Translations under genes and position numbers: made by a program
Source of the DNA: Candidatus Kaiserbacteria bacterium
GTDB lineage: Bacteria; Patescibacteriota; Minisyncoccia; Phycocordibacterales; Phycocordibacteraceae
Direction of reading: 5' to 3'
DNA length: 64,000 bases
Assembly (NCBI GenBank): GCA_023264445.1
Contig: JAHFMN010000001.1
Span: forward strand, 69,928 to 133,927
Part shown: piece after piece, positions 1 to 64,000 of the stretch
Position numbering within the stretch: the first letter of the stretch is position 1
How the letters are laid out: every line of letters starts with the position of its first letter
The notes under the pieces: generated by a model
Database searches by the model: none
The model's input: the letters and a program-made list of their open reading frames with translations, nothing else
Told to the model about the DNA's origin: nothing

Positions 1-2
1 AC

Positions 3-827
3 GTTGCCAGCCAGCACGGTCAGCTCGCCGTCATAGACGATGAAGGCGTTTCCTTTACCTCGCACCTCGATGGTTCGCTCCATCGCTTCACCCCCGAGCG
101 CTCGGTTGAGATCCAGCAGACGCTCGGTGCAGATATATTCTTCGCCTTTGATGAATGTACTTCGCCGGCGGCTGAATTCGCATACCAGCGCGAGGCGATG
201 GAGCGCACACATCGCTGGGCCGAGCGTAGTCTCAAAACGCATCGGCAGAATATTGATGCGAATAAGAAGCAGGCGATCTTCGGCATCGTGCAGGGCGGGC
301 GCCACGAGGATTTGCGGCGAGAGTCTGCCCGCGAGATCGCCTCGCTTGGCTTCGACGGTATCGGCATCGGCGGCTCGTTCAGTAAGGAAGATATGCGCGG
401 CGCGCTCCAAGCCGCGGTGAACGAATTGCCAGAAGAACTGCCGAAGCACTTTCTCGGTATCGGTGAGCCGGGCGATATCCTGGAAGGCATCGCAAACGGT
501 ATGGATCTCTTTGATTGCGTCGCCGCGACGCGCATCGGCCGCCATGGCTCTATCTATACGAAGCGCGGCATCATCCACCTCAAGAACGGGTCATATCAAA
601 ATGATTTCAGCCCGCTTGACCCTGAGACGCCCGTCATCGGCGTCGAAGGATTTACGCGCGCCTATGCGTCCCATCTCGTACGATCAGGGGAGATAACGGG
701 TTCAGTCATTTGTTCCATCCATAATATCGGCTTCATCCTGAATCTAGTACAAGAAGCTCGCCAGGCCATTCTCGGTGGACGATTTGATGAGTATCGGCAG
801 GAGTTTCTTCAACGATATAAAAAATGA
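3..827 (+). CDS. tgt: queuine tRNA-ribosyltransferase, 5' truncated by window start
   Basis: The open frame runs from nt 3. Its translation gives the Tgt motifs HLDGS...TPE, DECT, LFGIVQGG and GFDGIGIGG. Confidence 0.85.
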   Translation, partial: VASQHGQLAVIDDEGVSFTSHLDGSLHRFTPERSVEIQQTLGADIFFAFDECTSPAAEFAYQREAMERTHRWAERSLKTHRQNIDANKKQAIFGIVQGGRHEDLRRESAREIASLGFDGIGIGGSFSKEDMRGALQAAVNELPEELPKHFLGIGEPGDILEGIANGMDLFDCVAATRIGRHGSIYTKRGIIHLKNGSYQNDFSPLDPETPVIGVEGFTRAYASHLVRSGEITGSVICSIHNIGFILNLVQEARQAILGGRFDEYRQEFLQRYKK

Positions 828-831
828 AAAC

Positions 832-858
832 GGCCTACGCGAAGTAGGCCGTCTGTTC
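832..858. terminator. bidirectional hairpin terminator
   Basis: ACGGCCTAC-GCGAA-GTAGGCCGT hairpin. An A-run lies upstream and a T-run on the opposite strand (TTTTCATTTTTTAT), so it fits tgt on + and the small gene on -. Confidence 0.5.
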
Positions 859-871
859 GTTCGATCCGCTT

Positions 872-1084
872 TCACTCGGCACCCGCAAGAAGAATTTTCT
901 TTGCTTCTTCCAGCGATATTTTCTGTACGATCGCGATTCCCGCTGCCGCGCATCCAAACAGTTCGTATTCGCGGGATTTACCGAGCGTATCGAACGAAAC
1001 GCCTGAAGTGATCATCCTGAATACTTGTCGGGCAACTTTTTCTTGGCCCGTAATCGCTGCCGTTGTGGGCATACATTTCTCCAT
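872..1084 (-). CDS. small hypothetical protein (65-70 aa)
   Basis: ORF on the opposite strand between tgt and uvrB. GGAG lies 8 nt before the internal ATG at 1069. A hairpin followed by a T-run sits directly downstream of its stop. Confidence 0.35.
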   Translation of the reverse strand: MEKCMPTTAAITGQEKVARQVFRMITSGVSFDTLGKSREYELFGCAAAGIAIVQKISLEEAKKILLAGAE

Positions 1085-1141
1085 CGGTCGTGTGCAATAT
1101 AGCCGGTTGCATAGTATAGTGTAGAGTCCTTATGTCAAGAT

Positions 1142-3226
1142 ATGGCTAATTTTAAATTACATCTCCCATTTCAGCCGGCGGGCGACCAGCCGAAAGCTAT
1201 TGCGGCTCTTGAGCAAGGGCTGAAAAAGGAGATGCGCCATCAGACCTTATTCGGTGTGACGGGGAGCGGGAAGACGTTTACGGTGGCAAATGTCATCGCG
1301 AAAAACGACAAGCCGACCCTCGTCCTTGCCCACAACAAGACGCTTGCGGCCCAGCTCGCGCAAGAATATCGGGAATTCTTCCCCGAGAATGCAGTGCATT
1401 ATTTCGTCTCCTATTATGATTACTACCAGCCGGAGGCGTATATCGCGCACTCGGACACCTATATAGAGAAGGAGGCGATGATAAACGCCGAGATAGACCG
1501 GCTTCGCCACGCGGCAACGCAGGCGCTCCTCACGCGCAAGGACGTCATTATCGTCGCATCAGTCTCGGCTATCTACGGTCTCGGCTCGCCAGAGGAATAT
1601 GAGAAGGTGCACGTGAAGATTGAGAAGGGTACCGCGGAGAATCGTGCCGCACTCATCCGGAAGCTCGTCGGCATCTACTTTGAGCGCACGACCGCCGACC
1701 TCAATCCCGGGCAGGTACGCGCGATTGGGAACTCGCTTGAATTCATGCCGGTGAATGAGCGCGTGATGTATAGAATCTCATTTGAGGGTGACGTCATCGC
1801 ACAGATTGATCAGCTCGATCCAGTCTCTCGCGCGAAGATTGCGGAGCCGAAGTCAGTCTTCGTCTTTCCGGCGAAGCACTTCATCACGAGCGAGGAGGAG
1901 CGCAATCGTGCGATAGAGGACATTAAGCTTGAGCTTGAGGAGCAGCTTGCGAAGTTTAAGAGGGAAGAGAAGCCGCTTGAGCACGAGCGCTTGAAGCGCC
2001 GTACTCTACACGACATTGCGCTTATTCGCGAGCTCGGCTACACAAGCGGGATTGAGAATTATTCACGGCATTTTGATGGCAGGAAGCCCGGAGAACCGCC
2101 CTTTACATTATTGAGTTATTTAAAACGCTGTGGAGAACTGGCAGACCCCGATGGAAAGCAGACTTCCAACGGGGCAGGTTTCCTCACCGTCATCGATGAG
2201 TCGCACGTCACCGTCCCGCAGATAGGCGGTATGTATGCGGGCGATAAGTCGCGCAAGGATGTGCTCGTGGAGTACGGCTTCCGCCTCCCATCGGCGCGCG
2301 ACAATCGCCCACTCCGCTTCGAGGAGTTTGAGGAGCGTATTGGCCAAGTCTTGTATACGAGCGCGACGCCGGGACCATATGAAAAAACACATTCCGAGCA
2401 GATAGTGGAACAGGTCATCCGCCCAACTGGGCTTATTGACCCGGAGCTCACGGTGCGCGGCGTAAGCGATACGGGAGATTACAAAGGCCAGATAGCGGAT
2501 TTTATCTCTGAAGCAGAAATAGTTATCAAGCGCGGCGGCCGCGCGCTTGCGACGACGCTCACCAAGCAGATGGCCGAAGATCTCGCATCATTTCTGCGCG
2601 AGAAGGGAATGAAGGCCGAGTACCTCCACTCTGACGTGAAGACGATTGACCGTATAGATATTCTCACCAAGTTTCGCCAAGGCGGCTTCGATATCCTCGT
2701 CGGCGTGAACCTACTCCGCGAAGGGCTTGATCTGCCCGAGGTAGAGCTCGTGGGAATCCTCGATGCTGATAAGGAAGGATTTCTGCGGAGCGAGACATCG
2801 CTTATCCAGACTATTGGGCGCGCGGCACGAAATGTCCTCGGCCGCGTCATCCTCTACGCCGACAACATGACGGGCTCGCTAGACAAAGCCATTAGTGAGA
2901 CGAATCGCCGCCGCGCGCTCCAGATGGCCTACAACAAGGAGCATGGCATTACGCCACTCACGATTAAAAAAGAAATTCACGACATCGCGGCGTCTATGCG
3001 TACCGAGCACCAGCGCACCATCGACGAGCTTCTCGTGTTGGACACGCTCGCTTACAAAGACGACCCTACCGCATTTATAAAGCGCAAGAGAGAAGAGATG
3101 GCCGAAGCCGTGGAGCAATTAGACTTTGAAACCGCCGCGCTCATCCGCGATGAGATTTATAAACTAGAAGGCACAGGCCCCAAGGCCCGCAAACCCCGCA
3201 CCCGCAAACCCCTTTCAGGGGGTTAA
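1142..3226 (+). CDS. uvrB: excinuclease ABC subunit B
   Basis: Walker A GVTGSGKT, the helicase motifs, and the C-terminal UVR motif FETAALIRDEIYKLEG. Confidence 0.95.
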   Translation: MANFKLHLPFQPAGDQPKAIAALEQGLKKEMRHQTLFGVTGSGKTFTVANVIAKNDKPTLVLAHNKTLAAQLAQEYREFFPENAVHYFVSYYDYYQPEAYIAHSDTYIEKEAMINAEIDRLRHAATQALLTRKDVIIVASVSAIYGLGSPEEYEKVHVKIEKGTAENRAALIRKLVGIYFERTTADLNPGQVRAIGNSLEFMPVNERVMYRISFEGDVIAQIDQLDPVSRAKIAEPKSVFVFPAKHFITSEEERNRAIEDIKLELEEQLAKFKREEKPLEHERLKRRTLHDIALIRELGYTSGIENYSRHFDGRKPGEPPFTLLSYLKRCGELADPDGKQTSNGAGFLTVIDESHVTVPQIGGMYAGDKSRKDVLVEYGFRLPSARDNRPLRFEEFEERIGQVLYTSATPGPYEKTHSEQIVEQVIRPTGLIDPELTVRGVSDTGDYKGQIADFISEAEIVIKRGGRALATTLTKQMAEDLASFLREKGMKAEYLHSDVKTIDRIDILTKFRQGGFDILVGVNLLREGLDLPEVELVGILDADKEGFLRSETSLIQTIGRAARNVLGRVILYADNMTGSLDKAISETNRRRALQMAYNKEHGITPLTIKKEIHDIAASMRTEHQRTIDELLVLDTLAYKDDPTAFIKRKREEMAEAVEQLDFETAALIRDEIYKLEGTGPKARKPRTRKPLSGG

Positions 3227-3292
3227 TCGGTAGCGTATTTTGCCCAAGGTGATAGAGTGCTTGCCAGACCAATAACCGCACAGGAGATGTGT

Positions 3293-3676
3293 ATGCCACG
3301 CAATAAACTTACGATCACCCCGCAGCAGCTCGAAGGAGTGCTGGCAATACTCGGGGTAAAGTTCGTTCCGGTAGAGGGCGAGCCGCTCAAGCCGGACTGC
3401 TATAACGATCATCTGGATTACCACTGTAAGAACAAGGTGACCCAGCATGCGGTCTGCGGCAACGTATCAATCAGGACGTGTTCGGACTCCTATTGCAGGT
3501 TGTTTGCTGCAATTGCCGCCCACTACATGACTCTCCCTATTAGTGCGCAACCACGGTTGCGCCAGGCGCTCGGGAGTATGCGTAAAAGGTCCATCGTGCG
3601 GATACGGGAACCGTACGTTCCAATGGGGCTCGGGAGCCTGCCGAGAAAGTCGGCAGCACGGTCGCGTGTGCGCTGA
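3293..3676 (+). CDS. hypothetical Cys/His-rich protein
   Basis: ORF 3257..3676. AGGAG lies 7 nt before the ATG at 3293. The protein has multiple C/H residues and no recognisable domain. Confidence 0.45.
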
Positions 3677-3696
3677 TTCCTGAAGGCCGGCGTTCC

Positions 3697-3735
3697 TTGA
3701 AAGCCCAGAGCGATCTGGGCTTTCTCTTTTCTTAT
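3697..3735 (+). terminator. rho-independent terminator
   Basis: GAAAGCCCAG-AGCGATC-CTGGGCTTTC hairpin followed by TCTTTTCTT. Confidence 0.6.
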
Positions 3736-3766
3736 AAACTCATGCCCATGAACTTCTTTCAGGATA

Positions 3767-3795
3767 TTGACAAATGTAATTAAGAATGCTATAAA
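3767..3795 (+). promoter_or_regulatory. sigma70-like promoter TTGACA-N17-TATAAA
   Basis: Consensus -35 box, 17-nt spacer and a near-consensus -10 box, followed by the RBS AAAAGGAGG and the TTG start at 3835. Confidence 0.45.
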
Positions 3796-3834
3796 GGAAA
3801 TGGAACACATTTCAAACGAAAAAAGGAGGTTGTC

Positions 3835-4122
3835 TTGTCCACCTACAGTATATCGAAATGGTTTGCCGTCGCTGTTGCAGTCATCGTAGTAATATTGTTG
3901 ATACTGTGCCTGACCGCAATTATGCAGCGCGACGCCTTCAAGAAACAACGGGAAAATCTCTCGACAGCGTATAAATCGCATCTTGCGAACGAATACATCC
4001 ACAACATCTGCAAGATCGAATTCATCGGAGACAGTCCTCGAGTCATCAGCCCTCAGGATGCAGCCTGTGTCGACGGTGTACGGATGCGAGTCGGGAATGA
4101 GGTCGATGCGATAGCAAAATAG
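3835..4122 (+). CDS. small membrane protein (TTG start)
   Basis: Strong RBS AAAAGGAGG 5 nt upstream. One N-terminal TM helix ([22 protein letters not shown]). Terminator downstream. Confidence 0.55.
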
Positions 4123-4153
4123 CAAATAAGTAATGTCGTTCGACCTGCGAATC

Positions 4154-4194
4154 GCGACCGTCTGGAGAAAACCCGGACGGTCGCTTTGTTTTAT
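4154..4194 (+). terminator. rho-independent terminator
   Basis: 9-bp stem GCGACCGTC/GACGGTCGC followed by TTTGTTTTAT. Confidence 0.55.
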
Positions 4195-4255
4195 ATGCGA
4201 ATGAGCCCGTGCTATACTCATACCGTACCTGCCCCGCCATGGGCAGGATTTGGGT

Positions 4256-6910
4256 ATGAAGAAGATACAAACCACCAAAGAAACCTCCAAAGAGCACCAC
4301 CATAAGCACGGGAGCGACTGGCTCCGTGTGAAGGGCGCACGCACCCATAATTTGAAAAATATTACGGTGGAGATGCCGCGTGGGGCGATGACGGTCATCA
4401 CCGGCCTCTCGGGAAGCGGGAAGTCCTCGCTCGCCTTTGACACCATCTTTGCCGAGGGTCAGCGGCGCTATGTGGAATCACTCTCCGCCTATGCGCGGCA
4501 ATTCTTGAATCAGATGGCGAAGCCGGACGTGGACGAGATTTCAGGCCTCTCCCCAGCCATTTCGATAGATCAGAAGAGTCGTTCTAATAACCCGCGCTCA
4601 ACGGTCGCGACCGTGACCGAGATTTATGACTATCTGCGCGTGCTCTACGCGCGCGCGGGCCAGCCATACTGCATCCACCACGACGTACCTATCGTGCGAC
4701 TCTCCAAAGAAGAGATGATTAAAATGGTCTTCGCGCGCGTAGAAGCGAAGCGGAAGGGCACGAGTCAGAGTGTGATGGGTGTCGCGGTGGATAAAACCGC
4801 CGTCACTATTTACGCGCCGGTCGTCGTCGGGAGAAAAGGCGAATACTATCAACTCCTCTATGATCTCCTCGGAAAGGGGTATGAACGAGTGGTGGTGGAT
4901 GGAAAGCTCCACTCGCTCCGCGAGAAGATAACGCTGGAGAGGAATAAGGTGCACAGTATCGACGCCGTCGTAGACTCTATTTACGTTTCTGAATTTGCGC
5001 GGTCCACTGCGGCCGCGCGCGAGCGCCTCTCCGAGGCGCTTGAGCTCGCGCTCAAGCAGGCCGACGGCCTAGTGAAGATTCAGCATGCCGATGGTACGAC
5101 CGAGACGCTTTCGTCAAAGTTTATCTGCCCTGAAGACGGCGCATCATTTCCAGAAGTAGAACCACGACTCTTCTCCTTCAATTCACCATACGGTGCATGC
5201 CCGGCCTGCCACGGCCTCGGCACCGAATCGCTCTTCTCTGAAGAAGTCTGTCCGGTCTGCGAGGGGAAGCGCCTGCGCCCCGAAGCACTGCGCGTCTACC
5301 TGAAGGGTAAAAAAGATAAGACGCTTGGGATAAATGTCGTGGACTTCACGAATATGTCGATTCGCGAAGCGAAGGAGTTCGTTGACTCTATCGAATTATC
5401 AGAGATGAAGTTCGATATTGCCGCGCCAATTCTAAAAGAAATAGACAGCCGCCTGACCTTCATGCTCAACGTCGGGCTGGATTATCTCACGCTGAACCGC
5501 TCGGCCGCGACACTCTCCGGCGGTGAGGCCCAGCGCATCCGCCTCGCCTCCCAGCTCGGGAGCGGGCTCACGGGCGCTCTCTACGTGCTAGACGAGCCGA
5601 CTATCGGGCTCCATCAGCGCGATAATGACCGTCTGATACAGACGCTCCTTGTACTCAAAGAGCTCGGGAACACCATCGTCGTCGTGGAACACGATGAGGA
5701 TACTATCTATTCTTCAGACTATATCGTCGACATCGGACCGGGCGCGGGTATTCACGGCGGCACGGTCGTTGCTTCTGGCTGGCTCGATGACCTGCTCACT
5801 GCAAAAGAGAACGAGAGCGGCTCGACGACACTTGGCTACCTGCGCGGCGAAAAAGAAATTGAGATACCCGAGGAGCGCCGCACAAGCGAGAAAGGGTGGA
5901 TCAAGATACGCGGCGCCACGCTCCACAATCTGGTAAATCAGAATATCGATGTGCCGCTCGGGAAGCTTACCTGCATCACGGGCGTCTCGGGGAGCGGGAA
6001 GTCCACTTTCCTCTACGATATCCTGCACCGCAATATTGAAAAGCGATTTACCCGCCGCGAGTCGAAGCTGGAGCATATAGCCTCACTCACGGGCACTGAA
6101 TACGTCGGCCGCGCCGTACTCATCGACCAGTCGCCCATTGGCCGCACACCGCGCTCCAACCCGGCGACGTACACAGGCGCCTTCACCCATATCCGCGACC
6201 TCTTCGCTGCCACTCCTGAAGCACGTGCGCGAGGATGGAAGCCCGGGCGCTTCTCCTTCAACGTTCCGGGTGGCCGTTGCGAAGCGTGTCAGGGCAATGG
6301 CTCGATCGCAGTCGAGATGCACTTCCTGCCGACCGTCTACGTCACCTGCGATATATGCATGGGCAAGCGGTTCATGAAGGAGACGCTCGAGATCACCTAT
6401 CGCGGGAAAAATATCTACGAAGTGCTCCAGATGACGATTGAAGAAGCCGAGAAATTCTTCGGTGATATTCCCGCCATCAACGACCGCTTGATGAGCTTGA
6501 ACTCAACCGGGCTCCAGTACCTCACTCTTGGTCAGAGTGCGACGACGCTCTCGGGCGGCGAGGCCCAGCGCGTGAAGATAGCGAGCGAGCTCTACCGCTC
6601 CATGACGATGAAGACCATCTACCTCCTCGATGAGCCGACGGTCGGCCTCCACTACGACGACGTGAAGAAGCTTATTGAAATCTTGCAGGAGCTCGTGCGT
6701 CGCGGCAATTCCGTCGTGGTCATCGAGCATAATCTTGATGTCATCAAGAGCTCCGATTACGTCATCGACTTCGGTCCTGAAGGCGGTGTGGGCGGAGGGA
6801 AGGTGATAGCGAAGGGCACGCCCGAAGAAGTCGCCGACACCAAGGACTCCTACACCGGCGAATACCTTGCGAAGGCATTACATCGTCATGCAAAGAAGCG
6901 AACTAAATAA
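4256..6910 (+). CDS. uvrA: excinuclease ABC subunit A
   Basis: Two ABC ATPase modules (GLSGSGKSS and GVSGSGKST) with LSGGE signatures. AGGA lies 8 nt before the ATG at 4256. The ORF-track start at 4250 is a TTG. Confidence 0.93.
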
Positions 6911-8135
6911 ATTAAATCTGCCGGACGTGCCGGGCGTGTACCTGTTTAAGCAGGGGAGAAATGTGCTGTACGTCGGCAAGGCAACGTCGCTCCGCGACCG
7001 TGTGCGCTCGTATTTCGACGATGACCTTATCGCGACGCGCGGCCCGCGCATCGTAGACATGGTGACGAAGGCCGACCGTATCGCGCACGAAGCGACGCCA
7101 ACTGTCCTTGAGGCGCTCGTGCGCGAGGCGGCGCTCATCAAGCAGTACCTGCCGAAGGCGAATGTGGACGGAAAGGATGATAAGACGTTCCTTTATGCAT
7201 GCATCACCGACGAAGATATTCCGCGCGTGTTGATTATTCGCGGGAAAGACCTGGATTTTAAAACAAAACGCACTAGCGATGGGGAGAAATTAAAAGCGCT
7301 GTATGGTCCTTTTCCATCTGGTACCCAGCTGCGCGAGGGCCTGCGGCTCATACGGCGCATCTTTCCATTTTTTGATACGCCGAAGCCGGTCGGGACGAAG
7401 AGTAAGCACCAAGCGGCAAAGATAGAATTCAATACGCAAATTAAGCAGTATCCGCGCGCGTATGATGCGGCAGAGTATCGCCGTACCATACGCCGCATCA
7501 TGCTTTTCTTGAGCGGCCGCGGGAAAGAGCTACGCGCAACACTTGAGAGGGAAATGAAAACCGCGGCAAAGGAGGAGCGATTTGAAGATGCCGCAGAGGC
7601 GAGGCGCGCACTGTTTGCACTCGACCACATTCAGGACGTCTCACTCATCAAGGATGAGCATTTTGATGAATCGCGCGACAAGCTCACGGGCATGCGCATT
7701 GAGGCGTACGATACCGCTCATCTCTCGGGAACGAACGCTATCGGAGTCATGACGGTTGTAATTGATGGTGCGCCGGTAAAGAGCGAGTATCGCACTTTCC
7801 GCATTCGCGGGATAAAAAAGAATGATGATGTCGCGTCCCTGAAGGAAATTCTCTCGCGCCGCCTGAATCATCCGGAGTGGCCATTGCCGAAGGCAATCGT
7901 CGTAGATGGCGGGAAGACGCAGAAAAAAGCGGCCGAATCGGTATTGAAAGAAGCGGGAGTTGAGATAGTGGTTGCCGCGATAGTGAAGGACGAACGGCAT
8001 CGCCCGCGTGAGGTCATTGGTGCACGGCACGCAGGCATCTCCGAATCAGACGCCGTCCTCGCAAATGCCGAGGCGCATCGCTTCTCGCTTTCTCGACACC
8101 GGAGGGCTCGCTCTCACAGCTTACGCTCAAAATAG
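6888..8135 (+). CDS. uvrC: excinuclease ABC subunit C, short form lacking the C-terminal (HhH)2
   Basis: GIY-YIG N-terminus (GVYLFK...LYVGKA), a UVR motif, and the RNaseH-like endonuclease region. It ends about 415 aa, with no HhH tail. It overlaps the uvrA 3' end. Confidence 0.85.
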   Translation: MQRSELNKLNLPDVPGVYLFKQGRNVLYVGKATSLRDRVRSYFDDDLIATRGPRIVDMVTKADRIAHEATPTVLEALVREAALIKQYLPKANVDGKDDKTFLYACITDEDIPRVLIIRGKDLDFKTKRTSDGEKLKALYGPFPSGTQLREGLRLIRRIFPFFDTPKPVGTKSKHQAAKIEFNTQIKQYPRAYDAAEYRRTIRRIMLFLSGRGKELRATLEREMKTAAKEERFEDAAEARRALFALDHIQDVSLIKDEHFDESRDKLTGMRIEAYDTAHLSGTNAIGVMTVVIDGAPVKSEYRTFRIRGIKKNDDVASLKEILSRRLNHPEWPLPKAIVVDGGKTQKKAAESVLKEAGVEIVVAAIVKDERHRPREVIGARHAGISESDAVLANAEAHRFSLSRHRRARSHSLRSK

Positions 8136-8151
8136 TTGGTATAATCCCTGC

Positions 8152-9117
8152 ATGCACACCGTCGTCGGAGTATTGCGGGGAGGTCCAAGCCGTGAGCATG
8201 AAGTATCGCTCAAGACTGGTGCCGCGATGCTCGCGAACCTTCCGGAGGAACGATACTCGCCACGAGATATCTACATCGATCGTCAGGGCGTGTGGCACGA
8301 TCGCGGCCGTCCGACACCGCCCGAGCGCATATTGCGGCAGATAGACGTCGCGCTCATAGGCCTTCATGGCGAATACGGAGAGGATGGGGGGGTGCAAAAA
8401 CTCCTCGAACGTTTCGGCGTCCCATACACGGGCGCGGATTCCTTCGGCTCGTATCTTGCGATGCATAAGCTCATGGCGAAACAGCGTGCGGAGGAAGCAG
8501 GATTACTTACTCCAGAGTTCCGCTATATCGAAGACGTAAAGGATATTGAGGCGGGAGCGCAAGACATCATCCGCTCGCTCCATCAGCCGGTTGTTGTGAA
8601 GCCCGCTATGTGGGGCTCTTCGGTCGGCGTTTCTATCGTGGGCGGCTATGCTCCAGTGCTTGCCGCCATTAAAAAACTCTTTGCAGATGGTGCGCAGAGC
8701 GTAGTCATCGAGGAGCTCATCCGTGGGAAGGAAGCGACTGCCGGCGTGGTCGAGGGCCTGCGGGGCGAAGCACTCTACGCGCTCCCGCCGATAGAGATTC
8801 TTCCTCCCGAAGATGACTTTTTCTCATACGATGCGAAATATTCGGGAGTAACTCGCGAAATCTGCCCAGGGAATTTCTCTCGTGTCGTCACGGAAGAGCT
8901 CCAGAGGGCGGCGAAGATAATGCATCGCACGCTCGGCCTGCGCCACTACTCCCGAAGCGATTTCATCGTTGCCCCGAAGGGCGTCTACTATCTGGAAACC
9001 AATACGCTCCCCGGACTCACGACTGAATCGCTCATGCCCAAGTCGCTCGCCGCGGTCGGCGTCAAGTTCTCTGACTTCCTGTCGCATCTGGTCAATCTCG
9101 CGCTTGGTAGAAACTGA
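8152..9117 (+). CDS. ddl: D-alanine--D-alanine ligase
   Basis: MHTVVGVLRGGPSREHEVSLKTG N-terminus and an ATP-grasp body. The ATG at 8152 follows the uvrC stop. Confidence 0.88.
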   Translation: MHTVVGVLRGGPSREHEVSLKTGAAMLANLPEERYSPRDIYIDRQGVWHDRGRPTPPERILRQIDVALIGLHGEYGEDGGVQKLLERFGVPYTGADSFGSYLAMHKLMAKQRAEEAGLLTPEFRYIEDVKDIEAGAQDIIRSLHQPVVVKPAMWGSSVGVSIVGGYAPVLAAIKKLFADGAQSVVIEELIRGKEATAGVVEGLRGEALYALPPIEILPPEDDFFSYDAKYSGVTREICPGNFSRVVTEELQRAAKIMHRTLGLRHYSRSDFIVAPKGVYYLETNTLPGLTTESLMPKSLAAVGVKFSDFLSHLVNLALGRN

Positions 9118-9187
9118 TTTTTACAGTGCGAGAGACGCCCTCCCCGCAGTTTTTTATTTAAAGATACCGTGCTACTCTATCGCAGTT

Positions 9188-9260
9188 GGGCCCGTAGCTC
9201 ACTTGGTAGAGCGCCTCATTTGCAATGAGGAGGTAACCGGTTCGATCCCGGTCGGGTCCA
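9188..9260 (+). tRNA. tRNA-Ala (anticodon UGC)
   Basis: Cloverleaf GGGCCCG acceptor, D arm GCTC/GAGC, anticodon stem CCTCA/TGAGG with loop TTTGCAA, and T arm ACCGG-TTCGATC-CCGGT. It has G3:U70 and A73. CCA is not encoded. Confidence 0.85.
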
Positions 9261-9312
9261 CATACATCTCAGTTAAGTGCGATGCTCCACAGCGGGCTGA
9301 TATACTGCACGC

Positions 9313-10086
9313 ATGGAACTCATCGCAGGAGATAAGGAGCTCGAGGCGCTCAATGCACAATTAGATGACCCGAATCAGTTGCAGGCGTACAAGACTCCGC
9401 ACGACAACTATCATCCGCTCTTCCTTCCGCGTCTTCTCGGCCGCGTCTTGGTCGGCTGCGGGAACCTGGTGTATGGGCATGAGCCGTCGTATCTGAAATT
9501 CCGGTCGATAGAAATCGTCGCGCGCGTGCCATACCAATCATGGTCTTCTGCGGTCTATACGCTCCTCACCATGTTCTATGCCGATGAGCACAAGGCCATA
9601 CGATTCTCAAACGTTTCCCGCTATGCGCGCATCGCGCAAGATAACGAGACGATGCACGTCGTAGTCATCTCCCAGCTTGCGCGCACAGAGGGGAGAGCAG
9701 GGCTCATACGGCATACGCTTCTGCCGATGTTCTTTGCGTTCTTTTATTTCTGGGCATCCTACATCCTCTATCTGATGCGGCCTCGCTGGTCTTTCGAACT
9801 CAATTATCTCTTTGAACAGCACGCATTTGACCAATATAATCGCTTTCTTGAACAGTACCGCGAAGAACTGAAAAAGAAGCCGGCTGAAAGCGAATTCCTC
9901 ACCTGGTACGGGCGCAATCCGCGCTCTCAATTTGAGTTTTTCCAATCCGTCCGCAATGACGAACTGATCCACCGCAATCAGTCCGTCCGTGCGGTGAATA
10001 CAGAAGCGGATGCTTACCGTGTACATTCTTTGAAATTTGTTGCGATTGGCGCTGTTATCGTTCTGCTTGTTCTTATTCTGATATAA
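9313..10086 (+). CDS. alternative oxidase (AOX/PTOX)-like di-iron carboxylate protein with a C-terminal TM helix
   Basis: Segments NETMHV (like NERMHL), RNDELIHRN (like RADEAHHR), FEQHA (like LEEEA) and IEIVARVP match the four AOX iron-ligand helices. A C-terminal hydrophobic helix is present. Confidence 0.6.
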   Translation: MELIAGDKELEALNAQLDDPNQLQAYKTPHDNYHPLFLPRLLGRVLVGCGNLVYGHEPSYLKFRSIEIVARVPYQSWSSAVYTLLTMFYADEHKAIRFSNVSRYARIAQDNETMHVVVISQLARTEGRAGLIRHTLLPMFFAFFYFWASYILYLMRPRWSFELNYLFEQHAFDQYNRFLEQYREELKKKPAESEFLTWYGRNPRSQFEFFQSVRNDELIHRNQSVRAVNTEADAYRVHSLKFVAIGAVIVLLVLILI

Positions 10087-10145
10087 GAAGAAAGTCTCCG
10101 CACGTCTGGGAATCCGGTCCCGCATCTGGTATGGTACGAGCGTGC

Positions 10146-10219
10146 GCGCTCTTAGCTCAGTTGGTTAGAGCGTTCGCCTCACACGCGAAAGGTCATAGGT
10201 TCGAATCCTATAGAGCGCA
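10146..10219 (+). tRNA. tRNA-Val (anticodon CAC)
   Basis: Acceptor GCGCTCT/AGAGCGC, D arm GCTC-AGTTGGTTA-GAGC, anticodon loop CTCACAC, and T arm ATAGG-TTCGAAT-CCTAT. Confidence 0.85.
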
Positions 10220-10236
10220 CAAGAGGTGTTCTATGT

Positions 10237-10307
10237 CGGGCCGGAGTATGCCGGTAGTACATGCGCTTCGGGTGCGTAAGGACCGAGTTCAATTCTCGGC
10301 GGCCCGA
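10237..10307 (+). tRNA. tRNA-Pro (anticodon CGG)
   Basis: Acceptor CGGGCCG/CGGCCCG, anticodon stem TGCGC/GCGTA with loop TTCGGGT, and T arm CCGAG-TTCAATT-CTCGG. The D stem is short (3 bp). Confidence 0.75.
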
Positions 10308-10328
10308 CAAAGAACATCTCTCAAGAGG

Positions 10329-10402
10329 CGGGCTATCGTATACCGGTAGTACGCATGCATGGGGTGCATGTAGACCGGGTTCGATTCCCGGTAGCCCGAC
10401 CA
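10329..10402 (+). tRNA. tRNA-Pro (anticodon GGG), CCA encoded
   Basis: Acceptor CGGGCTA/TAGCCCG, anticodon stem CATGC/GCATG with loop ATGGGGT, and T arm CCGGG-TTCGATT-CCCGG, followed by ACCA. Confidence 0.75.
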
Positions 10403-10430
10403 AATATCGTCATGCTAGAATCGTGCGCAC

Positions 10431-10563
10431 GGGCCATTAGCTCAGCTGGTAAGCCGGTCAAAATCCGAAACCCAGTCCGGCTTCCCGACGGCACTTGCCT
10501 CGCATGAACAATATGAAGACATATGTTCATGCACTCGGCTCGCTTGCCGGTAGAGCGCGTTAT
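10431..10563 (+). pseudogene. tRNA-Ala 5' fragment with a ~100-nt structured insertion in the D-loop
   Basis: 21 nt GGGCCATTAGCTCAGCTGGTA are identical to the 5' end of the tRNA-Ala(CGC) 170 nt downstream. They are followed by a 101-nt insert with two hairpins, then GAGCGCGT matching tRNA positions 22-29. No 3' half or T arm follows. Confidence 0.6.
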
Positions 10564-10600
10564 TGTGATCCTATAGGTTTTCAGTATCCTGTAAGTAATC

Positions 10601-10673
10601 GGGCCATTAGCTCAGCTGGTAGAGCGCGTCATTCGCATTGACGAGGTCAGCGGTTCGACTCCGCTATGGTCCA
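10601..10673 (+). tRNA. tRNA-Ala (anticodon CGC)
   Basis: Acceptor GGGCCAT/ATGGTCC with G3:U70, D arm GCTC-AGCTGGTA-GAGC, anticodon loop TTCGCAT, and T arm AGCGG-TTCGACT-CCGCT. Confidence 0.85.
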
Positions 10674-10698
10674 CTGGGCTTCAAAGGGAAACAATCGC

Positions 10699-10769
10699 GG
10701 GCCTATGGTGAAGCGGTATCACGCGTCCATGGCATGGACGAAGTCGGGGTTCGACTCCCCGTAGGTCCA
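10699..10769 (+). tRNA. tRNA-Ala (anticodon GGC)
   Basis: Acceptor GGGCCTA/TAGGTCC with G3:U70, anticodon stem CGTCC/GGACG with loop ATGGCAT, and T arm CGGGG-TTCGACT-CCCCG. Confidence 0.8.
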
Positions 10770-10822
10770 CAAAAGTACGAAGTAGTTTTGTGGACCTATG
10801 CGCCATGCCTGCGCATGGCGCG
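10762..10822 (+). terminator. two consecutive perfect hairpins after the tRNA array
   Basis: GGTCCACAAAA-loop-TTTTGTGGACC is an 11-bp stem that reuses the tRNA 3' end. GCGCCATGC-CTGC-GCATGGCGC is a 9-bp stem. There is no T-run, so function as a terminator or processing site is uncertain. Confidence 0.35.
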
Positions 10823-10928
10823 GCGGGGAGTCGAATGCCGGAGCGATGTTCGGTCAGCAGGCCGAACCGCGAGGCGGGGCTGCGACCGAGCCGAGTGACG
10901 ACGAGGCGAGAGTTGTAGCCGACTCCTG

Positions 10929-10957
10929 TGACTTTTACTGCGTTAACGCGCTATACT
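10929..10957 (+). promoter_or_regulatory. sigma70-like promoter TGACTT-N17-TATACT
   Basis: -35 and -10 boxes with 17-nt spacing, about 35 nt upstream of the 10991 gene. Confidence 0.35.
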
Positions 10958-10990
10958 GAATCTGCTAGACACTACCCACATAACTAATCT

Positions 10991-11464
10991 TTGTCTCTCA
11001 TGGACCTCGAAGCGATCAGAAAGCACGGAATAGTCTCCTATCTCGCGAAGGAGAAAATGGCAATTCTTTCCACTCATGCATCCGATGGCTCAATTGATGC
11101 GATGACGGTGTTTTTTATGGCCGACGAAAACCTCGACTTCTTCTTCATGACAAAAGTGGATACGAGGAAATATCAAAATATGGCCGCTAATCCGCACGTG
11201 TCCCTGACGATTTCAAATGCCGAGACGTTAGAGACCGTAGAAGCAAAAGGGACCGCAAGCGTGATGACGAGCCCGAAAGACATCACGGACCGTATGACCT
11301 CCATCATAAATAAGGGTAAATACGAAGGAATGCCCTGGGCTCCGCCAATCGCCAAGCTCAATGCAGGACAGTATGTGATTATTAAGGTCGTGCCCACGTG
11401 GCTTCGGTACGGTGTATTTCTCAATGAGTTCCCGAAGGGGGAATATTTCAAACAGATTATTTAG
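10991..11464 (+). CDS. pyridoxamine 5'-phosphate oxidase-like FMN-binding family protein (general stress protein 26-like)
   Basis: Split-barrel PNPOx-like sequence pattern. The ORF-track start is TTG; an ATG lies at 11000. Confidence 0.6.
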   Translation: MSLMDLEAIRKHGIVSYLAKEKMAILSTHASDGSIDAMTVFFMADENLDFFFMTKVDTRKYQNMAANPHVSLTISNAETLETVEAKGTASVMTSPKDITDRMTSIINKGKYEGMPWAPPIAKLNAGQYVIIKVVPTWLRYGVFLNEFPKGEYFKQII

Positions 11465-11487
11465 CTTCGTAATTGCACTTGAATCTT

Positions 11488-11886
11488 ATGCTTAAAGAAT
11501 TCAAACAGTTTCTCCTGCGCGGGAATGTCGTCGATCTGGCGGTTGGTGTCGTGGTCGGCGCCGCGTTCGGGACGGTGGTCTCTGCGCTTGTCGCCGACCT
11601 ACTTACGCCACTTATCGCGGCTATAGCGAGGGTGCCAGACTTTAGCGGGCTTTCGTTTACCCTCAACGGAGCTAAGTTTATGTATGGCCATCTGATAAAT
11701 ACCCTCATTTCGTTCCTACTTATAGCGACCGCGGTGTTCTTCTTCGTGGTGAAGCCGATGAATCTCTTGGTCTCCCGCTCGCATAAGGAGCCACCTGCTG
11801 ATCCCACTACGAAGAAGTGCCCGGAATGCATAAGCGAAATCCCGCTCGACGCCAAGCGTTGTAAGTACTGCGCACAGACCGTATAG
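11488..11886 (+). CDS. mscL: large-conductance mechanosensitive channel with a C-terminal CxxC...CxxC zinc-ribbon tail
   Basis: MLKEFKQFLLRGNVVDLAVGVVVGAAFG is the canonical MscL TM1. The C-terminal helical bundle is replaced by CPEC-x10-CKYC. Confidence 0.85.
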   Translation: MLKEFKQFLLRGNVVDLAVGVVVGAAFGTVVSALVADLLTPLIAAIARVPDFSGLSFTLNGAKFMYGHLINTLISFLLIATAVFFFVVKPMNLLVSRSHKEPPADPTTKKCPECISEIPLDAKRCKYCAQTV

Positions 11887-11887
11887 A

Positions 11888-11930
11888 AAAGTAAGACCCG
11901 CCGGAAGGCGGGTCTTACTTTTACTACTTG
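11888..11930. terminator. bidirectional rho-independent terminator
   Basis: AAGTAAGACCCGCC-GGAA-GGCGGGTCTTACTT perfect hairpin with a T-run on the + side. It lies between convergent mscL and the SWIB gene. Confidence 0.65.
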
Positions 11931-11937
11931 TCTAGAT

Positions 11938-12189
11938 TTAAGACAAGTGCGCCGAGACGAGCTTCGTCATCTCGAACATCGAGACTTCGCTCTTGCCGCC
12001 GAATATCGGCTTCAGTTTGTCATCGGCCATAATATTCCTCTTGTTCTTTGGATTCTGGAGATCGTGCTTCTTGATATATACCCAAAGCTGCTTAACCACT
12101 TCAGTTCTCGGCATCGGACCCTGTCCTACGACCGCTTCCAGTTCGGAAGAGAGCTTAAGCGGCTTTGATAAAGCTGAATTTATTGCCAT
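11938..12189 (-). CDS. SWIB/MDM2 domain protein
   Basis: ELEAVVGQGPMPRTEVVKQLWVYIKKHDLQNPKNKRNIMADDKLKPIFG...FEMTKLVSAHL closely matches bacterial (chlamydial-type) SWIB proteins. The start is set at the internal Met (MAINSAL). The upstream in-frame Mets overlap a TGGTATATA -10-like element. Confidence 0.8.
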   Translation of the reverse strand: MAINSALSKPLKLSSELEAVVGQGPMPRTEVVKQLWVYIKKHDLQNPKNKRNIMADDKLKPIFGGKSEVSMFEMTKLVSAHLS

Positions 12190-12359
12190 AGATAGATTTA
12201 ATCGTATTAATACTAACGCCGCCTTAGTATATACCATAGCAAGCCTAGAGGGGAAAGTGTCCACAGGGTATTGTGTTTCTTAAAAAATGTTCTATGTTGT
12301 GTATAGACAGTCAGCATCGCACTCCTGCGGATGCACTTTCACACTTGAGGGGAGTAAAG

Positions 12360-12863
12360 ATGAAGAAGCAGAAAGTTTCAGTACCACCGGTCCATGACCA
12401 GAAGGGGCGCGGAAGCACGAACCTCATGTTCGATCTGTATCTCGATGCTGAAAGCAACGTCAAACTTGCTTTCTCCCCTGGTCGATTGCATTGGACGCTG
12501 CGCAATGCAATCAGAGGTGTCGGTATGACGCAACGAAAGTCCCTTCTCGACCCATGGGAAACCAAGCTTACTGGTCCCGCAAGCTTCTTCCACTCCTTGG
12601 AGGAGTCGCATGTTCGGATAGAGACCTGGCCCGAAGACATGCATGTCCAGGGGGAAGTGCAGCTCTGCAACTACTCCCGCAACAACACTGAAGCAACATG
12701 GCGTCTCGCGTGGTTCATCATCGATACCCTGAATCCCGCGCGTGGCCAGATCCTTCCGATTACACGCGGTCCAAATGCACCTCTCGGGACCCATTCGGTG
12801 ATTGACTGGAAACGCAGCGACAGCAAGGAAATCATCAGGCAGTTATGCACCGTCATGGTGTAA
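12360..12863 (+). CDS. hypothetical protein
   Basis: ORF 12273..12863. The RBS GAGGGGAG precedes the ATG at 12360. No recognisable domain. Confidence 0.45.
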   Translation: MKKQKVSVPPVHDQKGRGSTNLMFDLYLDAESNVKLAFSPGRLHWTLRNAIRGVGMTQRKSLLDPWETKLTGPASFFHSLEESHVRIETWPEDMHVQGEVQLCNYSRNNTEATWRLAWFIIDTLNPARGQILPITRGPNAPLGTHSVIDWKRSDSKEIIRQLCTVMV

Positions 12864-12957
12864 GGGGGCGCGAGCGCAAGCTCGCGCCCTTAGTATTTTC
12901 CCTCTGACTGTTCCTTTCAGGCACTTGCGCGCCCTGTACAGGGGGTATACTAAGCGC

Positions 12958-13383
12958 ATGACTTTCGAAGGAAACGGGAACGATGGAGGTACGAGCATCC
13001 CGCCGCATCGCGTCATCCCGCATTATCATGGGGATTCTGTACGGATACTCTTCGTCATTGGTGCTATCGTCATCATCGTCGCGAAGTCTACGGGAGCCGA
13101 AATCCCTCTTTCATCATTCGGTTCGGTCGTGGCGGCTGTGGTACTCGTGATTGCTGCCGGTATCACCAATCCGACGCAATTTTGGATCCATTGGGCAAAT
13201 GCATTCCTTGCCATATACGGCACCATCATTTTCGGTACGACCGCGGTCGAACACTACCGCGCAGGAACCAGCATATTCGATTCCTCCTTCATATACGTTG
13301 AAGCAATTGCGCTTCTTTCGCTCATCGCCCTCTACTTCACGACGCGGACCGTACGCGGACTCCACATGCGGCCGAAGTACTAA
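12958..13383 (+). CDS. hypothetical 4-TM membrane protein
   Basis: Hydrophobic helices. The start is the internal Met after the upstream gene's stop. Confidence 0.45.
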   Translation: MTFEGNGNDGGTSIPPHRVIPHYHGDSVRILFVIGAIVIIVAKSTGAEIPLSSFGSVVAAVVLVIAAGITNPTQFWIHWANAFLAIYGTIIFGTTAVEHYRAGTSIFDSSFIYVEAIALLSLIALYFTTRTVRGLHMRPKY

Positions 13384-13426
13384 AACGTTCCACACGGGCG
13401 GTCTATCATCGTGATAGTATTACAAT

Positions 13427-13660
13427 ATGTCCGTACAAAGTTTTCTTCTCAAGCAATACGCAAAATGGAAGATGAAGGACGTGCCGGAGGCGCAGCGCGA
13501 GCAGATGACCGAGATGGTTTCAAAGGATCCTCAGCTTTTTAAGAAAATTGGCGAGGAGATTGAACGGCGGAAGAAGGGCGGAGAGAGCGAAGTGAAGGCG
13601 TCGATGGAGGTGATGAAGAAGTATCGCACCGAGCTCTCGATGCTAATGCAGAAGAAATAA
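13427..13660 (+). CDS. small charged helical hypothetical protein
   Basis: 77-aa ORF, K/E-rich. It lies 2 nt upstream of the next gene. Confidence 0.4.
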   Translation: MSVQSFLLKQYAKWKMKDVPEAQREQMTEMVSKDPQLFKKIGEEIERRKKGGESEVKASMEVMKKYRTELSMLMQKK

Positions 13661-13661
13661 T

Positions 13662-14162
13662 ATGCAAGCTCTTGTCCCATTTCTCGCTTTCTGTCAGGCA
13701 TTTGGAGCGTCGGTCGGCGCCTTTGCAGCGGTCTGGTCCGAGATTGCATACCTGCGCGCAATGCGAGACGGAAATGTAAGCAATGCGGAACAGGCACATC
13801 TCCGCATCATTGCACGAGGATTGCGTTTCGGCATGACACTTCTCCTTTTCTCTTCTCTTGGGCTTGTCATCGCCGGATATGTCCTCGCCGCACCGCTTTC
13901 GCCCGCGCTCTCCCCGAGCTATTGGATTTCTATCGCGCTTGCGCTCCTCATCATCGGCGTGACATGGGCACTTTCTCGGCATCGCATTTCCTTTGCACTC
14001 GGTTCGGCGCTCGTGTTTTCGGCATGGTGGCTGCTTGCCTATCTCACTATCGGACAGCTGCCGGCTCTTTCCTTCGGTTCAGCTGTCGCACTGTTCGTGG
14101 TCGCGACCGTTCTTTTCTACGGGCTCCTTCAGTACGGGCGGTTTCTTGCCTTGCGCAAATAA
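13662..14162 (+). CDS. hypothetical multi-TM membrane protein
   Basis: 4-5 hydrophobic helices. The start is 2 nt after the preceding stop. Confidence 0.5.
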   Translation: MQALVPFLAFCQAFGASVGAFAAVWSEIAYLRAMRDGNVSNAEQAHLRIIARGLRFGMTLLLFSSLGLVIAGYVLAAPLSPALSPSYWISIALALLIIGVTWALSRHRISFALGSALVFSAWWLLAYLTIGQLPALSFGSAVALFVVATVLFYGLLQYGRFLALRK

Positions 14163-14185
14163 CGGAGAGGCACTAGGGTGCTTGC

Positions 14186-15283
14186 ATGTTGAAAATTGGA
14201 ATCGTTGGACTGCCGAACGTGGGGAAATCCACGCTTTTTAATGCGCTCACTAAGGCATCGGTGCCGGCGGAGAACTATCCCTTTTGTACCATTGACCCCT
14301 CCGTGGGAGTCGTCGGTGTGCCAGACGCACGTCTTGGCGCGCTGGCACAATTCTCTGCAAGCGAGAAAGTCGTCCCGGCGGCAATAGAGTTCGTGGACAT
14401 CGCAGGGCTCGTGAAAGGTGCAGCGGAGGGCGAGGGTCTCGGGAATCAGTTTCTCGCGAATATCCGCGAGACGGACGCAATCCTCCACCTTGTTCGTTTC
14501 TTTGACGACCCAAATATCACGCACGTCGAGGAAGAGATTGAACCCTATAAAGACATAGAAATCATCAATCTTGAATTGGTACTCGCGGATGCCGAGCAGG
14601 TGCGCAAGCGGCGCGATAAAATCGCGGGCGATATCAAAGCGGGCCGTAAGGACGCGATTGCCGAAGACGCCGCACTGGCGAAGCTCACGCAGGCCTTCGC
14701 CGCAGGGAAGCTCGCGCTACATGCTGGACTCACTGATGACGAGAAAAAGATCCTTGCAGGATTAAACTTTCTCACCATGAAGCCGATGCTCTACGCGCTC
14801 AATCGGAAGAGTGGAGGACATAATCTCGATGAGCTTTCCGATGGTCGTGCCACGCGCGCATTTGAGCTCATTACCTCGCTTGGCTCACAATACATATTTC
14901 TTGATGCGGCAACGGAGCATGAGTTAAACGATGTCGCAGACGACGATCGTGAAGGATTTCGACGAGAACTTGGCGTCTCTGAAGATGGTCTCGCCGGGCT
15001 CATCCGCGGTGCATATGAGACCCTGGGTCTTATTTCTTTCTTTACCACTGGTACCGACGAGACGCGCGCGTGGACTATTACGCGGGGGAGTACGGCGCCC
15101 GAGGCGGGCGCCGCCATCCATAACGACTTCCTTACTAAATTTATCCGTGCTGAAATTATCGAATGGGACAAACTCCTCGCTGCTGGCTCGTACGCTGCCG
15201 CGCGTGAGAAGGGTCTCGTTCGCACCGAAGGGAAGGAGTATATCGTTCGCGACGGGGATGTGGTTGTCTTTCTTCACGGATAG
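14186..15283 (+). CDS. ychF: ribosome-binding ATPase YchF
   Basis: GIVGLPNVGKSTLFNALT G1 motif, the YchF body and the C-terminal TGS-like end. The RBS GGAGAGG is upstream. Confidence 0.92.
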   Translation: MLKIGIVGLPNVGKSTLFNALTKASVPAENYPFCTIDPSVGVVGVPDARLGALAQFSASEKVVPAAIEFVDIAGLVKGAAEGEGLGNQFLANIRETDAILHLVRFFDDPNITHVEEEIEPYKDIEIINLELVLADAEQVRKRRDKIAGDIKAGRKDAIAEDAALAKLTQAFAAGKLALHAGLTDDEKKILAGLNFLTMKPMLYALNRKSGGHNLDELSDGRATRAFELITSLGSQYIFLDAATEHELNDVADDDREGFRRELGVSEDGLAGLIRGAYETLGLISFFTTGTDETRAWTITRGSTAPEAGAAIHNDFLTKFIRAEIIEWDKLLAAGSYAAAREKGLVRTEGKEYIVRDGDVVVFLHG

Positions 15284-15358
15284 TTGACAAATCAAAAAAT
15301 ATAAGTACCATCAATTATAGAAAATTTCCTTCAATCTTTCCTCTAAGAGGAGAAGTCC

Positions 15359-15706
15359 ATGAACATCCGTCTGTTTCTATCCGTGTTGCTTCTCTTGCTA
15401 TTCGCAGGATGCGGCTCGGAAGCAAGGAGTAAAAGAGCATCATTCCTCGATGGCAAAGTCATTGTGGAGTATCAGGAGAATTTGGCTGAATATCGTCCGA
15501 AATATTACCTCTCCTTTCGGTTCTATGAGAAAGGAGATTACAACGTTTTGTTCGAGAGCCCTTCTCGTTACAAGACGCCGAAAAATTTTTGGAGGTCTAT
15601 CGATAGCGCCCCGCAGGAAATTGTGTTTGAGTCAAAAGAGCTCCCACACGAACTTCAAATAACTATCGTCAAAGATGGTGGCAGACGAGAAAGAAAAAAC
15701 TTCTGA
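15359..15706 (+). CDS. lipoprotein (signal peptide plus lipobox LFAGC)
   Basis: RBS GAGGAG. Hydrophobic signal peptide ending in AGC. Terminator downstream. Confidence 0.6.
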   Translation: MNIRLFLSVLLLLLFAGCGSEARSKRASFLDGKVIVEYQENLAEYRPKYYLSFRFYEKGDYNVLFESPSRYKTPKNFWRSIDSAPQEIVFESKELPHELQITIVKDGGRRERKNF

Positions 15707-15736
15707 GCCCCTGCCGATATCCCAACCTTGTTAATC

Positions 15737-15768
15737 CCCGTCTGCGCGGGGATTTCTTTTTATGGTGG
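15737..15768 (+). terminator. rho-independent terminator
   Basis: ATCCCCG-TCTGCG-CGGGGAT hairpin followed by TTCTTTTTAT. Confidence 0.55.
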
Positions 15769-15770
15769 CG

Positions 15771-15779
15771 TGGTATAAT
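15771..15779 (+). promoter_or_regulatory. extended -10 promoter TGGTATAAT (leaderless start at 15788)
   Basis: A TGnTATAAT element 8 nt before the ATG, with no SD sequence. Confidence 0.4.
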
Positions 15780-15787
15780 CCGTATCT

Positions 15788-16732
15788 ATGGATAAACCAA
15801 AAACAACGCCAAAAGATTTCTTCCTGTGGGCCGGGGCGATGGTTGCATTCTATTGGGCCATCATTGCCTACACGTTTCTTATTTTTGATTACATCAACTA
15901 CGCGCTTCCGAACGCACTTACGTATTATCCAAGCGATCCCTATCAGAGCGGCATCAGCTACGAAATGGCTTCAGTAATCGTTCTCCTACCGCTCTATATG
16001 TTCCTCATGCAGCTCATTCGTCGTGGCATTGTTCTCGATGCGTCCCGTAAAGAAATCTGGGTGCGCCGCTGGGCGCTCATTCTCACGCTCTTCGTCGCCG
16101 GCGTGGCGATAGCAGGAGACCTCATCACGCTTCTCACCACCTTCCTCAATGGGGAAGAACTCACGATGGCATTCATTCTCAAAGTGCTCACCATCTTCCT
16201 TATTGCAGCAGGAGTCTTCATGCACTTTACTGCGGACCTCAAGGGATACTGGGAGCTGTTTCCAAGCCGAAAACGTCTCCTTGGTGTCAGCGTCGGAATG
16301 CTCGCACTCGGCACGATTGTCGCAGGCTTCTTCATCGTAGGTACGCCGGCCGAAGCACGTCTTGCGCGCTTTGACACACAGAAGGTAAACGATTTGCAGA
16401 ACATACAGTCGCAAGTCGTGTACTACTGGCAGGCGAAGCAGCAACTGCCGATGACGATCACTGACCTCAATAACTCTCTCTCCTACGGCCCAGTACCGGT
16501 GGATCCCCAGACAGGGAAGTCGTACGTCTACCAAACGGTCGGGGCACTCTCCTTCAAGCTGTGTGCAGTGTTTAACGCAGAAAGCCGCACAGGTGTCATG
16601 CCCATCGAAAACCGCCCGATTCCGGTAGGGGAGAAGGGTCTCCCGGATAATTGGCAACATGACGCCGGTCAGGTGTGTTTCGACCGGACTATCGATCCGA
16701 GCTTCTATCCACCGCTCACGAAGCAGCTGTAA
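15788..16732 (+). CDS. hypothetical membrane protein (N-terminal multi-TM region plus C-terminal soluble domain)
   Basis: Six predicted TM helices followed by a domain of about 110 aa. No confident family assignment. Confidence 0.6.
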   Translation: MDKPKTTPKDFFLWAGAMVAFYWAIIAYTFLIFDYINYALPNALTYYPSDPYQSGISYEMASVIVLLPLYMFLMQLIRRGIVLDASRKEIWVRRWALILTLFVAGVAIAGDLITLLTTFLNGEELTMAFILKVLTIFLIAAGVFMHFTADLKGYWELFPSRKRLLGVSVGMLALGTIVAGFFIVGTPAEARLARFDTQKVNDLQNIQSQVVYYWQAKQQLPMTITDLNNSLSYGPVPVDPQTGKSYVYQTVGALSFKLCAVFNAESRTGVMPIENRPIPVGEKGLPDNWQHDAGQVCFDRTIDPSFYPPLTKQL

Positions 16733-16755
16733 CAGCCGGTTACGGTATCGGCCAC

Positions 16756-19590
16756 ATGGCGTACGACCACACAGAGATCGAGAAAGCAGCCCGAGAGAAA
16801 TGGGCCAGTCTTAATCTCTACACGGTCGACTTCTCTGATAATGTAAAAGACCCGTATTATCTCCTTGTCGAGTTCCCGTACCCCTCGGGTGATCTCCATA
16901 TCGGGCATTGGTACGCGTTTGCGGTGACCGACATCTATGCGCGCATGCTGCGCGCGCGGGGAAAGAATGTTCTGTTCCCAATCGGATTCGATGCGTTCGG
17001 ACTGCCCGCGGAAAATGCAGCTATCAAGAATGGCCTTGATCCGAAGGAGTGGACGTATAAGAACATGGAACGCATGCGGCAGCAGCTGACAACGATGGGC
17101 CCGTCATTTGATTGGTCAAAAGAAGTTGTGACCTGCGAACCGGGGTACTACCAGTGGACGCAGTGGCTCTTCGTGAAGCTTTTTGAGCAAGGACTTGCCG
17201 AGCATCGTGAAGCAGCAGTCAAATGGTGTCCGAAGGATCAGACGGTGCTTGCAAACGAACAGGTCATCGACGGCTGCTGTGAGCGCTGTAGTACGCCAGT
17301 GGAAGAGAAAAGACTGACGCAGTGGTTCCTCAAGATTACCGACTATGCCGAGCGACTCCTCACCGGTCTCGATGCGCTCCCATGGCGCGAAGAGATAAAG
17401 GAAGCACAGCGTGCATGGATAGGGAAAAGCGAAGGCGCGTATCTGGAATTTCCAATCGTTGGTCGCGATGAGAAGATTAAGGTCTTCACAACGCGTCCCG
17501 ACACGGTGTTCGGTGCCACGTATGCAGTGCTTGCGCCGGAGCACGCGCTTGTCTCGGCGCTGTTGCCTGCTATTTCAAATAAAAAAGAAGTTGAAGCATA
17601 TGTGCATGCCACTGCACAGAAGACTGAACGAGAACGTAGTGAAAACAAAGAGAAGACCGGTGTGAAGCTCGAAGGAGTGAACGCGGTACATCCCGCAACA
17701 AATGAGGAAATTCCAATTTTCGTCGCCGATTATGTCATAGGTTCGTATGGCACCGGCGCGCTGATGGCAGTCCCAGCACACGATGAGCGAGATAGTGAGT
17801 TTGCACAAAAAATGGGCATACCCGTTCGTCAAGTTATTGCACCGCGGTATCACCAGACGACTGAGCCAGGAATCTATCGGCCGGAGGAACCGACCACAGA
17901 AAAAGACGGCATCATCGTCCTCATCAAACACTGGAAGGAAGAGAAATACCTCGGTCTCAAGTGGAAAGAGGTCGCATGGGGAACCCTACTCACCGGCGGT
18001 GTTGACGAGGGACTCACGCCAGAAGAAACGGTGTTCAAAGAAATCAAGGAGGAAACAGGATATCTGCACCTACAGATCAAACAGAAATTCGGAGTCGTCG
18101 ATGGACTCTTCTATCACGTACCGAAGCAGAAGAATCAGCATGTACACGGGCATATGTTTTATGTCGAGCTGAAAGATGGCGAGCAAGAAGCCATCAGCAA
18201 GGACGAATCTTCAAAACACGACCTAGTCTGGCTCACGGTAGAAGAATTGGAAACATTCCTTACGCCCGATACGCACAAACACACCTTGAATCTATTCCGT
18301 AACGGGCCGCAACCGTACACCGGAAATGGCTCTCTTGTCAGTTCGGGCGAATTTTCCGGCCGCGAGAGTGAAGATGCAAAATGGGAGATTGTGAAGCATG
18401 TCGGCGGAGAAAAGACCACTCAATATCGCATTCGGGATTGGCTCGTTTCCCGCCAGCGATACTGGGGATGTCCTATACCGATTGTCTATGATCCTGAAGG
18501 GAAGCCGCGTCCGATCCCGAAGGAGCATCTGCCGTGGCTTCTGCCAACCGATGTAGACTTCACGCCCACCGGCAAGGCGCCACTTGCGTCTTCAAAGGAA
18601 TTGCAGGAGCGCGTGACGAAGCTATTCGGCGAAGGATGGACGCCAGAATACGACACGCTCGATACCTTCGTTGATTCCTCCTGGTACTTCCTCCGCTATC
18701 TTGATCCGAAAGATCTGCATGATTTCTCGGATGCAGCTCTTATGAAGAAATGGATGCCGGTCAACCGATACTCGGGCGGGAGCGAACACACGACGATGCA
18801 CCTTCTCTATGCTCGGTTCTTTACGAAAGCGCTCTATGACCTCGCACTCGTGCCCGTGGATGAGCCGTTTACCGAACGTTTCAATCGCGGACTCATCATG
18901 GGTCCCGATGGACAAAAAATGAGCAAGTCAAAAGGGAACGTCGTGAATCCGGATGAATTTGTGCAGAAATATGGCGCAGATGCCGTACGGCTTTTCCTCG
19001 CTTTCATCGGCCCGTATAACGAACCGGGAAGTTATCCATGGAGCTTGGAAGGCGTTGCTTCCATGCGTAAATTCCTTGAGCGCGTTATGCGCCTCACGGA
19101 ACGGGCTCAAGACGTATCCGAAGTGGGTAATGAACTGCAGCAGGCGATTGCACGGGCAAGCATAAAGGTCTCCAAAGACGGTGATCGATTTAAATTCAAT
19201 ACCGGCGTTGCAGCACTCATGATTCTCGTCAACGAACTTGAAGCTTCCGTAGCTGTGCCAAAAACTGCATTGAGTTCTTTCCTCGTCATGCTCGCTCCTT
19301 TTGCGCCTCATATCGCTGAATACCTATGGGAGAAACTCGGAGGAGAAGGGAGTATCCACCAGCAGGCGTGGCCAGTGTTTGACGCGAGCACTCTTGTCGA
19401 GAGTTCAGCGGAAGTTGTGGTTCAGGTCAACGGCAAGCGGCGTGGCTCGCTCACCCTCGCCACCGATATTTCCGAGGAGGAAGCCGTTCGTGCTGCACGT
19501 GCGCTTCCCGCTGCCGCCGCGGCGCTTGCCGGAAAGGATCCTTCGCGCACCGTATATGTCCCGGGGAAAATCATCAATCTGGTCGGATAA
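16756..19590 (+). CDS. leuS: leucyl-tRNA synthetase carrying an inserted Nudix-hydrolase-like domain
   Basis: HIGH (HIGHWYAF), the CP1 editing domain (TTRPDT...MAVPAHDERD), RDWLVSRQRYWG and KMSKS. In addition there is a ~150-aa insert between the AHDERD motif and SSGEFSG that contains a Nudix box GGVDEGLTPEETVFKEIKEETGY. Confidence 0.92.
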   Translation: MAYDHTEIEKAAREKWASLNLYTVDFSDNVKDPYYLLVEFPYPSGDLHIGHWYAFAVTDIYARMLRARGKNVLFPIGFDAFGLPAENAAIKNGLDPKEWTYKNMERMRQQLTTMGPSFDWSKEVVTCEPGYYQWTQWLFVKLFEQGLAEHREAAVKWCPKDQTVLANEQVIDGCCERCSTPVEEKRLTQWFLKITDYAERLLTGLDALPWREEIKEAQRAWIGKSEGAYLEFPIVGRDEKIKVFTTRPDTVFGATYAVLAPEHALVSALLPAISNKKEVEAYVHATAQKTERERSENKEKTGVKLEGVNAVHPATNEEIPIFVADYVIGSYGTGALMAVPAHDERDSEFAQKMGIPVRQVIAPRYHQTTEPGIYRPEEPTTEKDGIIVLIKHWKEEKYLGLKWKEVAWGTLLTGGVDEGLTPEETVFKEIKEETGYLHLQIKQKFGVVDGLFYHVPKQKNQHVHGHMFYVELKDGEQEAISKDESSKHDLVWLTVEELETFLTPDTHKHTLNLFRNGPQPYTGNGSLVSSGEFSGRESEDAKWEIVKHVGGEKTTQYRIRDWLVSRQRYWGCPIPIVYDPEGKPRPIPKEHLPWLLPTDVDFTPTGKAPLASSKELQERVTKLFGEGWTPEYDTLDTFVDSSWYFLRYLDPKDLHDFSDAALMKKWMPVNRYSGGSEHTTMHLLYARFFTKALYDLALVPVDEPFTERFNRGLIMGPDGQKMSKSKGNVVNPDEFVQKYGADAVRLFLAFIGPYNEPGSYPWSLEGVASMRKFLERVMRLTERAQDVSEVGNELQQAIARASIKVSKDGDRFKFNTGVAALMILVNELEASVAVPKTALSSFLVMLAPFAPHIAEYLWEKLGGEGSIHQQAWPVFDASTLVESSAEVVVQVNGKRRGSLTLATDISEEEAVRAARALPAAAAALAGKDPSRTVYVPGKIINLVG

Positions 19591-19600
19591 CTGCGTGCCA

Positions 19601-19629
19601 TTGACTCTTTATGAGGTGTTTGCTATAAA
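19601..19629 (+). promoter_or_regulatory. sigma70-like promoter TTGACT-N17-TATAAA driving a leaderless transcript
   Basis: Near-consensus boxes. The ATG at 19639 lies about 9 nt after the -10 box, with no SD. Confidence 0.45.
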
Positions 19630-19638
19630 TTAGACCAC

Positions 19639-20718
19639 ATGAAAAAGACACGTTCGAGCACTGCGCATGCAAAGGGGCGGACTGTCCCCAGTACCTCGTT
19701 TTCTTTTGATGCTGCGACGCTTGCGAAGCGTCTTCTTGCTGCAGCTCCAGAACGTTCTCGAGAGGTCCTTACTCGCCGCTTCGGTCTCGGTGCTTCTCCC
19801 GAGCGCGAGACTCTCGAGGCAATCGGGGATCGCTCGAGCATCACGCGCGAGCGCGTACGGCAGATCGAAGCAGCTGGCCTCGATGCGATACGCTCAAGCA
19901 AAGTTTTCAAAGAAGCCGCTACTGCTTTTGATGAAATTGCAAAATACATCCATTCGCTTGGTGCCATCGTGCCTGAAGAGACTCTCCTTTCCGCGCTCGG
20001 TAAGGATGAAAAGAACCGCAATCGTTTCCGCTTCTTCCTCATGGTCAATGCAGCATTTTTCCGCGAACGTGAGACGAACGATTTCCTCGCGCGCTGGCAC
20101 GTGGATCATACGACGGCAAAGCATATCCACTCGGCACTGACGCGGCTCTATTCTTCGCTTTCTGATACCGACGTTGTTACCGAAGGAGAACTTCTTGACC
20201 GTTTTCTTGATGAACTCAAAGAGGTAAATGATGCGTACAAGAATGAAGAGGTGCTGAAGCGCTGGCTCTCGCTCTCCAAGCACATCGGCAGTAATCCGCT
20301 CACGCAATGGGGCCGTGTCACGGCACCTGCTATCCGCATCAAGGGCGTTCGCGATTACGCGTATCTTGCCGTAAAGCGTCATGGCACCCCGATGCATTTC
20401 TCTGAAGTGGCGAAGACCATCGGCGCGCTGTTCTCCAAGAAGGCGCATATTGCGACGACGCACAACGAGCTCATCAAGGATCCACGCTTCGTGCTGGTCG
20501 GTCGCGGACTCTATGCACTTACCGAATGGGGCTATACGCCGGGCGTCGTACGCGACGTCATCCGCGAGACGCTCGAGGAGAAGGGACCGATGAAAAAGGA
20601 GGAAATCATCAAACATGTGAAGAAGGCACGTTTCGTGAAGGACAACACCATTCTGGTCAATTTGAATGATTCTCGTTACTTCAAACGCATGAAGGACGGT
20701 CGTTACGCGGCAGTCTAA
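19639..20718 (+). CDS. regulatory protein with an N-terminal sigma-70 region-4-like HTH and a C-terminal HARE-HTH domain
   Basis: TLEAIGDRSSITRERVRQIEAAGLDAIR resembles region 4.2. The C-terminal HFSEVAKTIGALF...FVLVGRGLYALTEWGY resembles HARE-HTH, as in the RpoE delta subunit N-terminus. Confidence 0.6.
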   Translation: MKKTRSSTAHAKGRTVPSTSFSFDAATLAKRLLAAAPERSREVLTRRFGLGASPERETLEAIGDRSSITRERVRQIEAAGLDAIRSSKVFKEAATAFDEIAKYIHSLGAIVPEETLLSALGKDEKNRNRFRFFLMVNAAFFRERETNDFLARWHVDHTTAKHIHSALTRLYSSLSDTDVVTEGELLDRFLDELKEVNDAYKNEEVLKRWLSLSKHIGSNPLTQWGRVTAPAIRIKGVRDYAYLAVKRHGTPMHFSEVAKTIGALFSKKAHIATTHNELIKDPRFVLVGRGLYALTEWGYTPGVVRDVIRETLEEKGPMKKEEIIKHVKKARFVKDNTILVNLNDSRYFKRMKDGRYAAV

Positions 20719-20736
20719 CAACGCGCAACAAAAACA

Positions 20737-20775
20737 GCGGCGTCTCATGACGCCGCTGTTTTTGTTGGTATCCCC
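20737..20775 (+). terminator. rho-independent terminator
   Basis: CAGCGGCGTC-TCAT-GACGCCGCTG hairpin followed by TTTTTGTTGG. Confidence 0.6.
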
Positions 20776-20815
20776 GTAGTAGAGCTTCGCTTCACTACAG
20801 GGTATACTAGAAACC

Positions 20816-22180
20816 ATGCTGCCGTTCTTCGAATGGGTGACAGATCTACGAGATACGATTACCGGTACATTTGGCCTCCGCTTCCATCCGTGGCCGATTT
20901 TCATACTCGGCCTTGCACTCCTCGTCGTGTCATACCTCTTCATGCCGGATGCGGTCTCTCTCGCTTTTTCAATCGCGCTTTTCCTCGCACCTCTGTGGCT
21001 ACCGTTCCTGCTCGTGAACGCAGCACTCATGCTCTGGCTTATCTTGAAACAAGGAGAGTTCATCTCATCCCAGAAATATCTTTTGCTTGAAATAAAGCCG
21101 CCACGAAACTTGGTGAAGACTCCGCTCGCAATGGAAGCTTTCCTATCTACATTGCACATAGGCCCCGGTGAGAGTACGTGGTATGTACGGTGGATGAAAG
21201 GTGCTCTGCGCCCGTGGTGGTCGCTTGAGATAGCGTCGTTCGAAGGTCAGGTCCATTTCTTCATATGGACGCGAGCCAACTTCCGCCGCATGATTGAGAC
21301 GCAGATATATGCGCAGTATCCGGGCGCGCAGATAGTCGAGGCGCCCGACTATACACGACTTATCAGCGGGACAATAGAAGATTTTGGTATCTGGGGCTGT
21401 GATTTTAAACACACTAACGCAACGCCACTTCCCATCAAAACATATATTGAATACGGGCTTGACCAGGTGCAGAAGGAGCCGGAACAGGTCGATCCGCTTG
21501 CAAACCTCATTGAATTTATGGGTTCAGTGGGCAAGGGTGAATACCTCTGGCTCCAGATGATATTCCGCCAACATAAGGGAGAGCGATACGGGAAACTCAA
21601 CGAAAAAGGTAAAGCGTATACGTGGACCGATGAGGCAAAAGAGATGATCGATAAGATACGCAAGGAAACTCGCGAACCGTATGTGGATCCTATGACCGGT
21701 AAAGAGATGCCGGGATTTCCGAGTCCGACGAAAGGGCAGGCAGAGAAAATTGCAGCTATCGAACGCAATGTTTCGAAACAGGGTTTTGATGTCGGCATCC
21801 GCTGCATCTATCTTGCGAAGAAGGATTCATTCAATCCTATCGTCATCACCCAGATGAACGGGCTTTTCAATCCCTTCAACTCACTAGGATGGAACGGCAT
21901 TGGAGCGGCCGAATGGCTCCGGCATTTCGATGACTATCCATGGGAAATCGGTGTGGAAAAAAAGAAGGACCTGTATCGTCGCAAACTCGTTGAAGCGTTT
22001 CGCCGTCGTCAGTTCTTCCATGAACCGTTTTCTTTTGGTGTTGCGCCGAAAGATATCATGGTCATGAGCACGGAAGAGCTTGCGACCGTCTACCATATAC
22101 CTTCGCGTGCCGTCGAGACGCCAGGCCTCACGCGCATCCAGTCAGCGACGAGCGAAGCGCCTCCGAACCTGCCGACCTAA
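20816..22180 (+). CDS. hypothetical membrane protein (2 N-terminal TM helices plus a ~380-aa soluble domain)
   Basis: Long ORF with no Walker motif or recognisable family. The TATACT -10 box is immediately upstream (leaderless). Confidence 0.6.
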   Translation: MLPFFEWVTDLRDTITGTFGLRFHPWPIFILGLALLVVSYLFMPDAVSLAFSIALFLAPLWLPFLLVNAALMLWLILKQGEFISSQKYLLLEIKPPRNLVKTPLAMEAFLSTLHIGPGESTWYVRWMKGALRPWWSLEIASFEGQVHFFIWTRANFRRMIETQIYAQYPGAQIVEAPDYTRLISGTIEDFGIWGCDFKHTNATPLPIKTYIEYGLDQVQKEPEQVDPLANLIEFMGSVGKGEYLWLQMIFRQHKGERYGKLNEKGKAYTWTDEAKEMIDKIRKETREPYVDPMTGKEMPGFPSPTKGQAEKIAAIERNVSKQGFDVGIRCIYLAKKDSFNPIVITQMNGLFNPFNSLGWNGIGAAEWLRHFDDYPWEIGVEKKKDLYRRKLVEAFRRRQFFHEPFSFGVAPKDIMVMSTEELATVYHIPSRAVETPGLTRIQSATSEAPPNLPT

Positions 22181-22185
22181 TACGC

Positions 22186-23139
22186 ATGGATTTTCTCAAG
22201 CGCCATCTCCGCTGGCTCGTTGTGCTTATAGGCGTTTTCTTCATAGGCGGGTATGCTGCGTTTATTGCTCCGCCTACAAATTTCCCTTCAGGGAATATCG
22301 TTGTCATCGCGCGCGGAGCTTCAGTGTCTGACATTGCGGCGGAGCTCTTTCATGCGCGCGCCATCAAGCATCCGACGGTCCTGCAAGTGCTTCTGCGTAT
22401 GTCGGGTACGAGTTCTCGGGTACAGGCGGGTGCCTATCTTTTCAAATCTCCTGAAAATGTATTTACCATCGCGTATCGGCTTGTCGCCGGAGTGTATGGT
22501 CTCCCGCCGGTGCGCATCACTTTTCCCGAAGGAGACACGGTTCGTGATATTGCTGCGCGGGTGCATGACGCATTTCCAAATATCACCGAGTCGGACTTTC
22601 TTGTAAAAGCGCAATCGTATGAAGGCTATCTTTTCCCCGATACCTATCTCTTCTCATCATCCTCTGATATCGAGTCAATTCTGAAAACGATGCGCACGAA
22701 TTTTGAGACCAAGATAGCGACGATAGCGGACGATGTATCATCATCGGGACATTCACTTTCCGATATCGTTATCATGGCTTCTCTGGTAGAGAAGGAAGCG
22801 CGTACGATAGAGAACAAGCGAATCATTGCGGGCATCCTTTGGAGTCGACTCTCGCTCGGCATGCCGCTTCAAGTAGATGCTGTCTTTGGCTTCATTCTTG
22901 GACGCGATACGTATTCGCCGTCGTTTGCAGATTTGAAAATCGCTTCGCCCTATAATACGTATATCCATACCGGCCTCCCGCCTGGTCCGATAGATAATCC
23001 GGGAATGGAAACGATTGAAGCCGTTCTGCATCCGACAAAAACAAGTTATCTTTACTATCTTACTGACAAAGAGGGCGTGATGCACTACGCAACGACCTAT
23101 GCCGTCCACCAAGCTAACCAAAAAAGGTATTTGCAGTAG
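22186..23139 (+). CDS. mltG: endolytic murein transglycosylase MltG (YceG-like)
   Basis: N-terminal TM helix and the C-terminal motif YNTYIHTGLPPGPIDNPG. Confidence 0.88.
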   Translation: MDFLKRHLRWLVVLIGVFFIGGYAAFIAPPTNFPSGNIVVIARGASVSDIAAELFHARAIKHPTVLQVLLRMSGTSSRVQAGAYLFKSPENVFTIAYRLVAGVYGLPPVRITFPEGDTVRDIAARVHDAFPNITESDFLVKAQSYEGYLFPDTYLFSSSSDIESILKTMRTNFETKIATIADDVSSSGHSLSDIVIMASLVEKEARTIENKRIIAGILWSRLSLGMPLQVDAVFGFILGRDTYSPSFADLKIASPYNTYIHTGLPPGPIDNPGMETIEAVLHPTKTSYLYYLTDKEGVMHYATTYAVHQANQKRYLQ

Positions 23140-23150
23140 AATGCGCGGTA

Positions 23151-24080
23151 ATGGATATACGAGGAAAGAAGATATTCATAGGGCTGTCGGGGGGCGTGGA
23201 CTCGGCCGTATCTGCAGCGCTTTTACAGCGTACAGGAGCGCGCGTGACAGGTGTCTACATCAAGGGATGGTACCCGCCTGGGATGCCCTGCACCTGGGCC
23301 GCGGAGCGTCGCGATGCAATGCGGGTGGCGGCGCGGCTCCACATCCCATTCCTTACGCTAGACGCAAGCATGGAATACAAGAAGGGAGTCATTGACTATC
23401 TGCTTGCGGAATATCGCGCAGGTCGGACGCCGAATCCGGACGTCATGTGCAATAAGGATGTGAAGTTTGGTGCATTTTATCGCTTCGCAAAAGAGCAGGG
23501 AGCCGATGCTATTGCAACCGGACACTACCGCAGTGGAGAAAAAGACCAGAGCTATTTCCTCTGGGCCGTGCCGAAAGACATTTTGGAAACAACGATATTT
23601 CCCATTGGTCATATGGAGAAGATCGAGGTGCGCAGACTCGCAAAGAAATGTAATCTGCCGGTTGCCGAAAAGAAGGATAGTCAAGGAGTTTGTTTCCTTG
23701 GTTCCGTGTCAATCGAAGATTTCTTGAAGCAGGAATTTGGAAGCGATAATCCAGCTCTCCTCTACACGATAGGGCAGCGAGTCCCACTGCCGGATGGTCC
23801 ATGGTACGCCGTTGGGAAGGATGTTGGAAAAAAAGAAATCAAGGTTTCAAAGATGCGTATACCTGCTACGCAGGAAGCATGTTTTACTAGCCAAAATTGG
23901 TTTGGCGACCCGGCAGATGTACACGAAGCACAGTATCGCTATCGGGGCCCACATATAGAGGGTCATATAGAAGGGAATCGGTTTATAAGCACTAAACCGA
24001 TTCCGGATATTCCGGCGCCCGGTCAATCACTCGTTTTCTATCGTGATGGCAAATTAATTGGCGGGGGAATTATTGTGTAA
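23151..24080 (+). CDS. mnmA: tRNA-specific 2-thiouridylase MnmA
   Basis: PP-loop GLSGGVDSAV, NPDVMCNKDVKFG, and a 309-aa body. Confidence 0.88.
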   Translation: MDIRGKKIFIGLSGGVDSAVSAALLQRTGARVTGVYIKGWYPPGMPCTWAAERRDAMRVAARLHIPFLTLDASMEYKKGVIDYLLAEYRAGRTPNPDVMCNKDVKFGAFYRFAKEQGADAIATGHYRSGEKDQSYFLWAVPKDILETTIFPIGHMEKIEVRRLAKKCNLPVAEKKDSQGVCFLGSVSIEDFLKQEFGSDNPALLYTIGQRVPLPDGPWYAVGKDVGKKEIKVSKMRIPATQEACFTSQNWFGDPADVHEAQYRYRGPHIEGHIEGNRFISTKPIPDIPAPGQSLVFYRDGKLIGGGIIV

Positions 24081-24105
24081 GCGGCCTGTGGTGTATTATT
24101 GCTAG

Positions 24106-24519
24106 ATGACGTATTCACGGCTCTGGGTGATGGCAGCTATCATTGCCGGCATCATCCTCATCGGTTTCGTGCTTTCGGTGCCGCATACCCGCGAGATTCC
24201 CGGCGCATCACTTTCGGAGAGCACTACCCCACATATCTCAAGTGTCTCCCTGCACGATTCTTTCAAGAAGGGGCTCCACACCATCACTGGATCTATTGAA
24301 GTACCAAATGCATGTGCGTCGGTCATCGCCGAGGCCTCACTCACCGGAGAGGCGTCTACAACCAGTAGAATCCTCGTAGCGATCTTATTGCCGGAAGATA
24401 CCGGCGTCTGCCTGCAAGTGCCGACTGTCATGCACTTCTCGACGACAATTAGTGCACCAGCAGGCCTTCCAATTGAAGCGACGGTCAATGGTATTGCTGC
24501 CACCACGAGTGTGTCATGA
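24106..24519 (+). CDS. membrane-anchored hypothetical protein (first gene of a five-gene overlapping operon)
   Basis: N-terminal TM helix plus a ~100-aa exported domain. Its stop overlaps the next start (ATGA). Confidence 0.5.
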   Translation: MTYSRLWVMAAIIAGIILIGFVLSVPHTREIPGASLSESTTPHISSVSLHDSFKKGLHTITGSIEVPNACASVIAEASLTGEASTTSRILVAILLPEDTGVCLQVPTVMHFSTTISAPAGLPIEATVNGIAATTSVS

Positions 24520-25385
24520 ACGGCTTACCTGTCATCGTAAAGGCCGATGGAACGAAGCAGGTATTTGACCCAATGCGTCTGATCGTTTCACTGCGCCGAG
24601 CGGGTGCAGGAGAGCACACGGCAGAACAGATTGCACACGTCATCACCGAGACACTTGTGCCCGGTACGAGCTCGAAAGAGATTTATGCCCGCGCCTTTGC
24701 GCTTCTGCGCAAAGAAGCACGACCCGTTGCCGCACGGTATGCGCTTCGCCGTGCGCTTCTGGAGCTTGGTCCCACTGGGCATCCTTTTGAGGATTTCATT
24801 TCGCATTTATTTCGAGCGGAGGGGTGGCAGGTTGAGACGCGGAAAATCATCCGTGGAGCATGTGTCGCGCACGAAGTTGACCTCTATGCATCGCACGAAG
24901 AGCAGAACACGTTTCTCGCCGCCGAGCTTAAGTATCATAATGATCCGGGCTATAAGACCGATCTGAAAGTTGCGCTCTACGTGAAGAGTCGTTTCGATGA
25001 CATCTTCTCATGCGATCCAACCGTGCGCGCTTGCCCGATTGACCGGGGATTGCTCGTCACGAATACCAAGTTCACCTCAGAAGCAATCGCATATGCCGAG
25101 TGTGCAGGTGTGGAGCTCCTCGGCTGGAGCTACCCGGCGCACGATAATCTCTTCCTGCGCATGAGTCGCGCGGCGGTGTACCCAATCACCACTTTGACCG
25201 GTCTCTCGCACGCTGAGAAACGGCTTCTCATCGAGCGCGGTATCATCGCTGTTGACGACATCATGCAGGATCGCCGCACGCTCGACCCCATCCATCTCTC
25301 GAGTGAGCGAATTGGAGAGGTTCTTGCCGAGATTGATGGTCTCCTTAGGCTTCCTCTGGTGCCGCATGATATTGTTCCCGTATGA
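24516..25385 (+). CDS. ATP-cone domain fused to an Mrr-type restriction-endonuclease (PD-(D/E)XK) domain
   Basis: N-terminal VIVKADGTKQVFDPMRLIVSL is ATP-cone-like, as in NrdR or RNR. The C-terminal HLFRAEGWQVE...HEVDL...AAELKYH carries the D...ExK catalytic triad of the Mrr catalytic domain. Confidence 0.65.
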   Translation: MNGLPVIVKADGTKQVFDPMRLIVSLRRAGAGEHTAEQIAHVITETLVPGTSSKEIYARAFALLRKEARPVAARYALRRALLELGPTGHPFEDFISHLFRAEGWQVETRKIIRGACVAHEVDLYASHEEQNTFLAAELKYHNDPGYKTDLKVALYVKSRFDDIFSCDPTVRACPIDRGLLVTNTKFTSEAIAYAECAGVELLGWSYPAHDNLFLRMSRAAVYPITTLTGLSHAEKRLLIERGIIAVDDIMQDRRTLDPIHLSSERIGEVLAEIDGLLRLPLVPHDIVPV

Positions 25386-25858
25386 TGCAGCGCTTTTCAA
25401 CAACTTCCTTCATTCTTGGAGTGATGTTCGGAGCTCTTGTCTCAGCTGCGTGGTTTCTAAATGGTCCTACTGGACTCACCCCTTTCTCCAGCTCGCCTTT
25501 TCTTGCTACGACAGTTGATTCCTTGCTGCCGCAAAGTAGTGCAATAATCGTGGCCGATCAGTCTGCTGGCCCAAGCGTCACTATTGAGTCGGTGACCATA
25601 CCATCACTTCCCATCTGGGTTGCCGTACTTGAGACGAATGGTCACGAATTAGGGAACGTGCTTGGTGCCGCACGCATTCTTGGTTCGCACAGCAGTATCA
25701 CTGTCACACTCCTGCGGGCGACCGAGCCAAATCGTACGTACGCAGTCGAACTCTATCGGGATGACAATTACGGCGTTTTTGATCCGTCAGAGAACAGTGT
25801 CTACGTAGATTTCGATACCGGTATGCGCGCGGTTTCCTACTTCACGACCACTCCCTAG
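25382..25858 (+). CDS. membrane-anchored hypothetical protein (possible paralogue of the 24106 gene)
   Basis: N-terminal TM helix plus an exported beta-rich domain. ATGA overlap with the upstream gene. Confidence 0.5.
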   Translation: MMQRFSTTSFILGVMFGALVSAAWFLNGPTGLTPFSSSPFLATTVDSLLPQSSAIIVADQSAGPSVTIESVTIPSLPIWVAVLETNGHELGNVLGAARILGSHSSITVTLLRATEPNRTYAVELYRDDNYGVFDPSENSVYVDFDTGMRAVSYFTTTP

Positions 25859-25859
25859 C

Positions 25860-26648
25860 ATGGCTTCAAAATTCAGCCGCAGCGGCCCGTTTGACCCGTC
25901 TTCGCCAGAACCGTTTAAGGTAAGTCGTTCTAAAATAGATTTATTCTCTGAGTGCCAGCGATGCGCGTATCTGGATATGAAATTGGGGGTGAGACGCCCC
26001 TCGATGCCCGCCTTCACACTCAACAACGCGGTGGATGAACTCTTGAAGCGGGAGTTTGACATCCATCGTGCGAATGCCAGTAAGCATCCGCTCGTTGAGA
26101 AGTACGGTCTTGATGCCGTACCGCTTGATGATGAGCGGATGGAAGAGTGGCGTGACGCTTTGCGGCGCGGTATTGCGTACCTCCACGCGCCGACGAATAT
26201 CTTAGTGCGCGGTGGCATTGACGACGTATGGGTTAATCCAGAAGGGGAGTTCATCATCGTGGATTACAAGGCGACAAGTAAAAAGGTGGGACCAAGCACA
26301 GAGGACGATTTATACGATTCGTACAAGCGGCAGCTGGAGATTTATCAGTGGCTCTTTCGTCAGAATGGCTTCAAGGTCTCGCCGACGGTGTACTTTGTGT
26401 ACGTAAACGGGAAATCCGATGCAAAGGCGTTCGATGGAAAACTTGAATTCGATGTGGAGCTCATTCCATACACGGGAAGCGATGCGTGGGTCGAGCCCGC
26501 AATCTATGACCTGAAGGAGATGCTCATGAGCGACGATATACCGCCGGTCGGGAAGGCATTTGGCGGCGGCCCCTGCGACTACTGCACGTATCGTGAGAGT
26601 GCTGGTAAAATCCTTCTTGATTTGCATACCAAAAATAAAAAGAAATGA
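25860..26648 (+). CDS. PD-(D/E)XK nuclease with a Cas4/AddB-like four-cysteine Fe-S motif
   Basis: The N-terminus SKIDLFSECQRCAYLD is like Cas4 (S.S.L..Y..CPR..YL). Catalytic motifs VDYK and QLEIYQW are present, with a C-terminal CDYC. No cas neighbours and no CRISPR array. Confidence 0.6.
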   Translation: MASKFSRSGPFDPSSPEPFKVSRSKIDLFSECQRCAYLDMKLGVRRPSMPAFTLNNAVDELLKREFDIHRANASKHPLVEKYGLDAVPLDDERMEEWRDALRRGIAYLHAPTNILVRGGIDDVWVNPEGEFIIVDYKATSKKVGPSTEDDLYDSYKRQLEIYQWLFRQNGFKVSPTVYFVYVNGKSDAKAFDGKLEFDVELIPYTGSDAWVEPAIYDLKEMLMSDDIPPVGKAFGGGPCDYCTYRESAGKILLDLHTKNKKK

Positions 26649-26908
26649 GAAAGTCATTTGCCGATTACGTGCGAGACGCCGTGCGCCAGATTCCGAAAGG
26701 GCAGACCCGCACCTATGGCGAGGTTGCGAGAGTCATCGGCCATCCCGGCGCCGCGCGCGCCGTTGGTACCATCATGAAAAATAATTATGACCCCAGTGTG
26801 CCGTGTCATCGAGTCATCAAGAGCGATGGCACTATCGGTGATTACAATCGAGGCGGTTCTGCAAAAAAGCGCTCTCTTTTGAAAGCCGAGGGAGTGAGAG
26901 GAATATAG
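26645..26908 (+). CDS. ogt: minimal methylated-DNA--protein-cysteine methyltransferase (DNA-binding/active-site domain only)
   Basis: The PCHRVI active-site motif and a TYGEVA...HTH-like region. 87 aa. ATGA overlap with the upstream gene. Confidence 0.75.
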   Translation: MRKSFADYVRDAVRQIPKGQTRTYGEVARVIGHPGAARAVGTIMKNNYDPSVPCHRVIKSDGTIGDYNRGGSAKKRSLLKAEGVRGI

Positions 26909-26910
26909 CA

Positions 26911-27578
26911 ATGGAAGTGAAAATCGAGTCATCGTGGAAAGACAAATTGCATGTCGAATTTGAACAGGATTATTTTGCACAGCTCACGAGCTTTATAAAA
27001 AGGAATATCAAGAAGGGAAGGTGTACCCGGCGCCGAAGAATATCTTCCGCGCCTTCGACCTTTGTCCTTTTGGTAAGGTAAAAGTCGTTATTCTGGGACA
27101 AGACCCGTACCATGGGGCGCGACAGGCCAACGGTCTTTCATTCGCTGTTGATGCAAATGAAGTGGTTCCACCCTCGCTTAAAAATATATTTAAAGAGATA
27201 GGAAGCGACTTTGGCAAGCCGCTCGTGCATACCGACGGCGATCTCTCGCGTTGGGCGAAGCAGGGCGTCTTGCTCCTGAACGCGACGCTGACCGTGCGAG
27301 CCGGCGCTGCCGGCTCGCACCAGGAGAAGGGCTGGGAACAATTTACCGATGCCATTATCCGCGCGCTTTCCGAGGAACGCGGACATCTGGTCTTTATGCT
27401 CTGGGGCAATTACGCAAAGGCGAAGGGCGCGCACATCGACCGAAGCAAGCACCTCGTGCTTGAAGCGCCGCATCCATCGCCGTTTTCCGCCGCTTCCGGC
27501 TTCTTCGGCTGTAAACACTTCAGCAAGGCCAACGAGTACCTCATCGCCAATGGAGAGACACCAATAGACTGGTTGTAG
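26911..27578 (+). pseudogene. ung: uracil-DNA glycosylase (family 1) with a frameshift in an A5 run
   Basis: The N-terminal 29 codons (MEVKIESSWKDKLHVEFEQDYFAQLTSFI) are in one frame. The rest (EYQEGKVYPAPKNIF...VVILGQDPYHG...HPSPLSA) is in the +1 frame. The join is at AAAAA 26997-27001; one extra A would restore a ~222-aa Ung. Confidence 0.7.
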
Positions 27579-27585
27579 ACATTGT

Positions 27586-27597
27586 GATATAATATCG
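27586..27597 (+). promoter_or_regulatory. extended -10 promoter TGTGATATAAT
   Basis: TGnTATAAT-type element about 44 nt upstream of the 27641 ATG. Confidence 0.35.
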
Positions 27598-27640
27598 TCG
27601 GAACTTTTTCATCCTCTCCCTAATCTCTAGCGAGGAACAC

Positions 27641-27985
27641 ATGAATCAGATGCGCTTCATTGCTGTCTTCACGTTCGGTCTTGACCGCCCTATGACGGGA
27701 TTAATTCTTGCTAAGGCCGATAAGGGGACTTTGACTCATGCGGAGCTGGCCAAGTACTACAATCTAACGTCTGACACGCCGATGTACGCCGGGTATCTGA
27801 CCCTGGAATCTGGCAAAATCTTTACCTTCGGGGGAAGTCCTTCGCTCGGTATCTTCTTCGATGAGAAGAAGAATCGGAAGGTTGAGGAAGAAGTCGAGTC
27901 GTTCGCACGCCTCAGTAACGGAGCCCTCTTCCTCTCCGACAACTTCGCCCAGAGGAAGCTTGCGCACGTGATGCTGAACCGGTAG
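27641..27985 (+). CDS. hypothetical protein
   Basis: 114-aa ORF with a terminator downstream. No recognisable domain. Confidence 0.45.
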   Translation: MNQMRFIAVFTFGLDRPMTGLILAKADKGTLTHAELAKYYNLTSDTPMYAGYLTLESGKIFTFGGSPSLGIFFDEKKNRKVEEEVESFARLSNGALFLSDNFAQRKLAHVMLNR

Positions 27986-28004
27986 GGGACCGGATGCAAA
28001 TCCG

Positions 28005-28036
28005 CGGGACTCATCCCGCGGTATTTTTTATTCGCA
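28005..28036 (+). terminator. rho-independent terminator
   Basis: CCGCGGGA-CTCA-TCCCGCGG hairpin followed by TATTTTTTATT. Confidence 0.6.
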
Positions 28037-28056
28037 AACTGCGATATGCTGAAGAA

Positions 28057-28641
28057 ATGAATCATACGCCCCAGATAAAGAAGGCGATACAGTTTGCGGC
28101 GCGCAAGCATCACGGCCATTTGCGAGTTTCAAACATGGAGGGACCCTTGCCGTATGTCACTCACCTCTTCTCGGTTGCACTTCTGGTGGCCGAGGATGGC
28201 GCGCATGACGATGTCGTCACCGCCGCACTTCTCCATGACACCATAGAAGACACCGGCACTACGCGGGAGGAAATTGCAGGAACTTTTAACGAAGGCGTCG
28301 CAACGCTTGTGGAATCAGTGAGCGAGACAAAAGAGAAAGATGGCGAGAAGATTGAATGGAGAGAATATAAGGAGAATTATATTGCTCGTATGGAACATAT
28401 GAGCGCTGATGCGCTTCTCATCGCTATTGCTGATAAGGTAGATAATGTTGAAAGCTGGATAGAGGAATACGGGAAAGAAGGGGCGGCATTTCTAAAACGA
28501 TGGAAGCAGCCAGCAGAATCATATCTCTGGTTCTACGGCGAGGCGCTCCGTGTCGCGCAGGCACGCCTGCCTGAACATCCGCTCACGCAGCGTTACGCAG
28601 AGGCTTACCAGATTTTCGCACGGTCTTTCGGTTCCCGATAA
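28057..28641 (+). CDS. RelA/SpoT-family HD-domain (p)ppGpp hydrolase (small alarmone hydrolase)
   Basis: The RelA/SpoT hydrolase signature KKAIQFAARKHHGHLRVSNMEGPLPYVTHLFSVALLVAEDGAHDDVVTAALLHDTIEDT. The start is at the ATG after the terminator; the ORF-track start at 27994 overlaps the hairpin. Confidence 0.75.
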   Translation: MNHTPQIKKAIQFAARKHHGHLRVSNMEGPLPYVTHLFSVALLVAEDGAHDDVVTAALLHDTIEDTGTTREEIAGTFNEGVATLVESVSETKEKDGEKIEWREYKENYIARMEHMSADALLIAIADKVDNVESWIEEYGKEGAAFLKRWKQPAESYLWFYGEALRVAQARLPEHPLTQRYAEAYQIFARSFGSR

Positions 28642-30563
28642 AGATTGTCGCCTTTCCGTACACCGAAAGCAGCATAGAATTCAGGAAGATTTGAGAGCGG
28701 GCCGTTCACGCGAAAACGGGATGGAGAATGCGGGTCGGTCATGACCATGGTCTTACGGTACTCTGGCCGTTCCTGCTCTCGTTCGGTTGCTGCGTACCCA
28801 AGGAAGAAACGTTGCTCGGGTGTGAAGCCGCCCTTATCTTGCCGGCCAGTTTCAGCAAGGCGTAGCTGGTACGCATCAAAGGCGATGGAGATGCCGCCGA
28901 GGTCGGCAATATTCTCTCCGAGCGTCAGCTTGCCATTGACGTTCATCCCGGGCGCAACGCTGTATCCATTGAATTCTTCGACAAGTCGTTTCGCTTTTTG
29001 GTCAAAACGCTTACGGTCGGCTTTCGTCCACCAGGTCTTCCGATTGCCTTTACCGTCAAACTTGCAGCCCTGGTCGTCAAATCCATGCGTTATCTCGTGG
29101 CCGATGACCGAACCGATGGCGCCGTAATTGAAAGCATCATCAGCGGTCGCGTCAAAAAACGGATGCTGGAGGATGGCGGCAGGGAAGACGATATCGTTCA
29201 AGCCGAAACTACAATACGCATTCACTGTCTGCGGGCTCATGAACCATTCTTTGCGGTCAACTGGTTTCGCGAGCCGGCGCGTCGCACGACGGTGCTCATA
29301 TTCGCCGGCACGCATCGCATTCCCCGCATAATCGTCGGCGAGGATGCGGAGTCCGCGATACGTTTTCCAGCGGTCAGGATATCCGAGCTTCCGATTCATC
29401 TCGTGGAGCTTCCGTACGGCTTTCTTCTTAGTCGGAGTGCTCATCCAATCAAGATTCTTGATGCGCGCCTCGTATGCGCGGAAAAGGTCGGCGACCACCA
29501 TGACCACCTTCTGTTTCGCTTCCGGCGGGAAATACTCCTCCACGTACAGCTCTCCCAAGAGCTCGCTCAATCCTCTATTCACTACCCGCAGGATGCGTCG
29601 CCAGAGCGGTTGCATGTGCTTCGTACCGGTAAGCACGGTGCCGTAGAAAGCGAAGTTCTCTTTTTCCAGTTCGGGCGTGAGGAAAGAGGCAAAATCTCCG
29701 ATGGCATGTGTACGCAGGTAGGTTTTCCACGATTCAATAGGGAACCGGGCGAGTATCCGGTCTGCGGCTGCGAAAAAGTCAGGTTGCATCACCACGACCT
29801 CTCGCGGCTCTGTACCGAGTATCTTGAAATAATTCTTCCAAGGTATTCGCGGCGCTATCGCCTGCAGCTGTGCAAGCGTTTTTTTATGATACGTCTTGTC
29901 TACGTCGCGCAGGTCTTCTTTCTTCATTGAAACTTTTGCGATTGCGGTCTCTATTTCAAGCACGACTTCCGCTTCTTGCCGTGCTTCCTTGCGGCGGCCG
30001 GCGAGTTCCAAGAGCCGCACAAGGTGCATCTGGTAGGCCCTTCGCACCCGCTTCAATTCGGTCTCGTCTTTCAGATAGTAATCGCGATCCGGCATGCCGA
30101 GGCCTCCTTGGCCGAGGTAGACGATGTAGCGTTCGCTGTTTTTCATATCCTGGTCGATGCCCATGCCCCAGATGCCGCCCGAACCGAGGCGCTCAAGGTG
30201 AGCGATGACGCTCACGACGTCGTCCTGATTCCGTATCGCATCAATGCGCTTCAGGAGCGGCGCAAGCGGTGTAAGGCCGAGCGCGCGGCGGCCCTCCATA
30301 TCCATACCGGAGCGATAGAAGTCCCGTATCATTTGCTCGGCACCCCCGGTCTTCGTGCGTTTCTTCCCAACAACCTTTTTCAAGAGCGACTGGAGCTGGG
30401 TATCGGTGGCATGGCGCAATACCGTAAACGAGCCCCATCGTGCCTCGGCTTTCGGTATCGGATTCCGCTTCATCCACCCGCCGCTTGCGTAGTGAAAGAA
30501 ATCGTCTTGCGGTCGGACCGCTGCATCCATGTCCCGTACATCAAATCCCCAGTCTTTTTTCAT
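28605..30563 (-). CDS. pepO: M13-family zinc metallopeptidase (PepO/neprilysin-like)
   Basis: HEITHGFD zinc motif, GENIADLGG, and the C-terminal neprilysin fold. No signal peptide. Confidence 0.88.
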   Translation of the reverse strand: MKKDWGFDVRDMDAAVRPQDDFFHYASGGWMKRNPIPKAEARWGSFTVLRHATDTQLQSLLKKVVGKKRTKTGGAEQMIRDFYRSGMDMEGRRALGLTPLAPLLKRIDAIRNQDDVVSVIAHLERLGSGGIWGMGIDQDMKNSERYIVYLGQGGLGMPDRDYYLKDETELKRVRRAYQMHLVRLLELAGRRKEARQEAEVVLEIETAIAKVSMKKEDLRDVDKTYHKKTLAQLQAIAPRIPWKNYFKILGTEPREVVVMQPDFFAAADRILARFPIESWKTYLRTHAIGDFASFLTPELEKENFAFYGTVLTGTKHMQPLWRRILRVVNRGLSELLGELYVEEYFPPEAKQKVVMVVADLFRAYEARIKNLDWMSTPTKKKAVRKLHEMNRKLGYPDRWKTYRGLRILADDYAGNAMRAGEYEHRRATRRLAKPVDRKEWFMSPQTVNAYCSFGLNDIVFPAAILQHPFFDATADDAFNYGAIGSVIGHEITHGFDDQGCKFDGKGNRKTWWTKADRKRFDQKAKRLVEEFNGYSVAPGMNVNGKLTLGENIADLGGISIAFDAYQLRLAETGRQDKGGFTPEQRFFLGYAATEREQERPEYRKTMVMTDPHSPSRFRVNGPLSNLPEFYAAFGVRKGDNLYREPKDRAKIW

Positions 30564-30770
30564 GTGGGCATACTATAACCTAGAACCTTCTTTTACAAAG
30601 ATTGCCATACAGATTTTCATACAGTAATGACTATAGAATTTGCATGTCGTAATTTTTGACCTATAGGTTCAAAATTGCGACATCAAGAACTTTAGATATA
30701 AAAGTGGGCGATAATTATGACGGCACGACAATGTGCATGAAGACGTTGGTTTGTGCTATCTTTTTGACAT

Positions 30771-32561
30771 ATGACTGTCAGCGATGTGCGCAAAGGCTAT
30801 CTAGATTTCTTTGCCAAGCGGGGACACGCCATCATCCCCTCGGCGCCTATCGTGCCGGAGAACGACCCGACGACGCTCTTTACGAGTAGCGGAATGCAGC
30901 CCCTTGTACCGTACCTCCTCGGCGAACCGCATCCGGAGGGAAGCCGACTCGTTAACTCCCAGCTCTCATTCCGTGCCGGCGATATTGAGGAGGTGGGCGA
31001 CAACCGTCATACCACCTTCTTTGAGATGCTCGGCAACTGGTCACTCGGGGATTATTTCAAAAAAGAGCAATTGCCATGGGTCTACGAATTCTTAACTACA
31101 GAACTCAAGCTTCCCAAGGAACGGCTTTGGGTTACGTGCTTTGCCGGTGACGAGTCGCTTGATCTGCCTAAGGACACTGAATCAGCAGGAATCTGGAAAT
31201 CCATAGGCGTGCCGGAAGACAGAATCCTTTTTTACGATGCAAAGAAGAATTGGTGGAGCCGCTCTGGCACGCCGGAGAAGATGCCGGCAGGAGAGCCGGG
31301 CGGTCCTGATTCGGAAATCTTTTTTGATTTCCAGACGCCGCACGACAAAGCGTTTGGCGAGGAGTGCCATCCGAACTGCGACTGCGGGCGCTTCATGGAA
31401 ATCGGCAACTCGGTCTTTATGGAGTATGTAAAAAATGCCGACGGCACCTTCGGCAAGCTCCCGAAGCAGAATGTGGATTTCGGCGGCGGCCTCGAGCGCC
31501 TCGCTGCCGCCGTGCGCGATAATCCCGATATCTTTTTGATTGATGTATTTAACGCGGCACATACCGTGCTCGAGAAACGCTCGGGGAAAACATATGCGGA
31601 CGCGACGCGTTCATTCCGCATCATCCTCGACCACATGCGTGCGGCATCATTTTTTATCGCCTCTGGTATCCGGCCGGGTAATAGCGAACAGGGATATGTG
31701 CTTCGTCGTCTTATCCGCCGATCCATCCGCGAAGCGGACAAGCTTGGCATCAAGGAAGCCGTACTTGCAGAAGTGGCGGAAGATTTCGGTGCGGCATATG
31801 CGGGAGCATACCCATTCCTGAAAGAAGCGGCCCAGAGCATTCGCGAAGAGCTTGATAAGGAAGAAGCGCAATTCAGGAAGACGCTTGCGCACGGGATGCA
31901 TGAGCTCGAGAAGATGGGGGCAAACATCGATGCATTCATGCTCTTCACCACCTACGGTTTCCCGGTTGAGCTCACCGAAGAAATTGCAAAGGAGCGAGGC
32001 ATCGTTCTCGATGTGGAGGCGGTGCAGGGGAAGATGAAAGAACATCAGGCGCTCTCGCGGGCGGGCGCGGCGCAGAAGTTTGCCGGTGGGCTCGCCGATC
32101 ATGCGGAACAAACAATTCGCTACCACACCGCGCACCACATCCTCCTCAAAGCGCTCCAGATGGTGCTCGGGAAGGATGTCCATCAGCGCGGGAGCAACAT
32201 CACGAGCGAGCGGCTTCGCATCGACTTCTCCTATGGGCAGAAGGTGGCGCTCGAACAGCTTCGGGAGGTGGAAAGGATAGTAAATGAGAAAATATCTGAA
32301 GCGATTCCTGTCGTCCGCACGGATATGAAAAAAGAAGAGGCAGAGAAGCTCGGTGCCGAACATGAATTCGGCGCGACGTATCCCGATATGGTGTCGGTCT
32401 ATTCAGTTGGTTCGCTCGACAGCGCATTTTCAGTAGAGTTCTGCGGCGGCCCGCACGTACAGAACACACGCGAGCTTGGCGAAGGAGGGAAGACATTCAA
32501 GATTATCAAGGAAGAAGCATCTTCCGCAGGCGTTCGCCGCATCAAGGCAGTGTTAGAATAA
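30771..32561 (+). CDS. alaS: alanyl-tRNA synthetase, short form (catalytic plus editing domains, no C-Ala domain)
   Basis: FTSSGMQPL, TFFEMLGNWSLGDYFK, the editing HTAHHIL (HxxxH) and CGGPHV. 596 aa. Confidence 0.88.
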   Translation: MTVSDVRKGYLDFFAKRGHAIIPSAPIVPENDPTTLFTSSGMQPLVPYLLGEPHPEGSRLVNSQLSFRAGDIEEVGDNRHTTFFEMLGNWSLGDYFKKEQLPWVYEFLTTELKLPKERLWVTCFAGDESLDLPKDTESAGIWKSIGVPEDRILFYDAKKNWWSRSGTPEKMPAGEPGGPDSEIFFDFQTPHDKAFGEECHPNCDCGRFMEIGNSVFMEYVKNADGTFGKLPKQNVDFGGGLERLAAAVRDNPDIFLIDVFNAAHTVLEKRSGKTYADATRSFRIILDHMRAASFFIASGIRPGNSEQGYVLRRLIRRSIREADKLGIKEAVLAEVAEDFGAAYAGAYPFLKEAAQSIREELDKEEAQFRKTLAHGMHELEKMGANIDAFMLFTTYGFPVELTEEIAKERGIVLDVEAVQGKMKEHQALSRAGAAQKFAGGLADHAEQTIRYHTAHHILLKALQMVLGKDVHQRGSNITSERLRIDFSYGQKVALEQLREVERIVNEKISEAIPVVRTDMKKEEAEKLGAEHEFGATYPDMVSVYSVGSLDSAFSVEFCGGPHVQNTRELGEGGKTFKIIKEEASSAGVRRIKAVLE

Positions 32562-32565
32562 TTGG

Positions 32566-33612
32566 ATGGGTCTCTTCGGCCGTCTTTTCAATACAAAACG
32601 AGTAGCATCGGCAGTACTCATTGATATCGCTGCAGATTCAGTAGCAGGCGCGTATGCAACGTATCCTTCCGGCGAATTGCCTGTGGTGCTCTATGCACAA
32701 CGCATTCCGATTGAAATAGGGAAGGGGGAGCTGCATCAGAAGGCGCTTGTGCGCGCGCTCCAGACGCTTGGCGAAGTCCTTATCCGCGAAGGCGCTCCGC
32801 TACTTGCACGCGCAACAGGCAACGGCGCAAGCGATACTATCCTCGTCTCGATCGAAGCTCCTTGGCAGAAGACTACGGTGAGAACTGAATTCTTTGCGCA
32901 AAAAGAGCCATTCATCTTCAGCAAACATCTCGTCACTGCTGCTCTGAAGAAGACAAGCGCAGCACCGCCCGGGCAGCTTCTGGTAGACGAAAGCATCATC
33001 GGCACGGTCTTAAATGGATATGAGACCCGTGATCCGTACGGCAAGAAGGTAACTCGAGCGTCGATAGTCATTCTGACCTCCTTCCTCGACGAGGAGATTG
33101 GAGAAAGTATATTCGCGACACTACGCAGTCTCTATCACACCAAACATATCGTTTCCATTGCCGGTACCTCATTACGGTACCAAGCGATGCGGGACACCTT
33201 CCCCCACGAGAGTGATGCCTTCATCCTGGATGTTTCGGGACCGCTGACATCGCTTTCACTCATCCGCAGAGGGCTTCTCGTGGATGTCGTCGAAGCGGCG
33301 AATCCGCTTTCCGATACTGCGCAGTGGCTGCAGAACGTGATGAAAGAATTTGCCGGCATTGCCGCGCGATTCCCGCTGCCGCGCACCATCTTCCTCGTCG
33401 CGCGCGAAAGCGACCTAGTGCCTCTGCGCAAAGCGCTTGATGGAGCACAGTTCGATACACTCTGGCTCTCGGATAATCCGCCGAAGATAGTTTCAGTACT
33501 CGGGAGCCACATTGCCGGACTCGTACGGAATGATGCAGCAGCCCCTCCAGATGTCCCACTCCTTTTTATGGCGTTCTTCCACCAGCATCATCCTCGCGAG
33601 GAAAGCGTGTAA
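32566..33612 (+). CDS. actin-fold ATPase-like protein (PilM/FtsA-like), hypothetical
   Basis: N-terminal AVLIDIAADSVAGAY and a later FILDVSGPLTSLSLIRRG resemble the phosphate-binding loops of PilM/FtsA. Weak evidence. Confidence 0.4.
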   Translation: MGLFGRLFNTKRVASAVLIDIAADSVAGAYATYPSGELPVVLYAQRIPIEIGKGELHQKALVRALQTLGEVLIREGAPLLARATGNGASDTILVSIEAPWQKTTVRTEFFAQKEPFIFSKHLVTAALKKTSAAPPGQLLVDESIIGTVLNGYETRDPYGKKVTRASIVILTSFLDEEIGESIFATLRSLYHTKHIVSIAGTSLRYQAMRDTFPHESDAFILDVSGPLTSLSLIRRGLLVDVVEAANPLSDTAQWLQNVMKEFAGIAARFPLPRTIFLVARESDLVPLRKALDGAQFDTLWLSDNPPKIVSVLGSHIAGLVRNDAAAPPDVPLLFMAFFHQHHPREESV

Positions 33613-33662
33613 TGCACAGCTCGTGCAGAGGGGTTGCCCTGTGGAGGTGATATACTCTGCCC

Positions 33663-34871
33663 ATGCGTACACTTGATGACATCATTCCACCTTCTCGCCG
33701 TAAGGAAACAGAAGCACCTGGTAGACCGGTAAGCCGAGACCCCGGATCCGGCGGGCGACCGCGATTTTCCTTTACGACCCTCATTGCAATCGTGGCGGTC
33801 ATCGCCATTTCAATAGGAGCCCTATTTTATTTCTCGAGCGCTAAGGTGGAGGTGACGCCAAATACCGTTTCCACCGCAGTCTCTGGCTCGTTCGCTGCGA
33901 ACCATAGCTCTGCCGATCTGTCGTATCAAGTCATTACTGCACAGAAAATCGCTTCGCAAAGCGTCAAAAGCAGCGGTGTAAAGACGGTAAACTCCTCTGC
34001 TTCAGGAACGCTTACTATCTACAACACCCAGTCAAAGTCGCAGACGCTCATCGCAAACACTCGTTTCGCCACAACTGCCGGACTCATATTCCGCATCCAT
34101 ACCGCAATAACTATTCCAGCCGGTAGTACTGCGAAACCCGGCAGCATAACGGCAAAGGTGTACGCCGATAAACCCGGTGATTCCTACAATGTCGACCCCA
34201 CCTCTTTCACCATCCCTGGATTTGCCGGAACACCGCAGGCGACCCAGGTATACGCGCGTTCAACCACAGCAATGGCCGGTGGTGCTTCGGGGAGCATACC
34301 AGTCGTAGACGCAGCGATTGAGAAGGAGGCACGGAGCGCCCTTGACGCCGCCCTCGCTCCGGATCTTGCGGCAAGCATCAAGGCTCAGATCCCTGAAGGT
34401 TATGTACTTTTGCCCGGCGCTACGATTACCTCCTATGAGGAGCTGACCCCTGTCCCCTCAACCACGACCGGCATGGCCGAAGTGAAGGAGCAAGGTACCA
34501 TCACCGCGGTGGTATTTCCGAACGCCGCCCTTGCCGAAGCGATTGCAGCATCGGTCGGTGGGCTCGGTTATCAGGGGGAGCCGCTGACATTCGCATCTAC
34601 TGATGCACTTCTCCTTGCCGCCCCGGGAGGGATGCCCGCCCAAGACGCTGCTTCCTTCTCCTTTACCTTGAGCGGTACGGCATCCCTCATCTACACCGTT
34701 GATCCGGCCCGCATCGCCGCAGCAGTAAGTGGAAAGACCCGCCCGGAGGCAGAGACCGCGCTCTCCAACTATCCAGAAGTCAAGCGTGCCGTCATCGTAC
34801 TCCGGCCTTTCTGGAGGCAGTCATTCCCCCAGGACCCCGCCTCTATCTCGGTCGTGATAGCCAAACCGTAG
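33663..34871 (+). CDS. membrane-anchored Ser/Thr/Ala-rich exported protein
   Basis: A charged N-terminus, one TM helix, then a ~340-aa low-complexity T/S/A-rich domain. TGATATACT extended -10 upstream. Confidence 0.5.
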   Translation: MRTLDDIIPPSRRKETEAPGRPVSRDPGSGGRPRFSFTTLIAIVAVIAISIGALFYFSSAKVEVTPNTVSTAVSGSFAANHSSADLSYQVITAQKIASQSVKSSGVKTVNSSASGTLTIYNTQSKSQTLIANTRFATTAGLIFRIHTAITIPAGSTAKPGSITAKVYADKPGDSYNVDPTSFTIPGFAGTPQATQVYARSTTAMAGGASGSIPVVDAAIEKEARSALDAALAPDLAASIKAQIPEGYVLLPGATITSYEELTPVPSTTTGMAEVKEQGTITAVVFPNAALAEAIAASVGGLGYQGEPLTFASTDALLLAAPGGMPAQDAASFSFTLSGTASLIYTVDPARIAAAVSGKTRPEAETALSNYPEVKRAVIVLRPFWRQSFPQDPASISVVIAKP

Positions 34872-34877
34872 TCCCGG

Positions 34878-34906
34878 TTGACGATTTTCCAGACTCCTGC
34901 TAGATT
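34878..34906 (+). promoter_or_regulatory. sigma70-like promoter TTGACG-N17-TAGATT for the infA-ribosomal operon
   Basis: -35 and -10 boxes with 17-nt spacing, about 22 nt upstream of the infA ATG. Confidence 0.35.
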
Positions 34907-34928
34907 AGTAAGGTACTTGCATGACGGA

Positions 34929-35168
34929 ATGAGTGAAGGCGAAGAAACAAAAACGACGGTGACTGGAACCGTCGAAGAAGTGTTGCCGAACTCGCTTTTT
35001 CGTGTTCGTCTTCCGGCCCCGGAAGGGGGAGGGGAGGGGGAGCTTGTGCTCGCCTATCTTGCAGGGAAAATGCGTTTGCACCGTATCCGCGTCCTTATGG
35101 GTGACCAGGTAGAAATGGTGCTTGATCCCTACGGGGGCCGTGCGAGAATAGTCCGCCGATTAACATAA
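34929..35168 (+). CDS. infA: translation initiation factor IF-1
   Basis: [16 protein letters not shown]...[21 protein letters not shown] is the S1-like IF-1 fold with a short Gly-rich loop insertion. The start is at the internal ATG. Confidence 0.85.
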
Positions 35169-35182
35169 ATTCACTTTTTAGA

Positions 35183-35299
35183 ATGAAAGTCCGTGCGTCT
35201 ATCAAGGTACAACAGCCAGGAGATCAGCTCGTCCGTCGCGGCGGGCGTTTGTACCGTATCAATAAGAAAAAGCCCCGTCGCAAAGCGCGTCAGGGCTAA
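35183..35299 (+). CDS. rpmJ: ribosomal protein L36, cysteine-free (zinc-independent) form
   Basis: 38 codons: [38 protein letters not shown]. This is L36-like, with all four Zn ligands replaced. Not in the ORF track because it is under 60 aa. Confidence 0.8.
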
Positions 35300-35315
35300 T
35301 ATTTATTTCATACCT

Positions 35316-35696
35316 ATGCGTATTGCCGGCGTTACCATTCCCGATAATAAGCAGCTCGCCTATGCGCTGCCGCTTATTTTTGGCATCGGTCCGACGCGTG
35401 CTCGAGACATTTTGGAAAAGACCGGCATCCCGGCAACGAAGAAAGGCAGCGAGCTCACTGCAGAAGAAGAGCAGAAGATTCGTGCACTTGCAGAAGGCTA
35501 TACCATCGAGGGAGAGCTACGCCGCGAAATCGGCCAGAACATCAAGCGACTAAAGGATATTCATGCGATTCGCGGCGATCGTCATTCGCGCGGGCTGCCG
35601 GTGCGCGGCCAACGCACGAAGACGAATTCGCGCACGCGCCGCGGCAACGTCCGCAAGACGATGACCTCCGGCCGCCGTACGCTTGAAAAGACGTAA
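35316..35696 (+). CDS. rpsM: ribosomal protein S13
   Basis: MRIAGVTIPDNKQLAYALPLIFGIGPTRA. The ORF-track start lies in the upstream frame; the true ATG is at 35316. Confidence 0.92.
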   Translation: MRIAGVTIPDNKQLAYALPLIFGIGPTRARDILEKTGIPATKKGSELTAEEEQKIRALAEGYTIEGELRREIGQNIKRLKDIHAIRGDRHSRGLPVRGQRTKTNSRTRRGNVRKTMTSGRRTLEKT

Positions 35697-35702
35697 TTAA
35701 AT

Positions 35703-36137
35703 ATGGGAAAGAAACGTATCATCAAGAAGAGCGGAAAAGGTCTCGACCAGGGGCGAAAGGAGCGTGCCATGTCAAAGGTGACAAAGCGGCACCTTGAGAA
35801 GGGTGTTCTCCATATCGAAGCAACCTTCAATAATACAAAGGCGATTCTCACGGATGAAAAGGGGAATGCCATCGTCTCCTCAAGTGCGGGCACGCTCGGC
35901 TTTTCTGGCGCAAGGAAGTCTACGCCCTATGCAGCAGCAAAGGTCGGAGAGTTTCTCGGTGAGAAAGGTACGATGATCGGACTTAAGGAAGCATCGGTCA
36001 TCATCCGCGGTGTCGGCGCCGGTCGCGAGTCGGTCTTGCGTGCGTTCTCGGGGAAGGGCATCCAGATACGCTCCATCAAGGATGTGACACCGATTCCACA
36101 CAACGGCCCGCGTCCGCCAAAGCCGCGCCGCATATAA
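35703..36137 (+). CDS. rpsK: ribosomal protein S11
   Basis: Canonical S11 sequence. Confidence 0.93.
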   Translation: MGKKRIIKKSGKGLDQGRKERAMSKVTKRHLEKGVLHIEATFNNTKAILTDEKGNAIVSSSAGTLGFSGARKSTPYAAAKVGEFLGEKGTMIGLKEASVIIRGVGAGRESVLRAFSGKGIQIRSIKDVTPIPHNGPRPPKPRRI

Positions 36138-36140
36138 ATC

Positions 36141-36752
36141 ATGAAAACCGGACCACGATACAAAATAGCAAAGCGCCTCGGCGCAACGGTGTTTGAGAAA
36201 GCGCAGACGCAGAAGTTTGCGCTTTCCGCCGACCGCAGTGCGAAGAATAAGCGCCGCGGTCGCGGTCGCCAGAGCGAATACGGCAAGCAGATGCTCGAAA
36301 AGCAGAAAGTGCGTATGACTTACGGGCTGCCGGAGCGGCAATTCCGCAACTATGTTCGGAAGGCGCTTGAAGCGCACAGCGCAAAACCGACCGACCGCCT
36401 GCACGAGCTTCTCGAGCTCCGACTCGACAATGTCGTCTGGCGGCTTGGTCTTGCCTCCACGCGCCGCGGCGCGCGCCAGATGGTCGCGCACGGACACGTG
36501 ATGGTCGGCGGGAAGAAAACCCGCGTCCCTTCTCATCTGCTCTCGACTGGCGATACAATCGCTGTGCGCGAGGGTTCCAAGGGACACGGCGTGCTCGTCG
36601 GCTTCGCCGAGCGCTTCGCGGAGCGACCGCTGCCTTCCTGGCTTTCGTGGAATCCCACGAAGATGGAAGGCACGGTCTCCGAGCGACCGACGGCCGCATC
36701 GGCGGATCCGGCGGGCGACCTCGTCGCCGTGCTCTCGTTCTACACGAGATAG
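36141..36752 (+). CDS. rpsD: ribosomal protein S4
   Basis: Canonical S4 with an S4 RNA-binding domain. Confidence 0.93.
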   Translation: MKTGPRYKIAKRLGATVFEKAQTQKFALSADRSAKNKRRGRGRQSEYGKQMLEKQKVRMTYGLPERQFRNYVRKALEAHSAKPTDRLHELLELRLDNVVWRLGLASTRRGARQMVAHGHVMVGGKKTRVPSHLLSTGDTIAVREGSKGHGVLVGFAERFAERPLPSWLSWNPTKMEGTVSERPTAASADPAGDLVAVLSFYTR

Positions 36753-36804
36753 TCGGTTATAGTATTTTCAGTATTAATTAATAACTGGTAATTACGATTG
36801 AGTT

Positions 36805-37749
36805 ATGGAATACCACGTCACACTTCCAAGCAAGCCCCGCATCGTTTCTGAAGAAGGACTGCAGGGTGTATATGAAATAGATTCTTTGTATCCGGGATAT
36901 GGCCATACGCTCGGCAACAGCCTGCGCCGCATCATCCTCTCCTCTCTTCCGGGAGCTTCCGTCACGCAGGTGAAGATAGAGGGCGTTCCGCACGAGTTCG
37001 CCACGGTCGAAGGTATGCGCGAGACGGTCATGGAGCTCCTCCTCAACCTCAAGCGCGTGCATTTCGTCCTCCATGGCGATGAGCCGCAGACTATTTCGCT
37101 CTCGGTGAAGGGGGCACGTGAAGTCACTGCGGCAGATTTCAATCTGCCGAGCCAGGTCGAGATAAAGAACCCGGAACAGCACCTCTGCGATCTTTCAGGG
37201 AAAGCAACCCTTGAACTTGAAGCGACCATTGAACGTGGTCTCGGCTATGTGCCCCGTGAAGCACTCACGAAGGACAAGGTAGACATCGGAACCATTGCGC
37301 TTGACGCGACATTTACCCCAATACGCCGCGTGAACTATGAGGTAGAGAACATGCGCGTGGGCGATCGCACCGACTTCAACCGACTCCGCATCCTCATTGA
37401 GACTAACGGTACGATTGCGCCACGACAGGCACTTGAAGATTCTATTGAGACCATGATCCATCAGTTGAAGGCAATCATCGGTTTCCAGGAGCGCGAACCA
37501 GTCGCATCCGCAGATGCTTCTGCGAAGGTCTCCGAGGGCTCAATTGATAGCACAAAGGTAAAGGTCGCTGATATGGGTCTCTCGACTCGTATTGTTACGT
37601 CTCTTGAAAAGGAAGGGGTTAAGAGTGCAGCTGGCCTTGCTCGCAAGACCGCAAGCGCGCTCAAGGAGCTCGACGGCATCGGCGAGAAAGCGATTGAAGA
37701 AATCTCTGAAGCGCTTGCTGGCTATGGCCTCACGCTCAAGGGCGAATAA
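36805..37749 (+). CDS. rpoA: DNA-directed RNA polymerase alpha subunit
   Basis: Alpha N-terminal domain plus C-terminal domain motifs. Confidence 0.93.
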   Translation: MEYHVTLPSKPRIVSEEGLQGVYEIDSLYPGYGHTLGNSLRRIILSSLPGASVTQVKIEGVPHEFATVEGMRETVMELLLNLKRVHFVLHGDEPQTISLSVKGAREVTAADFNLPSQVEIKNPEQHLCDLSGKATLELEATIERGLGYVPREALTKDKVDIGTIALDATFTPIRRVNYEVENMRVGDRTDFNRLRILIETNGTIAPRQALEDSIETMIHQLKAIIGFQEREPVASADASAKVSEGSIDSTKVKVADMGLSTRIVTSLEKEGVKSAAGLARKTASALKELDGIGEKAIEEISEALAGYGLTLKGE

Positions 37750-37754
37750 TCACC

Positions 37755-38108
37755 ATGGCGTATACGAAAAAAGCTCAAACCTTTCATCGCAAGAGCGGCC
37801 AACGCCGTGCGCTCTTGAAGTCGCTTGCGCGCTCCCTCGTGCTCGAGGAACGCATCTCGACTACCGAGGCGAAGGCGAAGGCATTGCGTCCTCTCATCGA
37901 ACGCCTCGTCACCTATGCGAAGTCGGGCACGCTTGCGAGCCGGCGACTTGCGCAGACCAAGCTTGGCGATCCTGCGGCGGTAAAGAAGCTTTTTGCCACC
38001 ATCGGTCCGCGCTATACGGAACGCAAGGGCGGTTATGTCCGCATCGTGAAGCGTACGAAGCGCGGAAGCAATGATGCTCGTAAGCTTGCGTACATCGCCT
38101 TCGTATAG
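37755..38108 (+). CDS. rplQ: ribosomal protein L17
   Basis: Canonical L17. Confidence 0.92.
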   Translation: MAYTKKAQTFHRKSGQRRALLKSLARSLVLEERISTTEAKAKALRPLIERLVTYAKSGTLASRRLAQTKLGDPAAVKKLFATIGPRYTERKGGYVRIVKRTKRGSNDARKLAYIAFV

Positions 38109-38112
38109 GAAT

Positions 38113-38478
38113 ATGAGCACTCCTATGGAAATCACGACCTACACTATCGATGCAAGCGGCCGCACGCTCGGCCGCGTGGCGAGCGAGGCCGCGAGCGCGC
38201 TTCTCGGCAAGCGCTCCGTACAGTTTGCAAAGAACAAGGCCCTCCCGATGAAGGTCGTTATTGAGAACGCGAGCAAGCTCTATTTGCCTTCGCGACGTAC
38301 GAAAGGTAAGGTCTATACCCGCTACAGCGGCTATCCGGGCGGCCTCTACTCCACGACTATGGAGGAGATGCTTGCGAAGAAGGGCGTTGCGGAAGTCGTC
38401 AAAAAGACCGTAGACGGCATGATCCCGCGCAATAAGCTTCGCGCGCCACGCATGAAGAACCTCATCGTTAAAGCATAG
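38113..38478 (+). CDS. rplM: ribosomal protein L13
   Basis: IDASGRTLGRVASEAASALLGK. The start is at the ATG after the rplQ stop. Confidence 0.9.
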   Translation: MSTPMEITTYTIDASGRTLGRVASEAASALLGKRSVQFAKNKALPMKVVIENASKLYLPSRRTKGKVYTRYSGYPGGLYSTTMEEMLAKKGVAEVVKKTVDGMIPRNKLRAPRMKNLIVKA

Positions 38479-38480
38479 TT

Positions 38481-38879
38481 ATGCCTTCCAAACATTTCAT
38501 CACTGCAGTTGGGCGCCGAAAGACCGCTATCGCGAGCGTGCGCATGATAAAAGCCGCAAAGGGCAGCGTCATGGTCAATGGCAAGAGCGCAAAGGAATAT
38601 TTCAAGACTGATGAGCGCGCAAAGATTGCCGAAGAGGCACTTGCGACCGCCGAGAGCGCGGAGCACTACGAAGTTCATGCTCACGTGGAAGGTGGCGGCA
38701 TCGCCGCACAGGCAGATGCTGTGCGTCATGCCATTTCCCGCGCCATTACCAAGGCCGAGCCGAATACTCGCAAGGTGCTCAAGGCCGCGCACTTCCTCAA
38801 GCGTGATCCTCGCGCCAAAGAGCGCAAGAAGCCAGGCCTCAAGAAAGCCCGCAAAGCGCCACAGTGGTCGAAGCGATAG
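38481..38879 (+). CDS. rpsI: ribosomal protein S9
   Basis: Canonical S9 with the basic tail ending in KR. Confidence 0.93.
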   Translation: MPSKHFITAVGRRKTAIASVRMIKAAKGSVMVNGKSAKEYFKTDERAKIAEEALATAESAEHYEVHAHVEGGGIAAQADAVRHAISRAITKAEPNTRKVLKAAHFLKRDPRAKERKKPGLKKARKAPQWSKR

Positions 38880-38883
38880 AAAA

Positions 38884-38932
38884 ACTAACGAACCGGCTCT
38901 CGCAATCGAGAGCCGGTTCGTTTGCTTTTCTA
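38884..38932 (+). terminator. rho-independent terminator of the ribosomal operon
   Basis: AACGAACCGGCTCTCG-CAAT-CGAGAGCCGGTTCGTT hairpin followed by TGCTTTTCT. Confidence 0.65.
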
Positions 38933-39047
38933 TAACGTAAACACTAGTAGAATGAGTTGCTTTTTATAATTCTCTGGTCTAGTATTCCCCTCGGATGAAG
39001 GAAACGGGGAATTTCCCCTAAATACAAAGAATCTTGGAGGAGTACAC

Positions 39048-39224
39048 ATGAAAGTATTGCCCGCATTTCCAAACCTCAAGCTCGTTGTTCTGCTGCTGCT
39101 TTCTGCTCTCATTCTGAACGAGTGCGATAATCAGCAAAGAAAGCCAAGACTCGGTGATCCTGATTGGGAGTATGACGCCGATCCCGGAAGAGATTATGAT
39201 GCGTCGGGGAATCGCGTCAGGTAA
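39048..39224 (+). CDS. small secreted/lipoprotein-like peptide (58 aa)
   Basis: RBS TGGAGGAG 7 nt upstream. The signal-like sequence MKVLPAFPNLKLVVLLLLSALILNEC is followed by an acidic tail. Below the ORF-track threshold. Confidence 0.4.
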   Translation: MKVLPAFPNLKLVVLLLLSALILNECDNQQRKPRLGDPDWEYDADPGRDYDASGNRVR

Positions 39225-39308
39225 GCTGAGTCATTCGTCATCGATGGATGACCAATCATTTCGTGCATAATGATGGCGCAGGCGACTCATTAACCAAGGA
39301 GGGCAGAG

Positions 39309-39524
39309 ATGGACATTCCGAAGGACAAGGGCTATCCCACCAACAGCGTCCAGTGCGACGGCTGTGGAGGCCATGGCTGCGAGGCCTGTGCCAGTAAAGG
39401 GTGGCTGATCCCGAACACCCACCAGGGAGGGAGGCGCTGCATGAATGACAGCTGCAAGAAACCCCTCCATCCCGCGCATGTCGCAGTCTACTGCTCAAAC
39501 CAGTGCGCCCTAGACGATGTCTAG
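39309..39524 (+). CDS. small Cys-rich protein with a DnaJ-type CxxCxGxG zinc-finger motif
   Basis: RBS AAGGAGG. CDGCGGHGCEAC, plus CMNDSC and CSNQC. 10 Cys in 71 aa. Confidence 0.55.
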   Translation: MDIPKDKGYPTNSVQCDGCGGHGCEACASKGWLIPNTHQGGRRCMNDSCKKPLHPAHVAVYCSNQCALDDV

Positions 39525-39582
39525 ACCGTCCCAACGCGAGCCGTTGAGGACGGTTTCGCTTTATGTTTCTGCAGATAGTATT

Positions 39583-39612
39583 GACATTTCATAATTTAAA
39601 TGGTATTTAAAT
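39583..39612 (+). promoter_or_regulatory. sigma70-like promoter TTGACA-N17-TATTTA with duplicated ATTTAAAT motifs
   Basis: Upstream of the 39651 gene. Confidence 0.3.
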
Positions 39613-39650
39613 AGACAGAGGTATCCACACAAACCAATCGGGGGAGCAGC

Positions 39651-39959
39651 ATGAGCGAGAGAACGTATGCTTTGCATTTGAACGAGGAGCAGCTCATCTT
39701 CTGGACGGAGATACTGGTGGGTAGCTATTGTCGCGCATTAGAAGTCCAACTGCTCGCGGTCACGAGGGGCAGATATTCTTTTGCGGCGCCAGTGATAGAA
39801 GCGGCTCTGCGTGAGCAGATACGCAGCCTGCTACGTGAACCGCTACAGAGCCCGCTCTTCCGCAAAGAGTTCAACGACTACTTCAGCAAGCATCCGGACG
39901 AGGATATCCGTAAGTACGGATGGAGGTGGATGGAGGAGGTCTTAGTCTGGGAGTCCTAA
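39651..39959 (+). CDS. hypothetical protein
   Basis: RBS GGGGGAG. 102-aa ORF with no recognisable domain. Confidence 0.45.
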   Translation: MSERTYALHLNEEQLIFWTEILVGSYCRALEVQLLAVTRGRYSFAAPVIEAALREQIRSLLREPLQSPLFRKEFNDYFSKHPDEDIRKYGWRWMEEVLVWES

Positions 39960-40042
39960 CCGCTGTGGCGAATACCGCCCCGGCGGTTTCGTTTTTCCAT
40001 CCAGGTTTTGACTCTATGAAGACTTTCTGGCATAGTAGGAAA

Positions 40043-40567
40043 ATGGATGAACAGGATGATGTGAAGATCGAGGTCGAAGACCCGGAAGCGGAGGCGCAGG
40101 CCGATACGAAGGTCAAGAAACTCCGCGCGGAGCTCGAAGCATGCCGCAAGGAAAGCCGGGAATACATGGATGGCTGGCAGAGAGCGAAGGCCGATTATGT
40201 AAACGCGCTCAAGCGGTTTAGCGACGATGGTAAGACCTTGGAATTGCGCGGAAAGATAAAGGCCATCGAGACGCTTCTACCGGCCTTCGACGCCCTTGAG
40301 CGCTCCAAAGAGCACGGAGACATCCCAGAGGGATTTATGGCCATCGCCAAACAGCTTGAGAGCGCCTTCTCCTCGCTCGGGCTCGAGGGGCTTGGGAAAG
40401 TAGGGGAAAAATTTGATCCGGCATTCCACGAAGCGCTTGGACAAGACCATACAGACCGTGCTGAAACCGATGACACTATCACTGCAGTTTTGGAAAAAGG
40501 ATGGAAAATAAATGGTTCAGTCGTCCGTCCGGCGAAGGTGCGGGTCGCGCACTTTGCAAGCACATAG
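40043..40567 (+). CDS. grpE: nucleotide exchange factor GrpE
   Basis: Coiled-coil plus the C-terminal GrpE beta domain (ITAVLEKGWKINGSVVRPAKVRV). AGGAAA RBS before the ATG at 40043. Confidence 0.88.
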   Translation: MDEQDDVKIEVEDPEAEAQADTKVKKLRAELEACRKESREYMDGWQRAKADYVNALKRFSDDGKTLELRGKIKAIETLLPAFDALERSKEHGDIPEGFMAIAKQLESAFSSLGLEGLGKVGEKFDPAFHEALGQDHTDRAETDDTITAVLEKGWKINGSVVRPAKVRVAHFAST

Positions 40568-40605
40568 CAACAAGTATAAAATAGCTTTCTAAACTTTAAT
40601 TATTT

Positions 40606-42501
40606 ATGGCAAAAATTCTCGGTATAGATTTGGGCACGACGAACTCCGCGATGGCAGTCGTGGAGGGTGGAGAGCCGCGCGTCCTTGAGAACGCAGAGGG
40701 TGCCCGCACGACCCCGTCTATCGTGGCGGTGGGGAAGACCGGTGAGCGCATCGTCGGTACGCTTGCCAAGCGCCAGTCGGTCACGAATCCGCTCAATACT
40801 ATCTTCCAAATCAAGCGATTCATCGGGCACTCCTTTGATGAGCCAGCCGTGCAGAAGGATAAGGCATCCGTTCCTTTTGAGATGCGCAAGGCCGAAAAGG
40901 GTGGTATCGAAGTGAAAATGACGGAGAAGTGGTACCGTCCTGAAGAGATTTCCGCGATGATACTCGGAAAGATGAAAGCCGACGCAGAGACGAAGCTCGG
41001 CGAGAAGATTACCCAGGCGGTTATCACCGTTCCCGCATACTTTAACGACGATCAGCGCAGTGCGACGAAGGCTGCAGGCCAGATTGCCGGTCTTGAAGTA
41101 TTGCGCATTATCAACGAGCCGACTGCAGCCGCGCTCGCGTATGGATTTAATAAAAAGAAGGACGAGAAGATTGTGGTCTTCGACTTCGGTGGCGGCACGT
41201 TCGATATCTCCGTGCTCGAAGTGGGCGGCGACGTGATTGAAGTGAAATCAACTGATGGCGACGCGCACCTCGGCGGCAAAGACGTCGACCAGAAGATCAT
41301 AAACTGGCTCGCAGATGAGTTTAAGAAAGAAAGCGGCATTGATGTGCGCTCCGACGCGCTTGCGCGCCAGCGCCTTGATGAGGCGGCCGAGAAAGCAAAG
41401 ATTGAGCTCTCGAGCGCGATGGAGACGGAAATCAATATCCCGTTCCTCACCTCCGACGCATCTGGTCCGCGCCACCTACTCATCAAGATGACTCGCGCGA
41501 AGCTCGAAGAGCTTTCAAGCGAATTCATACAGCGCGCGATGGATATCACGAAGCGCGCGATGGAAGCATCGCCGTTCAAGGTCCCCGATATCAATGAGGT
41601 CATCCTCGTGGGCGGTCAGACGCGCATGCCGGCTATCCAAGCCGCCGTTGAAAAATTCTTCGGCAAGAAGCCGAACATGACGGTAAACCCGGATGAGGTT
41701 GTCGCCATCGGTGCGGCCATCCAGGCGGGCATCCTGCAGGGAGATGTGAAGGATATCTTGCTTGTGGATGTCATCCCGCTTTCGCTCGCTATTGAGACGA
41801 TGAGCGGCGTCGCCACCAAGCTCGTCGAGCGCAACACGGCGATTCCGACGAGTCGCTCGCAGACCTTCTCTACTGCTGCAGACAATCAGCCATCAGTAGA
41901 GATCCACATCACGCAAGGCGAGCGCGCCATGAGCGCCGATAATAAGTCGCTCGGGAAATTCATGCTTGACGGTATCCCACCCGCGCCGCGCGGTATGCCG
42001 CAAGTGGAAGTGACGTTTGACGTAGACGCCTCCGGTATTCTGACCGTGAAGGCTAAGGAGAAGACAACGGGGAAGGAACAGTCTATTCGCATTGAGGGCT
42101 CCACCGGGCTCTCCAAAGAAGATATTGCAAAGATGCAGGCCGATGCCGAAGCGCATGCGGCAGACGACGAGAAGCGCAAAGAGCTCGTCGAGGCACGCAA
42201 CATCGCCGACCAAGCCGTCTACGCAGGCGAAAAAGCGATAAAGGAACATGGAGAAAAAGCAGGACCGGAAATAGTGAAAGAGGTGCAGGACAAGATTGAT
42301 GCACTGAAGACCGCACGGGCCAGTGAAGATAGCGGTACCATCAAGACTGCTACCGAGGCACTCTCCTCGGCACTTTCGAAAATAGGGGAGGCGATGGCGA
42401 AACAATCCCAGACTCCGCCACCAGCAGACGGCAGCACGCCGCCTGCGCCTGATGCTCCTCCTGCCGGTCCGACCGACGCCGAGTTCAAAGAGAAGTCCTA
42501 G
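40606..42501 (+). CDS. dnaK: chaperone DnaK (Hsp70)
   Basis: [33 protein letters not shown]. Confidence 0.97.
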
Positions 42502-42571
42502 ACATTTTCTATCTGTTCTGTATAATACAACCGAGCTAGGTTGGCTAGCGCGTTCTATAAGGAGTGCACGA

Positions 42572-42763
42572 ATGTTCCCAATCGTGATATTTGCGGCAAT
42601 CGCCTTTGTTCCGATCACGTTGCTAATTGCTCTAATCGAGGAGCGTCCAGCGACGCTGAAGATCCTTGTTGGCATTTGGGTATGTCTCTCCATCTTTATG
42701 TCGATAGGGACCTACGAATTTAGACAGAACCATCCTGACCTGGCCCAAATGATTCGAAGGTGA
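42572..42763 (+). CDS. small 2-TM membrane protein inserted between dnaK and dnaJ
   Basis: AAGGAG RBS 6 nt before the ATG. 63 aa with two hydrophobic helices. Confidence 0.45.
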   Translation: MFPIVIFAAIAFVPITLLIALIEERPATLKILVGIWVCLSIFMSIGTYEFRQNHPDLAQMIRR

Positions 42764-42823
42764 ACTGGGTCGGATTTCAACCTCAGCGGCGCAGGATGCA
42801 ACATCCCCTGTGCCGTTTTTGTT

Positions 42824-42852
42824 TTGCATACAAAAAGTAACAAGAGTATACT
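42824..42852 (+). promoter_or_regulatory. sigma70-like promoter TTGCAT-N17-TATACT (leaderless dnaJ)
   Basis: The -10 box ends 10 nt before the MAKDYY ATG at 42863. No SD. Confidence 0.4.
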
Positions 42853-42862
42853 GATGGAAATT

Positions 42863-43948
42863 ATGGCAAAAGATTATTACAGCGTGCTGGGCGTCGATAA
42901 GAAAGCGAGCCAGGACGATATTAAAAAAGCGTTCCGGAAGCTCGCGCACAAATATCACCCCGACAAGGGCGGCACCGACGAACAGAAATTCAAAGAAATC
43001 ACCGAGGCATACTCGGTCTTGAGCGACGATAAGAAGCGCCGTGAATACGACGCGTATGGCCAGGCATTCCCGGGCGGTGCACCGAGAGGGGGGCAAGCAG
43101 GACAGGGCTTCGGCGGATTCGATTTCAGCCAATTCCAGCAGGGTTTCGGAGGGAATGTGGAGTTTGATTTCGGCGATATATTTGGAGACATCTTCGGTGG
43201 CGGCCGGAATCAGCAGGCGCGCACACCGCGCGGCCGCGATATCTCTATTGATTTGGAAATCCCATTTAAAGACGCCGCATTCGGTACCACTCGTACGGTA
43301 CTCATCGCAAAAGTTTCTACCTGTACGCTCTGCCGCGGTACGGGCGGTAAGCCGGGTACCCAGCTTGAGACCTGTACGACCTGTAATGGCAGCGGCCGCG
43401 TGCACGAGACGCGCAATTCTATGCTCGGCCAATTCACGAGCGTGCGCACCTGCACAGTCTGCGAGGGTAGCGGAAAAGTACCGAAGGAGAAGTGCCCAGA
43501 ATGCAAGGGTCATGGCGTTCGCCGTAAGCAGGAAGAAGTGAAGATACAGATTCCCGCCGGCATTGATAATGGCGAGATGATACGCATGCCACAGCAAGGG
43601 GAGGCCATTAAGGCGGGTGTTGTGGGAGATCTCTACGTGAAGGTGCACGTGAAGCCGCACGCGACCTTCCGCCGCGAAGGAGCGAATCTCATCATGAATC
43701 TGCCGGTGAAGCTGACTGATGCACTACTCGGCACTACCGTCTCAATTGAATCTCTGGAAGGGAAGACGCTTGAGGTAAAGATTCCCGTGATGAAGCGCGC
43801 GGAGGAGCTTCTGCGCGTAGCAGGCAAGGGCATCCCGCTTGAAGGCACACGAGGCGACCTCATCATCCGGCTCGAAGTAGCGCTTCCGCACAAGCTCTCC
43901 GGCAAAGCCAAAAAGAGTGTTGAAGATTTGAAATCCGAGGGGCTCTAG
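42863..43948 (+). CDS. dnaJ: chaperone DnaJ
   Basis: J domain with HPD, a G/F-rich region, and four CxxCxGxG repeats. The start is set at MAKDYY; the ORF-track start lies inside the promoter. Confidence 0.93.
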   Translation: MAKDYYSVLGVDKKASQDDIKKAFRKLAHKYHPDKGGTDEQKFKEITEAYSVLSDDKKRREYDAYGQAFPGGAPRGGQAGQGFGGFDFSQFQQGFGGNVEFDFGDIFGDIFGGGRNQQARTPRGRDISIDLEIPFKDAAFGTTRTVLIAKVSTCTLCRGTGGKPGTQLETCTTCNGSGRVHETRNSMLGQFTSVRTCTVCEGSGKVPKEKCPECKGHGVRRKQEEVKIQIPAGIDNGEMIRMPQQGEAIKAGVVGDLYVKVHVKPHATFRREGANLIMNLPVKLTDALLGTTVSIESLEGKTLEVKIPVMKRAEELLRVAGKGIPLEGTRGDLIIRLEVALPHKLSGKAKKSVEDLKSEGL

Positions 43949-43973
43949 TCAGTTCAGAAATAGTGGTCGACAT

Positions 43974-43994
43974 ACCGCACGGTGTGCGGTATCT
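43974..43994 (+). terminator. hairpin after dnaJ
   Basis: ATACCGCAC-GGT-GTGCGGTAT 9-bp stem with a weak T tract. Confidence 0.35.
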
Positions 43995-44036
43995 TCTGCA
44001 CGGGCAGTTAACCAACCCATTTTGAGGAGAAAGAGT

Positions 44037-44861
44037 ATGGGACAGGTATTTACGTGGGATGCTATCCGCACCGGAAGAATCCCCAGATTGGAAAGTTTCC
44101 AGCGCGTGGCAGATATTTTGCGCAGGTCGCTCTCAAGCGAGCCATTTGTGGTGAGCGCACTACTCTTCGGTTCGGTCGTGCGAGGGGACTTCAATATCCG
44201 TAGCGATATCGACTGTGTCGTCATTTACGAGACCATTCGAGAAGGTCAGGCAGTGAGAATCATGCATAACATCAACCGGATGGCGCATGCATTGCATGTG
44301 CCCATCAACTTCACACCCTGCGACACGGTGCTGGCCCGAACGCGCCTGCACCATCTGGGAACGTCGTTCATCCGGCATTTGCAAGCATCAATCGATGCGG
44401 GCGGCCTGATCAAAGGCAATCTCGTCGATCTTCTTGCGCCGACGATACCTGTCGACCAGGAGATCGAGTCGTACATCAAGATGAAGATGTACAGCATGCA
44501 GGAATCGCTGGCCCAGATGACGTACTTCGGCGATGAGAAGCTTGCAGCGTTTCTCAAGAAGGCACTCGAGGCACCAATGCATGTGGCACGAAAGATGCTG
44601 ATCTACGAAGGGACTCTCCAGGGCGACTCTAAGAAGGAAGTTCAGGGGCGCTATCGCGAAACCATGCCGTCGCATCTCTGGAAGCAATTCGATGCTCTTC
44701 TGCGCGTCGATTCCTGGTATAGCACGGAGCTTGAAGCTACGATCAGAAGCTCTGGCAAGGTGAGCTACTACGGAATCGTGCTCGATGGTCTGAAGCAAGA
44801 ACTGCCAGCAGTGCTCGAGTTCCTACGTTCAAACATCCTCCGCCTCAACAAAGCCCGCTAG
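44037..44861 (+). CDS. Pol-beta-superfamily nucleotidyltransferase-domain protein (antibiotic-NTase-like architecture)
   Basis: RBS GAGGAGAAAGAGT. The NTase motif LLFGSVVRGDFNIRSDIDCVVIY plus a ~170-aa C-terminal helical domain. Confidence 0.65.
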   Translation: MGQVFTWDAIRTGRIPRLESFQRVADILRRSLSSEPFVVSALLFGSVVRGDFNIRSDIDCVVIYETIREGQAVRIMHNINRMAHALHVPINFTPCDTVLARTRLHHLGTSFIRHLQASIDAGGLIKGNLVDLLAPTIPVDQEIESYIKMKMYSMQESLAQMTYFGDEKLAAFLKKALEAPMHVARKMLIYEGTLQGDSKKEVQGRYRETMPSHLWKQFDALLRVDSWYSTELEATIRSSGKVSYYGIVLDGLKQELPAVLEFLRSNILRLNKAR

Positions 44862-44880
44862 CGGGCTTTGTTTTTGTTAT
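44848..44880 (+). terminator. rho-independent terminator
   Basis: AAAGCCCGC-TA-GCGGGCTTT hairpin followed by GTTTTTGTT. Confidence 0.6.
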
Positions 44881-44890
44881 ACTGTTCTTA

Positions 44891-45421
44891 ATGTCTTCCA
44901 CTGGTGGCACCGAAGCGCTTGCACAAGTGAATACGCTCGCGACCCATACGGCTCTTACCGCGTGGAATTCCGCGAGCGACTTCCTCATTATCATTATCCT
45001 TCTCTCTTTCTTCTTCCTCTTTGCGTGGTATGTCGGGCGCGGGCCCCTCGTCGCTATCCTCCTTTCCTACTACGGCGCGTACGCCATCTACACGCAGTTT
45101 CCGTATCTCTCGTACTTGCCCTCGGCGCCACCCCTGACGGCACTTCTGGCACACGTCGGAGTCTATACTGGAATCGGGTTCGCATTCTACGTCGTCTTGC
45201 GCCGCGTCGTCGTCTCCGACTTCCTCTCGGTAGGAAACATCGGGCTTATCATACTTTCGTTCCTCGGAGCGGCGTTTCCCATTGCGCTTGCATATCACGT
45301 ATTTGATATCACGACGGTGTACCAATTCACGCCCGCTATCGATATGCTCTTTGCGCCAGACAAATACTTCTTCTGGTGGTTTATTTCACCCGCCATCGGC
45401 CTCTTCTTCATCGCCCGCTAG
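44891..45421 (+). CDS. hypothetical 4-5-TM membrane protein
   Basis: Strongly hydrophobic ORF. Confidence 0.5.
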   Translation: MSSTGGTEALAQVNTLATHTALTAWNSASDFLIIIILLSFFFLFAWYVGRGPLVAILLSYYGAYAIYTQFPYLSYLPSAPPLTALLAHVGVYTGIGFAFYVVLRRVVVSDFLSVGNIGLIILSFLGAAFPIALAYHVFDITTVYQFTPAIDMLFAPDKYFFWWFISPAIGLFFIAR

Positions 45422-45439
45422 AAAGGGAAATGCTATTGT

Positions 45440-47239
45440 GTGCATGTGACTGAATCAGGAGAGAAGCAGACATTCACATGGGAACAAAAGAAAAAAGCGC
45501 TCTGGCGTCAGCTTCGTCCGTACCGCGGACTTCTTATTTCTCTTAGTGCGGCAGAAGTCGTTGCCGCTCTTGCAAACGGTGTGGTCCCGTATGTCACGGG
45601 TAAATTTTTTGACACGCTCGTCACCCCTTATTCAATCGGATTCACGAATCTTGGCTCTTATCCGGCATGGCTTGTCTTGCTTACTTTGTGGGCCGTTATT
45701 CAACTTGCCGCAAATAGCATTAGCTGGGCGATGGATCGCTCGACCCGCCAACTGACTACCCGGCTTGAAGCAGGCGTACAAGCAACGGCTTTTGCTCACC
45801 TGCTTACGCTTCCGGTCTCTTTCCATAAAAAGCAGCGCACCGGAGAAATAACCGACAATGTAAGCAAAGCCGGTTGGATGCTTGGGAGTCTCGTAAACAC
45901 CATACTCATTATTGCTCCCCAATTCCTCACAGTCGTAGTCGGTATCATTATCTCCTTTTCAATACGACCATCGCTCGCTTTTGTGCTGCTTGGCGGAGTG
46001 CTTGTCTATATTATTTTTCTTATTCGTGTCCTGCCCACCACTTCGCGATATCAAGAAGAGGGATTTAAGATGTGGAATCGCGCGTATGGTGATGCCCAAG
46101 ATGCATACACAAACGTCCAGACTGTGAAGCAAGCAGGGGCCGAAGAATACGAACGGGAACGAATCTTTTCTGGTTTTTTTAAGCAAGCGGTGCCGCTCTG
46201 GTATCGGATGGAACTTGCTTGGAGCAACCTCAACTTCTTTCAACGCATTATCGTAACGCTCACGCAAGGGGTCATCCTCTTTTATTCGGTGTACCTCATC
46301 GGACAGGGAGTGATTACCATCGGCGATCTGATCGCATTCAATGCGTATGCCGGGATGATTATGGGCCCCTTCGTCTCGCTCGGACATCAGTGGCAGACAG
46401 TGCAAAACGGCCTTGTCGCGCTAGCCAGAGCTGAAAATATATTCGGTGCTTCTTCTGAAAAATACAATCCAGCAGGGGCAGTACGCCTACCTCATCTTGA
46501 GGGTCGGGTCGCCTTTGAAGATGTGTATTTCTCATACGAACCGGATCAACCGGAAGTATTGAGTGGAATCTCATTTGAGGCAGACGCCGGCGATGTCATC
46601 GCATTTGTCGGAGAGACCGGAGTAGGGAAGTCGACCTCGGCAGAACTCATATCGGGTTACTATTTCCCCTCGCACGGCAGAGTTCTTATAGACGGTACTG
46701 ACATCCGGCAAGTCAACCTGACTGATATACGGAGCCAGATGGCAGTCGTTCCTCAAGAAGTTGTCCTGTTTAATGCGAGCATCAAGGACAATATCCGTTA
46801 TGGACGGCCGGAAGTTACCGATGCAGAAGTAGAAGCGGTTGCTAAGAAGGCGCATGCGGACGGATTCATCGAGAAATTCCCGCAAAAATACGAACAGGAG
46901 GTGGGCGAGCGCGGCATCAAGCTCTCGGTCGGGCAGAAACAGCGCGTTGCGATCGCACGGGCCATGCTTCGCAATCCGCGCATCCTGATCCTTGATGAAC
47001 CGACTTCTGCGCTTGATGCCGAAACTGAAAAATACATAAGTACCTCTCTCGATGAGCTTATGCAAGGCCGCACGACCTTCATCATCGCGCATCGGCTATC
47101 CACGGTGCGCAAAGCCGATAAAATAATCGTACTGAAGGATGGGAAGGTAGTTGAACAAGGGAAACATGACGACCTTATCCAGATTCCCGATGGAATCTAC
47201 CGCCATCTCTATGAGCTCCATATTGGGCTCCATGAATAA
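45440..47239 (+). CDS. ABC transporter, fused permease/ATP-binding (MsbA-like exporter)
   Basis: Six TM helices followed by Walker A GETGVGKST, LSVGQKQRVAIARA and ILILDEPTSALD. Confidence 0.9.
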   Translation: MHVTESGEKQTFTWEQKKKALWRQLRPYRGLLISLSAAEVVAALANGVVPYVTGKFFDTLVTPYSIGFTNLGSYPAWLVLLTLWAVIQLAANSISWAMDRSTRQLTTRLEAGVQATAFAHLLTLPVSFHKKQRTGEITDNVSKAGWMLGSLVNTILIIAPQFLTVVVGIIISFSIRPSLAFVLLGGVLVYIIFLIRVLPTTSRYQEEGFKMWNRAYGDAQDAYTNVQTVKQAGAEEYERERIFSGFFKQAVPLWYRMELAWSNLNFFQRIIVTLTQGVILFYSVYLIGQGVITIGDLIAFNAYAGMIMGPFVSLGHQWQTVQNGLVALARAENIFGASSEKYNPAGAVRLPHLEGRVAFEDVYFSYEPDQPEVLSGISFEADAGDVIAFVGETGVGKSTSAELISGYYFPSHGRVLIDGTDIRQVNLTDIRSQMAVVPQEVVLFNASIKDNIRYGRPEVTDAEVEAVAKKAHADGFIEKFPQKYEQEVGERGIKLSVGQKQRVAIARAMLRNPRILILDEPTSALDAETEKYISTSLDELMQGRTTFIIAHRLSTVRKADKIIVLKDGKVVEQGKHDDLIQIPDGIYRHLYELHIGLHE

Positions 47240-47254
47240 TGCTATATTTTTGAT

Positions 47255-48508
47255 ATGACGCTCGCTGAAGAACTGAAAAGCCGCGGACTCATAGAACAGT
47301 CCTCCACAGCACCAGAACAGATTCTTTCAAAACCACGCACGGTCTACCTCGGCATTGATCCTACTGCTGACTCGCTCCATGTCGGCCACCTTGTCCCCGT
47401 CCTTCTGATGAAGCGCCTGGCTGATGCAGGGCACAAGCTTCTCTTCCTCGTCGGGGGAGGGACGGGCATGATCGGCGATCCGAAAGAGCAGGGCGAGCGC
47501 GTCATGCTCGACGAGAAGACCGTCGCCGCGAACACCCGCGCGATCACGACTCAACTGAAAAGGATCCTCGGCCGCACTTCTTTCAAGATGCTTGATAATG
47601 CCGACTGGCTGACGAACGTGAAGCTCCTCCCGTTTCTTCGAGGCATTGGAAAATACTTTACGATAAACGATTTGATAAAGCGCGACCTCATCAAGAAACG
47701 CATCGAAACGCCGGACGAGAGCATCTCATACGCTGAATTCTCCTATTCGCTTCTGCAGGGATTTGATTACCTCACGCTTCACCAGAAATACGGATGTGAT
47801 CTGCAAGTGGGGGCGAGCGACCAGTGGACGAATATCCTCTCCGGCGTCGACCTCATCCACAAGAAACTTGGAGAGGACGTGTATGCGTTTACGACGCCGC
47901 TTGTCACTGACTCCACCGGGAAGAAATTCGGCAAAAGCGAGGGTAATGCAGTATGGCTTGATCCGAAAAAGACGTCGCCCTTCCGTTTCTACCAATTCTG
48001 GATAAACCTGCCGGACACCCGCATTGAGCAATACCTGAAGATCTATACATTTCTCTCGTCTCCTGAAATCACGATATTGATGGACTTGCACAAGCGTAAT
48101 CCCGGAGAGCGCCAAGCGCAGGAAACGCTTGCTCGGCTCGTCACCGAAATTGTCCACGGCCCAGCCGCCGTTGCACAGGCCGCCGCCGCAACCGATGCGC
48201 TTTTTGGCGACACTTCATTCGATGCGCTATCGCGCGAAGCGCTCGCCGTCGCACTTGCCGAAGCACCTTCGGTAGCGCTCATGAAGAAAGATGTTAAGGA
48301 CGGTTCTCCGCTTGCTGAAGCTCTCGTTACGGGAGGCCTCGCTTCTTCCAAGAGTGATGCACGCCGTCTCATCCAAGGGAAGGGCATCACGCTCTCCGGG
48401 CAAGCTATCGAAGATCCAGATCAGAAGGTATTTCTCGGGGATCTTTCCAAAGGCTATGCGCTCGTACGCAAAGGCAAACAGGGTGTCCTCATTCTAGTGC
48501 TCAAATAG
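47255..48508 (+). CDS. tyrS: tyrosyl-tRNA synthetase
   Basis: HVGHL (HIGH), KFGKS (KMSKS variant), and the C-terminal S4-like domain. Confidence 0.92.
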   Translation: MTLAEELKSRGLIEQSSTAPEQILSKPRTVYLGIDPTADSLHVGHLVPVLLMKRLADAGHKLLFLVGGGTGMIGDPKEQGERVMLDEKTVAANTRAITTQLKRILGRTSFKMLDNADWLTNVKLLPFLRGIGKYFTINDLIKRDLIKKRIETPDESISYAEFSYSLLQGFDYLTLHQKYGCDLQVGASDQWTNILSGVDLIHKKLGEDVYAFTTPLVTDSTGKKFGKSEGNAVWLDPKKTSPFRFYQFWINLPDTRIEQYLKIYTFLSSPEITILMDLHKRNPGERQAQETLARLVTEIVHGPAAVAQAAAATDALFGDTSFDALSREALAVALAEAPSVALMKKDVKDGSPLAEALVTGGLASSKSDARRLIQGKGITLSGQAIEDPDQKVFLGDLSKGYALVRKGKQGVLILVLK

Positions 48509-48583
48509 CGATATATTTGACAATCTCGACCTACGAGGTAGGTTATATTTGGCAGATTCGCCGTTCTGTTTAGGGAGAGGTCG

Positions 48584-49111
48584 ATGGATCCAAAATTGCT
48601 TAGACCGCAGCACAAGGTATGGGAACCGAATGTAGAAGTTCCCACCATCTTCGTCGACGCATTCCGCGAAGGCCATGACCCGGAAGTCTCTTTCCAATGG
48701 TTCGGGGAAAGTGACAGTTTGGGGTTTCTGGAGAAGGACTTCGGAGAAGAGGTCTCCTGGCGCTTTGGGCGGATGCAGTTTCGGTTTCCTATTCCGATGC
48801 GCATAGATGACATCCACTGGATGAACCATCCAGAGCATTTTCGAGTGGTCTTCCTCGGTCAGGGGAAGGATTGGCCGAAGACGGGAAAGGCACCGGGGGA
48901 TGATCTGGAGTCATGGTGGCTCTGGGTCGTGTCCACCCACTACACGACCATGCAACCGAGCGGGGAAGGTCCAGGTTCTTTCGCTACCCCTCTGAACGCG
49001 ATGCTCGGTGATGGAGTCTACGGCATCATCAGGCCGAAGCAGTACTTCGACATCGAGGTGCTCAACAAGGAGGTGCGGAGAGTCGATGAGATGCGACGAA
49101 AGCGTGCGTAG
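48584..49111 (+). CDS. hypothetical Trp-rich protein
   Basis: RBS GGGAGAGG. 175 aa with no recognisable domain. Terminator downstream. Confidence 0.5.
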   Translation: MDPKLLRPQHKVWEPNVEVPTIFVDAFREGHDPEVSFQWFGESDSLGFLEKDFGEEVSWRFGRMQFRFPIPMRIDDIHWMNHPEHFRVVFLGQGKDWPKTGKAPGDDLESWWLWVVSTHYTTMQPSGEGPGSFATPLNAMLGDGVYGIIRPKQYFDIEVLNKEVRRVDEMRRKRA

Positions 49112-49117
49112 TCCAGC

Positions 49118-49152
49118 GCCGGCCCCAGGTCGGCGCGTTTGTTTTGAAATAA
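49118..49152 (+). terminator. rho-independent terminator
   Basis: GCGCCGGCC-CCA-GGTCGGCGC hairpin followed by GTTTGTTTTG. Confidence 0.55.
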
Positions 49153-49179
49153 AGTCGTAATCGGCTATAGTTGCCCTAT

Positions 49180-49264
49180 TGCGTCGGTGGCGGAGTGGTC
49201 AATCGCAACAGGCTGTAAACCTGTCGGACATCGTCCTTCGTTGGTTCGAATCCAACCCGGCGCA
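49180..49264 (+). tRNA. tRNA-Tyr (anticodon GUA), long variable arm
   Basis: Acceptor GCGTCGG/CCGGCGC, anticodon stem ACAGG/CCTGT with loop CTGTAAA, a long variable arm, and T arm GTTGG-TTCGAAT-CCAAC. Coordinates may be off by 1 nt. Confidence 0.8.
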
Positions 49265-49269
49265 CAAAA

Positions 49270-49300
49270 AAGAAACCCCGCCAAAGCGGGGTGTGCGGTT
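49270..49300 (-). terminator. rho-independent terminator for the minus-strand peptide gene
   Basis: On the minus strand, ACACCCCGC-TTTG-GCGGGGT followed by TTCTTTTTTG. Confidence 0.5.
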
Positions 49301-49308
49301 CAGGGATA

Positions 49309-49423
49309 CTTACCATGGCATCCCCACCACGAACCAAAGAGCGATGCCTCCCAGTATGCTTACGATGAATAAGGTTCGCCCGATGAACCCAATGACCTCG
49401 AGGTCACTATATATCTTCTCCAT
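49309..49423 (-). CDS. small hydrophobic peptide (37 aa) MEKIYSDLEVIGFIGRTLFIVSILGGIALWFVVGMPW
   Basis: Strong RBS GGGAGGGG just upstream of the ATG. A terminator hairpin with a T-run lies immediately downstream. Below the ORF-track cutoff; coordinates may be off by 1 nt. Confidence 0.4.
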
Positions 49424-49473
49424 GTGCCCCTCCCAGTAAGAACGTATTTCTAACACTAGGTTATTTCGCAACC

Positions 49474-50460
49474 ATGTCAAGGCGTGGTATCGTAATTCGT
49501 ATGACCGATGGAAAACCCGTCCTCGTCTCCGGCGTAAAACCGACCGGGGACCTGCATATCGGCAACTATTTCGGCGCGATGCGCCAGCAGGTGGAGCTCG
49601 TCCAGAGCGAGAAATACAAGCCCTTCATATTTGTCGCCAACTATCACGCCCTCAACACCATGCAGGACGCGGAGGAGATGCGTAAGCGCACGCGCGAACT
49701 CGTCACCGCATATCTGGCTATCGGACTTGATCCGAAGGAAGTCGTCTTTTTCAAGCAGTCAGACGTGCCCACACATACCGAGCTCGCATGGATTTTTGAC
49801 ACCATCACCACGATGCCGTACCTCATGCGCGCGCATGCCTATAAAGATGCGGAAGCAAAGAATCACGAAATAAATGTGGGTACCTTTAATTACCCCATGC
49901 TCATGGCGGCTGATATTCTGCTCTATGATGCCGCGGTGGTACCAGTGGGGCAGGATCAGAAACAGCATATAGAGATTGCCCGCGATACGGCGGAGAAATT
50001 CAATCGCACGTTCAAAACGGAGGTATTCAAGCTTCCCGAGCCCTACATCATGCCCGAAGTTGCAGTCGTCCCCGGCGTTGATGGCAGGAAGATGAGCAAG
50101 AGCTATGGGAATGTCATCCCGCTTTTCACTTCTCGCGATGAACTTACAAAATGCGTCATGGGCATCGTGACTGATTCTTCAGGCGATCGTCCGGAAAATG
50201 TATACGCAATCCATAAACTAGTACGGAGTGAAGGCGAGCTCGAGAAACTGTACGACGAGCATCGTGGCAATTACAAGATGCTAAAGGAACTACTCGTTGA
50301 GGACCTCGACCGCTATCTCGCGCCGATACGTGCGAAATACGAAGCCCTTAAAAATGATTCCGGTATCGTGGACGAAGTCCTCGCGAAAGGGAAGATAGAG
50401 GCCCGCGCCGTAAGCGAAGCGAAGATGGAAGAAGTACGTCGCGCGATTGGTGTAGCATAG
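49474..50460 (+). CDS. trpS: tryptophanyl-tRNA synthetase
   Basis: GVKPTGDLHIGNYFG and KMSKS. Confidence 0.93.
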   Translation: MSRRGIVIRMTDGKPVLVSGVKPTGDLHIGNYFGAMRQQVELVQSEKYKPFIFVANYHALNTMQDAEEMRKRTRELVTAYLAIGLDPKEVVFFKQSDVPTHTELAWIFDTITTMPYLMRAHAYKDAEAKNHEINVGTFNYPMLMAADILLYDAAVVPVGQDQKQHIEIARDTAEKFNRTFKTEVFKLPEPYIMPEVAVVPGVDGRKMSKSYGNVIPLFTSRDELTKCVMGIVTDSSGDRPENVYAIHKLVRSEGELEKLYDEHRGNYKMLKELLVEDLDRYLAPIRAKYEALKNDSGIVDEVLAKGKIEARAVSEAKMEEVRRAIGVA

Positions 50461-50465
50461 GAATC

Positions 50466-51797
50466 ATGGAGCGCACACTTATCGGGGACTTGGGAAATCA
50501 TATCGGCAAGACCGTTTCCATTTCGGGTTGGGTGGATGTGCGCCGAGACCACGGGAAGCTTGTCTTCTTAGACATACGCGACCGCTCGGGGAAGGTACAA
50601 AGTGTCTGCCTACCAAATCATGCCGAAGCGCTTGAGACGGCGCAGACGCTACGGCCCGAGTGGGTTGTCTCCATTGAAGGCATCGTGAACGAGCGCCCGG
50701 AAAAGATGCGCGTTGAAGGAGTGAACGGAAATGTCGAGCTTGAAGCGACGGCGATAGCCGTCCTCTCGCAAGCGCAGGAGCTCCCATTCCCCAAAGACGA
50801 AAAAGTAAATCTCGATACTCTGCTTGATAATCGCCCCCTTACGCTCCGGAGCGAGCGAGAGCGAGATATTTTTGCCGTACAAGCCACGATAGCGGATGCC
50901 TATCGCCGCTCGCTTACAAAACAAGGATTCACCGAGTTTCAGGCGCCTGCGCTCACCGGCGGCGATGCCGAAGGCGGTGCAGCAGTGTTTAAGGTGGATT
51001 ATTTCTACGACAAGACGGCCTACCTTGCGACAAGTCCTCAGCTCTATAAGCAGATCATGGTCGGAGCATTCGAGCGCGCCTTCACGATTGCCCGCATATT
51101 CCGCGCGGAGAAAAGCGCGACGACGCGGCACATTTCTGAACTTACTCAAATGGATTTTGAAATGGGATTCATCAAGGACGAGCGAGACGTCATGGAAACT
51201 CTGGAACAGGTCATCCGCGAGGTCGTGGCCGAAGTAGGGAAGACGCATGCAGGAGTGTTTGCTCGGCTCGGCACAACTATTCCCAAGCTCGGAAAAGCAT
51301 TCCCCGTACTTACCCTGCGCGAAGCCCAGCAGATTCTCGGCGTCTCGGAAGCTCCCGACATGGAGCCGGAAGATGAACGGCGCATTTGCGAGTGGGCGCT
51401 CAAGGAACATGATTCCGATTTCGTATTCATCACTCGATTCCCGACGACGACCCGTGCGTTCTATACCTACGAGGACTCGAGCGAGGCGCCGTACTCGCGC
51501 GGCTTTGACCTCCTGTTCCGCGGTCTTGAGATTAACAGCGGTAGCCAGCGCATCCATAACTATGACGAGATGATCACGCGTCTCGAGACACGTGGGCTGG
51601 ACCCGAAGAAATTCTCTTTTTATCTGCAGGCCTTCAAATACGGCATGCCGCCGCACGGAGGATGCTCTACCGGCCTTGAGCGCTTCACCGCGCGTATGCT
51701 AGAACTCGCCAACATTAAGGAAGCATCGGCCTTCCCGCGCGACCTCAATCGCATTGATACATTGCTCTCGGTCAACACGACCGACAACGCCGAATAG
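50466..51797 (+). CDS. aspS: archaeal/eukaryal-type class II AspRS/AsnRS-family synthetase (likely aspartyl, possibly non-discriminating)
   Basis: N-terminal OB fold, FRAEKS, SPQLYKQ, and GMPPHGGCSTGLERF. The short 443-aa architecture is typical of AspRS2. Confidence 0.75.
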   Translation: MERTLIGDLGNHIGKTVSISGWVDVRRDHGKLVFLDIRDRSGKVQSVCLPNHAEALETAQTLRPEWVVSIEGIVNERPEKMRVEGVNGNVELEATAIAVLSQAQELPFPKDEKVNLDTLLDNRPLTLRSERERDIFAVQATIADAYRRSLTKQGFTEFQAPALTGGDAEGGAAVFKVDYFYDKTAYLATSPQLYKQIMVGAFERAFTIARIFRAEKSATTRHISELTQMDFEMGFIKDERDVMETLEQVIREVVAEVGKTHAGVFARLGTTIPKLGKAFPVLTLREAQQILGVSEAPDMEPEDERRICEWALKEHDSDFVFITRFPTTTRAFYTYEDSSEAPYSRGFDLLFRGLEINSGSQRIHNYDEMITRLETRGLDPKKFSFYLQAFKYGMPPHGGCSTGLERFTARMLELANIKEASAFPRDLNRIDTLLSVNTTDNAE

Positions 51798-51800
51798 CCA

Positions 51801-52544
51801 ATGGAAACTGAAGCCCTGAAGACTGGCTTTTCAATAAAGACCGATTCGTACGAAGGGCCGTTTGAAGTGCTGCTTGATCTCATAGAAACACGGAAACTTC
51901 TTGTAAACGATCTCGCGCTCGCAAGCATCACCGAGGACTTTATCGCGCATGTGCGTGCGCAAGAATCCTTTCCTGTAGAACAGACTGCACATTTTATCCA
52001 GATCGCCGCCACGCTGCTCCTCATCAAATCAAAGTCGCTCATCCCTGATCTTACGCTCTCTGATGACGAGAATGCGGATGTCGAGGACTTGAAACGGCGC
52101 CTTGCGGCGTATGAGAAGGTACGCGAGGCCGCTCGCGAGCTCTCCCGCATCTACGGAAGGAGTGTCATGGCGAGAGCAGGGAAGCGCGCGCCCGAGGTCT
52201 CTTTTGCACCCTCCCGCGACCTTTCCCCCGATACACTTTCCGAAGCGCTTGCGCGTATGCTTGCCGCACGTACAGAAGTTGAAGCGCTTCCTGAAGCTCG
52301 TGTAAAGCCGCTCGTGACTATCGAGGAGATGATGGACCAGCTCGCGAAGCGGGTGCAGAGCGCTATGACGCTTTCATTTAAAGATTTCGCCGGAAGTGCG
52401 AAGGAGAAAGTTGAAGTCATTATTTCCTTCCTCGCCCTTCTGGAACTCGTGAAGCAAGGGGCCGTTGCGGCCGAACAGTATGATGCTCATGGCGACATCC
52501 GCATCAGCCACACTGCCTCCGCTTCCGTCCCACACTATGGCTAA
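51801..52544 (+). CDS. scpA: segregation and condensation protein A
   Basis: FEGPFEVLLDLIETRKLLVNDLALASITEDF. Confidence 0.88.
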   Translation: METEALKTGFSIKTDSYEGPFEVLLDLIETRKLLVNDLALASITEDFIAHVRAQESFPVEQTAHFIQIAATLLLIKSKSLIPDLTLSDDENADVEDLKRRLAAYEKVREAARELSRIYGRSVMARAGKRAPEVSFAPSRDLSPDTLSEALARMLAARTEVEALPEARVKPLVTIEEMMDQLAKRVQSAMTLSFKDFAGSAKEKVEVIISFLALLELVKQGAVAAEQYDAHGDIRISHTASASVPHYG

Positions 52545-52917
52545 GGATTGGTGGCAGAAAGGGAAGGGGCTTGACCTCTGGTCCATCCCCCATTTTCTTT
52601 TCGGGATTCTGATGGGGATGTCTCCATCGCTTATCGGTGTGTCATTTTCAACGGCGTTCATGCTTACCATTACTCTCGCAGTAGCATGGGAACTCTATGA
52701 GCAATGCATCGGTATACGTGAGACCGTTCCGAACATCTTGCTCGATATCGTCTTGTCCATCACAGCATGCATCCTTACTTCATATGCGCTTCTTGCGTAC
52801 CCGCTTCATCCGCATGACCTTCTCGTCATAGCGGCCGCCGTACTGGTTCTCTATGTATTTACCAATCTTTCCGGATGGCTCGCATATCGCCGACGCAAAC
52901 GTGACTTCATGGGCTAG
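52537..52917 (+). CDS. hypothetical 3-4-TM membrane protein between scpA and scpB
   Basis: The ATG overlaps the scpA stop (ATGGCTAA). Hydrophobic. Confidence 0.45.
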   Translation: MAKDWWQKGKGLDLWSIPHFLFGILMGMSPSLIGVSFSTAFMLTITLAVAWELYEQCIGIRETVPNILLDIVLSITACILTSYALLAYPLHPHDLLVIAAAVLVLYVFTNLSGWLAYRRRKRDFMG

Positions 52918-52976
52918 ATGTCCGTCCCCATAAGAAGGCGTTGCCGCCTTGGGGCGGCGCAGCTACAATAGAGCCA

Positions 52977-53531
52977 ATGCTTACGCCTCCTGCCGCCGCA
53001 CACGCCCTTCTTTTTGCCTCTGACGGACCCCTTTCGAAGGGGCAGCTTGCCACGCTCCTCGAGGTGAAAGAATCGGAAGTGAAAGTCGTACTTAAAGCAC
53101 TGACCGATTCGCTCAAAGGGAGCGGCGTAATGCTAGTCGAGAACGACTTCGAAGTAGAGCTGCGCACCGCCCCCGAAGCTTCTGCAATCGTGAAGAAACT
53201 TCGCGAGAACGAGCTTGCGCGCGACCTCGGGAAGGCAAGTCTTGAGACCCTTGCCGTCATCGCATATCAGACGGGCGCCACACGCGGAGAAGTAGACTGG
53301 GTGCGCGGCGTTAATTCTTCTGCATCGCTTCGTACTCTTCTCATGCGCGGCCTTATAGAGGGGACGGAAGATCCGAAAGATAAGCGACGCATACGCTACA
53401 ACCTGACCACCGAGGCGCTCGCGCATCTCGGCATCGCGCAGCTTACGGATCTCCCACGTGCCGCAGAACTTTCCGTCGCCACACAGGAAATTATCAACGA
53501 GGAAGCAGCGGACGCTGACGCTCCTCTATAA
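52977..53531 (+). CDS. scpB: segregation and condensation protein B
   Basis: Winged-helix pair (LLFASDGPLSKGQLATLL ... LAVIAYQTGATRGEVDWVRG). An alternative start is at 52941. Confidence 0.8.
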   Translation: MLTPPAAAHALLFASDGPLSKGQLATLLEVKESEVKVVLKALTDSLKGSGVMLVENDFEVELRTAPEASAIVKKLRENELARDLGKASLETLAVIAYQTGATRGEVDWVRGVNSSASLRTLLMRGLIEGTEDPKDKRRIRYNLTTEALAHLGIAQLTDLPRAAELSVATQEIINEEAADADAPL

Positions 53532-53540
53532 CTCTAAAGT

Positions 53541-54485
53541 ATGGATTCTTCTGAGCTGCAGGCATACGCCCACCGAATGCGCTTCATGCGTGAAGCAGGC
53601 ATTACGCTCGTGCTTGCATCTGGCGTGCTCGCCTTCTTCCTCTTCATACCGCTTTTCGAGCAGAAGGCTCCGCCCGCACCAACCGTCGTTGCTACGACAG
53701 GACCAGACGCGTTCGCACAAGTTTCCATCGATGCGAAAGCTGCTATCGTATACGACCTCACTACCGGGGAAGTCTTGTACGCAAAAAATGCTGACGCGCA
53801 GCTCCCGCTTGCTTCACTCACGAAACTCTTGACCGTGTACGCGGCGCTCGCTAAACTTTCTCCCGATACGCCAATCACCATTCCCGCACTCGCAACGCAT
53901 CTTGACGGACCCCATGCGTTTTCTGCCGGTCAGACATTCGCGCTCGATGACCTTGCACGACTTACCCTAACTGCATCTCTAAACGACGGCGCCGCCGCTA
54001 TCGCAGAAGCAACCGCTTCGCGTCAGAATATCTCGCAAACTGATATGCTTGCAGGCGCTGCTGCAGCACTTGGCCTTGGAGAAACATACGCGGTAAACGG
54101 CAGCGGTCTTGATGTGAACGCTGCAGTTTCTGGCGGTTATGGTTCGGCACGTGACCTCGCGCGGCTAGCGGGAGCGCTTGTCGAGCAAGCACCGGCTATT
54201 GCAGCAGCGACAACGGAAAACATCGTACACGCCGTTTCAGAAGGCGGTACTTCATTCTCTTTGAAAAATACGGACCCTATCGTCTCAAGTATTTCGCGCC
54301 TCCTTCTGTCTAAGACCGGCTACACTGACCTCGCCGGCGGCAACCTCGCTCTCGTCTTTGACAGCGGCATGCGGCACATGGTTGCAGTCGTCGTTCTCGG
54401 TTCGTCCCTGAAAGCGCGCTTCACCGATGGTGCCGCGCTCGTTGCCGCGACGCTTGCACACTTCGCCGGGGTTGATTCTTTATGA
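53541..54485 (+). CDS. dacA: D-alanyl-D-alanine carboxypeptidase (S11 peptidase / PBP5-like)
   Basis: N-terminal TM helix, the SxxK motif ASLTK, SGN-like and KTG (SKTGYT) motifs. Confidence 0.82.
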   Translation: MDSSELQAYAHRMRFMREAGITLVLASGVLAFFLFIPLFEQKAPPAPTVVATTGPDAFAQVSIDAKAAIVYDLTTGEVLYAKNADAQLPLASLTKLLTVYAALAKLSPDTPITIPALATHLDGPHAFSAGQTFALDDLARLTLTASLNDGAAAIAEATASRQNISQTDMLAGAAAALGLGETYAVNGSGLDVNAAVSGGYGSARDLARLAGALVEQAPAIAAATTENIVHAVSEGGTSFSLKNTDPIVSSISRLLLSKTGYTDLAGGNLALVFDSGMRHMVAVVVLGSSLKARFTDGAALVAATLAHFAGVDSL

Positions 54486-55549
54486 TTAGTACAGCTACCC
54501 GCGTCCTTATCCCTTCGGCGACCGCATTCGCGCTTGGTATCGTCTTCGCGCCGCTTCTGGCCGGCATCTTGTACCGCAAGAAAGCATGGAAGAAGAGCCC
54601 CGGAAAAGGGAATGGCATTGGCGGGGGTGGTACTCCCATTTTCGATGAGTTGCACAAGGAGCGCGAAATCTCGACGCCGCGCATGGGAGGTATTCTCATC
54701 TGGGCTTCGGTACTTGCCACCGCATTCCTCTTCTGGGTCCTCGCCCGTTCGTTTGACACGTTTTGGCCCATGCTTGATTTCATTAATCGCCAGGAGACCT
54801 GGCTACCCATCTTTGCGCTTGCGATAGGAGCTTTCGCAGGACTTATCGACGATCTCCTTGAAATTACAAGCGGGAAAGGAGGACTCTCTCTTCGACGACG
54901 CCTTCTGATCGTCGGTAGTATCGGGCTTGTCGCCGGCTGGTGGTTCTACGCGAAGCTTGGCGTCACGGCTATCGGCATTCCTTTTGCCTCCCCACTGATT
55001 CTCGGCTGGCTTATCGTGCCATTCTTCGCATTCGTGACTCTCGCTATTTATGCCGGCGGTACCATAGACGGCCTCGACGGCCTCGCCGGTGGTGTATTCG
55101 CCATCATATTCATGGTCTATGCGGGTATCGCAGTGGGAGAGGGGCAAGTATCGCTTGCAGCATGTGCCGCTACCATTGCGGGAGCCACCCTCGCCTTCCT
55201 CTGGTTTAATATTCCGCCGGCGCGATTCTATATGTCGGAGACCGGCAGTATGGCACTCACGCTCGCCCTCGCGATGACTGCGTTTGCTTCAGACGCGCTC
55301 GCGGAAGGCGTGGGGGTATCGGTGCTTCCCATCGTTGCTTTTCCGCTCACTGCCACCGTCGCGACGACAATGCTGCAGGTCTTCTGGAAACGAGTTTTCC
55401 ATAAAAAACTATTTCGCGTCGCGCCCATTCATCATCATTTTGAAGCGCTCGGCTGGCCTGCAGCAAAAGTGACCATGCGGTATTGGGTCATCACCATCAT
55501 CGCAGGGGTGCTTGGCCTCGCTATCGCGCTCCTCGCACGCGTGCCATGA
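54482..55549 (+). CDS. mraY: phospho-N-acetylmuramoyl-pentapeptide transferase
   Basis: TPRMGGILIW, DDLLEI, IDGLDGLAGG. Confidence 0.92.
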   Translation: MISTATRVLIPSATAFALGIVFAPLLAGILYRKKAWKKSPGKGNGIGGGGTPIFDELHKEREISTPRMGGILIWASVLATAFLFWVLARSFDTFWPMLDFINRQETWLPIFALAIGAFAGLIDDLLEITSGKGGLSLRRRLLIVGSIGLVAGWWFYAKLGVTAIGIPFASPLILGWLIVPFFAFVTLAIYAGGTIDGLDGLAGGVFAIIFMVYAGIAVGEGQVSLAACAATIAGATLAFLWFNIPPARFYMSETGSMALTLALAMTAFASDALAEGVGVSVLPIVAFPLTATVATTMLQVFWKRVFHKKLFRVAPIHHHFEALGWPAAKVTMRYWVITIIAGVLGLAIALLARVP

Positions 55550-56646
55550 AGCTCGCATCCGGCGACCGCATGTTTTTCATGCTTGTGCTTGGCATCGTAC
55601 TTGCCGGCCTCGCCATCTTTTCTTCCGCGGCGCTCGGCCTCCTAGCCCGAGAAAGCAATTCCGTATCGCAAGACATTATCTTGCAGGCAGGGCTCGGTAT
55701 CGGACTTGGCTTCCTCGCACTTTTTGTCGCCCGCGCCATTCCTCTTTCCTACCTGAAGCGCTTCGCGCCTTTTCTGTATGCGGCGACTCTTCTCTTTACT
55801 GCACTTGTCTTTGTCCCTGGTATCGGACTTCATGCAAACGGAGCAACCCGCTGGATTAATCTGGGCTTTACCACGGTGCAACCAGCAGAATTTCTAAAAA
55901 TTGGTTTTGTGCTGGTGCTTGCGTGGTGGCTTGCCCCCCGCGCGCAGCGACTTACTGAACTCAAAAAAGGATTGATTCCATTCTCACTTATTCTCTCATT
56001 TCCGATTCTTCTCCTGCTCGCCCAGCCGAATACCTCGACGACTCTGCTCATCGTTGCGACCGGTTCGGTCATGTACTTCGTCGCAGGAGCGCCCTGGCGC
56101 GATTTTGGTATTCTCAGCCTCCTTGCAGTGCTTGCATTCATTGCCATCATCATGGTGCGCCCGTATGTGCTGGAGCGGGTTAAGACCTTCATGGACCCCG
56201 CAGCAAATTCACTCAGCAGCGGCTACCAGATCCAGCAATCGCTCATCGCGATAGGTTCCGGCGGACTCCTCGGCAGGGGATTCGGTCAGAGCGTAGAGAA
56301 ATTCAATTACTTACCAGAACCTTCCGGTGACTCCGTATTCGCCGTATTCGCAGAAGAAACAGGATTCCTCGGGGCAATCATCCTGCTTGCTCTCTTTGTG
56401 GGGCTTGCGGCGCGCGGCATCGTGATCGCTGGAGATTCGCGCGACCTTTTCGGCGGACTGCTTGCGCTTGGTTTTTCCTTCCTCATCATTCTCCAAGCCT
56501 TTATCAACATGTGTGCGATGCTCGGCATCATTCCGCTTACCGGACTGCCGCTGCCGTTCGTCTCCCACGGCGGTACGGCACTTATGGCGGCGCTCATTAT
56601 GTGCGGCCTCATTCTCAACGTCGCTGCTCATCGCAAAAGCGCATAA
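55546..56646 (+). CDS. ftsW: SEDS-family peptidoglycan polymerase FtsW/RodA
   Basis: 10-TM SEDS sequence. The ATGA overlaps the mraY stop. Confidence 0.88.
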   Translation: MKLASGDRMFFMLVLGIVLAGLAIFSSAALGLLARESNSVSQDIILQAGLGIGLGFLALFVARAIPLSYLKRFAPFLYAATLLFTALVFVPGIGLHANGATRWINLGFTTVQPAEFLKIGFVLVLAWWLAPRAQRLTELKKGLIPFSLILSFPILLLLAQPNTSTTLLIVATGSVMYFVAGAPWRDFGILSLLAVLAFIAIIMVRPYVLERVKTFMDPAANSLSSGYQIQQSLIAIGSGGLLGRGFGQSVEKFNYLPEPSGDSVFAVFAEETGFLGAIILLALFVGLAARGIVIAGDSRDLFGGLLALGFSFLIILQAFINMCAMLGIIPLTGLPLPFVSHGGTALMAALIMCGLILNVAAHRKSA

Positions 56647-56661
56647 GGTATACTGAGTATC

Positions 56662-57801
56662 ATGACCATCGCGTTCACCGGAGGGGGCACGGGCGGGCAT
56701 TTCTACCCCATCATTGCCATTGCCGAAGCAATCAATGACCTCGTGCGCGAAGAACGGCTCGTGGCGCCAAAGCTCTATTACCTCGCCCCAAATGCGTTTG
56801 ACGAACAAGCACTTTTTGAAAACAGCATCACGCATATCCGCATACCGGCAGGCAAGGTGCGCCGCTATGCTTCGCTACGCAACTTCACCGATCTATTCAT
56901 CACGTTCTTCGGCACAATCTCAGCACTCTTCACACTCTTCCGCCTTTATCCGGACGTCGTGATGAGCAAGGGAGGTTATGGTAGCGTGCCGACCGTGCTC
57001 GCCGCGCGTATCCTCGGCATCCCGATCATCATTCATGAATCGGATGCAAAGCCTGGGCGCGCAAACCTGCTCGCCGCCCCATGGGCAAAAAAAATCGCTA
57101 TTTCGTTTGAGAGTGCGGCGGCGTTCTTTCCCGAGAAAGTACGTAGTCGTATCGCGCGCACCGGTATCCCCATCAGGAAGGCACTCATGCGGATTGAGCC
57201 AGAGGGTGCGGCGCAGTATCTCGGACTCGAGAGGGAAGTGCCGACCATTCTCATTCTCGGGGGCTCCCTGGGAGCACTCAAAATAAATGAGACGGTACTC
57301 TCCGCATTACCCGATTTGGTCTTATTTACAAACGTCATCCACCAGACAGGGCAGGCGCATTTTAAGAATGTCGAAGGGGTCGCGAAGGTCGTACTTGCGA
57401 AATCGCCGCATGCAGGCCGATACCACCCCGTGAACTATATGAACGAAATATCCCTACAGCGCGCCGCTGGCATTGCCGACCTCATCGTATCGCGTGCAGG
57501 TGCGAACTCCATTGCCGAGATAGGACTCTGGAAGAAGCCGGCCATTCTCATCCCCATTCCCGAGTCCGTGAGTCACGACCAGCGCACCAATGCGTACAGC
57601 TATGCCCGGACGGGTGCTGCCGTCGTGCTTGAAGAAGAGAACCTGACGCCGCATCTACTTGTCTCCGAGATCCAGCGCATCGTGAGCGATCCGCAGCTCG
57701 CACAACGCATGGGCGCATCTGCTGCCGGCTTTACCGATCCAGATGCTGCCCGGCTCATAGCGCATGAGACGCTCGCGCTTGCACTCTCGCACGAATCATG
57801 A
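56662..57801 (+). CDS. murG: UDP-GlcNAc:undecaprenyl-PP-MurNAc-pentapeptide GlcNAc transferase
   Basis: FTGGGTGGHFYPIIAIAEA and the GT28 C-terminal domain. Confidence 0.92.
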   Translation: MTIAFTGGGTGGHFYPIIAIAEAINDLVREERLVAPKLYYLAPNAFDEQALFENSITHIRIPAGKVRRYASLRNFTDLFITFFGTISALFTLFRLYPDVVMSKGGYGSVPTVLAARILGIPIIIHESDAKPGRANLLAAPWAKKIAISFESAAAFFPEKVRSRIARTGIPIRKALMRIEPEGAAQYLGLEREVPTILILGGSLGALKINETVLSALPDLVLFTNVIHQTGQAHFKNVEGVAKVVLAKSPHAGRYHPVNYMNEISLQRAAGIADLIVSRAGANSIAEIGLWKKPAILIPIPESVSHDQRTNAYSYARTGAAVVLEEENLTPHLLVSEIQRIVSDPQLAQRMGASAAGFTDPDAARLIAHETLALALSHES

Positions 57802-57828
57802 GCCCCGTTAGAAATTTCCGAAATTGAT

Positions 57829-59214
57829 ATGAATCAAACGAACGACAACTCCATGCCTCAAAGAAAGATTATTTCTAACGGGGTGAGCCCCGTCGTTACC
57901 CGCTTCGCGCCCTCACCGACCGGATACCTACATGCCGGCAATTACCGGACTGCCGTATTCGCCTACCTCTTCGCGAAGCATAGCGGCGGGAAGTTCATCG
58001 TGCGCATTGAGGATACGGACGCTGCTCGATCGAAGCGCGAATACGAGGAGAATATTTTTGATGCGCTTGCCTGGCTGAATCTCCCAGCCGATGCGACATA
58101 CCGCCAGAGCGAACATCGCTCCCGACACCGCGAGCTACTGGAAAAGCTCATCGCCGCCGACACTGCATATGTCTCAAAAGAAACGCCGCAAAAACCTGGA
58201 GATCGCGAAGAAGTCATTCGTTTCAGAAATCCGGGCGGCAGCCTCACATTCTCCGATGTTATTCATGGCGATATAACCACGGATGTCACCGACCTCGGTG
58301 ATTTCATCATCGCGCGTTCTCTCGACGAACCCGTCTTCCACTTCGCTGTCGTAGTAGATGATGCCGACGAAGGAGTAACGCACGTCATCCGCGGGGGAGA
58401 CCATATTTCAAACACTGCGCGTCAGCTACTCATCTCACGTGCGCTCGGTTTTGCGACTCCAACGTACGCACATCTACCGCTCATCATGGATAGCCAGCAT
58501 AAAAAGCTTGGCAAGCGTACCGGTGCGAAGGCACTTACCGACTATCGTCTCCTAGGCATTCTCCCCGAAGCGCTTCTGAACTATCTCGCCTTCCTTGGCT
58601 GGAATCCCGGAGACACTCGCGAATACATGTCTCGAGATGAGCTGGTGGAAGCATTTGATCTCACGCGCGTGCAGAAGGGAAGTGCGGTCTTTGATGAAGT
58701 GAAATTATTCTCGGTCAATCAGCACTGGATGCGCAAACTCTCAACTGATGATTTCCTCACGCGAGGAAATCTTTCTTCCGATAGCCCGGAAAAACTTCGA
58801 AAAGCTGTTCCGCTTCTGCAGGAACGCGCACGTACCTATGGTGAAGTGCAGGAGATGCTCGATGGGGAGCTTTCCTGCCTCTTTTCAGCGCCGGAACCAG
58901 CCCGGGACCAGCTCCTTGCGAAGGAGCTGCCAGGGCGCCAAGCGGTAGCCAAAAGCGCCCTAGAAGGCCTCCTGGAGGCCATAAAAGCCCTTCCGGGAGA
59001 GGTAAGCGCCGAGGAGGTAAAAGGGGTGATTATGCCCCTCGCTGATGAGGAGGAGGCGAGGGGGAAAGGGGGCAGGGGAGCCGTCCTCTGGCCGCTGCGC
59101 TATGCCCTCTCGGGGCAGGAGCGCTCGCCCGACCCCTTCACTCTCATCTCAATTCTGGGGCCCGAAGAATCATTGGCTCGCATCCAGAAAGCGATTGCTA
59201 TACTCGAGGGATGA
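57829..59214 (+). CDS. gltX: glutamyl-tRNA synthetase
   Basis: RFAPSPTGYLHAGNYRTAVFAYLFAK...IVRIEDTD. The start may be the internal Met at 57853. Confidence 0.9.
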   Translation: MNQTNDNSMPQRKIISNGVSPVVTRFAPSPTGYLHAGNYRTAVFAYLFAKHSGGKFIVRIEDTDAARSKREYEENIFDALAWLNLPADATYRQSEHRSRHRELLEKLIAADTAYVSKETPQKPGDREEVIRFRNPGGSLTFSDVIHGDITTDVTDLGDFIIARSLDEPVFHFAVVVDDADEGVTHVIRGGDHISNTARQLLISRALGFATPTYAHLPLIMDSQHKKLGKRTGAKALTDYRLLGILPEALLNYLAFLGWNPGDTREYMSRDELVEAFDLTRVQKGSAVFDEVKLFSVNQHWMRKLSTDDFLTRGNLSSDSPEKLRKAVPLLQERARTYGEVQEMLDGELSCLFSAPEPARDQLLAKELPGRQAVAKSALEGLLEAIKALPGEVSAEEVKGVIMPLADEEEARGKGGRGAVLWPLRYALSGQERSPDPFTLISILGPEESLARIQKAIAILEG

Positions 59215-60470
59215 ATCGCTTCGCACTGCTCCTTTTTTTAGTCCTTTCTTTCGGTGCGCCGCAGCTAACATTCGCTGATGCGATATCAGATATTCAAGCG
59301 CAAATACAAGCGAATAATCAACAACTTGATGCACTCAAAGCAGAGATTGCTTCATACCAGAAGGAGCTTGATGCTCTGGGTCCAAAGAAGGATACGCTCC
59401 AGTCCGCAATTAGCTCACTCACCATCTCACAAAAGCAGCTCACCGCACAGATAAAAGCTACAGAAAATAAAATCGCTTCTGCCAATTTGGAAATTCGCGA
59501 GCTCACCAACTCTATCGGCGATAAAGAAGAGACTATTGCTGAGAACCAGACGGCTATTGGTAAAGCACTACGCATCGTGGCACAAGATGAGTCCGCCTCA
59601 CTTGTGACGACGCTCATATCTTCGGACACCTTTAGTGACGCGTGGCACGCGACTGATGTTGCACTTCAATTTAACCGCGCGCTGCGAGACGACATCGCGA
59701 GTCTGCGCGCAGTACGTACCGAGCTCTCAACCAATCGCGATGCAGTGACGAAGGAGAAGACGAAGCTTGTCGCACTTCAGAGTGATTTGGCGGTGCAAAA
59801 AAAGTCGGTAGAGGTATCCAAGGCAGCACAGCAGAAACTCCTCGCTGATACTAAGAATCAAGAGAGCGCATATCAGAAAATTCTTGCTCAGAAACGCACC
59901 CAGCAAACCGAATTTGAGAATCAGCTCTTCCGCTATGAGGAACAATTGCGCCAGGCGCTTGACCCCTCGTCGGTGCCATTTGCACATTCGGGTATATTGT
60001 TCCCGCCGCTTGCACAAACAACCATTACTCAATACTTCGGAAAGACAGTGGATGCGATACGCCTCTATGTCTCGGGGACGCACGGCGGCGTAGACTTCAA
60101 GGCCTCTATTGGTACGCCGGTCAAAGCTGCTCTCATGGGAATGGTATTGGATACCGAAAGCGTACAAGTAAGAAGCGGCTGCCAGTACGGCAAATGGGTG
60201 CTCATTAAGCATGCAAACGGCCTCTCAACTATTTATGGGCACCTTTCATACGTATATGTGCACCCCGGCGACACGGTGAGTACCGGGCAAGTGATAGGGC
60301 TCTCGGGCGATACTGGCTATGCCTATGGTCCCCATCTTCACTTTGGTGTCTATAACACAACCGGCATCAAGGTCGTGGACGCGGGCGCACTCGGCTCTGT
60401 GCGCTGCGCCGGCATTAAAACAGTCGCCGCAAGTCCTACGGCGTATCTCAACCCGCTTTCGTATCTCTAG
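59211..60470 (+). CDS. M23 peptidase with an N-terminal coiled-coil (EnvC-like murein hydrolase activator)
   Basis: Signal peptide, a long coiled-coil, and the LytM motifs HGGVDF...HLHFGV. Confidence 0.85.
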   Translation: MNRFALLLFLVLSFGAPQLTFADAISDIQAQIQANNQQLDALKAEIASYQKELDALGPKKDTLQSAISSLTISQKQLTAQIKATENKIASANLEIRELTNSIGDKEETIAENQTAIGKALRIVAQDESASLVTTLISSDTFSDAWHATDVALQFNRALRDDIASLRAVRTELSTNRDAVTKEKTKLVALQSDLAVQKKSVEVSKAAQQKLLADTKNQESAYQKILAQKRTQQTEFENQLFRYEEQLRQALDPSSVPFAHSGILFPPLAQTTITQYFGKTVDAIRLYVSGTHGGVDFKASIGTPVKAALMGMVLDTESVQVRSGCQYGKWVLIKHANGLSTIYGHLSYVYVHPGDTVSTGQVIGLSGDTGYAYGPHLHFGVYNTTGIKVVDAGALGSVRCAGIKTVAASPTAYLNPLSYL

Positions 60471-61074
60471 TGCGCCAGAGGAGTAGGGAAGCGAAGGTGC
60501 GATACGGAGACCATCGCTGCGAAATGGTGAGAAGCTTTTCGCGTGAAGCACCTTTCGGCAGGCCATAGATGGCTTCAATGGCACGAATGAGGCCGAGATC
60601 GCCCGGAGAAAAGACATCGGGCCGACCGAGCGAAAACATCATAAACATTTCCACCGACCATGGTCCAAGCCCCCATATCTGTAGTAACCTCTCGGCGGCA
60701 ATTGCTTCAGAAATCTTTTTCAGTTCAAGCAAATCCAATGTACCTTTCTGTACGACGGTCGCAATTGCTTTCAATGTCTTTATCTTCGCACCCGAGAGGC
60801 CAGCTGATTGGAGAGCAGAAACGCGAGTCTTCAAAATCAACTCCGGAGCAAGCTTGCCTTTGCAAGCTTTTTTGACGCGGAGGAAGATGCTCCGGGCAGC
60901 AGCAGTGCCAAGCTGCTGCGAAATAACAATCCGTACTAATGATTCAAATAATTGTGCGCGGGTCTTTTTCTCTGGAAGTTGCGTTGGCAGGGAAGAGTGG
61001 TGTGCTTTTGTCGCCCTATAGAAATGTGGGTCAACACGCTTGAAATGTGTGAGTGCGCTTGAACTTCTCGGCAT
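60448..61074 (-). CDS. alkA: HhH-GPD DNA glycosylase (3-methyladenine DNA glycosylase II / AlkA-like)
   Basis: LQIWGLGPWSVEMFMMFSLGRPDVFSPGDLGL, and a helix-hairpin-helix-GPD with the catalytic Asp. Confidence 0.8.
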   Translation of the reverse strand: MPRSSSALTHFKRVDPHFYRATKAHHSSLPTQLPEKKTRAQLFESLVRIVISQQLGTAAARSIFLRVKKACKGKLAPELILKTRVSALQSAGLSGAKIKTLKAIATVVQKGTLDLLELKKISEAIAAERLLQIWGLGPWSVEMFMMFSLGRPDVFSPGDLGLIRAIEAIYGLPKGASREKLLTISQRWSPYRTFASLLLWRTRDTKAG

Positions 61075-61359
61075 GCCGAGATACTACCACCACTGCGCTG
61101 TACTATACTGTCCCTACCATGCTGAATCTCATAGTCTGGATACTCATCTTCCTCCTTGCGCTCTCATTCTTCGGCATCTCAATCCAGGCCGTCTTCAACT
61201 CTCCAGCCGGCCAATCCACTATCCTCTATCTCTCTCATTTCCTTTTACAAATCTGGCAATGGATTACGGTCCATATCCCATCATAGACGTTAACAAAAGA
61301 TAAAGACTGTACAGGGCAATATTTTACGAACGTGCTTTTTGACGTTTGGAAAATGTTGC

Positions 61360-61399
61360 CGATCTTTTGCGCAGAAGCCTCTAGCTCTCTGCGCAAAAG
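61360..61399. repeat. 11-bp inverted repeat CTTTTGCGCAG-N14-CTGCGCAAAAG inside an unusually long intergenic region
   Basis: A perfect stem in the ~600-bp non-coding stretch 61075-61670. Confidence 0.4.
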
Positions 61400-61670
61400 A
61401 TATATTGTGCGTACATTAGATACAGAATCCCCCACCATCGAGAGACCCTAAAAACCGGGAAAATTAAAATAACTTCTATTCCCTACTTTTTGAACGCGAT
61501 GATTACGACGTGCACCAGACTGATGAGAGTGCTCATAAGCCCGGTCCAGAAGGCATACATCTGCAGACGCCTTGCTGAGTAATTTTTCATAGCCATGGGG
61601 AAGAGGATATCATGCGGAAAGGAGTCAAATTAGGATTACTCACTTCCCTGCTCCTTTTCTTTTTTGCTTT

Positions 61671-62417
61671 TTAGCAAGAAACGTTTGAGACGATGTAGTT
61701 ATAAGCTTCGTCCACCGTATCCACGATTGTGTAGAGTGTCATATCTCCCTCATCGATAGCTGCACGTTTCTGATACAGCTCCTTTTCAATGAACGCAGAC
61801 AGCGGTTCCCAGAATTTCTTACCGAAGAGGAGGATAGGCACTTTACGGATCTTCTTGGTCTGCACGAGCGTCACGATTTCAAAAAATTCGTCCAGCGTGC
61901 CGAACCCACCCGGAAAATAGACATAAATTTCAGAGGCGTAGGTCAGCATCACTTTGCGTACGAAGAAATGATCGAAACTAAATTTTTCGGTGAGGTAGGG
62001 ATTGTAGACCTGGGAATCCGGCAGATTGATATTGAGCCCGACCGATACGCCGCCTGCCTCAAACGCTCCCTTATTCGCGGCCTGCATGATGCCAGAGCTG
62101 CCGCCGGTAATCACGGCAAAACCTTTTTTTGCCAATCGGCCCGCGAGTTCCTCCGCATGTTTGTATGCGGCATCTTCTAGAGAAGTACGCGTGCTGCCGA
62201 AGAAGGATACGGCAAGGCCGTGGCGGCGAATGATGTCAAATCCCTCTATGAATTCCGACATGATCTTGAACACGCGCCAGGACTCCACTTTTTTCGGCTT
62301 GCAGACGAGCAGTGGACGATCCTCCGGCATCGTACGCTGTCCTTCATGCACAACTTTCGCAAGCCGCTCGGCCGTTGTTTCCATAATTGGCGCATCGCGT
62401 GTTAGATCATCATTCAT
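61671..62417 (-). CDS. LOG-family nucleotide phosphoribohydrolase (TIGR00730 Rossmann-fold protein)
   Basis: AVITGGSSGIMQAANKGAFEAGGVSVGLNINLP...PGGFGTLDEFFE. The start is set at MNDDLTRD; the upstream ORF-track extension overlaps the neighbouring genes. Confidence 0.8.
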   Translation of the reverse strand: MNDDLTRDAPIMETTAERLAKVVHEGQRTMPEDRPLLVCKPKKVESWRVFKIMSEFIEGFDIIRRHGLAVSFFGSTRTSLEDAAYKHAEELAGRLAKKGFAVITGGSSGIMQAANKGAFEAGGVSVGLNINLPDSQVYNPYLTEKFSFDHFFVRKVMLTYASEIYVYFPGGFGTLDEFFEIVTLVQTKKIRKVPILLFGKKFWEPLSAFIEKELYQKRAAIDEGDMTLYTIVDTVDEAYNYIVSNVSC

Positions 62418-62442
62418 AGATAGTAATGATATCAGAGAAAAA

Positions 62443-62784
62443 TTATTTGCAATTTGCAGCGAGAGCATAACCAGCTTCTTCTGCTTCTGCGGCAGAAGCG
62501 AACCACACCTTGTTTGCCTCTGAAATACGGTTCGCGCCAGCGCATCCTGGTGGATAATATTTTGTCCCCGATTTTGAAGCGACGAACTGCCCTGCCACCG
62601 CAGTTGCAGCAAGCGGAACGATTCCGGGCGCAGGAACTCTTTCGGCCCGCTCGTCCAGGCCCGTAAGATACCCGAGTCCGAAGCTCGAAACGGAGGCGGA
62701 AACGAGAATGCCGACCGTAAGCAAGTCCCGCGGTATGCGCGCGATGAAGCTTTTGCATTTTTCGCGCACATCTGCTATAATCAT
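62443..62784 (-). CDS. small membrane-anchored protein with a C-terminal Ada-type Zn-binding-like motif
   Basis: TM helix followed by KYYPPGCAGANRISEANKVWFASAAEAEEAGYALAANCK (C...N.v.F.s.eeA..aGY..C pattern). The start is set at the Met that avoids overlap with rpmA. Confidence 0.45.
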   Translation of the reverse strand: MIIADVREKCKSFIARIPRDLLTVGILVSASVSSFGLGYLTGLDERAERVPAPGIVPLAATAVAGQFVASKSGTKYYPPGCAGANRISEANKVWFASAAEAEEAGYALAANCK

Positions 62785-62803
62785 CACGTAAAAGATATCA
62801 CGT

Positions 62804-63076
62804 ATGGCATCAACCAAAGCTGGCGGTTCAGCAAAAAACCTCACCGATTCCAACCCGAAATACCTCGGAGTGAAGCTTGCTGATGGCGCCTCCGCACGTC
62901 CCGGCATGGTCATCGTCCGCCAACGCGGCACAAAAATCGAGGCGGGGAAAAACGTCGCAGTTGGCAAGGATCATACGCTCTTTGCGCTTGCCTCTGGAAA
63001 AGTCTCCTTCCGTACGCGCCGCAAGACTAGCTTTACCGGCCGCATCATCTCCAAGAAAGTCGCGGACGTCGTCTAA
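62804..63076 (+). CDS. rpmA: ribosomal protein L27
   Basis: [24 protein letters not shown]...[31 protein letters not shown] at 62775-62780 is upstream. Confidence 0.93.
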
Positions 63077-63597
63077 CGTTTCTGTTGCGGTTTTTCGAAG
63101 TGCTGCCAATCTTTCCTCTCCTTCCAGTCCCCTCCCCATTCCCAGCCATATGATTTGATAACAGCCGCTATGTCGGCTGTTATCGTTCCTGGCTGTGCCG
63201 GATCGTACTGTGCACCTAGCGGCACGACGATGCCGTCGCGCTGGGTATATGGATTCTGGACCGGATTGATGTCTATCGCACGCCCGTATGAATGATTTGA
63301 CAGTCGGTCCGTGCCGAAAATAACGCGGTAATTGAATGCAGACGTATTATTCGCTTCCATAGAAACATCATCGTCCCATCCATAGGCGACAACCGGGACC
63401 ATCTCTTGGATGGGAAATCGGGCCTCCTGCAATGTGTAAAAGATATTCTTTACTTCTTCAACGACCTCTATGTGAACCACTAGCTGACCTTGGCGAACTT
63501 CCCCGCCAAAAGAAAGGTAGGGGATGTCGACCAGCACGAGCGTATCCCGTATCTCTTTTGGGATTTCCTTTCCCGCGAGAGCTTCTGCAAGAGTCAT
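63073..63597 (-). CDS. M15-family zinc D-Ala-D-Ala carboxypeptidase-like peptidase (VanY/LAS superfamily)
   Basis: [11 protein letters not shown] (SxHxxGxAxD) and a downstream His/Asp. The start is the internal Met following the rplI stop; the rplI 3' end supplies a GAGGCGGAGG RBS. Confidence 0.7.
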
Positions 63598-63604
63598 GGG
63601 GCTG

Positions 63605-64000
63605 TTATGCCTCCGCCTCAATGATGATGGAGAATGTGCCGAACGTATCGCCAGCAGAGACTGCGATATTAAACGTTCCCAATTCCTTAATCGGCTTCTC
63701 GAGCTTGATGGCATCTTCAGGGAGATCGATGCGTGCCTGCTCTTTCGCAGCTATGCTTATTTCTGACTTCCCTACCGCATCATAGAGATGGCCTTTTTCA
63801 TTTGCTTTTGTCTTAATCACGATGCGAGTCTCCGCAAGAGCAGCGATATTTTGCGCAAGTAGTTTGGCATCCAGCTCTCCGCGGTCCGTCGCTTGTTTAC
63901 GGCGCAATTCCGCCTCCCGCTGTGCTGTAGGCGTCGCAGGAATTGCAAATCGCTTCGGGATGAGGAAATTAAGCGCATAGCCGTCGGTTGCGACGACCTC
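63605..64000 (-). CDS. rplI: ribosomal protein L9, N-terminus beyond the window end
   Basis: The C-terminal domain (LYDAVGKSEISIAAKEQARIDLPEDAIKLEKPIKELGTFNIAV) and, upstream of the first Met, GYALNFLIPKRFA from the N-domain. The ORF is open to the window edge. Confidence 0.85.
   Translation of the reverse strand, partial: EVVATDGYALNFLIPKRFAIPATPTAQREAELRRKQATDRGELDAKLLAQNIAALAETRIVIKTKANEKGHLYDAVGKSEISIAAKEQARIDLPEDAIKLEKPIKELGTFNIAVSAGDTFGTFSIIIEAEA

Follow-up and report, generated by a model that had tools for sequence, protein, structure and literature searches.

The window analysed here, a stretch of 64,000 nucleotides, encodes a real but very divergent di-iron relative of the AOX/PTOX superfamily, the group that unites the alternative oxidases and the IMMUTANS-type enzymes. 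The protein falls in a separate subfamily peculiar to tiny, host-dependent CPR bacteria of Paceibacteria type, in which the enzyme is common, yet it is almost unmentioned in the searchable literature. Its gene has long resided, as accessory cargo, in a variable slot bordered by tRNA-Ala(UGC) and tRNA-Val(CAC). On balance, the product is best regarded as a membrane-bound di-iron carboxylate oxidase, which would probably transfer electrons from quinol to O2 without pumping protons and would depend on scavenged quinone.

Membership of the AOX/PTOX superfamily

The open reading frame spans positions 9313..10086 on the + strand, as do all features described below on their own coordinates, and specifies an AOX/PTOX-superfamily di-iron carboxylate protein of 257 aa. 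The ATG start is backed by a near-invariant M1 and a conserved N-terminus among 32 homologs. The Pfam AOX profile (PF01786) recognizes the protein with 33.3 bits (E=5e-8; curated cutoff 22.7), a weak match confined to aa 109-223 in the C-terminal half. NCBIfam contains no model for it. A profile built from the CPR family reaches bona fide AOX/PTOX proteins, which themselves score 90-120 bits against PF01786, with E values of 1e-13 to 1e-17. When the sequences of the PDB were searched with the single sequence and with the family profile, no AOX was found; only a broader profile including PTOX-type members reached the trypanosomal enzyme TAO (E=3e-8).

Structure prediction leads to the same family. 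The AlphaFold model of the monomer has a pLDDT of 86.5 and a pTM of 0.85, and the top 14 Foldseek matches in the PDB are all TAO, with probabilities of 0.96-1.00 and a TM score of about 0.5. The modelled protein displays the AOX fold, namely a four-helix bundle with flanking candidate membrane-binding helices. Another di-iron family compared with the protein was Coq7/demethoxyubiquinone hydroxylase (PF03232; PDB 7SSP). Membership of this family was rejected: the COQ7 profile scores 20.4 bits, under its curated threshold of 23.5, and the best structural similarity is to AOX, not Coq7. An initial sequence-only reading had taken the product for an AOX/PTOX-like di-iron protein and this identification holds, as the best HMM and the best fold are those of AOX and six ligands occur at AOX-like spacing. 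A best HMM match to Coq7, rubrerythrin or MiaE with loss of the AOX spacing, the outcome that would have spoken for a different family, was not observed.

Active site and membrane helices

The six putative iron ligands, E67, E112/H115, E168 and E217/H220, are carried by four helices. All six are invariant in 32 members of the CPR family and, together with N111, Y175 and D216, across the CPR, Acidimicrobiales and PTOX-type groups. In the profile alignment (E=3e-8) they fall on TAO E123, E162/H165, E213 and E266/H269. The ligands are separated by 45/56/49 residues in the window protein versus 39/51/53 in TAO, numbered from the profile alignment, and 39/51/51 in AtAOX1A (PMC9243770). The four motifs singled out at the start, IEIVARVP, NETMHV, FEQHA and RNDELIHRN, are all present, far beyond chance.

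Ligand helix 1, YLKFRSIEIVARVPY (9490..9534), supplies E67 (9511-9513), the counterpart of TAO E123, and K62, which corresponds to TAO R118; F63, E67, A70, P73 and Y74 are invariant across subfamilies. The motif of ligand helix 2, DNETMHV (9640..9660), is identified by family invariance and by the residue map to TAO, in which N111, E112 (9646-9648) and H115 (9655-9657) match N161, E162 and H165. The same map places the motif FEQHAFDQY (9811..9837) on ligand helix 3: E168 (9814-9816) equals E213 and A171 equals A216, whereas H170 stands where TAO has E215, a PTOX-like state. Seven residues past the third Glu, Y175 (9835-9837) occupies the position of the catalytic TAO Y220; the role of this tyrosine and those of the other TAO residues have been described (PMC9243770). 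E168, H170, A171 and Y175 are invariant across subfamilies. Ligand helix 4 bears the motif RNDELIHRN (9952..9978), again defined by the TAO map and family invariance, with D216, E217 (9961-9963) and H220 (9970-9972) corresponding to D265, E266 and H269. Judged by sequence offset from the ligands, K62, I66, A70, F167 and A171 lie at positions that line the quinol channel of AtAOX1A, whose residues are listed in PMC9243770.

Outside the metal site, the protein begins with a conserved, family-specific segment, aa 1-35 (9313..9417), which forms two short helices in the model and contains E11, L13, L17, Y26, K27 and Y33 as invariant residues in 32 homologs. By analogy with TAO, this segment is a possible dimerization arm. 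An amphipathic hydrophobic helix follows at aa 37-54 (9421..9474; moment 1.54, mean KD 1.13 in the model helix). It takes the place of TAO alpha1 in the order of helices and is a candidate membrane-binding helix on this positional ground, lying outside the region aligned to TAO by the profile. In TAO, alpha1 and alpha4 bind the membrane (PMC9243770). The equivalent of alpha4 is the strongly hydrophobic model helix aa 132-155, IRHTLLPMFFAFFYFWASYILYLM (9706..9777), which is aligned to the corresponding TAO segment and has KD values of 1.25-1.68, with 19-residue windows up to 1.68. Finally, the hydropathy of aa 239-257 (10027..10083; mean Kyte-Doolittle 2.9) bears out the C-terminal transmembrane-type helix proposed earlier. 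This helix is an optional feature, found in 37/116 family members and missing from the syntenic copy in the related locus L008.

A subfamily of its own

The CPR family comprises >1,100 sequence clusters, nearly all labelled Parcubacteria/Paceibacteria, and is present in at least 182 species genomes, counted as species representatives. The protein is thus no oddity of one reduced genome, as it had first appeared. These labels and the window's gene content, housekeeping throughout, are consistent with the CPR-type organism that had been suspected. The top 120 of the >1,100 clusters lie at 60-76% identity, a level indicative of purifying selection, and in 32 homologs drawn from different candidate lineages the mean column identity is 67%. 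The homolog of Parcubacteria C7867-001 is 68% identical to the window protein; in that genome the AOX-like gene is located beside a primase/HTH island.

In a neighbour-joining tree with TAO as the single outgroup, the CPR sequences form one clade in 100/100 bootstraps. The nearest relatives outside CPR are Acidimicrobiales 'alternative oxidase' proteins and IMMUTANS-type PTOX, to which the clade is ~29% identical, and no mitochondrial-type AOX occurs among the 150 best representatives. The phylogenetic placement that had been called for is therefore firm as regards the unity of the CPR copies and not as regards their sister group: branching with either PTOX or the Acidimicrobiales group has bootstraps of 8-12 and is without support.

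Comparison with mitochondrial and trypanosomal AOX (TAO, PDB 3VV9) reveals only about 15-17% identity to the window protein. The CPR family has ARVPY instead of A(G/A)VPG and ExHA instead of EEEA, a conserved N-terminus of its own and, in about one third of its members including the window protein, a C-terminal hydrophobic anchor helix; moreover, its hosts are bacteria without known quinone synthesis. Assignment to mitochondrial/proteobacterial AOX sensu stricto was rejected on the motifs, which read ARVPY/NETMH/FEQHA/RNDELIH rather than LET(V/I)A(A/G)VPG/NERMHL/LEEEA/RADEAxHR.

PTOX enzymes are the closest experimentally characterized relatives by sequence: one protein from the cluster that includes the Nannochloropsis 'immutans protein' is 28% identical across 188 aa (pairwise E=5e-20). 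Both share the motif style ARVPY, NExxH, ExHAxxxY and DDExxH. PTOX is defined by an insertion between the third and fourth ligand helices. The window protein, however, is devoid of this ~18-residue insertion, and the CPR sequences constitute a separate clade with no plastoquinone or photosynthetic context. The missing insertion and the 100/100 support for a clade of their own led to the rejection of PTOX sensu stricto.

Outside CPR, the family profile scores highest (109-131 bits) against the 'alternative oxidase' group of Acidimicrobiales/Ilumatobacteraceae, recognizable by the motifs QDNEQWHLLILE and DFEDHAEHEY. Like the CPR family, its members are 230-260 aa long, have the same ligands and score weakly against Pfam AOX (17-38 bits); they differ in their distinct motifs, an identity of about 30% and their separate clade. 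They occur in aerobic, free-living actinobacteria with quinone synthesis of their own.

Published work has touched on these proteins very sparingly. No paper pairing 'alternative oxidase' with Parcubacteria was found, and a search for alternative oxidase with Patescibacteria/CPR yielded only incidental remarks or one CPR hit named in passing; nothing relevant emerged for Acidimicrobiales. One survey discounted an AOX hit from CPR, attributing it to transfer from Proteobacteria (PMC9540462).

The quinone question and the proposed function

CPR/Paceibacteria-type bacteria are not known to produce quinones. The 64-kb window, about a tenth of a typical CPR genome (estimated at ~0.6-1 Mb), contains no quinone-biosynthesis gene or quinone reductase (NDH-2, GlpD, SDH and the like), and the ~3.6 kb further upstream of it harbour housekeeping genes only, with no quinone gene. 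No quinone-related gene recurs within 10 kb of the AOX-like gene in 80 related loci. A conserved operon was likewise not detected: when about 1,500 ORFs from these 80 loci were clustered, no neighbour family was present in more than 21 loci and none was respiratory. The FAD enzyme adjoining the gene in locus L006 is amino-acid-oxidase-like, not GlpD or NDH-2. A trypanosome-style pairing of G3P dehydrogenase with AOX is not supported.

The sequence-only reading expected neither a quinol pool nor O2 in such an organism. CPR genomes that have quinol oxidases and lack quinone biosynthesis are on record: C7867-001 has a cytochrome bd quinol oxidase and no quinone biosynthesis, and host-derived quinones have been proposed (PMC4508563). 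The same genome also encodes an AOX-like protein. Cytochromes bd and bo3 in Parcubacteria and Saccharibacteria pose the same puzzle of a quinol-dependent O2 reductase without a quinone pathway, and have been interpreted in terms of O2 scavenging, possibly with host-derived quinone (PMC4508563, PMC9938205, PMC5220378). In contrast to AOX-type enzymes, which do not pump protons (PMC9243770), they are unrelated heme proteins that build a proton-motive force.

The mechanism envisaged for the CPR enzyme may be outlined as follows. Located at the cytoplasmic membrane and probably dimeric, it would take up two molecules of quinol from the lipid phase for the reduction of O2 to water, without proton pumping. 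As no quinone synthesis is known in these bacteria, they would probably obtain the quinone, of menaquinone or ubiquinone type, from the host along with membrane lipids. Rather than conserving energy, the enzyme would serve to scavenge oxygen or protect against it and to keep the redox balance in (micro)oxic habitats. A more far-reaching proposal, according to which the AOX-like enzyme, and not one of the heme-copper or bd oxidases counted in CPR surveys, is the commonest oxygen reductase of Paceibacteria and runs on quinol from the host membrane, is put forward tentatively and seems rather doubtful at present; it is kept in play by the occurrence in at least 182 species, the retention of catalytic and quinol-channel residues, the lack of a conserved quinone reductase partner and the co-occurrence with cytochrome bd in a genome devoid of quinone synthesis.

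Two alternatives concern the substrate, which the initial reading had suggested might be other than quinol. The enzyme could be a di-iron hydroxylase or oxygenase that uses O2 to modify a lipophilic substrate, such as a scavenged quinone or a lipid, in the manner of Coq7. This is unlikely: another substrate has no positive support, and the catalytic Tyr and quinol-channel-equivalent residues are conserved. Alternatively, O2 or reactive oxygen/nitrogen species might be reduced with a non-quinol donor, for instance a soluble flavoprotein, in a quinone-independent detoxification. Soluble ferritin-like di-iron proteins act in defence against reactive oxygen species, and the proposal draws on the dearth of quinone genes described above. 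Neighbouring genes also speak for it, including that of a PPOX-class flavoprotein downstream of the tRNA array in the window, TrxB/AhpF-type reductases within 10 kb in 6/80 loci and msrA/msrB near one homolog. However, these neighbours, the PPOX-class protein included, are not conserved family-wide, and an enzyme with a soluble donor would need neither the hydrophobic membrane helices nor the residues that the protein retains at AOX quinol-channel positions. A detoxification of this kind is accordingly judged improbable, and quinol oxidation is retained as the preferred reading.

A variable slot between tRNA genes

The gene is preceded by tRNA-Ala(UGC) (9188..9261; ARAGORN; Rfam 66.8 bits), the upstream border of the slot, which comes after the D-Ala-D-Ala ligase gene (Ddl) in most related loci. 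The 51-nt spacer before the ATG (9262..9312) displays no Shine-Dalgarno sequence and includes a TATACT box (9300-9305) that ends 7 nt ahead of the start codon. Neither a convincing sigma-70 promoter, as a pair of hexamers, nor an intrinsic terminator was found flanking the gene; the mRNA may be leaderless or co-transcribed with tRNA-Ala. Downstream, the edge of the inserted cargo is marked by the native upstream region of tRNA-Val, GTCTGGGAATCC...TCTGGTATGGTACGAGCGTGC (10104..10145), whose homologue TCTGGGAATCTAA...TTCTGATATGGTA precedes tRNA-Val in L091, L103 and L112, three loci without the AOX-like gene. The downstream border is a tRNA array (10146..10770) conserved in relatives and made up of tRNA-Val(CAC) (10146-10220), tRNA-Pro(CGG) (10237-10308), tRNA-Pro(GGG) (10329-10402), tRNA-Ala(CGC) (10601-10674) and tRNA-Ala(GGC) (10699-10770). 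ARAGORN and Rfam confirm these tRNAs, and with them the location of the gene between tRNA-Ala(UGC) and the Val/Pro/Ala array.

Ddl (8152..9117; Pfam Dala_Dala_lig_N/C) served as the conserved anchor for finding relatives with an empty site, and 80 related metagenome loci were considered. Close relatives occur in Hainich groundwater wells. Nineteen relatives share the Ddl/tRNA-Ala(UGC)/tRNA-Val(CAC) context and the AOX-like gene is present in 0/19: their slot is empty (22-35 nt), or contains non-coding remnants or unrelated genes. The empty slots of L091 and L103 feature tRNA-Ala 3'-end fragments. The syntenic locus L008, on the other hand, keeps the AOX-like gene at 74% identity, within the range of its flanking genes (UvrA 85%, UvrC 71%, Ddl 79%, DUF5671 71%).

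An integrase is lacking from the slot in the window, in L008 and in the 19 relatives, and no att-like repeat surrounds the window gene; a tRNA-targeted integrative element, or genomic island, was rejected on these two counts. Family-wide enrichment for tRNA adjacency was rejected as well, with 16/73 cases (22%) against about 20% for other ORFs in the same loci, a null that includes some spurious ORFs; 12/16 cases represent one tRNA-His synteny. The notion of a tRNA landing site for acquired DNA hence survives as a variable accessory-gene slot, exemplified by the 19 relatives, and fails as a general association of the family with tRNA genes.

The compositional comparison that had been advised reveals a native gene, with no signal of horizontal transfer relative to the 68 window ORFs: GC z=-0.9, GC3 z=+0.1 and codon fit z=+1.0, the codon adaptation being better than the window average. 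Native codons, the syntenic 74% copy and the variability of the slot in the 19 relatives together indicate old accessory cargo, not a recent import. A recent horizontal gain from a non-CPR organism at the tRNA gene, or a binning or assembly contaminant, would fit the slot that is vacant or otherwise filled in 19 relatives, the primase/HTH island next to the C7867-001 homolog and the Proteobacteria transfer assumed in the survey cited above (PMC9540462). It is nonetheless very improbable in view of the native composition, the L008 copy diverging in step with its neighbours, the single CPR clade (100/100), whose nearest relatives outside it are about 29% identical, the want of integrase and att repeats, and the position of the gene internal to a 255-kb contig. 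The horizontal acquisition raised earlier is consequently not upheld, at least if meant as recent or from outside CPR. A decaying or functionless oxidase remnant that lost its substrate in a reduced genome, a scenario prompted by the absence of quinone-linked genes from the window and by a patchy distribution with the slot often lacking the gene in relatives, is scarcely credible given the intact reading frame, the invariance of all catalytic residues, the mean column identity of 67% and the above-average codon adaptation.

Significance for CPR biology

CPR/Patescibacteria are usually seen as anaerobic fermenters, ancestrally without electron-transport chains. The main survey of CPR oxygen reductases, limited to heme-copper and bd enzymes, reports them from 0.6% of single-cell genomes (PMC7507113). 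Present in at least 182 species of Paceibacteria type, the AOX-like family would be a third class of O2 reductase, unrelated to those two, and would change this count. There is mounting evidence of a life with oxygen for many members of the CPR (PMC12577380), and the AOX-like family adds to it. Small (~230-260 aa) and deeply branching, this bacterial subfamily stands beside an equally unstudied Acidimicrobiales group and is also useful for rooting AOX/PTOX evolution and for studies of a minimal scaffold.

If the enzyme proves to be an ordinary O2 scavenger, the outcome would be a modest refinement of annotation. Since its enzyme would require a lipid-soluble quinol, which the cells are not known to make, the family offers a testable handle on whether episymbiotic CPR bacteria import host quinones along with lipids. 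Should the host-quinol reading be true, it would amount to direct genomic evidence that these bacteria tap the respiratory quinone pool of their hosts, whether to shield themselves from O2 or to drain the host of reducing power.

Family, fold and active site

The 257-aa protein encoded at 9313–10086 (+) belongs to the alternative oxidase (AOX)/plastid terminal oxidase (PTOX) superfamily, yet it is neither AOX nor PTOX sensu stricto. Its top Pfam match is AOX (PF01786), with 33.3 bits against a curated threshold of 22.7 (E=5e-8), confined to residues 109–223; NCBIfam offers no model for it. An AlphaFold2 model based on 32 homologues is confident (pLDDT 86.5, pTM 0.85), and the 14 top Foldseek matches among solved structures are without exception the Trypanosoma brucei alternative oxidase (TAO), at probability 0.96–1.00, TM ∼0.5 and 14–18% identity. 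The AOX/PTOX-type assignment made in the sequence-only reading stands: neither Coq7 nor rubrerythrin nor MiaE, combined with a spacing unlike that of AOX, fits the protein better. The second-best Pfam model, COQ7, scores below threshold (20.4 against 23.5 bits); a Coq7-like hydroxylase is unlikely.

Six residues, E67, E112, H115, E168, E217 and H220, are invariant across an alignment of 32 family members and stay so when two further subfamilies are added, including PTOX-type proteins that score 90–120 bits on Pfam AOX. A profile from this three-subfamily alignment matches TAO at E=3e-8, and the printed alignment places E67 on TAO E123, N111/E112/H115 on N161/E162/H165, E168 on E213, Y175 on Y220 and D216/E217/H220 on D265/E266/H269: all six Fe ligands, whose conservation had been singled out for checking, thus fall on TAO ligand positions. 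The TAO structure is a homodimer with a four-helix bundle (α2, 3, 5, 6) and a di-iron centre held by four Glu and two His; α1 and α4 bind the membrane and Tyr220 takes part in catalysis (PMC9243770). In the window protein model, predicted hydrophobic helices at 37–54 (amphipathic, moment 1.54) and 132–155 occupy the places of α1 and α4, and the protein may dimerise likewise. For AtAOX1A, conserved residues have been listed for a channel from the di-iron cavity to the bilayer (PMC9243770); by offsets counted from the ligands in the sequence rather than in a complex, K62, I66, A70, F167, H170 and A171 would correspond to its R178, L182, A186, L272, E275 and A276.

The ORF starts with ATG 51 nt downstream of tRNA-Ala(UGC) (9188–9261) and is followed by an array of tRNA genes, Val(CAC), Pro(CGG), Pro(GGG), Ala(CGC) and Ala(GGC), at 10146–10770, all called by ARAGORN and Rfam. 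These flanks, the ORF, the four motifs IEIVARVP, NETMHV, FEQHA and RNDELIHRN and the hydrophobic C-terminal helix had been described beforehand, and every detail is borne out. The helix comprises the last 19 residues (mean Kyte-Doolittle 2.9) and is optional: it occurs in 37 of 116 family members and is missing from the copy in L008, a related syntenic locus. The interval ahead of the gene (9262–9312) holds neither a Shine-Dalgarno sequence nor a −35/−10 pair, and a TATACT box at 9300–9305 ends 7 nt before the ATG, which suggests that the mRNA may be leaderless or co-transcribed with tRNA-Ala(UGC).

Branches and distribution

An exhaustive search of 1.84 billion representatives returned 481 clusters at E<=1e-3 and just 17 at E<=1e-30. 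The best 150 of the 481 sort into three motif types, with no mitochondrial-type AOX among them. The CPR type carries E(V/I)(V/I)ARVPYxSW, QDNETMHVVVIS, FExHAFxQY and VRNDE(L/I)(I/V)HRN; the intermediate type LELVARVPYQAWE, QDNEQWHLLILE and DFEDHAEHEY; and the PTOX type LETIARVPYF, NELHHLLIME, VExHAxxTY and IRDDExxH. The cluster of one PTOX-type representative contains 'immutans protein [Nannochloropsis oceanica]'; over 188 residues, the IMMUTANS-cluster protein and the window protein share 28% identity, and the latter lacks the ∼18-residue insertion that PTOX has between ligand helices 3 and 4. The intermediate type, whose members (more than 4,600) bear the label 'alternative oxidase', comes from Acidimicrobiales and Ilumatobacteraceae and is the top-scoring non-CPR neighbour of the CPR family. 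This group (P0136–P0260 and P0278–P0396), with its own motifs and weak Pfam AOX scores, has no description in the literature searched. In a distance tree (155 columns, TAO segment as outgroup) the CPR sequences form a single clade in 100 of 100 bootstraps, their sister group being left unsettled; mean identities are 29% to PTOX, 30% to the Acidimicrobiales type and 15% to TAO.

Within CPR bacteria, a word-indexed search found 1,107 clusters of relatives. The best 120 are 61–76% identical, all with PF01786 and several already auto-annotated 'alternative oxidase'; their named sources are Parcubacteria C7867-001, Kaiserbacteria, Yonathbacteria, Lloydbacteria, Paceibacterota and Minisyncoccia. Scanning a single genome for each GTDB species gave 182 stretches that encode a relative, a lower bound since the scan was pattern-seeded, and the 80 loci kept bear Paceibacteria-type names. 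Some MAGs carry labels such as 'Candidatus Saccharibacteria', 'Gammaproteobacteria' or 'Bacillota' that seem to be placeholders; the Saccharibacteria-labelled L008 shares synteny with the window, at 71–85% protein identity.

Electron donor and physiological role

The sequence-only reading had asked for quinone biosynthesis genes, and the 64-kb window holds none, nor any for NDH-2, succinate, glycerol-3-phosphate or other quinone-linked dehydrogenases, cytochromes or ATP synthase. Its genes encode TGT, UvrB, UvrA, UvrC, Ddl (D-Ala-D-Ala ligase), a PPOX-class flavoprotein, MscL, SWIB, YchF, LeuRS, a sigma factor, YceG, MnmA, nucleases, UDG, an M13 peptidase, several aminoacyl-tRNA synthetases, RpoA, ribosomal proteins, GrpE/DnaK/DnaJ, ScpAB, MraY, FtsW, MurG and peptidases. 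The 971-aa leucyl-tRNA synthetase (16675–19590, +) is an unusual synthetase-NUDIX fusion, in which the NUDIX hydrolase domain (aa 410–531; PF00293, 45 bits, cutoff 21.1) sits as an insertion immediately behind the CP1 editing domain (aa 246–409). In a 366-aa protein (61671–62771, −), a SLOG cluster4 domain occurs together with a 'possible lysine decarboxylase' (LOG-like) domain.

For Parcubacteria C7867-001 from oxic groundwater, Nelson and Stegen (PMC4508563) described an F1F0 ATPase and a cytochrome bd quinol oxidase but neither quinone biosynthesis nor a quinone-dependent NADH dehydrogenase, and suggested that the quinones come from the host; the genome also has a copy 68% identical to the window protein, not mentioned in that work. 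Elsewhere in CPR, bo3 oxidases without partner complexes have been read as O2 scavengers (PMC9938205, PMC5220378). Given this precedent of quinol oxidases without quinone synthesis, the window protein is probably, by analogy, a non-proton-motive quinol:O2 oxidoreductase that would use scavenged quinone, remove oxygen and dispose of reducing equivalents.

The earlier suggestion of another substrate found no support, and a detoxifying oxidase with a non-quinol donor is improbable. A TrxB/AhpF-type reductase lies near the gene in 6 of 80 loci and an amino-acid-oxidase-like flavoenzyme adjoins one homologue; among ∼1,500 clustered ORFs no neighbouring family occurs in more than 21 of the 80 loci, and none is respiratory. 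The PPOX-class (FMN/F420 split-barrel) flavoprotein behind the tRNA array (157 aa, 10991–11464, +) falls under all NCBIfam cutoffs; a 32%-identical homologue lies near the AOX-like gene in L042 only, which gives no support to a functional linkage.

History of the locus

A recent foreign acquisition is very unlikely. Against 68 window ORFs, GC (0.512, z=−0.9), GC3 (0.603, z=+0.1) and codon-usage log-likelihood (z=+1.0) give the gene no signal of foreign origin. L008 and the window share the order UvrA-like, UvrC, Ddl, tRNA-Ala(UGC), AOX-like, tRNA-Val/Pro/Ala, and the AOX-like proteins are 74% identical where flanking proteins reach 85, 71, 79 and 71%, so that the gene was present in their common ancestor.

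The proposed tRNA landing site holds for this locus; the family at large shows no enrichment next to tRNA genes. Anchoring on Ddl retrieved 80 related loci from a metagenome collection; tRNA-Ala(UGC) follows Ddl in most with sufficient downstream sequence, and in 19 both it and tRNA-Val(CAC) could be ordered. The slot between them holds the AOX-like gene in none of the 19. It is empty (22–35 nt) in seven (L095–097, L101, L107, L115, L116), some of them duplicates of one population, non-coding (129–295 nt) in three (L091, L103, L112) and filled with other genes in nine (L102, L105, L111, L118, L120, L133/L134, L144, L146): a ∼310-aa Trypsin_2 serine protease (five loci), a 473-aa weakly NMO-like protein, a 516-aa polytopic membrane protein, acidic-repeat DUF1003/DUF948-like membrane proteins and ∼100-aa small unknowns. 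Ddl identity to the window is 70–82% in 17 of the 19 and 53–54% in L144 and L146, and the values of gene-less relatives bracket that of L008. Window positions 10104–10145 are homologous to sequence ahead of tRNA-Val in gene-less relatives, which defines the edge of the cargo. The slot is a hotspot where gene content varies, with the AOX-like gene as accessory cargo; whether the window/L008 lineage gained the gene or it was lost repeatedly is judged by parsimony rather than from a tree. No slot version (window, L008, 19 relatives) contains an integrase, and the window gene is not bordered by att-like repeats.

The gene-less slots of L091 and L103 contain duplicated tRNA-Ala 3'-end fragments (e.g. 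CTGTACGGTCCACA), with a partial second tRNA-like sequence in L103; these resemble traces left by earlier insertion or excision. In the window, the 200-nt gap between tRNA-Pro(GGG) and tRNA-Ala(CGC) (10422–10600) holds a 5' tRNA-Ala fragment (10431–10453, matching the first ∼21 nt of tRNA-Ala(CGC)) and a D-arm/anticodon-stem-like piece (10546–10564); called by neither ARAGORN nor Rfam, these are probably rearrangement scars in the array.

In the whole family, a tRNA is found no more than 200 nt away for 16 of 73 genes; among the remaining ORFs of these loci the share is ∼20%. Of those 16 genes, 12 form one tRNA-His(GUG) synteny group; elsewhere the surroundings are unrelated housekeeping genes. 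Upstream of the C7867-001 homologue (L089/L090, 1781–8107) lie a Prim-Pol/PriCT_1/AAA_25 primase-helicase, an HTH_17 protein and a 1025-aa AAA_21 protein, followed by an ArsR-type regulator and a cation-efflux gene, an island-like block that suggests a mobile-element neighbourhood in that lineage. Least probable of all is a functionless relic: accessory as the gene is in its slot, the family is under purifying selection.

A known enzyme kind in an unexpected setting

Many family members are labelled 'alternative oxidase' or 'ubiquinol oxidase' in databases, so there is no novelty in the family assignment as such; the CPR proteins are a distinct subfamily of a known enzyme kind. The literature searched holds no description of this subfamily, no paper pairing 'alternative oxidase' with Parcubacteria and only incidental mentions with Patescibacteria or CPR. 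A eukaryote-centred survey recorded a single CPR hit, put down to transfer from Proteobacteria (PMC9540462), and for Patescibacteria the key oxygen-reductase survey covered heme-copper and bd oxidases only (PMC7507113). That the enzyme might be the principal O2 reductase of Paceibacteria, run on host-derived quinol, is a distinctly more tentative proposition than quinol oxidation as such. The interest lies in the organismal context: what would be a quinol oxidase is widespread in bacteria thought to lack quinones and respiration.

Follow-up and report, generated by a model that had tools for sequence, protein, structure and literature searches.

What is the partial copy of a tRNA-Ala(CGC) gene that lies directly upstream of the intact gene, and how did it come to be there? 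The DNA analysed (the window: 64,000 nt, to which positions refer unless another locus is named) is from a Patescibacteria (Parcubacteria-like) chromosome. The window includes uvrB, uvrA, uvrC, ddl, mscL and ychF, genes for an AOX-like di-iron protein and a PNPOx-like protein, and many aminoacyl-tRNA synthetases. Relatives of the AOX-like protein all come from Patescibacteria/Parcubacteria MAGs. The nearest of these, other than those of the organism itself, share 73-76% identity (genome contigs, metagenome contigs and a 5.8-billion-protein search). One of the synthetases, a 971-aa leucyl-tRNA synthetase ORF (16675-19590), has a NUDIX domain match at residues 410-531 (E = 1e-11), right after the editing domain.

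The tRNA cluster of the window comprises Val(CAC), Pro(CGG), Pro(GGG), Ala(CGC) and Ala(GGC), with starts at 10146, 10237, 10329, 10601 and 10699, respectively. An Ala(TGC) gene is present at 9188. The gene at 10601-10673 (forward strand) is the only Ala(CGC) gene in the window. It was identified by ARAGORN and matches the Rfam tRNA model RF00005 over its full length (65 bits). The genes for all three Ala isoacceptors carry G3:U70, as had been observed in a reading made from the letters of this DNA before the present analysis (the sequence-only reading). None of the three encodes the 3' CCA; Pro(CGG) and Val(CAC) likewise appear to be without it. Pro(GGG) reads ...GACCAAA, and an encoded CCA may be included.

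A total of 198 nt lie between Pro(GGG) and Ala(CGC), and the other spacers of the cluster are 16-25 nt long. Within this long spacer the first 21 nt of tRNA-Ala(CGC), GGGCCATTAGCTCAGCTGGTA, are present a second time without mismatch (10431-10451 and 10601-10621). The sequence-only reading had reported this duplication at a distance of 170 nt. The exact repeat is actually 22 nt long, as a preceding C is common to both copies (10430-10451 and 10600-10621, both on the forward strand). A third match to GGGCCATTAGCTCAGCTGGTA with up to three mismatches was not found in the 64 kb, where shuffled sequences are expected to give none. [quoted passage not shown]

Beyond position 10451 the upstream copy is interrupted for 101 nt (10452-10552) and then picks up again as GAGCGCGT (10553-10560), in agreement with the sequence-only reading. 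The second piece is better bounded as 10546-10560, GCCGGTAGAGCGCGT, which corresponds to tRNA positions 15-29 with one mismatch (14/15). The two pieces therefore overlap by 7 nt of tRNA sequence (GCTGGTA vs GCCGGTA), and the insert can be read equally well as 94 nt (10452-10545, forward strand) flanked by an imperfect 7-nt direct repeat, GCTGGTA at 10445-10451 and GCCGGTA at 10546-10552 (6/7 identical). This repeat may be a target-site duplication or, equally, microhomology. The inserted DNA is rich in hairpins. In the first, GGTAAGCCGG/CCGGCTTCCC, 10448-10457 pairs with 10477-10486, and the stem includes the D-loop GGTA; the insertion junction falls inside it. The second is CATGAACAATATG-AAGA-CATATGTTCATG (10503-10531), and there is a third, small hairpin at 10491-10500. 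The two larger hairpins had been noted before, with one C too many in the loop of the second.

When the 94-nt block is removed and the upstream sequence is compared with the tRNA in an ungapped register, positions 1-29 are identical (29/29). Positions 30-47 (10561-10578, forward strand) form a degenerate continuation in the same register that is identical at 9/18 positions (binomial p about 0.02), with all three anticodon bases changed (CGC to GTG). Positions 48-69 are at the level of random sequence (5/22). The spacer ends in a unique tail, TTTCAGTATCCTGTAAGTAAT (10579-10599), that is the proximal flank of the intact gene. A gapped alignment of 10561-10600 with the 3' part of the tRNA (from position 30) was no better than with shuffles, and the same is true of the 94-nt block and tail compared with 102 distinct Patescibacteria tRNAs. 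Neither a T arm nor a 3' acceptor strand follows the upstream copy, as had been stated, and ARAGORN and Rfam identify only the intact gene.

This profile bears on the possibility that the upstream piece is a decayed tandem duplicate, i.e., that the upstream member of a former tandem pair of full Ala(CGC) genes was shortened by its 3' half and gained the 94-101-nt insertion. The weak in-register similarity through positions 30-47 could be a trace of such a gene, and paralogous neighbours do exist in the cluster (Pro(CGG) and Pro(GGG) are 72% identical). However, perfect identity over 29 positions is followed by an abrupt drop rather than a gradient of decay, and no similarity to the T arm or to the 3' strand of the acceptor stem is left. 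Moreover, the nearest comparable genome has a single gene, and at least three separate events would be required. Thus, we consider a tandem duplicate, one of three readings offered from the letters alone, unlikely. The step-like profile fits a recombination breakpoint at positions 29/30 beside a diverged, element-borne tRNA-like arm.

The source of the window is a metagenome-assembled genome, in which the assembly itself might duplicate part of a tRNA. Yet an independent ENA MEGAHIT contig (L081) is identical over the entire tRNA cluster. In addition, the repeat is only 22 nt long and each of its copies has different, unique flanks. An assembly artefact, a concern raised in the sequence-only reading, is thus extremely improbable.

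We compared the locus with that of the closest relative with alignable DNA (L163, GCA_040960175.1), in which the AOX-like neighbour is 75% identical. The gene order there is Val-Pro(CGG)-Pro(GGG)-36 nt-Ala(CGC), and the tRNA genes and parts of the spacers align with the window at the DNA level. The Ala(CGC) gene of L163 is uninterrupted, and there is neither an upstream fragment nor an insert. The end of its upstream spacer, ...TGTTAGAATCGCCCGCAC followed by GGGCC, aligns with window positions 10413-10430, TGCTAGAATCGTGCGCAC followed by GGGCC, which is the flank of the upstream fragment. The spacer alignment extends over 10403-10430. The flank of the intact gene, ...CCTGTAAGTAATC followed by GGGCC, is unrelated to the L163 spacer. 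Because it is the flank of the upstream fragment, and not that of the intact gene, that aligns to the L163 spacer, the comparison places the upstream fragment at the ancestral start of the gene. It indicates that 170 bp (10452-10621 or, equivalently, 10430-10599) were gained in the window lineage relative to L163, the one informative outgroup. In formal terms L163 could instead have lost the insert, but this would need precise excision.

The spacer is mostly diverged, and among its few conserved blocks is an extended -10-like box, TGCTAGAAT (10413-10421, forward strand; TGnTAGAAT in the window and L163), 9 nt upstream of the fragment. From its position and conservation, this box probably served as the ancestral promoter for both Ala(CGC) and Ala(GGC). 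The sequence-only reading had treated the upstream piece as the copy. Given that this piece is at the ancestral gene start, behind a conserved promoter-like box, this polarity has to be turned around, with the original sequence upstream and its replacement at the 5' end of the intact gene.

The comparison of this cluster among relatives revealed other differences. The L163 Ala(CGC) gene (1188-1263) ends in CCA. Both it and the window gene have an Ala(TGC)-type body with a long D-loop, AGCTCAGCTGGTAGAGC, and the Ala(CGC) genes of L001 (4870-4941) and L008 (2194-2265) have a different body with a short D-loop, AGTAAAGTGGTATTAC. This difference suggests that one isoacceptor gene was replaced by a remoulded copy of another within the window/L163 clade. 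Pro(CGG) is flanked in the window by a 22-nt inverted repeat (10222-10243 and 10300-10321) that adds about 15 bp to the acceptor stem. It is kept in L163, where its single A.A mismatch is G.G, and it may be a processing helix. The spacers between tRNAs of the cluster are also gene-gain hot spots: a probable HIT-family gene separates Ala(CGC) from Ala(GGC) in L001, and an aminotransferase does so in L163.

The reading that we favour, to which we assign a probability of roughly 0.5, is that the region is the footprint of a DNA insertion into the tRNA-Ala(CGC) gene, of the integrase type, by an element that is now a remnant or was a miniature. The evidence for insertion is the exact 22-nt repeat, its presence in an independent assembly, the empty site in L163 and the sharp boundary at positions 29/30. 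The ancestral gene would have followed tRNA-Pro(GGG) after a short spacer with the TGnTAGAAT promoter-like box. About 170 bp would then have entered after position 21, where the D-loop has its 3' edge. This DNA would have carried or duplicated, at its 3' end, the C and positions 1-21 (repeat copy 2, 10600-10621), so that the gene was regenerated at 10601-10673, and the original first 21 nt would have been left stranded upstream at 10431-10451. This would be the attL/attR-type arrangement of a site-specific element that integrates at the D-loop, the 5'-side sublocation. Its body may have been deleted since, or the element may always have been a miniature without a recombinase. A remnant or miniature is suggested by the short distance between the repeats (148 bp) and by the lack of an integrase. 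The footprint is real but of a fairly ordinary type, and is neither a new RNA gene nor an intron. Of the three readings that had been proposed from the letters alone, it is thus the scar of an element that is favoured by the uninterrupted L163 locus and the tDNA-insertion layout.

The inner structure of the inserted DNA is step-like in its identity profile, and the 94-nt block and the 40-nt tail resemble no tRNA and have no second copy in the sequences searched. From these features we infer two nested events. In the first, a partial duplication or insertion, a breakpoint at positions 29/30 would have left the fragment of positions 1-29, the diverged tRNA-like stretch of positions 30-47 and some 21 nt of flanking foreign DNA. 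In the second and later event, the 94 nt would have been inserted into the D-loop of the stranded fragment with the 7-bp duplication.

The classical sublocations for integration into tRNA genes are the anticodon loop, the T-loop and the 3' end. Integration of an element splits the gene; the element restores it, and the displaced fragment marks the other end (PMC4383910; PMC9897764). The configuration rule of Islander for such footprints puts 5' fragments upstream of the gene and 3' fragments downstream (PMC4383910; PMC9897764). Klebsiella arg2 islands use a D-loop sublocation and integrate upstream, at the 5' end of the gene, and their repeat consists of the 5' acceptor strand, D-stem and D-loop (bioRxiv 10.1101/2020.11.02.365908). 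As in these footprints, an intact tRNA gene in the window is accompanied by a cognate partial copy on the same strand, here a 5' fragment 170 nt upstream, and the repeat has exactly the composition and configuration of that of arg2. As for tDNA islands, a relative has an uninterrupted site, in this case seen in L163 alone. Unlike tDNA islands, the interval measures 148 bp rather than kilobases and is without integrase or cargo. It holds a nested second fragment and a hairpin-rich 94-nt insertion, and the host is a member of the Patescibacteria. Thus, we file the feature as a footprint or remnant of the known kind of tDNA insertion, and not as an element.

Searches for the element itself gave no candidate. 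There is no ORF in the insert, no gene was called in the 148-bp interval, and the 170 bp contain no known RNA. Terminal inverted repeats are absent from the insert (the best end-to-end complementarity is 5 nt). The spacer, insert and tail, compared by blastn-short with the window and 180 related loci, gave only self matches and 11-13-mers. A megablast of 9000-12000 against a phage database matched nothing, and two pattern scans of viral contigs, one for the hairpin and one for the junction, returned 0 matches. No integrase, transposase or small GIY-YIG nuclease was found among the scanned window ORFs of at least 90 aa. Because the inserted DNA matches nothing else that was searched, it is only the geometry of the site that points to a mobile origin. 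The 94-nt block resembles a MITE in being small, non-coding and hairpin-rich, with a 7-nt imperfect direct repeat, but unlike MITEs it lacks terminal inverted repeats, and the window and the 180 related loci contain just the one copy. A CTGTAAG motif that precedes tRNA copies was considered as a shared element end and set aside, as it is too short to test. A 16-nt inverted repeat (10532-10547 and 10882-10897, 14/16 complementary) brackets both Ala genes of the cluster. One arm is at the right end of the 94-nt insert and the other is downstream of Ala(GGC); a rough estimate of its chance occurrence is about 0.1.

A related locus indicates that this cluster does attract mobile DNA, as an ORF with Resolvase and Recombinase domains abuts tRNA-Ala(GGC) of the same cluster in L164. 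This organism encodes an AOX-like protein that is 74% identical to that of the window. The ORF (3837-5636, reverse strand; 599 aa) has Resolvase, Recombinase and Zn_ribbon_recom Pfam matches, and the same is found in L165 and L001. Its 3' end crosses tRNA-Ala(GGC), which is on the opposite strand (4074-4145, forward). The ORF is consistent with a large serine recombinase, and an integrated element probably sits at that tRNA.

What speaks against an element is that the 148-bp interval is far below the size of any autonomous one. In addition, the two repeat copies are identical, including lineage-specific acceptor bases, so local duplication fits as well as an element circulating within the same species. 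The main rival is a local accident of replication or repair with no mobile element involved. Microhomology-mediated template switching or fold-back synthesis, in tRNA DNA that is prone to form hairpins, would have duplicated the first 21-29 nt, with filler DNA copied in as well. The GCTGGTA/GCCGGTA sequences at the junctions of the 94-nt block would provide 7 nt of microhomology, and the junction lies within a hairpin stem that uses the D-loop GGTA, as it does in two related loci (L134 and L019). Neither a recombinase nor terminal inverted repeats were found, and all events detected are short-range. Inverted partial tRNA copies just downstream of tRNAs, in the window and in other loci, are explained less well by integration. 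On the other hand, the 64-kb window contains no donor for the 94-nt or the 40-nt sequence on either strand. Also, the strict placement of 5' fragments upstream and 3' fragments downstream, with junctions centred on loops, is what site-specific integration predicts. We regard such an accident as possible, but it is not the explanation that we would choose.

If the conserved TGCTAGAAT box is the promoter, the insertion would have given the intact gene a long leader. Transcription from the old promoter would start about 2-3 nt before the stranded fragment, and pre-tRNA-Ala(CGC) would have a structured 5' leader of about 170-172 nt to be removed by RNase P at 10601. The intact gene probably carries a 170-nt leader. 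A scan for sigma-70 promoters flagged nothing within the insert, and a terminator-like match at 10541-10557 is no more than shuffles give. In the predicted minimum free energy structure of the precursor, the partner of the 3' acceptor strand is the upstream copy of the 5' strand. As the 5' strand is present twice, this pairing is a thermodynamic tie and not evidence of function.

The fold of this leader is relevant to the proposal, also made in the sequence-only reading, that the fragment and its hairpins are a structured RNA. This would be a 5' leader or small RNA under selection, with a role such as that of a processing platform or of a decoy for the 3' acceptor strand. The sequence 10431-10600 folds better than shuffles (z = -3.0), as does the whole precursor (z = -3.6). 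The precursor structure has the acceptor pairing described above, and similar leaders of fragment plus hairpins recur at other Patescibacteria tRNAs. However, a search of 10380-10700 against Rfam 15, at gathering thresholds and at E values up to 10, returned the real tRNA and two chance hits only. The sequence is absent from L163, the nearest relative, and is not conserved in the relatives fetched. The recurring cases have no common sequence, and the alternative acceptor pairing follows automatically from the exact repeat. A functional RNA is therefore decidedly unlikely, and we assign no function to the fragment or the insert.

We also considered an intervening sequence, with 10431-10451 as a 5' exon and removal of 10452-10621 from the RNA. 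The predicted precursor structure does bring the upstream strand to the acceptor stem. As in the tRNA group I introns of the same phylum, extra DNA interrupts a tRNA gene and is missed by tRNA finders. Yet no group I or group II model matches, and 170 nt is too small for the core of either ribozyme. Known introns are in the anticodon loop rather than the D-loop. In addition, the 5' part is present twice in the window and the complete gene follows, so splicing is not required. The tRNA finder and Rfam checks that had been proposed, including those for tmRNA and group I introns, thus identified nothing but the intact tRNA, with no tRNA or tmRNA called by ARAGORN in 10431-10600. An intron is very improbable.

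Is the window an isolated case? We surveyed the Patescibacteria loci fetched up to that point for same-strand partial copies (at least 14 nt exact) within 800 nt of a tRNA. Short-range partial copies are present in 10 of 106 distinct tRNA contexts (about 9%). They occur in L019 (7800-8420, reverse strand), L134 (380-660), L051 (2900-3150, reverse strand), L083 (2100-2430), L002 (1-560, reverse strand), L043 (1850-2650) and L076. In these ten contexts all 5' fragments are upstream and all 3' fragments are downstream; there were only two opposite-strand matches. Junctions cluster in two loops. The window, L134, L019 and L051 have theirs in the D-loop, and the 3'-side cases (L019, L083, L002, L043 and L076) in the T-loop. 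Others are in the anticodon region (the second fragment of L019, L106 and the tRNA-Trp loci). The tRNA-Ser(GGA) gene of L019 has two upstream fragments, which extend to positions 18 and 43, and one downstream 3' fragment. As in the window, the junction in several loci is within a strong hairpin that uses the D-loop GG. No interval over 900 nt was seen, in loci of 2-9 kb that could not show large islands. The short range of all the partial copies in related loci (under 900 nt) could reflect a local mechanism that does not involve an element.

Other unusual structures were found beside tRNA genes in these loci. Downstream of tRNA-Ala(GGC), positions 10771-10900 of the window form a very strongly folding block (z = -7.3) that is absent from L163 and L001. 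In this lineage-specific block a perfect palindrome, GCGCCATGCCTGCGCATGGCGC (10800-10821), has on one side an inverted copy of the tRNA 3' end (10782-10798) and on the other an inverted T-arm copy (10824-10840). Inverted T-arm copies follow tRNAs in L019, L083 and L002 too.

In five loci a gene for an 81-84-aa GIY-YIG protein (Pfam E = 2e-16) lies between a 5' half of tRNA-Trp(CCA) and a complete tRNA-Trp gene (L106 447-815, L171 1120-1680, L175 1130-1520, L177 1040-1650 and L178 1130-1510). The 5' half ends at the anticodon (..TCTCCAA), and four distinct homologues are 58-73% identical to the L106 protein. The gene is preceded in all five loci by a conserved palindrome, CCCCGCAGCTGCGGGG (CCACGCAGCTGCGTGG in L175), and CGAATCC, and in L106 its stop codon overlaps the start of the full tRNA-Trp gene. 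This arrangement looks like a tRNA-Trp-specific cassette. Downstream of tRNA-Trp in L171 (1580-1680) there are two more tandem units, each with GGTCTCCAA, the palindrome and the tRNA 3' end CGAGTCCTGGCACTCCCGCA. Each unit is a tRNA-Trp copy in which positions from about 38 to 54 are swapped for the palindrome, and together they look like an array. SegB of phage T4 is described as a GIY-YIG endonuclease in a tRNA gene region that cuts within that region (PMC2330249), and the placement of the GIY-YIG genes in the related loci resembles that of such free-standing homing endonuclease genes in tRNA gene clusters. Unlike these cassettes, the window insert has no ORF and no similarity to them (the L106 GIY-YIG protein had no tblastn match in the window), so that any link would be by analogy only.

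These observations raise the tentative and somewhat improbable idea that tRNA genes of Patescibacteria are recurrent targets of an undescribed class of very small insertions (about 50-300 bp), or of template-switch products typical of the phylum. Such insertions would be hairpin-rich and without a recombinase, would be located at the D-, anticodon- or T-loop, and would carry a partial copy that regenerates the gene. Some might be associated with the 81-84-aa GIY-YIG nuclease. The 170 bp of the window would then be one member of the class, and not a decayed conventional island.

For annotation, the upstream piece is a tRNA-gene fragment and should not be recorded as a gene, an intron or a small RNA. 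As an insertion footprint, the locus is an example of a tRNA gene entered on its 5' side, at the D-loop, in a host that is not one of the Enterobacteria; an insertion on this side must displace the promoter. The rarely reported D-loop position at the 5' side, the very small size and the nested structure add modest interest. The quick survey found partial copies in about 9% of the tRNA contexts of the loci covered, which suggests that Patescibacteria commonly have partial tRNA duplications at short range. If this holds for entire genomes, it matters for counts of tRNA sets in such reduced genomes and for the question of which mobile or mutational processes act there.

Follow-up and report, generated by a model that had tools for sequence, protein, structure and literature searches.

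A complete Nudix domain lies within the CP1 editing domain of the leucyl-tRNA synthetase (LeuRS) encoded by the stretch of DNA analysed here (64,000 nucleotides, referred to as the window), and it is close to certain that this segment is a real, inserted Nudix fold. The Pfam NUDIX profile (PF00293; gathering score 21.1) matched the full protein with an E-value of 1.2e-11 (45.1 bits), and the segment delimited in a preliminary description of this DNA, when searched alone as proposed there, with an E-value of 3e-13 (50.4 bits); the Nudix identity of the insert is far above chance level. An AlphaFold2 model of the insert (pLDDT 95.1, pTM 0.90) has its strands and helices in the order expected for Nudix proteins and predicts the alpha/beta/alpha sandwich of that fold, and in the models of both the insert and the full-length protein the domain folds with the strands of the CP1 hairpin paired. 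The full Nudix fold embedded in LeuRS that had been proposed from the letters alone is thereby upheld, both by the Pfam and AlphaFold2 results and by the assignment of the host protein described below. The family profile found no other Nudix gene in the 64-kb window.

Host synthetase and features of the insert

The open reading frame at 16675-19590 of the forward strand scored 902.4 bits against NCBIfam TIGR00396 (leuS_bact; cut-off 548.4), with the match broken into two stretches by the insert. Translation of leuS likely starts at the ATG at position 16756, the longer frame beginning with a GTG at 16675, and the resulting product is 100% identical to a database protein of 944 aa (P0001). Among 96 aligned homologues, the synthetic-site residues H48, G50, and H51 of the HIGH motif and K721, M722, S723, and K724 of the KMSKS motif are invariant, as are the editing-site residues T245, T246, R247, T250, H342, D343, R345, and D346; judged by these motifs, the host LeuRS is presumably otherwise canonical and fully functional. 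The preliminary description had placed the insert after the end of CP1. It lies inside that domain, since the Pfam CP1 profile (PF13603) is split by the insert and becomes continuous over 1-183 of its 185 positions once residues 362-519 are deleted in silico. There, the insert stands in place of a loop of ~5-15 aa at the tip of a CP1 beta-hairpin. The boundaries first proposed for it, 17857-18330, were essentially right but were 18 nt off from those listed in Table 1.

Table 1. Features of leuS and of the inserted Nudix domain, in positions of the window.
Feature	Position	Strand	Basis
leuS, 944-aa bacterial-type leucyl-tRNA synthetase with insert	16756..19590	+	TIGR00396, identity to P0001, translation
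HIGH motif, class I synthetic site	16897..16908	+	translation
CP1 editing domain, part before the insert (residues 219-361)	17410..17838	+	Pfam PF13603, E 3.5e-58, profile positions 1-158
TTRPDT editing motif	17488-17505	+	translation
HDERD editing motif	17779-17793	+	translation
Inserted Nudix domain (residues 362-519 of 944)	17839..18312	+	comparison with insert-less close relatives
Nudix box GGVDEGLTPEETVFKEIKEETGY (G414-Y436)	17995..18063	+	translation
E429, E432, E433, catalytic, metal-binding glutamates	within 17995..18063	+	box translation, conservation
Aromatic pair F452-Y453, +16/+17 past the Nudix box	18112..18117	+	homologue conservation
E484, distal glutamate outside the box	18205..18207	+	99/99 homologues, invariant in alignment A1
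CP1 editing domain, part after the insert, PYTGNGSLVSSGEFSG...	18313..18399	+	PF13603 after in-silico deletion of the insert
KMSKS motif, synthetic site	18916..18930	+	translation

The Nudix box reads G x5 L x7 K E I x E E x G Y (with GVDEG and TPEETVF as the two longer spacers and K and T at the single x positions) and thus follows GX5EX7REUXEEXGU apart from two non-catalytic positions, E>L and R>K, precisely as the first reading of the sequence had it. That reading had also taken the catalytic glutamates of REUxEE to be intact; they are present in the window copy and are kept in 98-99 of 99 insert-bearing homologues (E429 in 99, E432 in 98, and E433 in 99), next to G414 (99) and G435 (92), although the identity of these inserts to the window copy drops to 26%. 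The first glutamate of the adjacent pair is replaced by Q or K in 4 of ~55 sequences. The two deviating positions, 420 (L here) and 428 (K here), covary as E-R, Q-A, or M/L-K pairs, with the canonical E-R pair found in 45 of the 99 homologues. Beyond the box, Y or F occupies position 452 without exception and position 453 in 92 of the 99 homologues, and this aromatic pair is retained wherever the domain is inserted as well as in its free-standing relatives. By analogy, E484 may act as a fourth metal ligand or as the general base. This core is retained in all inserted copies, whatever their site, and in nearly all free-standing relatives; on the evidence of these residues, the domain is very probably catalytically active.

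Distribution of the domain in LeuRS and as free-standing genes

The insert is no singular oddity and proved to be widespread, being present in 99 of the best 120 LeuRS homologues, all of which derive from CPR/Patescibacteria metagenomes; an exhaustive profile search recovered 177 cluster representatives at E<1e-30. It should be noted that a word-index search with the insert only gave no matches, which is a false negative of the index, and that the hundreds of homologues came from a full-length search and the exhaustive profile search; a single-sequence scan for related loci returned only 10, and the taxonomic picture is therefore a sample. Pfam matches to the domain are already precomputed in public data. 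The insert belongs to a distinct Nudix subfamily of the CPR (Patescibacteria). The window itself comes from an uncultured ultra-small (CPR) bacterium. Full-text literature searches yielded no description of the LeuRS-Nudix architecture, in agreement with the earlier statement that no described LeuRS with a Nudix insertion was known. A practical consequence is that public databases carry insert-bearing LeuRS under wrong names: 'class I tRNA ligase family protein' or even 'RdgB/HAM1 family ... pyrophosphatase'.

The same Nudix subfamily occurs at no fewer than five LeuRS loops (profile positions ~207, 238, 365, 430, and 470), with one to three copies per protein, and in some relatives the insertion sites are anticodon-binding and CP-core loops. 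Other LeuRS loops of relatives hold Ham1/RdgB ITPase (E 1e-54), HAD_2 phosphatase, and Ser_hydrolase alpha/beta hydrolase modules. Among the top 150 representatives of the profile search, the multidomain proteins are almost all LeuRS; the exceptions are the tandem-Nudix proteins P0128 and P0241, free paralogues that give Pfam Nudt16-like matches, and a few Nudix proteins whose N-terminal extensions were not assigned by Pfam or not scanned. LeuRS without the insert exist at 78-83% core identity and with the same synteny, which indicates that the insert is dispensable for aminoacylation. Presence and absence are interspersed on a neighbour-joining tree of the LeuRS core, with 14 separate insert-less clades, a pattern that, given simple distance methods and a nearly star-like set, reflects lability and not a count of events. 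Divergence of the core and of the insert is uncorrelated in two sets (Spearman -0.08 and +0.09), of which the first is biased by hit selection and the second is near saturation, and these values are not taken to prove domain swapping. Evolution is much faster in the insert (mean pairwise distance 0.63) than in the core (0.25).

Free-standing members of the family, which have in common with the insert an N-terminal extension (xQTTEPGxxRxxEPxxE), precede leuS at a distance of 2-46 nt in three divergent genomes, in one of which the LeuRS carries no insert; of nine free-standing members that were examined, five lie away from leuS. One free member, P0208, is separated from fpg/mutM by 4 nt in each of two genomes, and at a further locus (L014) leuS is preceded by genes for a MutT-like Nudix protein and a YfbR-like 5'-nucleotidase.

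Candidate substrates and competing explanations

The Nudix domain would most likely be an autonomous Mg2+-dependent hydrolase module that is tethered to LeuRS and takes no part in the aminoacylation or tRNA-editing machinery, as suggested by synthetic and editing sites that are unchanged and by close relatives that manage without the insert. The tie to LeuRS appears to be specific and not accidental, since one subfamily recurs at several LeuRS loops, singly or in multiple copies, and some of its free members lie directly upstream of leuS in divergent genomes; a functional link between the domain and LeuRS is probable. On the other side, the insertion sites vary and in relatives include anticodon-binding and CP-core loops, which speaks against a fixed geometry between the domain and either active site. 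The substrates would most likely be nucleotide polyphosphates, with dinucleoside polyphosphates such as Ap4A as the first candidates, and the synthetase would thereby acquire clearance of its own by-products. Taken as a whole, the reading of the domain as a LeuRS-tethered, autonomous pyrophosphohydrolase of the Nudix type that acts on nucleotide polyphosphates is given moderate confidence, whereas an ApnA-type substrate in particular is the best single guess and a tentative one.

Adenylate-forming synthetases yield dinucleoside polyphosphates as by-products, LeuRS is not known to be among the strongest producers of Ap4A, and the prediction of Nudix substrates from sequence is notoriously unreliable. 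In the comparison with characterised Nudix subfamilies, to which all matches were far below curated cut-offs, RppH/NudH-type models gave the most consistent weak matches (41 of 42 inserts). Structural neighbours of the insert include the diadenosine polyphosphatase Rv2985/MutT1, the Ap6A hydrolase Ndx1, DIPP enzymes, and the Ap4A hydrolases of Aquifex and Chlamydia. Aminoacyl-tRNA synthetases (aaRSs) make ApnN, and asymmetric Ap4A hydrolases are Nudix enzymes (PMC7705103). The position of F452-Y453 relative to the box is suggestive of such an enzyme and not specific to it, being what we take to be a mark of ApnA-hydrolase/RppH-type Nudix enzymes. Dunn et al. are said to have noted in 1999 that asymmetric ApnA hydrolases keep a Tyr ~16-18 residues past the Nudix box.

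One competing explanation dispenses with any mechanistic link to leucylation and makes the domain a generic nucleotide-pool sanitiser, for example a MutT-like one, for oxidised or non-canonical (d)NTPs. LeuRS would then be a mere scaffold or expression vehicle, a large, essential, and constitutive protein whose loops are permissive in streamlined CPR genomes. The Ham1/RdgB, HAD_2, and Ser_hydrolase modules in other LeuRS loops indicate a house-cleaning theme that is generic and not specific to LeuRS, as does the free member adjoining fpg; the scatter of insertion sites over loop and hairpin tips, the interspersed presence and absence on the core tree, the uncorrelated divergence of core and insert, and the nucleotide-related genes preceding leuS at L014 all fit the same account. 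In its pure form, however, it predicts many different hosts, whereas the multidomain hosts among the top 150 representatives are almost exclusively LeuRS and free members repeatedly occupy the position directly upstream of leuS, and we consider it possible, if somewhat unlikely. A further proposal, in which the LeuRS of one large CPR branch would constitute a dedicated platform for functionally coupled damage-control hydrolases (Nudix in one to three copies, Ham1/ITPase, HAD phosphatase, and alpha/beta hydrolase) and the Nudix domain would destroy Ap4A-type or other mis-adenylylated by-products at source, seems unlikely. An RppH-like role in 5'-pyrophosphohydrolysis or decapping of pppRNA or of NAD- or Np4A-capped RNA, with LeuRS delivering the domain to tRNA(Leu) or other RNAs, would be consistent with the weak preference for RppH models, with the decapping effector AvrM14 as the best PDB sequence match (2e-8), and with the Nudt16-like matches of the tandem paralogues. 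Yet the RppH scores are far under cut-offs, the insertion geometry varies where this role would call for a fixed placement with respect to bound tRNA, and all 42 inserts are acidic (net charge -4 to -13, pI 4.7-5.9), which is atypical of an RNA-binding module. Mature tRNA is, moreover, already 5'-monophosphorylated, which counts against this role, and we regard it as improbable.

The location of the insert inside the editing domain of the window protein could evoke an additional fidelity function, and hydrolysis of misactivated aminoacyl-adenylates (pre-transfer editing) had been suggested in the preliminary description, the only other ground for this explanation. The linkages cleaved by Nudix enzymes are of the nucleoside-diphosphate-X type; aminoacyl-AMP, an acyl-phosphate monoester anhydride, is a substrate of the HIT family and not of Nudix enzymes. 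The canonical editing site is fully conserved, the same domain is found at many LeuRS sites, some of them beyond CP1, and in stand-alone genes, and it is absent from close relatives with the same synteny; that suggestion is therefore not sustained and extra proofreading is highly improbable. Much the same low probability attaches to a non-catalytic module, i.e., a structural spacer or a sensor that binds nucleotides, with regulation of LeuRS or protein-protein contacts as its role. The L and K that the window copy has in place of the Gx5E glutamate and the arginine of REUxEE would agree with a loss of activity, as would the fast evolution of the insert relative to the core; against it, E429, E432, E433, and E484 are essentially invariant across ~100 homologues, in every copy and at every site, and the E/R positions covary as a pair that is canonical in nearly half of the homologues. 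Patchy presence among close relatives and the slightly lower GC and higher AT skew of the insert might, finally, be put down to an assembly chimera, an intein, or a mobile in-frame element. The same in-frame architecture, however, recurs in ~100 independent metagenomic proteins (NCBI, JGI, ENA, Logan) and the folded domain leaves the strands of the CP1 hairpin paired, which gives an artefact or selfish element a negligible probability. No direct or inverted repeats flank the insert (17600-18600) and the window LeuRS has no Pfam match to an intein (Hint) or endonuclease domain, for which reasons a mobile element or intein was rejected.

Accessory domains of aaRSs usually signal new biology, and here an essential class I synthetase has repeatedly gained one Nudix subfamily, at five or more loops and in up to three copies, with a free gene beside leuS as a further arrangement. 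If the tethered hydrolase degrades Ap4A-like adenylate products, it would offer evidence from nature that dinucleotides of this kind are damage metabolites that cells want removed, as well as a ready-made system for testing synthetase-hydrolase coupling. Should the dedicated-platform proposal be true, by-product editing would constitute a third form of aaRS quality control beside pre- and post-transfer editing. The Ham1, HAD, and alpha/beta-hydrolase inserts, in turn, point to an unrecognised packaging of housekeeping hydrolases in genome-reduced CPR bacteria.

Comparison with known systems

To our knowledge, no Nudix insertion has been described among aaRSs with embedded or appended enzyme domains, nor do we know of the multi-site, multi-copy pattern in any other of these. 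Among free-standing enzymes, those of the RppH/NudH/IalA type (asymmetric ApnA hydrolases and RNA pyrophosphohydrolases) have in common with the insert the Nudix fold, the REUxEE glutamates and a distal Glu, and an aromatic residue ~17 positions past the box. They are basic, whereas the insert is acidic, and, unlike them, the insert has its own N-terminal extension and is embedded in LeuRS. Scores far below the curated cut-offs (19-28 bits, with cut-offs of 116-259) indicate that the insert is not a member of the RppH family: the best match to the RppH equivalogs (NCBIfam NF001934-NF001938) reached 28.9 bits against a cut-off of 259, and other RppH models gave 17-23 bits against cut-offs of 116-241. 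The MutT 8-oxo-dGTP diphosphatase equivalogs TIGR00586 and NF008044 were equally far off (15.8 bits versus 97.9 and 18.2 versus 148), so that the likeness to MutT emphasised in the preliminary description is nothing special. The nearest solved structure, PDB 2AZW, is a MutT/nudix family protein of Enterococcus faecalis, a free-standing Firmicute protein with 16% sequence identity and a structural-genomics entry to which no function is assigned, and it therefore gives no functional transfer.

Fusions offer parallels in architecture. The mycobacterial MutT1 (Rv2985), an 8-oxo-(d)GTP phosphatase/diadenosine polyphosphatase whose NCBIfam model was weakly matched by 15 of the 42 inserts, is joined end to end with a histidine-phosphatase-like partner and not with a synthetase. 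The family NF040702 of NCBIfam ('isoleucine--tRNA ligase, N-acetyltransferase domain-containing') is, like the protein described here, a class Ia synthetase with an extra catalytic domain, in its case GNAT and not Nudix, and shows that class Ia synthetases tolerate added domains. In the bifunctional NMN adenylyltransferase/ADP-ribose pyrophosphatase NadM-Nudix, a nucleotidyltransferase of the HIGH superfamily is combined with a Nudix domain for the breakdown of a related dinucleotide or pyrophosphate (PMC7824862). NadM-Nudix differs from the LeuRS insert in that its domains are fused end to end and not inserted in a loop, its Nudix domain is of another subfamily (NadM-Nudix-type models were each weakly matched by 1-4 of the 42 inserts), and its partner is a nucleotidyltransferase and not an aaRS; it is nonetheless a precedent for the pairing of an adenylyl-transfer enzyme with a Nudix domain, as found in this LeuRS.

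The Nudix insert within the CP1 editing domain

The gene carrying the insert was identified as leuS by the NCBIfam model TIGR00396 leuS_bact, whose match falls into two stretches and scores 902 bits (cut-off 548). Translation most likely starts at the ATG at 16756, 23 nt past the stop codon of the preceding gene, giving a product of 944 aa that is identical to database protein P0001 and on which residues are numbered here. Across 96 aligned homologues the HIGH, KMSKS, TTRPDT, and HDERD motifs do not vary, and the host LeuRS is an intact enzyme.

Aligned with close relatives of ~790-830 aa, the LeuRS of the window is longer by ~150 residues, and the insert stands in place of a 5-15-residue loop between 'LPIxxV' and 'PYTGxGxLxNSGxF'. 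The Nudix domain claimed in the preliminary description was recovered with PF00293 (E 3e-13, 50 bits versus a gathering score of 21.1), and the Nudix box reads as written there, GGVDEGLTPEETVFKEIKEETGY, with L for the Gx5E glutamate and K for R. The fold was borne out by structure prediction: modelled with AlphaFold2 from 42 homologous inserts, the insert reached a pLDDT of 95.1 and a pTM of 0.90, and in the full-length model (pLDDT 86.6, pTM 0.77) the insert part has a pLDDT of 89-95. The site, by contrast, had been placed beyond the end of CP1 and is instead inside it; positions 1-158 of the Pfam editing domain PF13603 are matched ahead of the insert, and deletion of residues 362-519 in silico leaves PF13603 unbroken over 1-183 of its 185 positions. 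The strands flanking the insert are paired in both AlphaFold2 models, and the folded Nudix domain is therefore located at the tip of a CP1 beta-hairpin. Only one segment of the full-length model has a pLDDT <50 (residues 327-341, window 17734-17778, VIGSYGTGALMAVPA), and it corresponds to the highly conserved GTG loop that directly precedes HDERD in the editing site. The loop may be flexible to allow substrate binding, or the insert may have affected the prediction.

Pfam names of the neighbouring genes (14186-22180) were transferred from syntenic loci. A six-gene tRNA cluster (Ala-TGC, Val-CAC, Pro-CGG, Pro-GGG, Ala-CGC, and Ala-GGC) occupies 9188-10770 and a tRNA-Tyr gene stands apart at 49181-49265; no tRNA-Leu gene was found within the 64-kb window.

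Features of the window, of leuS-linked free-standing Nudix genes, and of insertion sites in relatives (site numbers refer to the LeuRS profile)
Feature	Position	Strand	Remarks
YchF GTPase	14186-15283		first gene of syntenic block
Small ORF	15359-15706		between YchF and DUF5671-like gene
DUF5671-like membrane protein	15788-16732		upstream neighbour of leuS
leuS, bacterial-type leucyl-tRNA synthetase	ORF 16675-19590	+	TIGR00396 leuS_bact
HIGH, class I motif	16897-16908	+	translation
TTRPDT, CP1 editing motif	17488-17505	+	translation
HDERD, CP1 editing motif	17779-17793	+	translation
Nudix insert, residues 362-519	17839-18312	+	alignment with insert-less relatives
KMSKS, class I motif	18916-18930	+	translation
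HARE-HTH/sigma70_r4 protein, 359 aa	19639-20718		after leuS
DUF8128-like protein, 454 aa	20816-22180		after HARE-HTH/sigma70_r4 gene
Free Nudix; leuS (locus L006)	3998-4489; 4536-7424		gap 46 nt; LeuRS insert-bearing too
Free Nudix upstream of leuS (P0178 locus)		same	gap 2 nt
Free Nudix P0222; leuS (locus L021)	3451-3936; 3939-5303		gap 3 nt; LeuRS without insert
Free Nudix P0222; leuS (locus L022)	492-977; 980-3217		gap 3 nt; LeuRS without insert
Nudix	site ~365		window's site, most cases; window protein
Nudix, one copy or two tandem	site ~207		P0121, P0122, P0123, P0127, P0181
Nudix	site ~238		P0047, P0125, P0126, P0253
Nudix	site ~430		P0193
Nudix	site ~470		P0141, P0189
Ser_hydrolase-type alpha/beta hydrolase (PF06821), 160-210 aa	sites ~238 and ~430		relatives
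HAD_2 phosphatase, ~205 aa	site ~480, or ~354 in P0249		listed relatives P0156, P0167, P0243, P0249
Complete Ham1/RdgB ITPase (PF01725, E 1e-54)	site ~630, anticodon-binding region		P0157/P0271 (1330 aa), residues 962-1155; one lineage
Recurrent module, ~135-140 aa (KLELNFYDDVVWNSLLDGTKTIETRALNP...)	site ~430		P0157 residues 620-758; P0161 residues 595-731

Spread, insertion sites, and lability

The insert is not the singular oddity it had first seemed, as 99 of the 120 best LeuRS matches from a collection of 5.8 billion proteins carry it. These 99 homologues are 922-1134 aa long, have PF00293 precomputed in all cases except P0033, and bear the source names Paceibacterota, Parcubacteria, Kaiserbacteria, Minisyncoccia, or 'bacterium'. 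When 1.84 billion cluster representatives were searched exhaustively by HMMER, the insert profile matched 177 proteins below an E-value of 1e-30 and 505 below 1e-10. The 158-aa insert, used alone as query in a word-index homologue search, gave zero matches, though the same database holds the identical protein and ~100 homologues; false negatives can arise in that search when queries are short and fast-evolving. A sample of species-representative genomes added carriers among Azambacteria, Taylorbacteria, Nomurabacteria, and Parcubacteria RAAC4_OD1_1, as well as a few MAGs whose label is Saccharibacteria or DPANN archaea. Three of the latter (L005, L008, and L010, labelled Nanoarchaeota, Woesearchaeota, and Pacearchaeota) encode a bacterial-type LeuRS with the Nudix insert (in L008, a 974-aa ORF at 2918-5842), which could result from mis-binning or transfer.

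Sites were mapped with a 794-position LeuRS profile derived from 21 insert-less relatives and with the insert profile; on the model of the window protein, every LeuRS insertion site is a loop or hairpin tip. Two tandem Nudix copies occupy the window's site in P0134, and P0121 (941 aa, partial) and P0122 (1140 aa) each have three domains of the same subfamily, a tandem pair ahead of CP1 and a third copy at the window's site, with all catalytic glutamates intact. Copies group by site (59-67% identity to same-site copies of other proteins), which points to insertion on several occasions long ago and not to noise in the alignment. Other modules recur as well. Ser_hydrolase carriers, often with a Nudix insert too, are P0003, P0020, P0081, P0132, P0158, P0186 (twice, in tandem), P0198, P0212, P0221, and P0264. 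The KLELNFYDDVVWNSLLDGTKTIETRALNP module, also found in P0163, P0217, P0223, P0233, and P0270, has no Pfam match and by eye looks ASCH/PUA-like.

The window's gene order from 14186 to 22180 is kept in relatives with insert-bearing and with insert-less LeuRS alike. Three insert-less leuS genes, with cores 78-83% identical to that of the window, lie in exactly matching synteny (YchF, DUF5671, leuS, HARE-HTH/sigma70_r4, DUF8128, YceG), and no Nudix gene was found at these three loci. LeuRS can thus function without the insert, which is an evolutionarily labile accessory to the enzyme. Proteins without the insert are scattered over 14 separate positions of a LeuRS core tree, which, as a simple NJ tree of a near star-like set, does not provide an event count. 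Divergence of core and insert was uncorrelated in two sets, one selection-biased and the other near saturation.

Free-standing relatives and their linkage to leuS

Approximately 25 representatives of 126-250 aa (mostly 154-207 aa) comprise the domain without flanking LeuRS sequence (profile E 1e-35 to 1e-53). The free-standing members are real genes, although a few of these representatives are probably gene fragments. They too contain the N-terminal segment 'xQTTEPGxxRxxEPxxE', which is therefore part of the domain and not a linker. Among nine free-standing members whose gene context was examined, three immediately precede leuS on its own strand (L006, the P0178 locus, and P0222 in L021/L022) and share just 36-46% mutual identity. 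Another (P0154, in L014) has an insert-less leuS 2.4 kb downstream, with YfbR-like nucleotidase and MutT-like Nudix genes between, and five are located away from leuS, one of them adjoining fpg. Multi-site insertion and operon-like adjacency show that the evolutionary association with LeuRS is specific.

The same-strand genes at L014:2902-8549 (TatD, P0154, two small ORFs, a YfbR-like HD 5'-nucleotidase, a 217-aa ORF, a 145-aa MutT-like Nudix protein not of P0154's kind, and leuS) form a small nucleotide-hydrolase cluster. The fpg-linked member, P0208, is 4 nt downstream of fpg/mutM (Fapy-DNA glycosylase) in two assemblies (L023:3016-4513 and L024:110-1607), so that P0208, at least, may have a GO-system-like role connected with oxidised guanine. 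The free Nudix gene P0165 has a free Ser_hydrolase gene (L001:276-896) ~5 kb, or five genes, upstream.

Putative activity, alternative roles, and precedents

The catalytic glutamates, described as intact from the window sequence, are likewise kept among the 99 insert-bearing homologues (E429 in 99, E432 in 98, E433 in 99), as are G414 (99) and G435 (92) of the box and, outside it, the distal E484 (99), W492 (99), W403 (98), and K457 (98); identity of these inserts to the window copy is 26%-76% (mean 42%). The box positions occupied by L and K in the window copy vary jointly (E-R in 45, Q-A in 17, and M/L-K in 19 of the 99), in what looks like a swapped structural salt bridge and not decay. The glutamates and an aromatic pair at +16/+17 past the box are kept in all copies. 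Judged from these alignments, the catalytic constellation is intact and under selection, and we infer strong purifying selection on catalysis. The insert is very likely an active Mg2+-dependent pyrophosphohydrolase, independent of the synthetic and editing sites; a non-catalytic role is improbable, and so is an artefactual origin of a domain recovered in so many homologues.

No characterised Nudix subfamily model reached its curated cut-off with the 42 inserts, all scores being far below; RppH models matched weakly in 41 of the 42, and MutT, NudB, NudE, and MutT1 models in fewer. Sequence matches in the PDB were weak (AvrM14, 2e-8; lupin Ap4A hydrolase, 4e-7). The nearest structural neighbour is 2azw, which has no assigned function, followed by the diadenosine polyphosphatase Rv2985/MutT1, fungal and oomycete Nudix effectors, the Thermus thermophilus Ap6A hydrolase Ndx1, DDP1, DIPP1, Aquifex and Chlamydia Ap4A hydrolases, and RppH. 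Because of these neighbours together with the conserved aromatic pair, which we take to be a mark of the polyphosphate, ApnA, or 5'-end-RNA Nudix branch, the insert appears to lean towards that branch. Processing of RNA 5' ends is nonetheless unlikely, as all 42 inserts are acidic (net charge -4 to -13), which argues against RNA binding.

ApnN classically originates from aminoacyl-tRNA synthetases, and asymmetric Ap4A hydrolases are Nudix enzymes (PMC7705103). The domain would act as a Mg2+-dependent hydrolase unit separate from the synthetic and editing sites of LeuRS, and proofreading of adenylates by it is unlikely. A functional tie to LeuRS is probable; that the substrates would be dinucleoside polyphosphates or comparable side products of adenylate chemistry is suggested tentatively. 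The main alternative, that of a generic house-cleaning enzyme for which LeuRS is merely a permissive scaffold, draws on the Ham1, HAD, and hydrolase inserts of relatives, on the scatter of insertion sites, and on the fpg-linked free member, but is rather unlikely given that LeuRS is the near-exclusive host and that free members adjoin leuS.

A full-text search across 8 million papers and preprints found no earlier description of a LeuRS-Nudix architecture, in agreement with the preliminary description, although coverage was incomplete and an earlier mention elsewhere is possible. These sequences became public years ago and have Pfam matches precomputed, yet the architecture goes unnoticed in database names ('class I tRNA ligase family protein'; for the 1330-aa LeuRS P0157/P0271, NCBI gives 'RdgB/HAM1 family non-canonical purine NTP pyrophosphatase'). 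Recurrent multi-site Nudix insertion will probably be unexpected to specialists on these synthetases. The general idea of such a pairing has precedents in NadM-Nudix, in which a HIGH-superfamily nucleotidyltransferase is joined to a Nudix domain (PMC7824862), and in IleRS with a GNAT domain (NCBIfam NF040702); what is unusual here is that one hydrolase subfamily has been inserted repeatedly in one synthetase, at multiple sites and in multiple copies.
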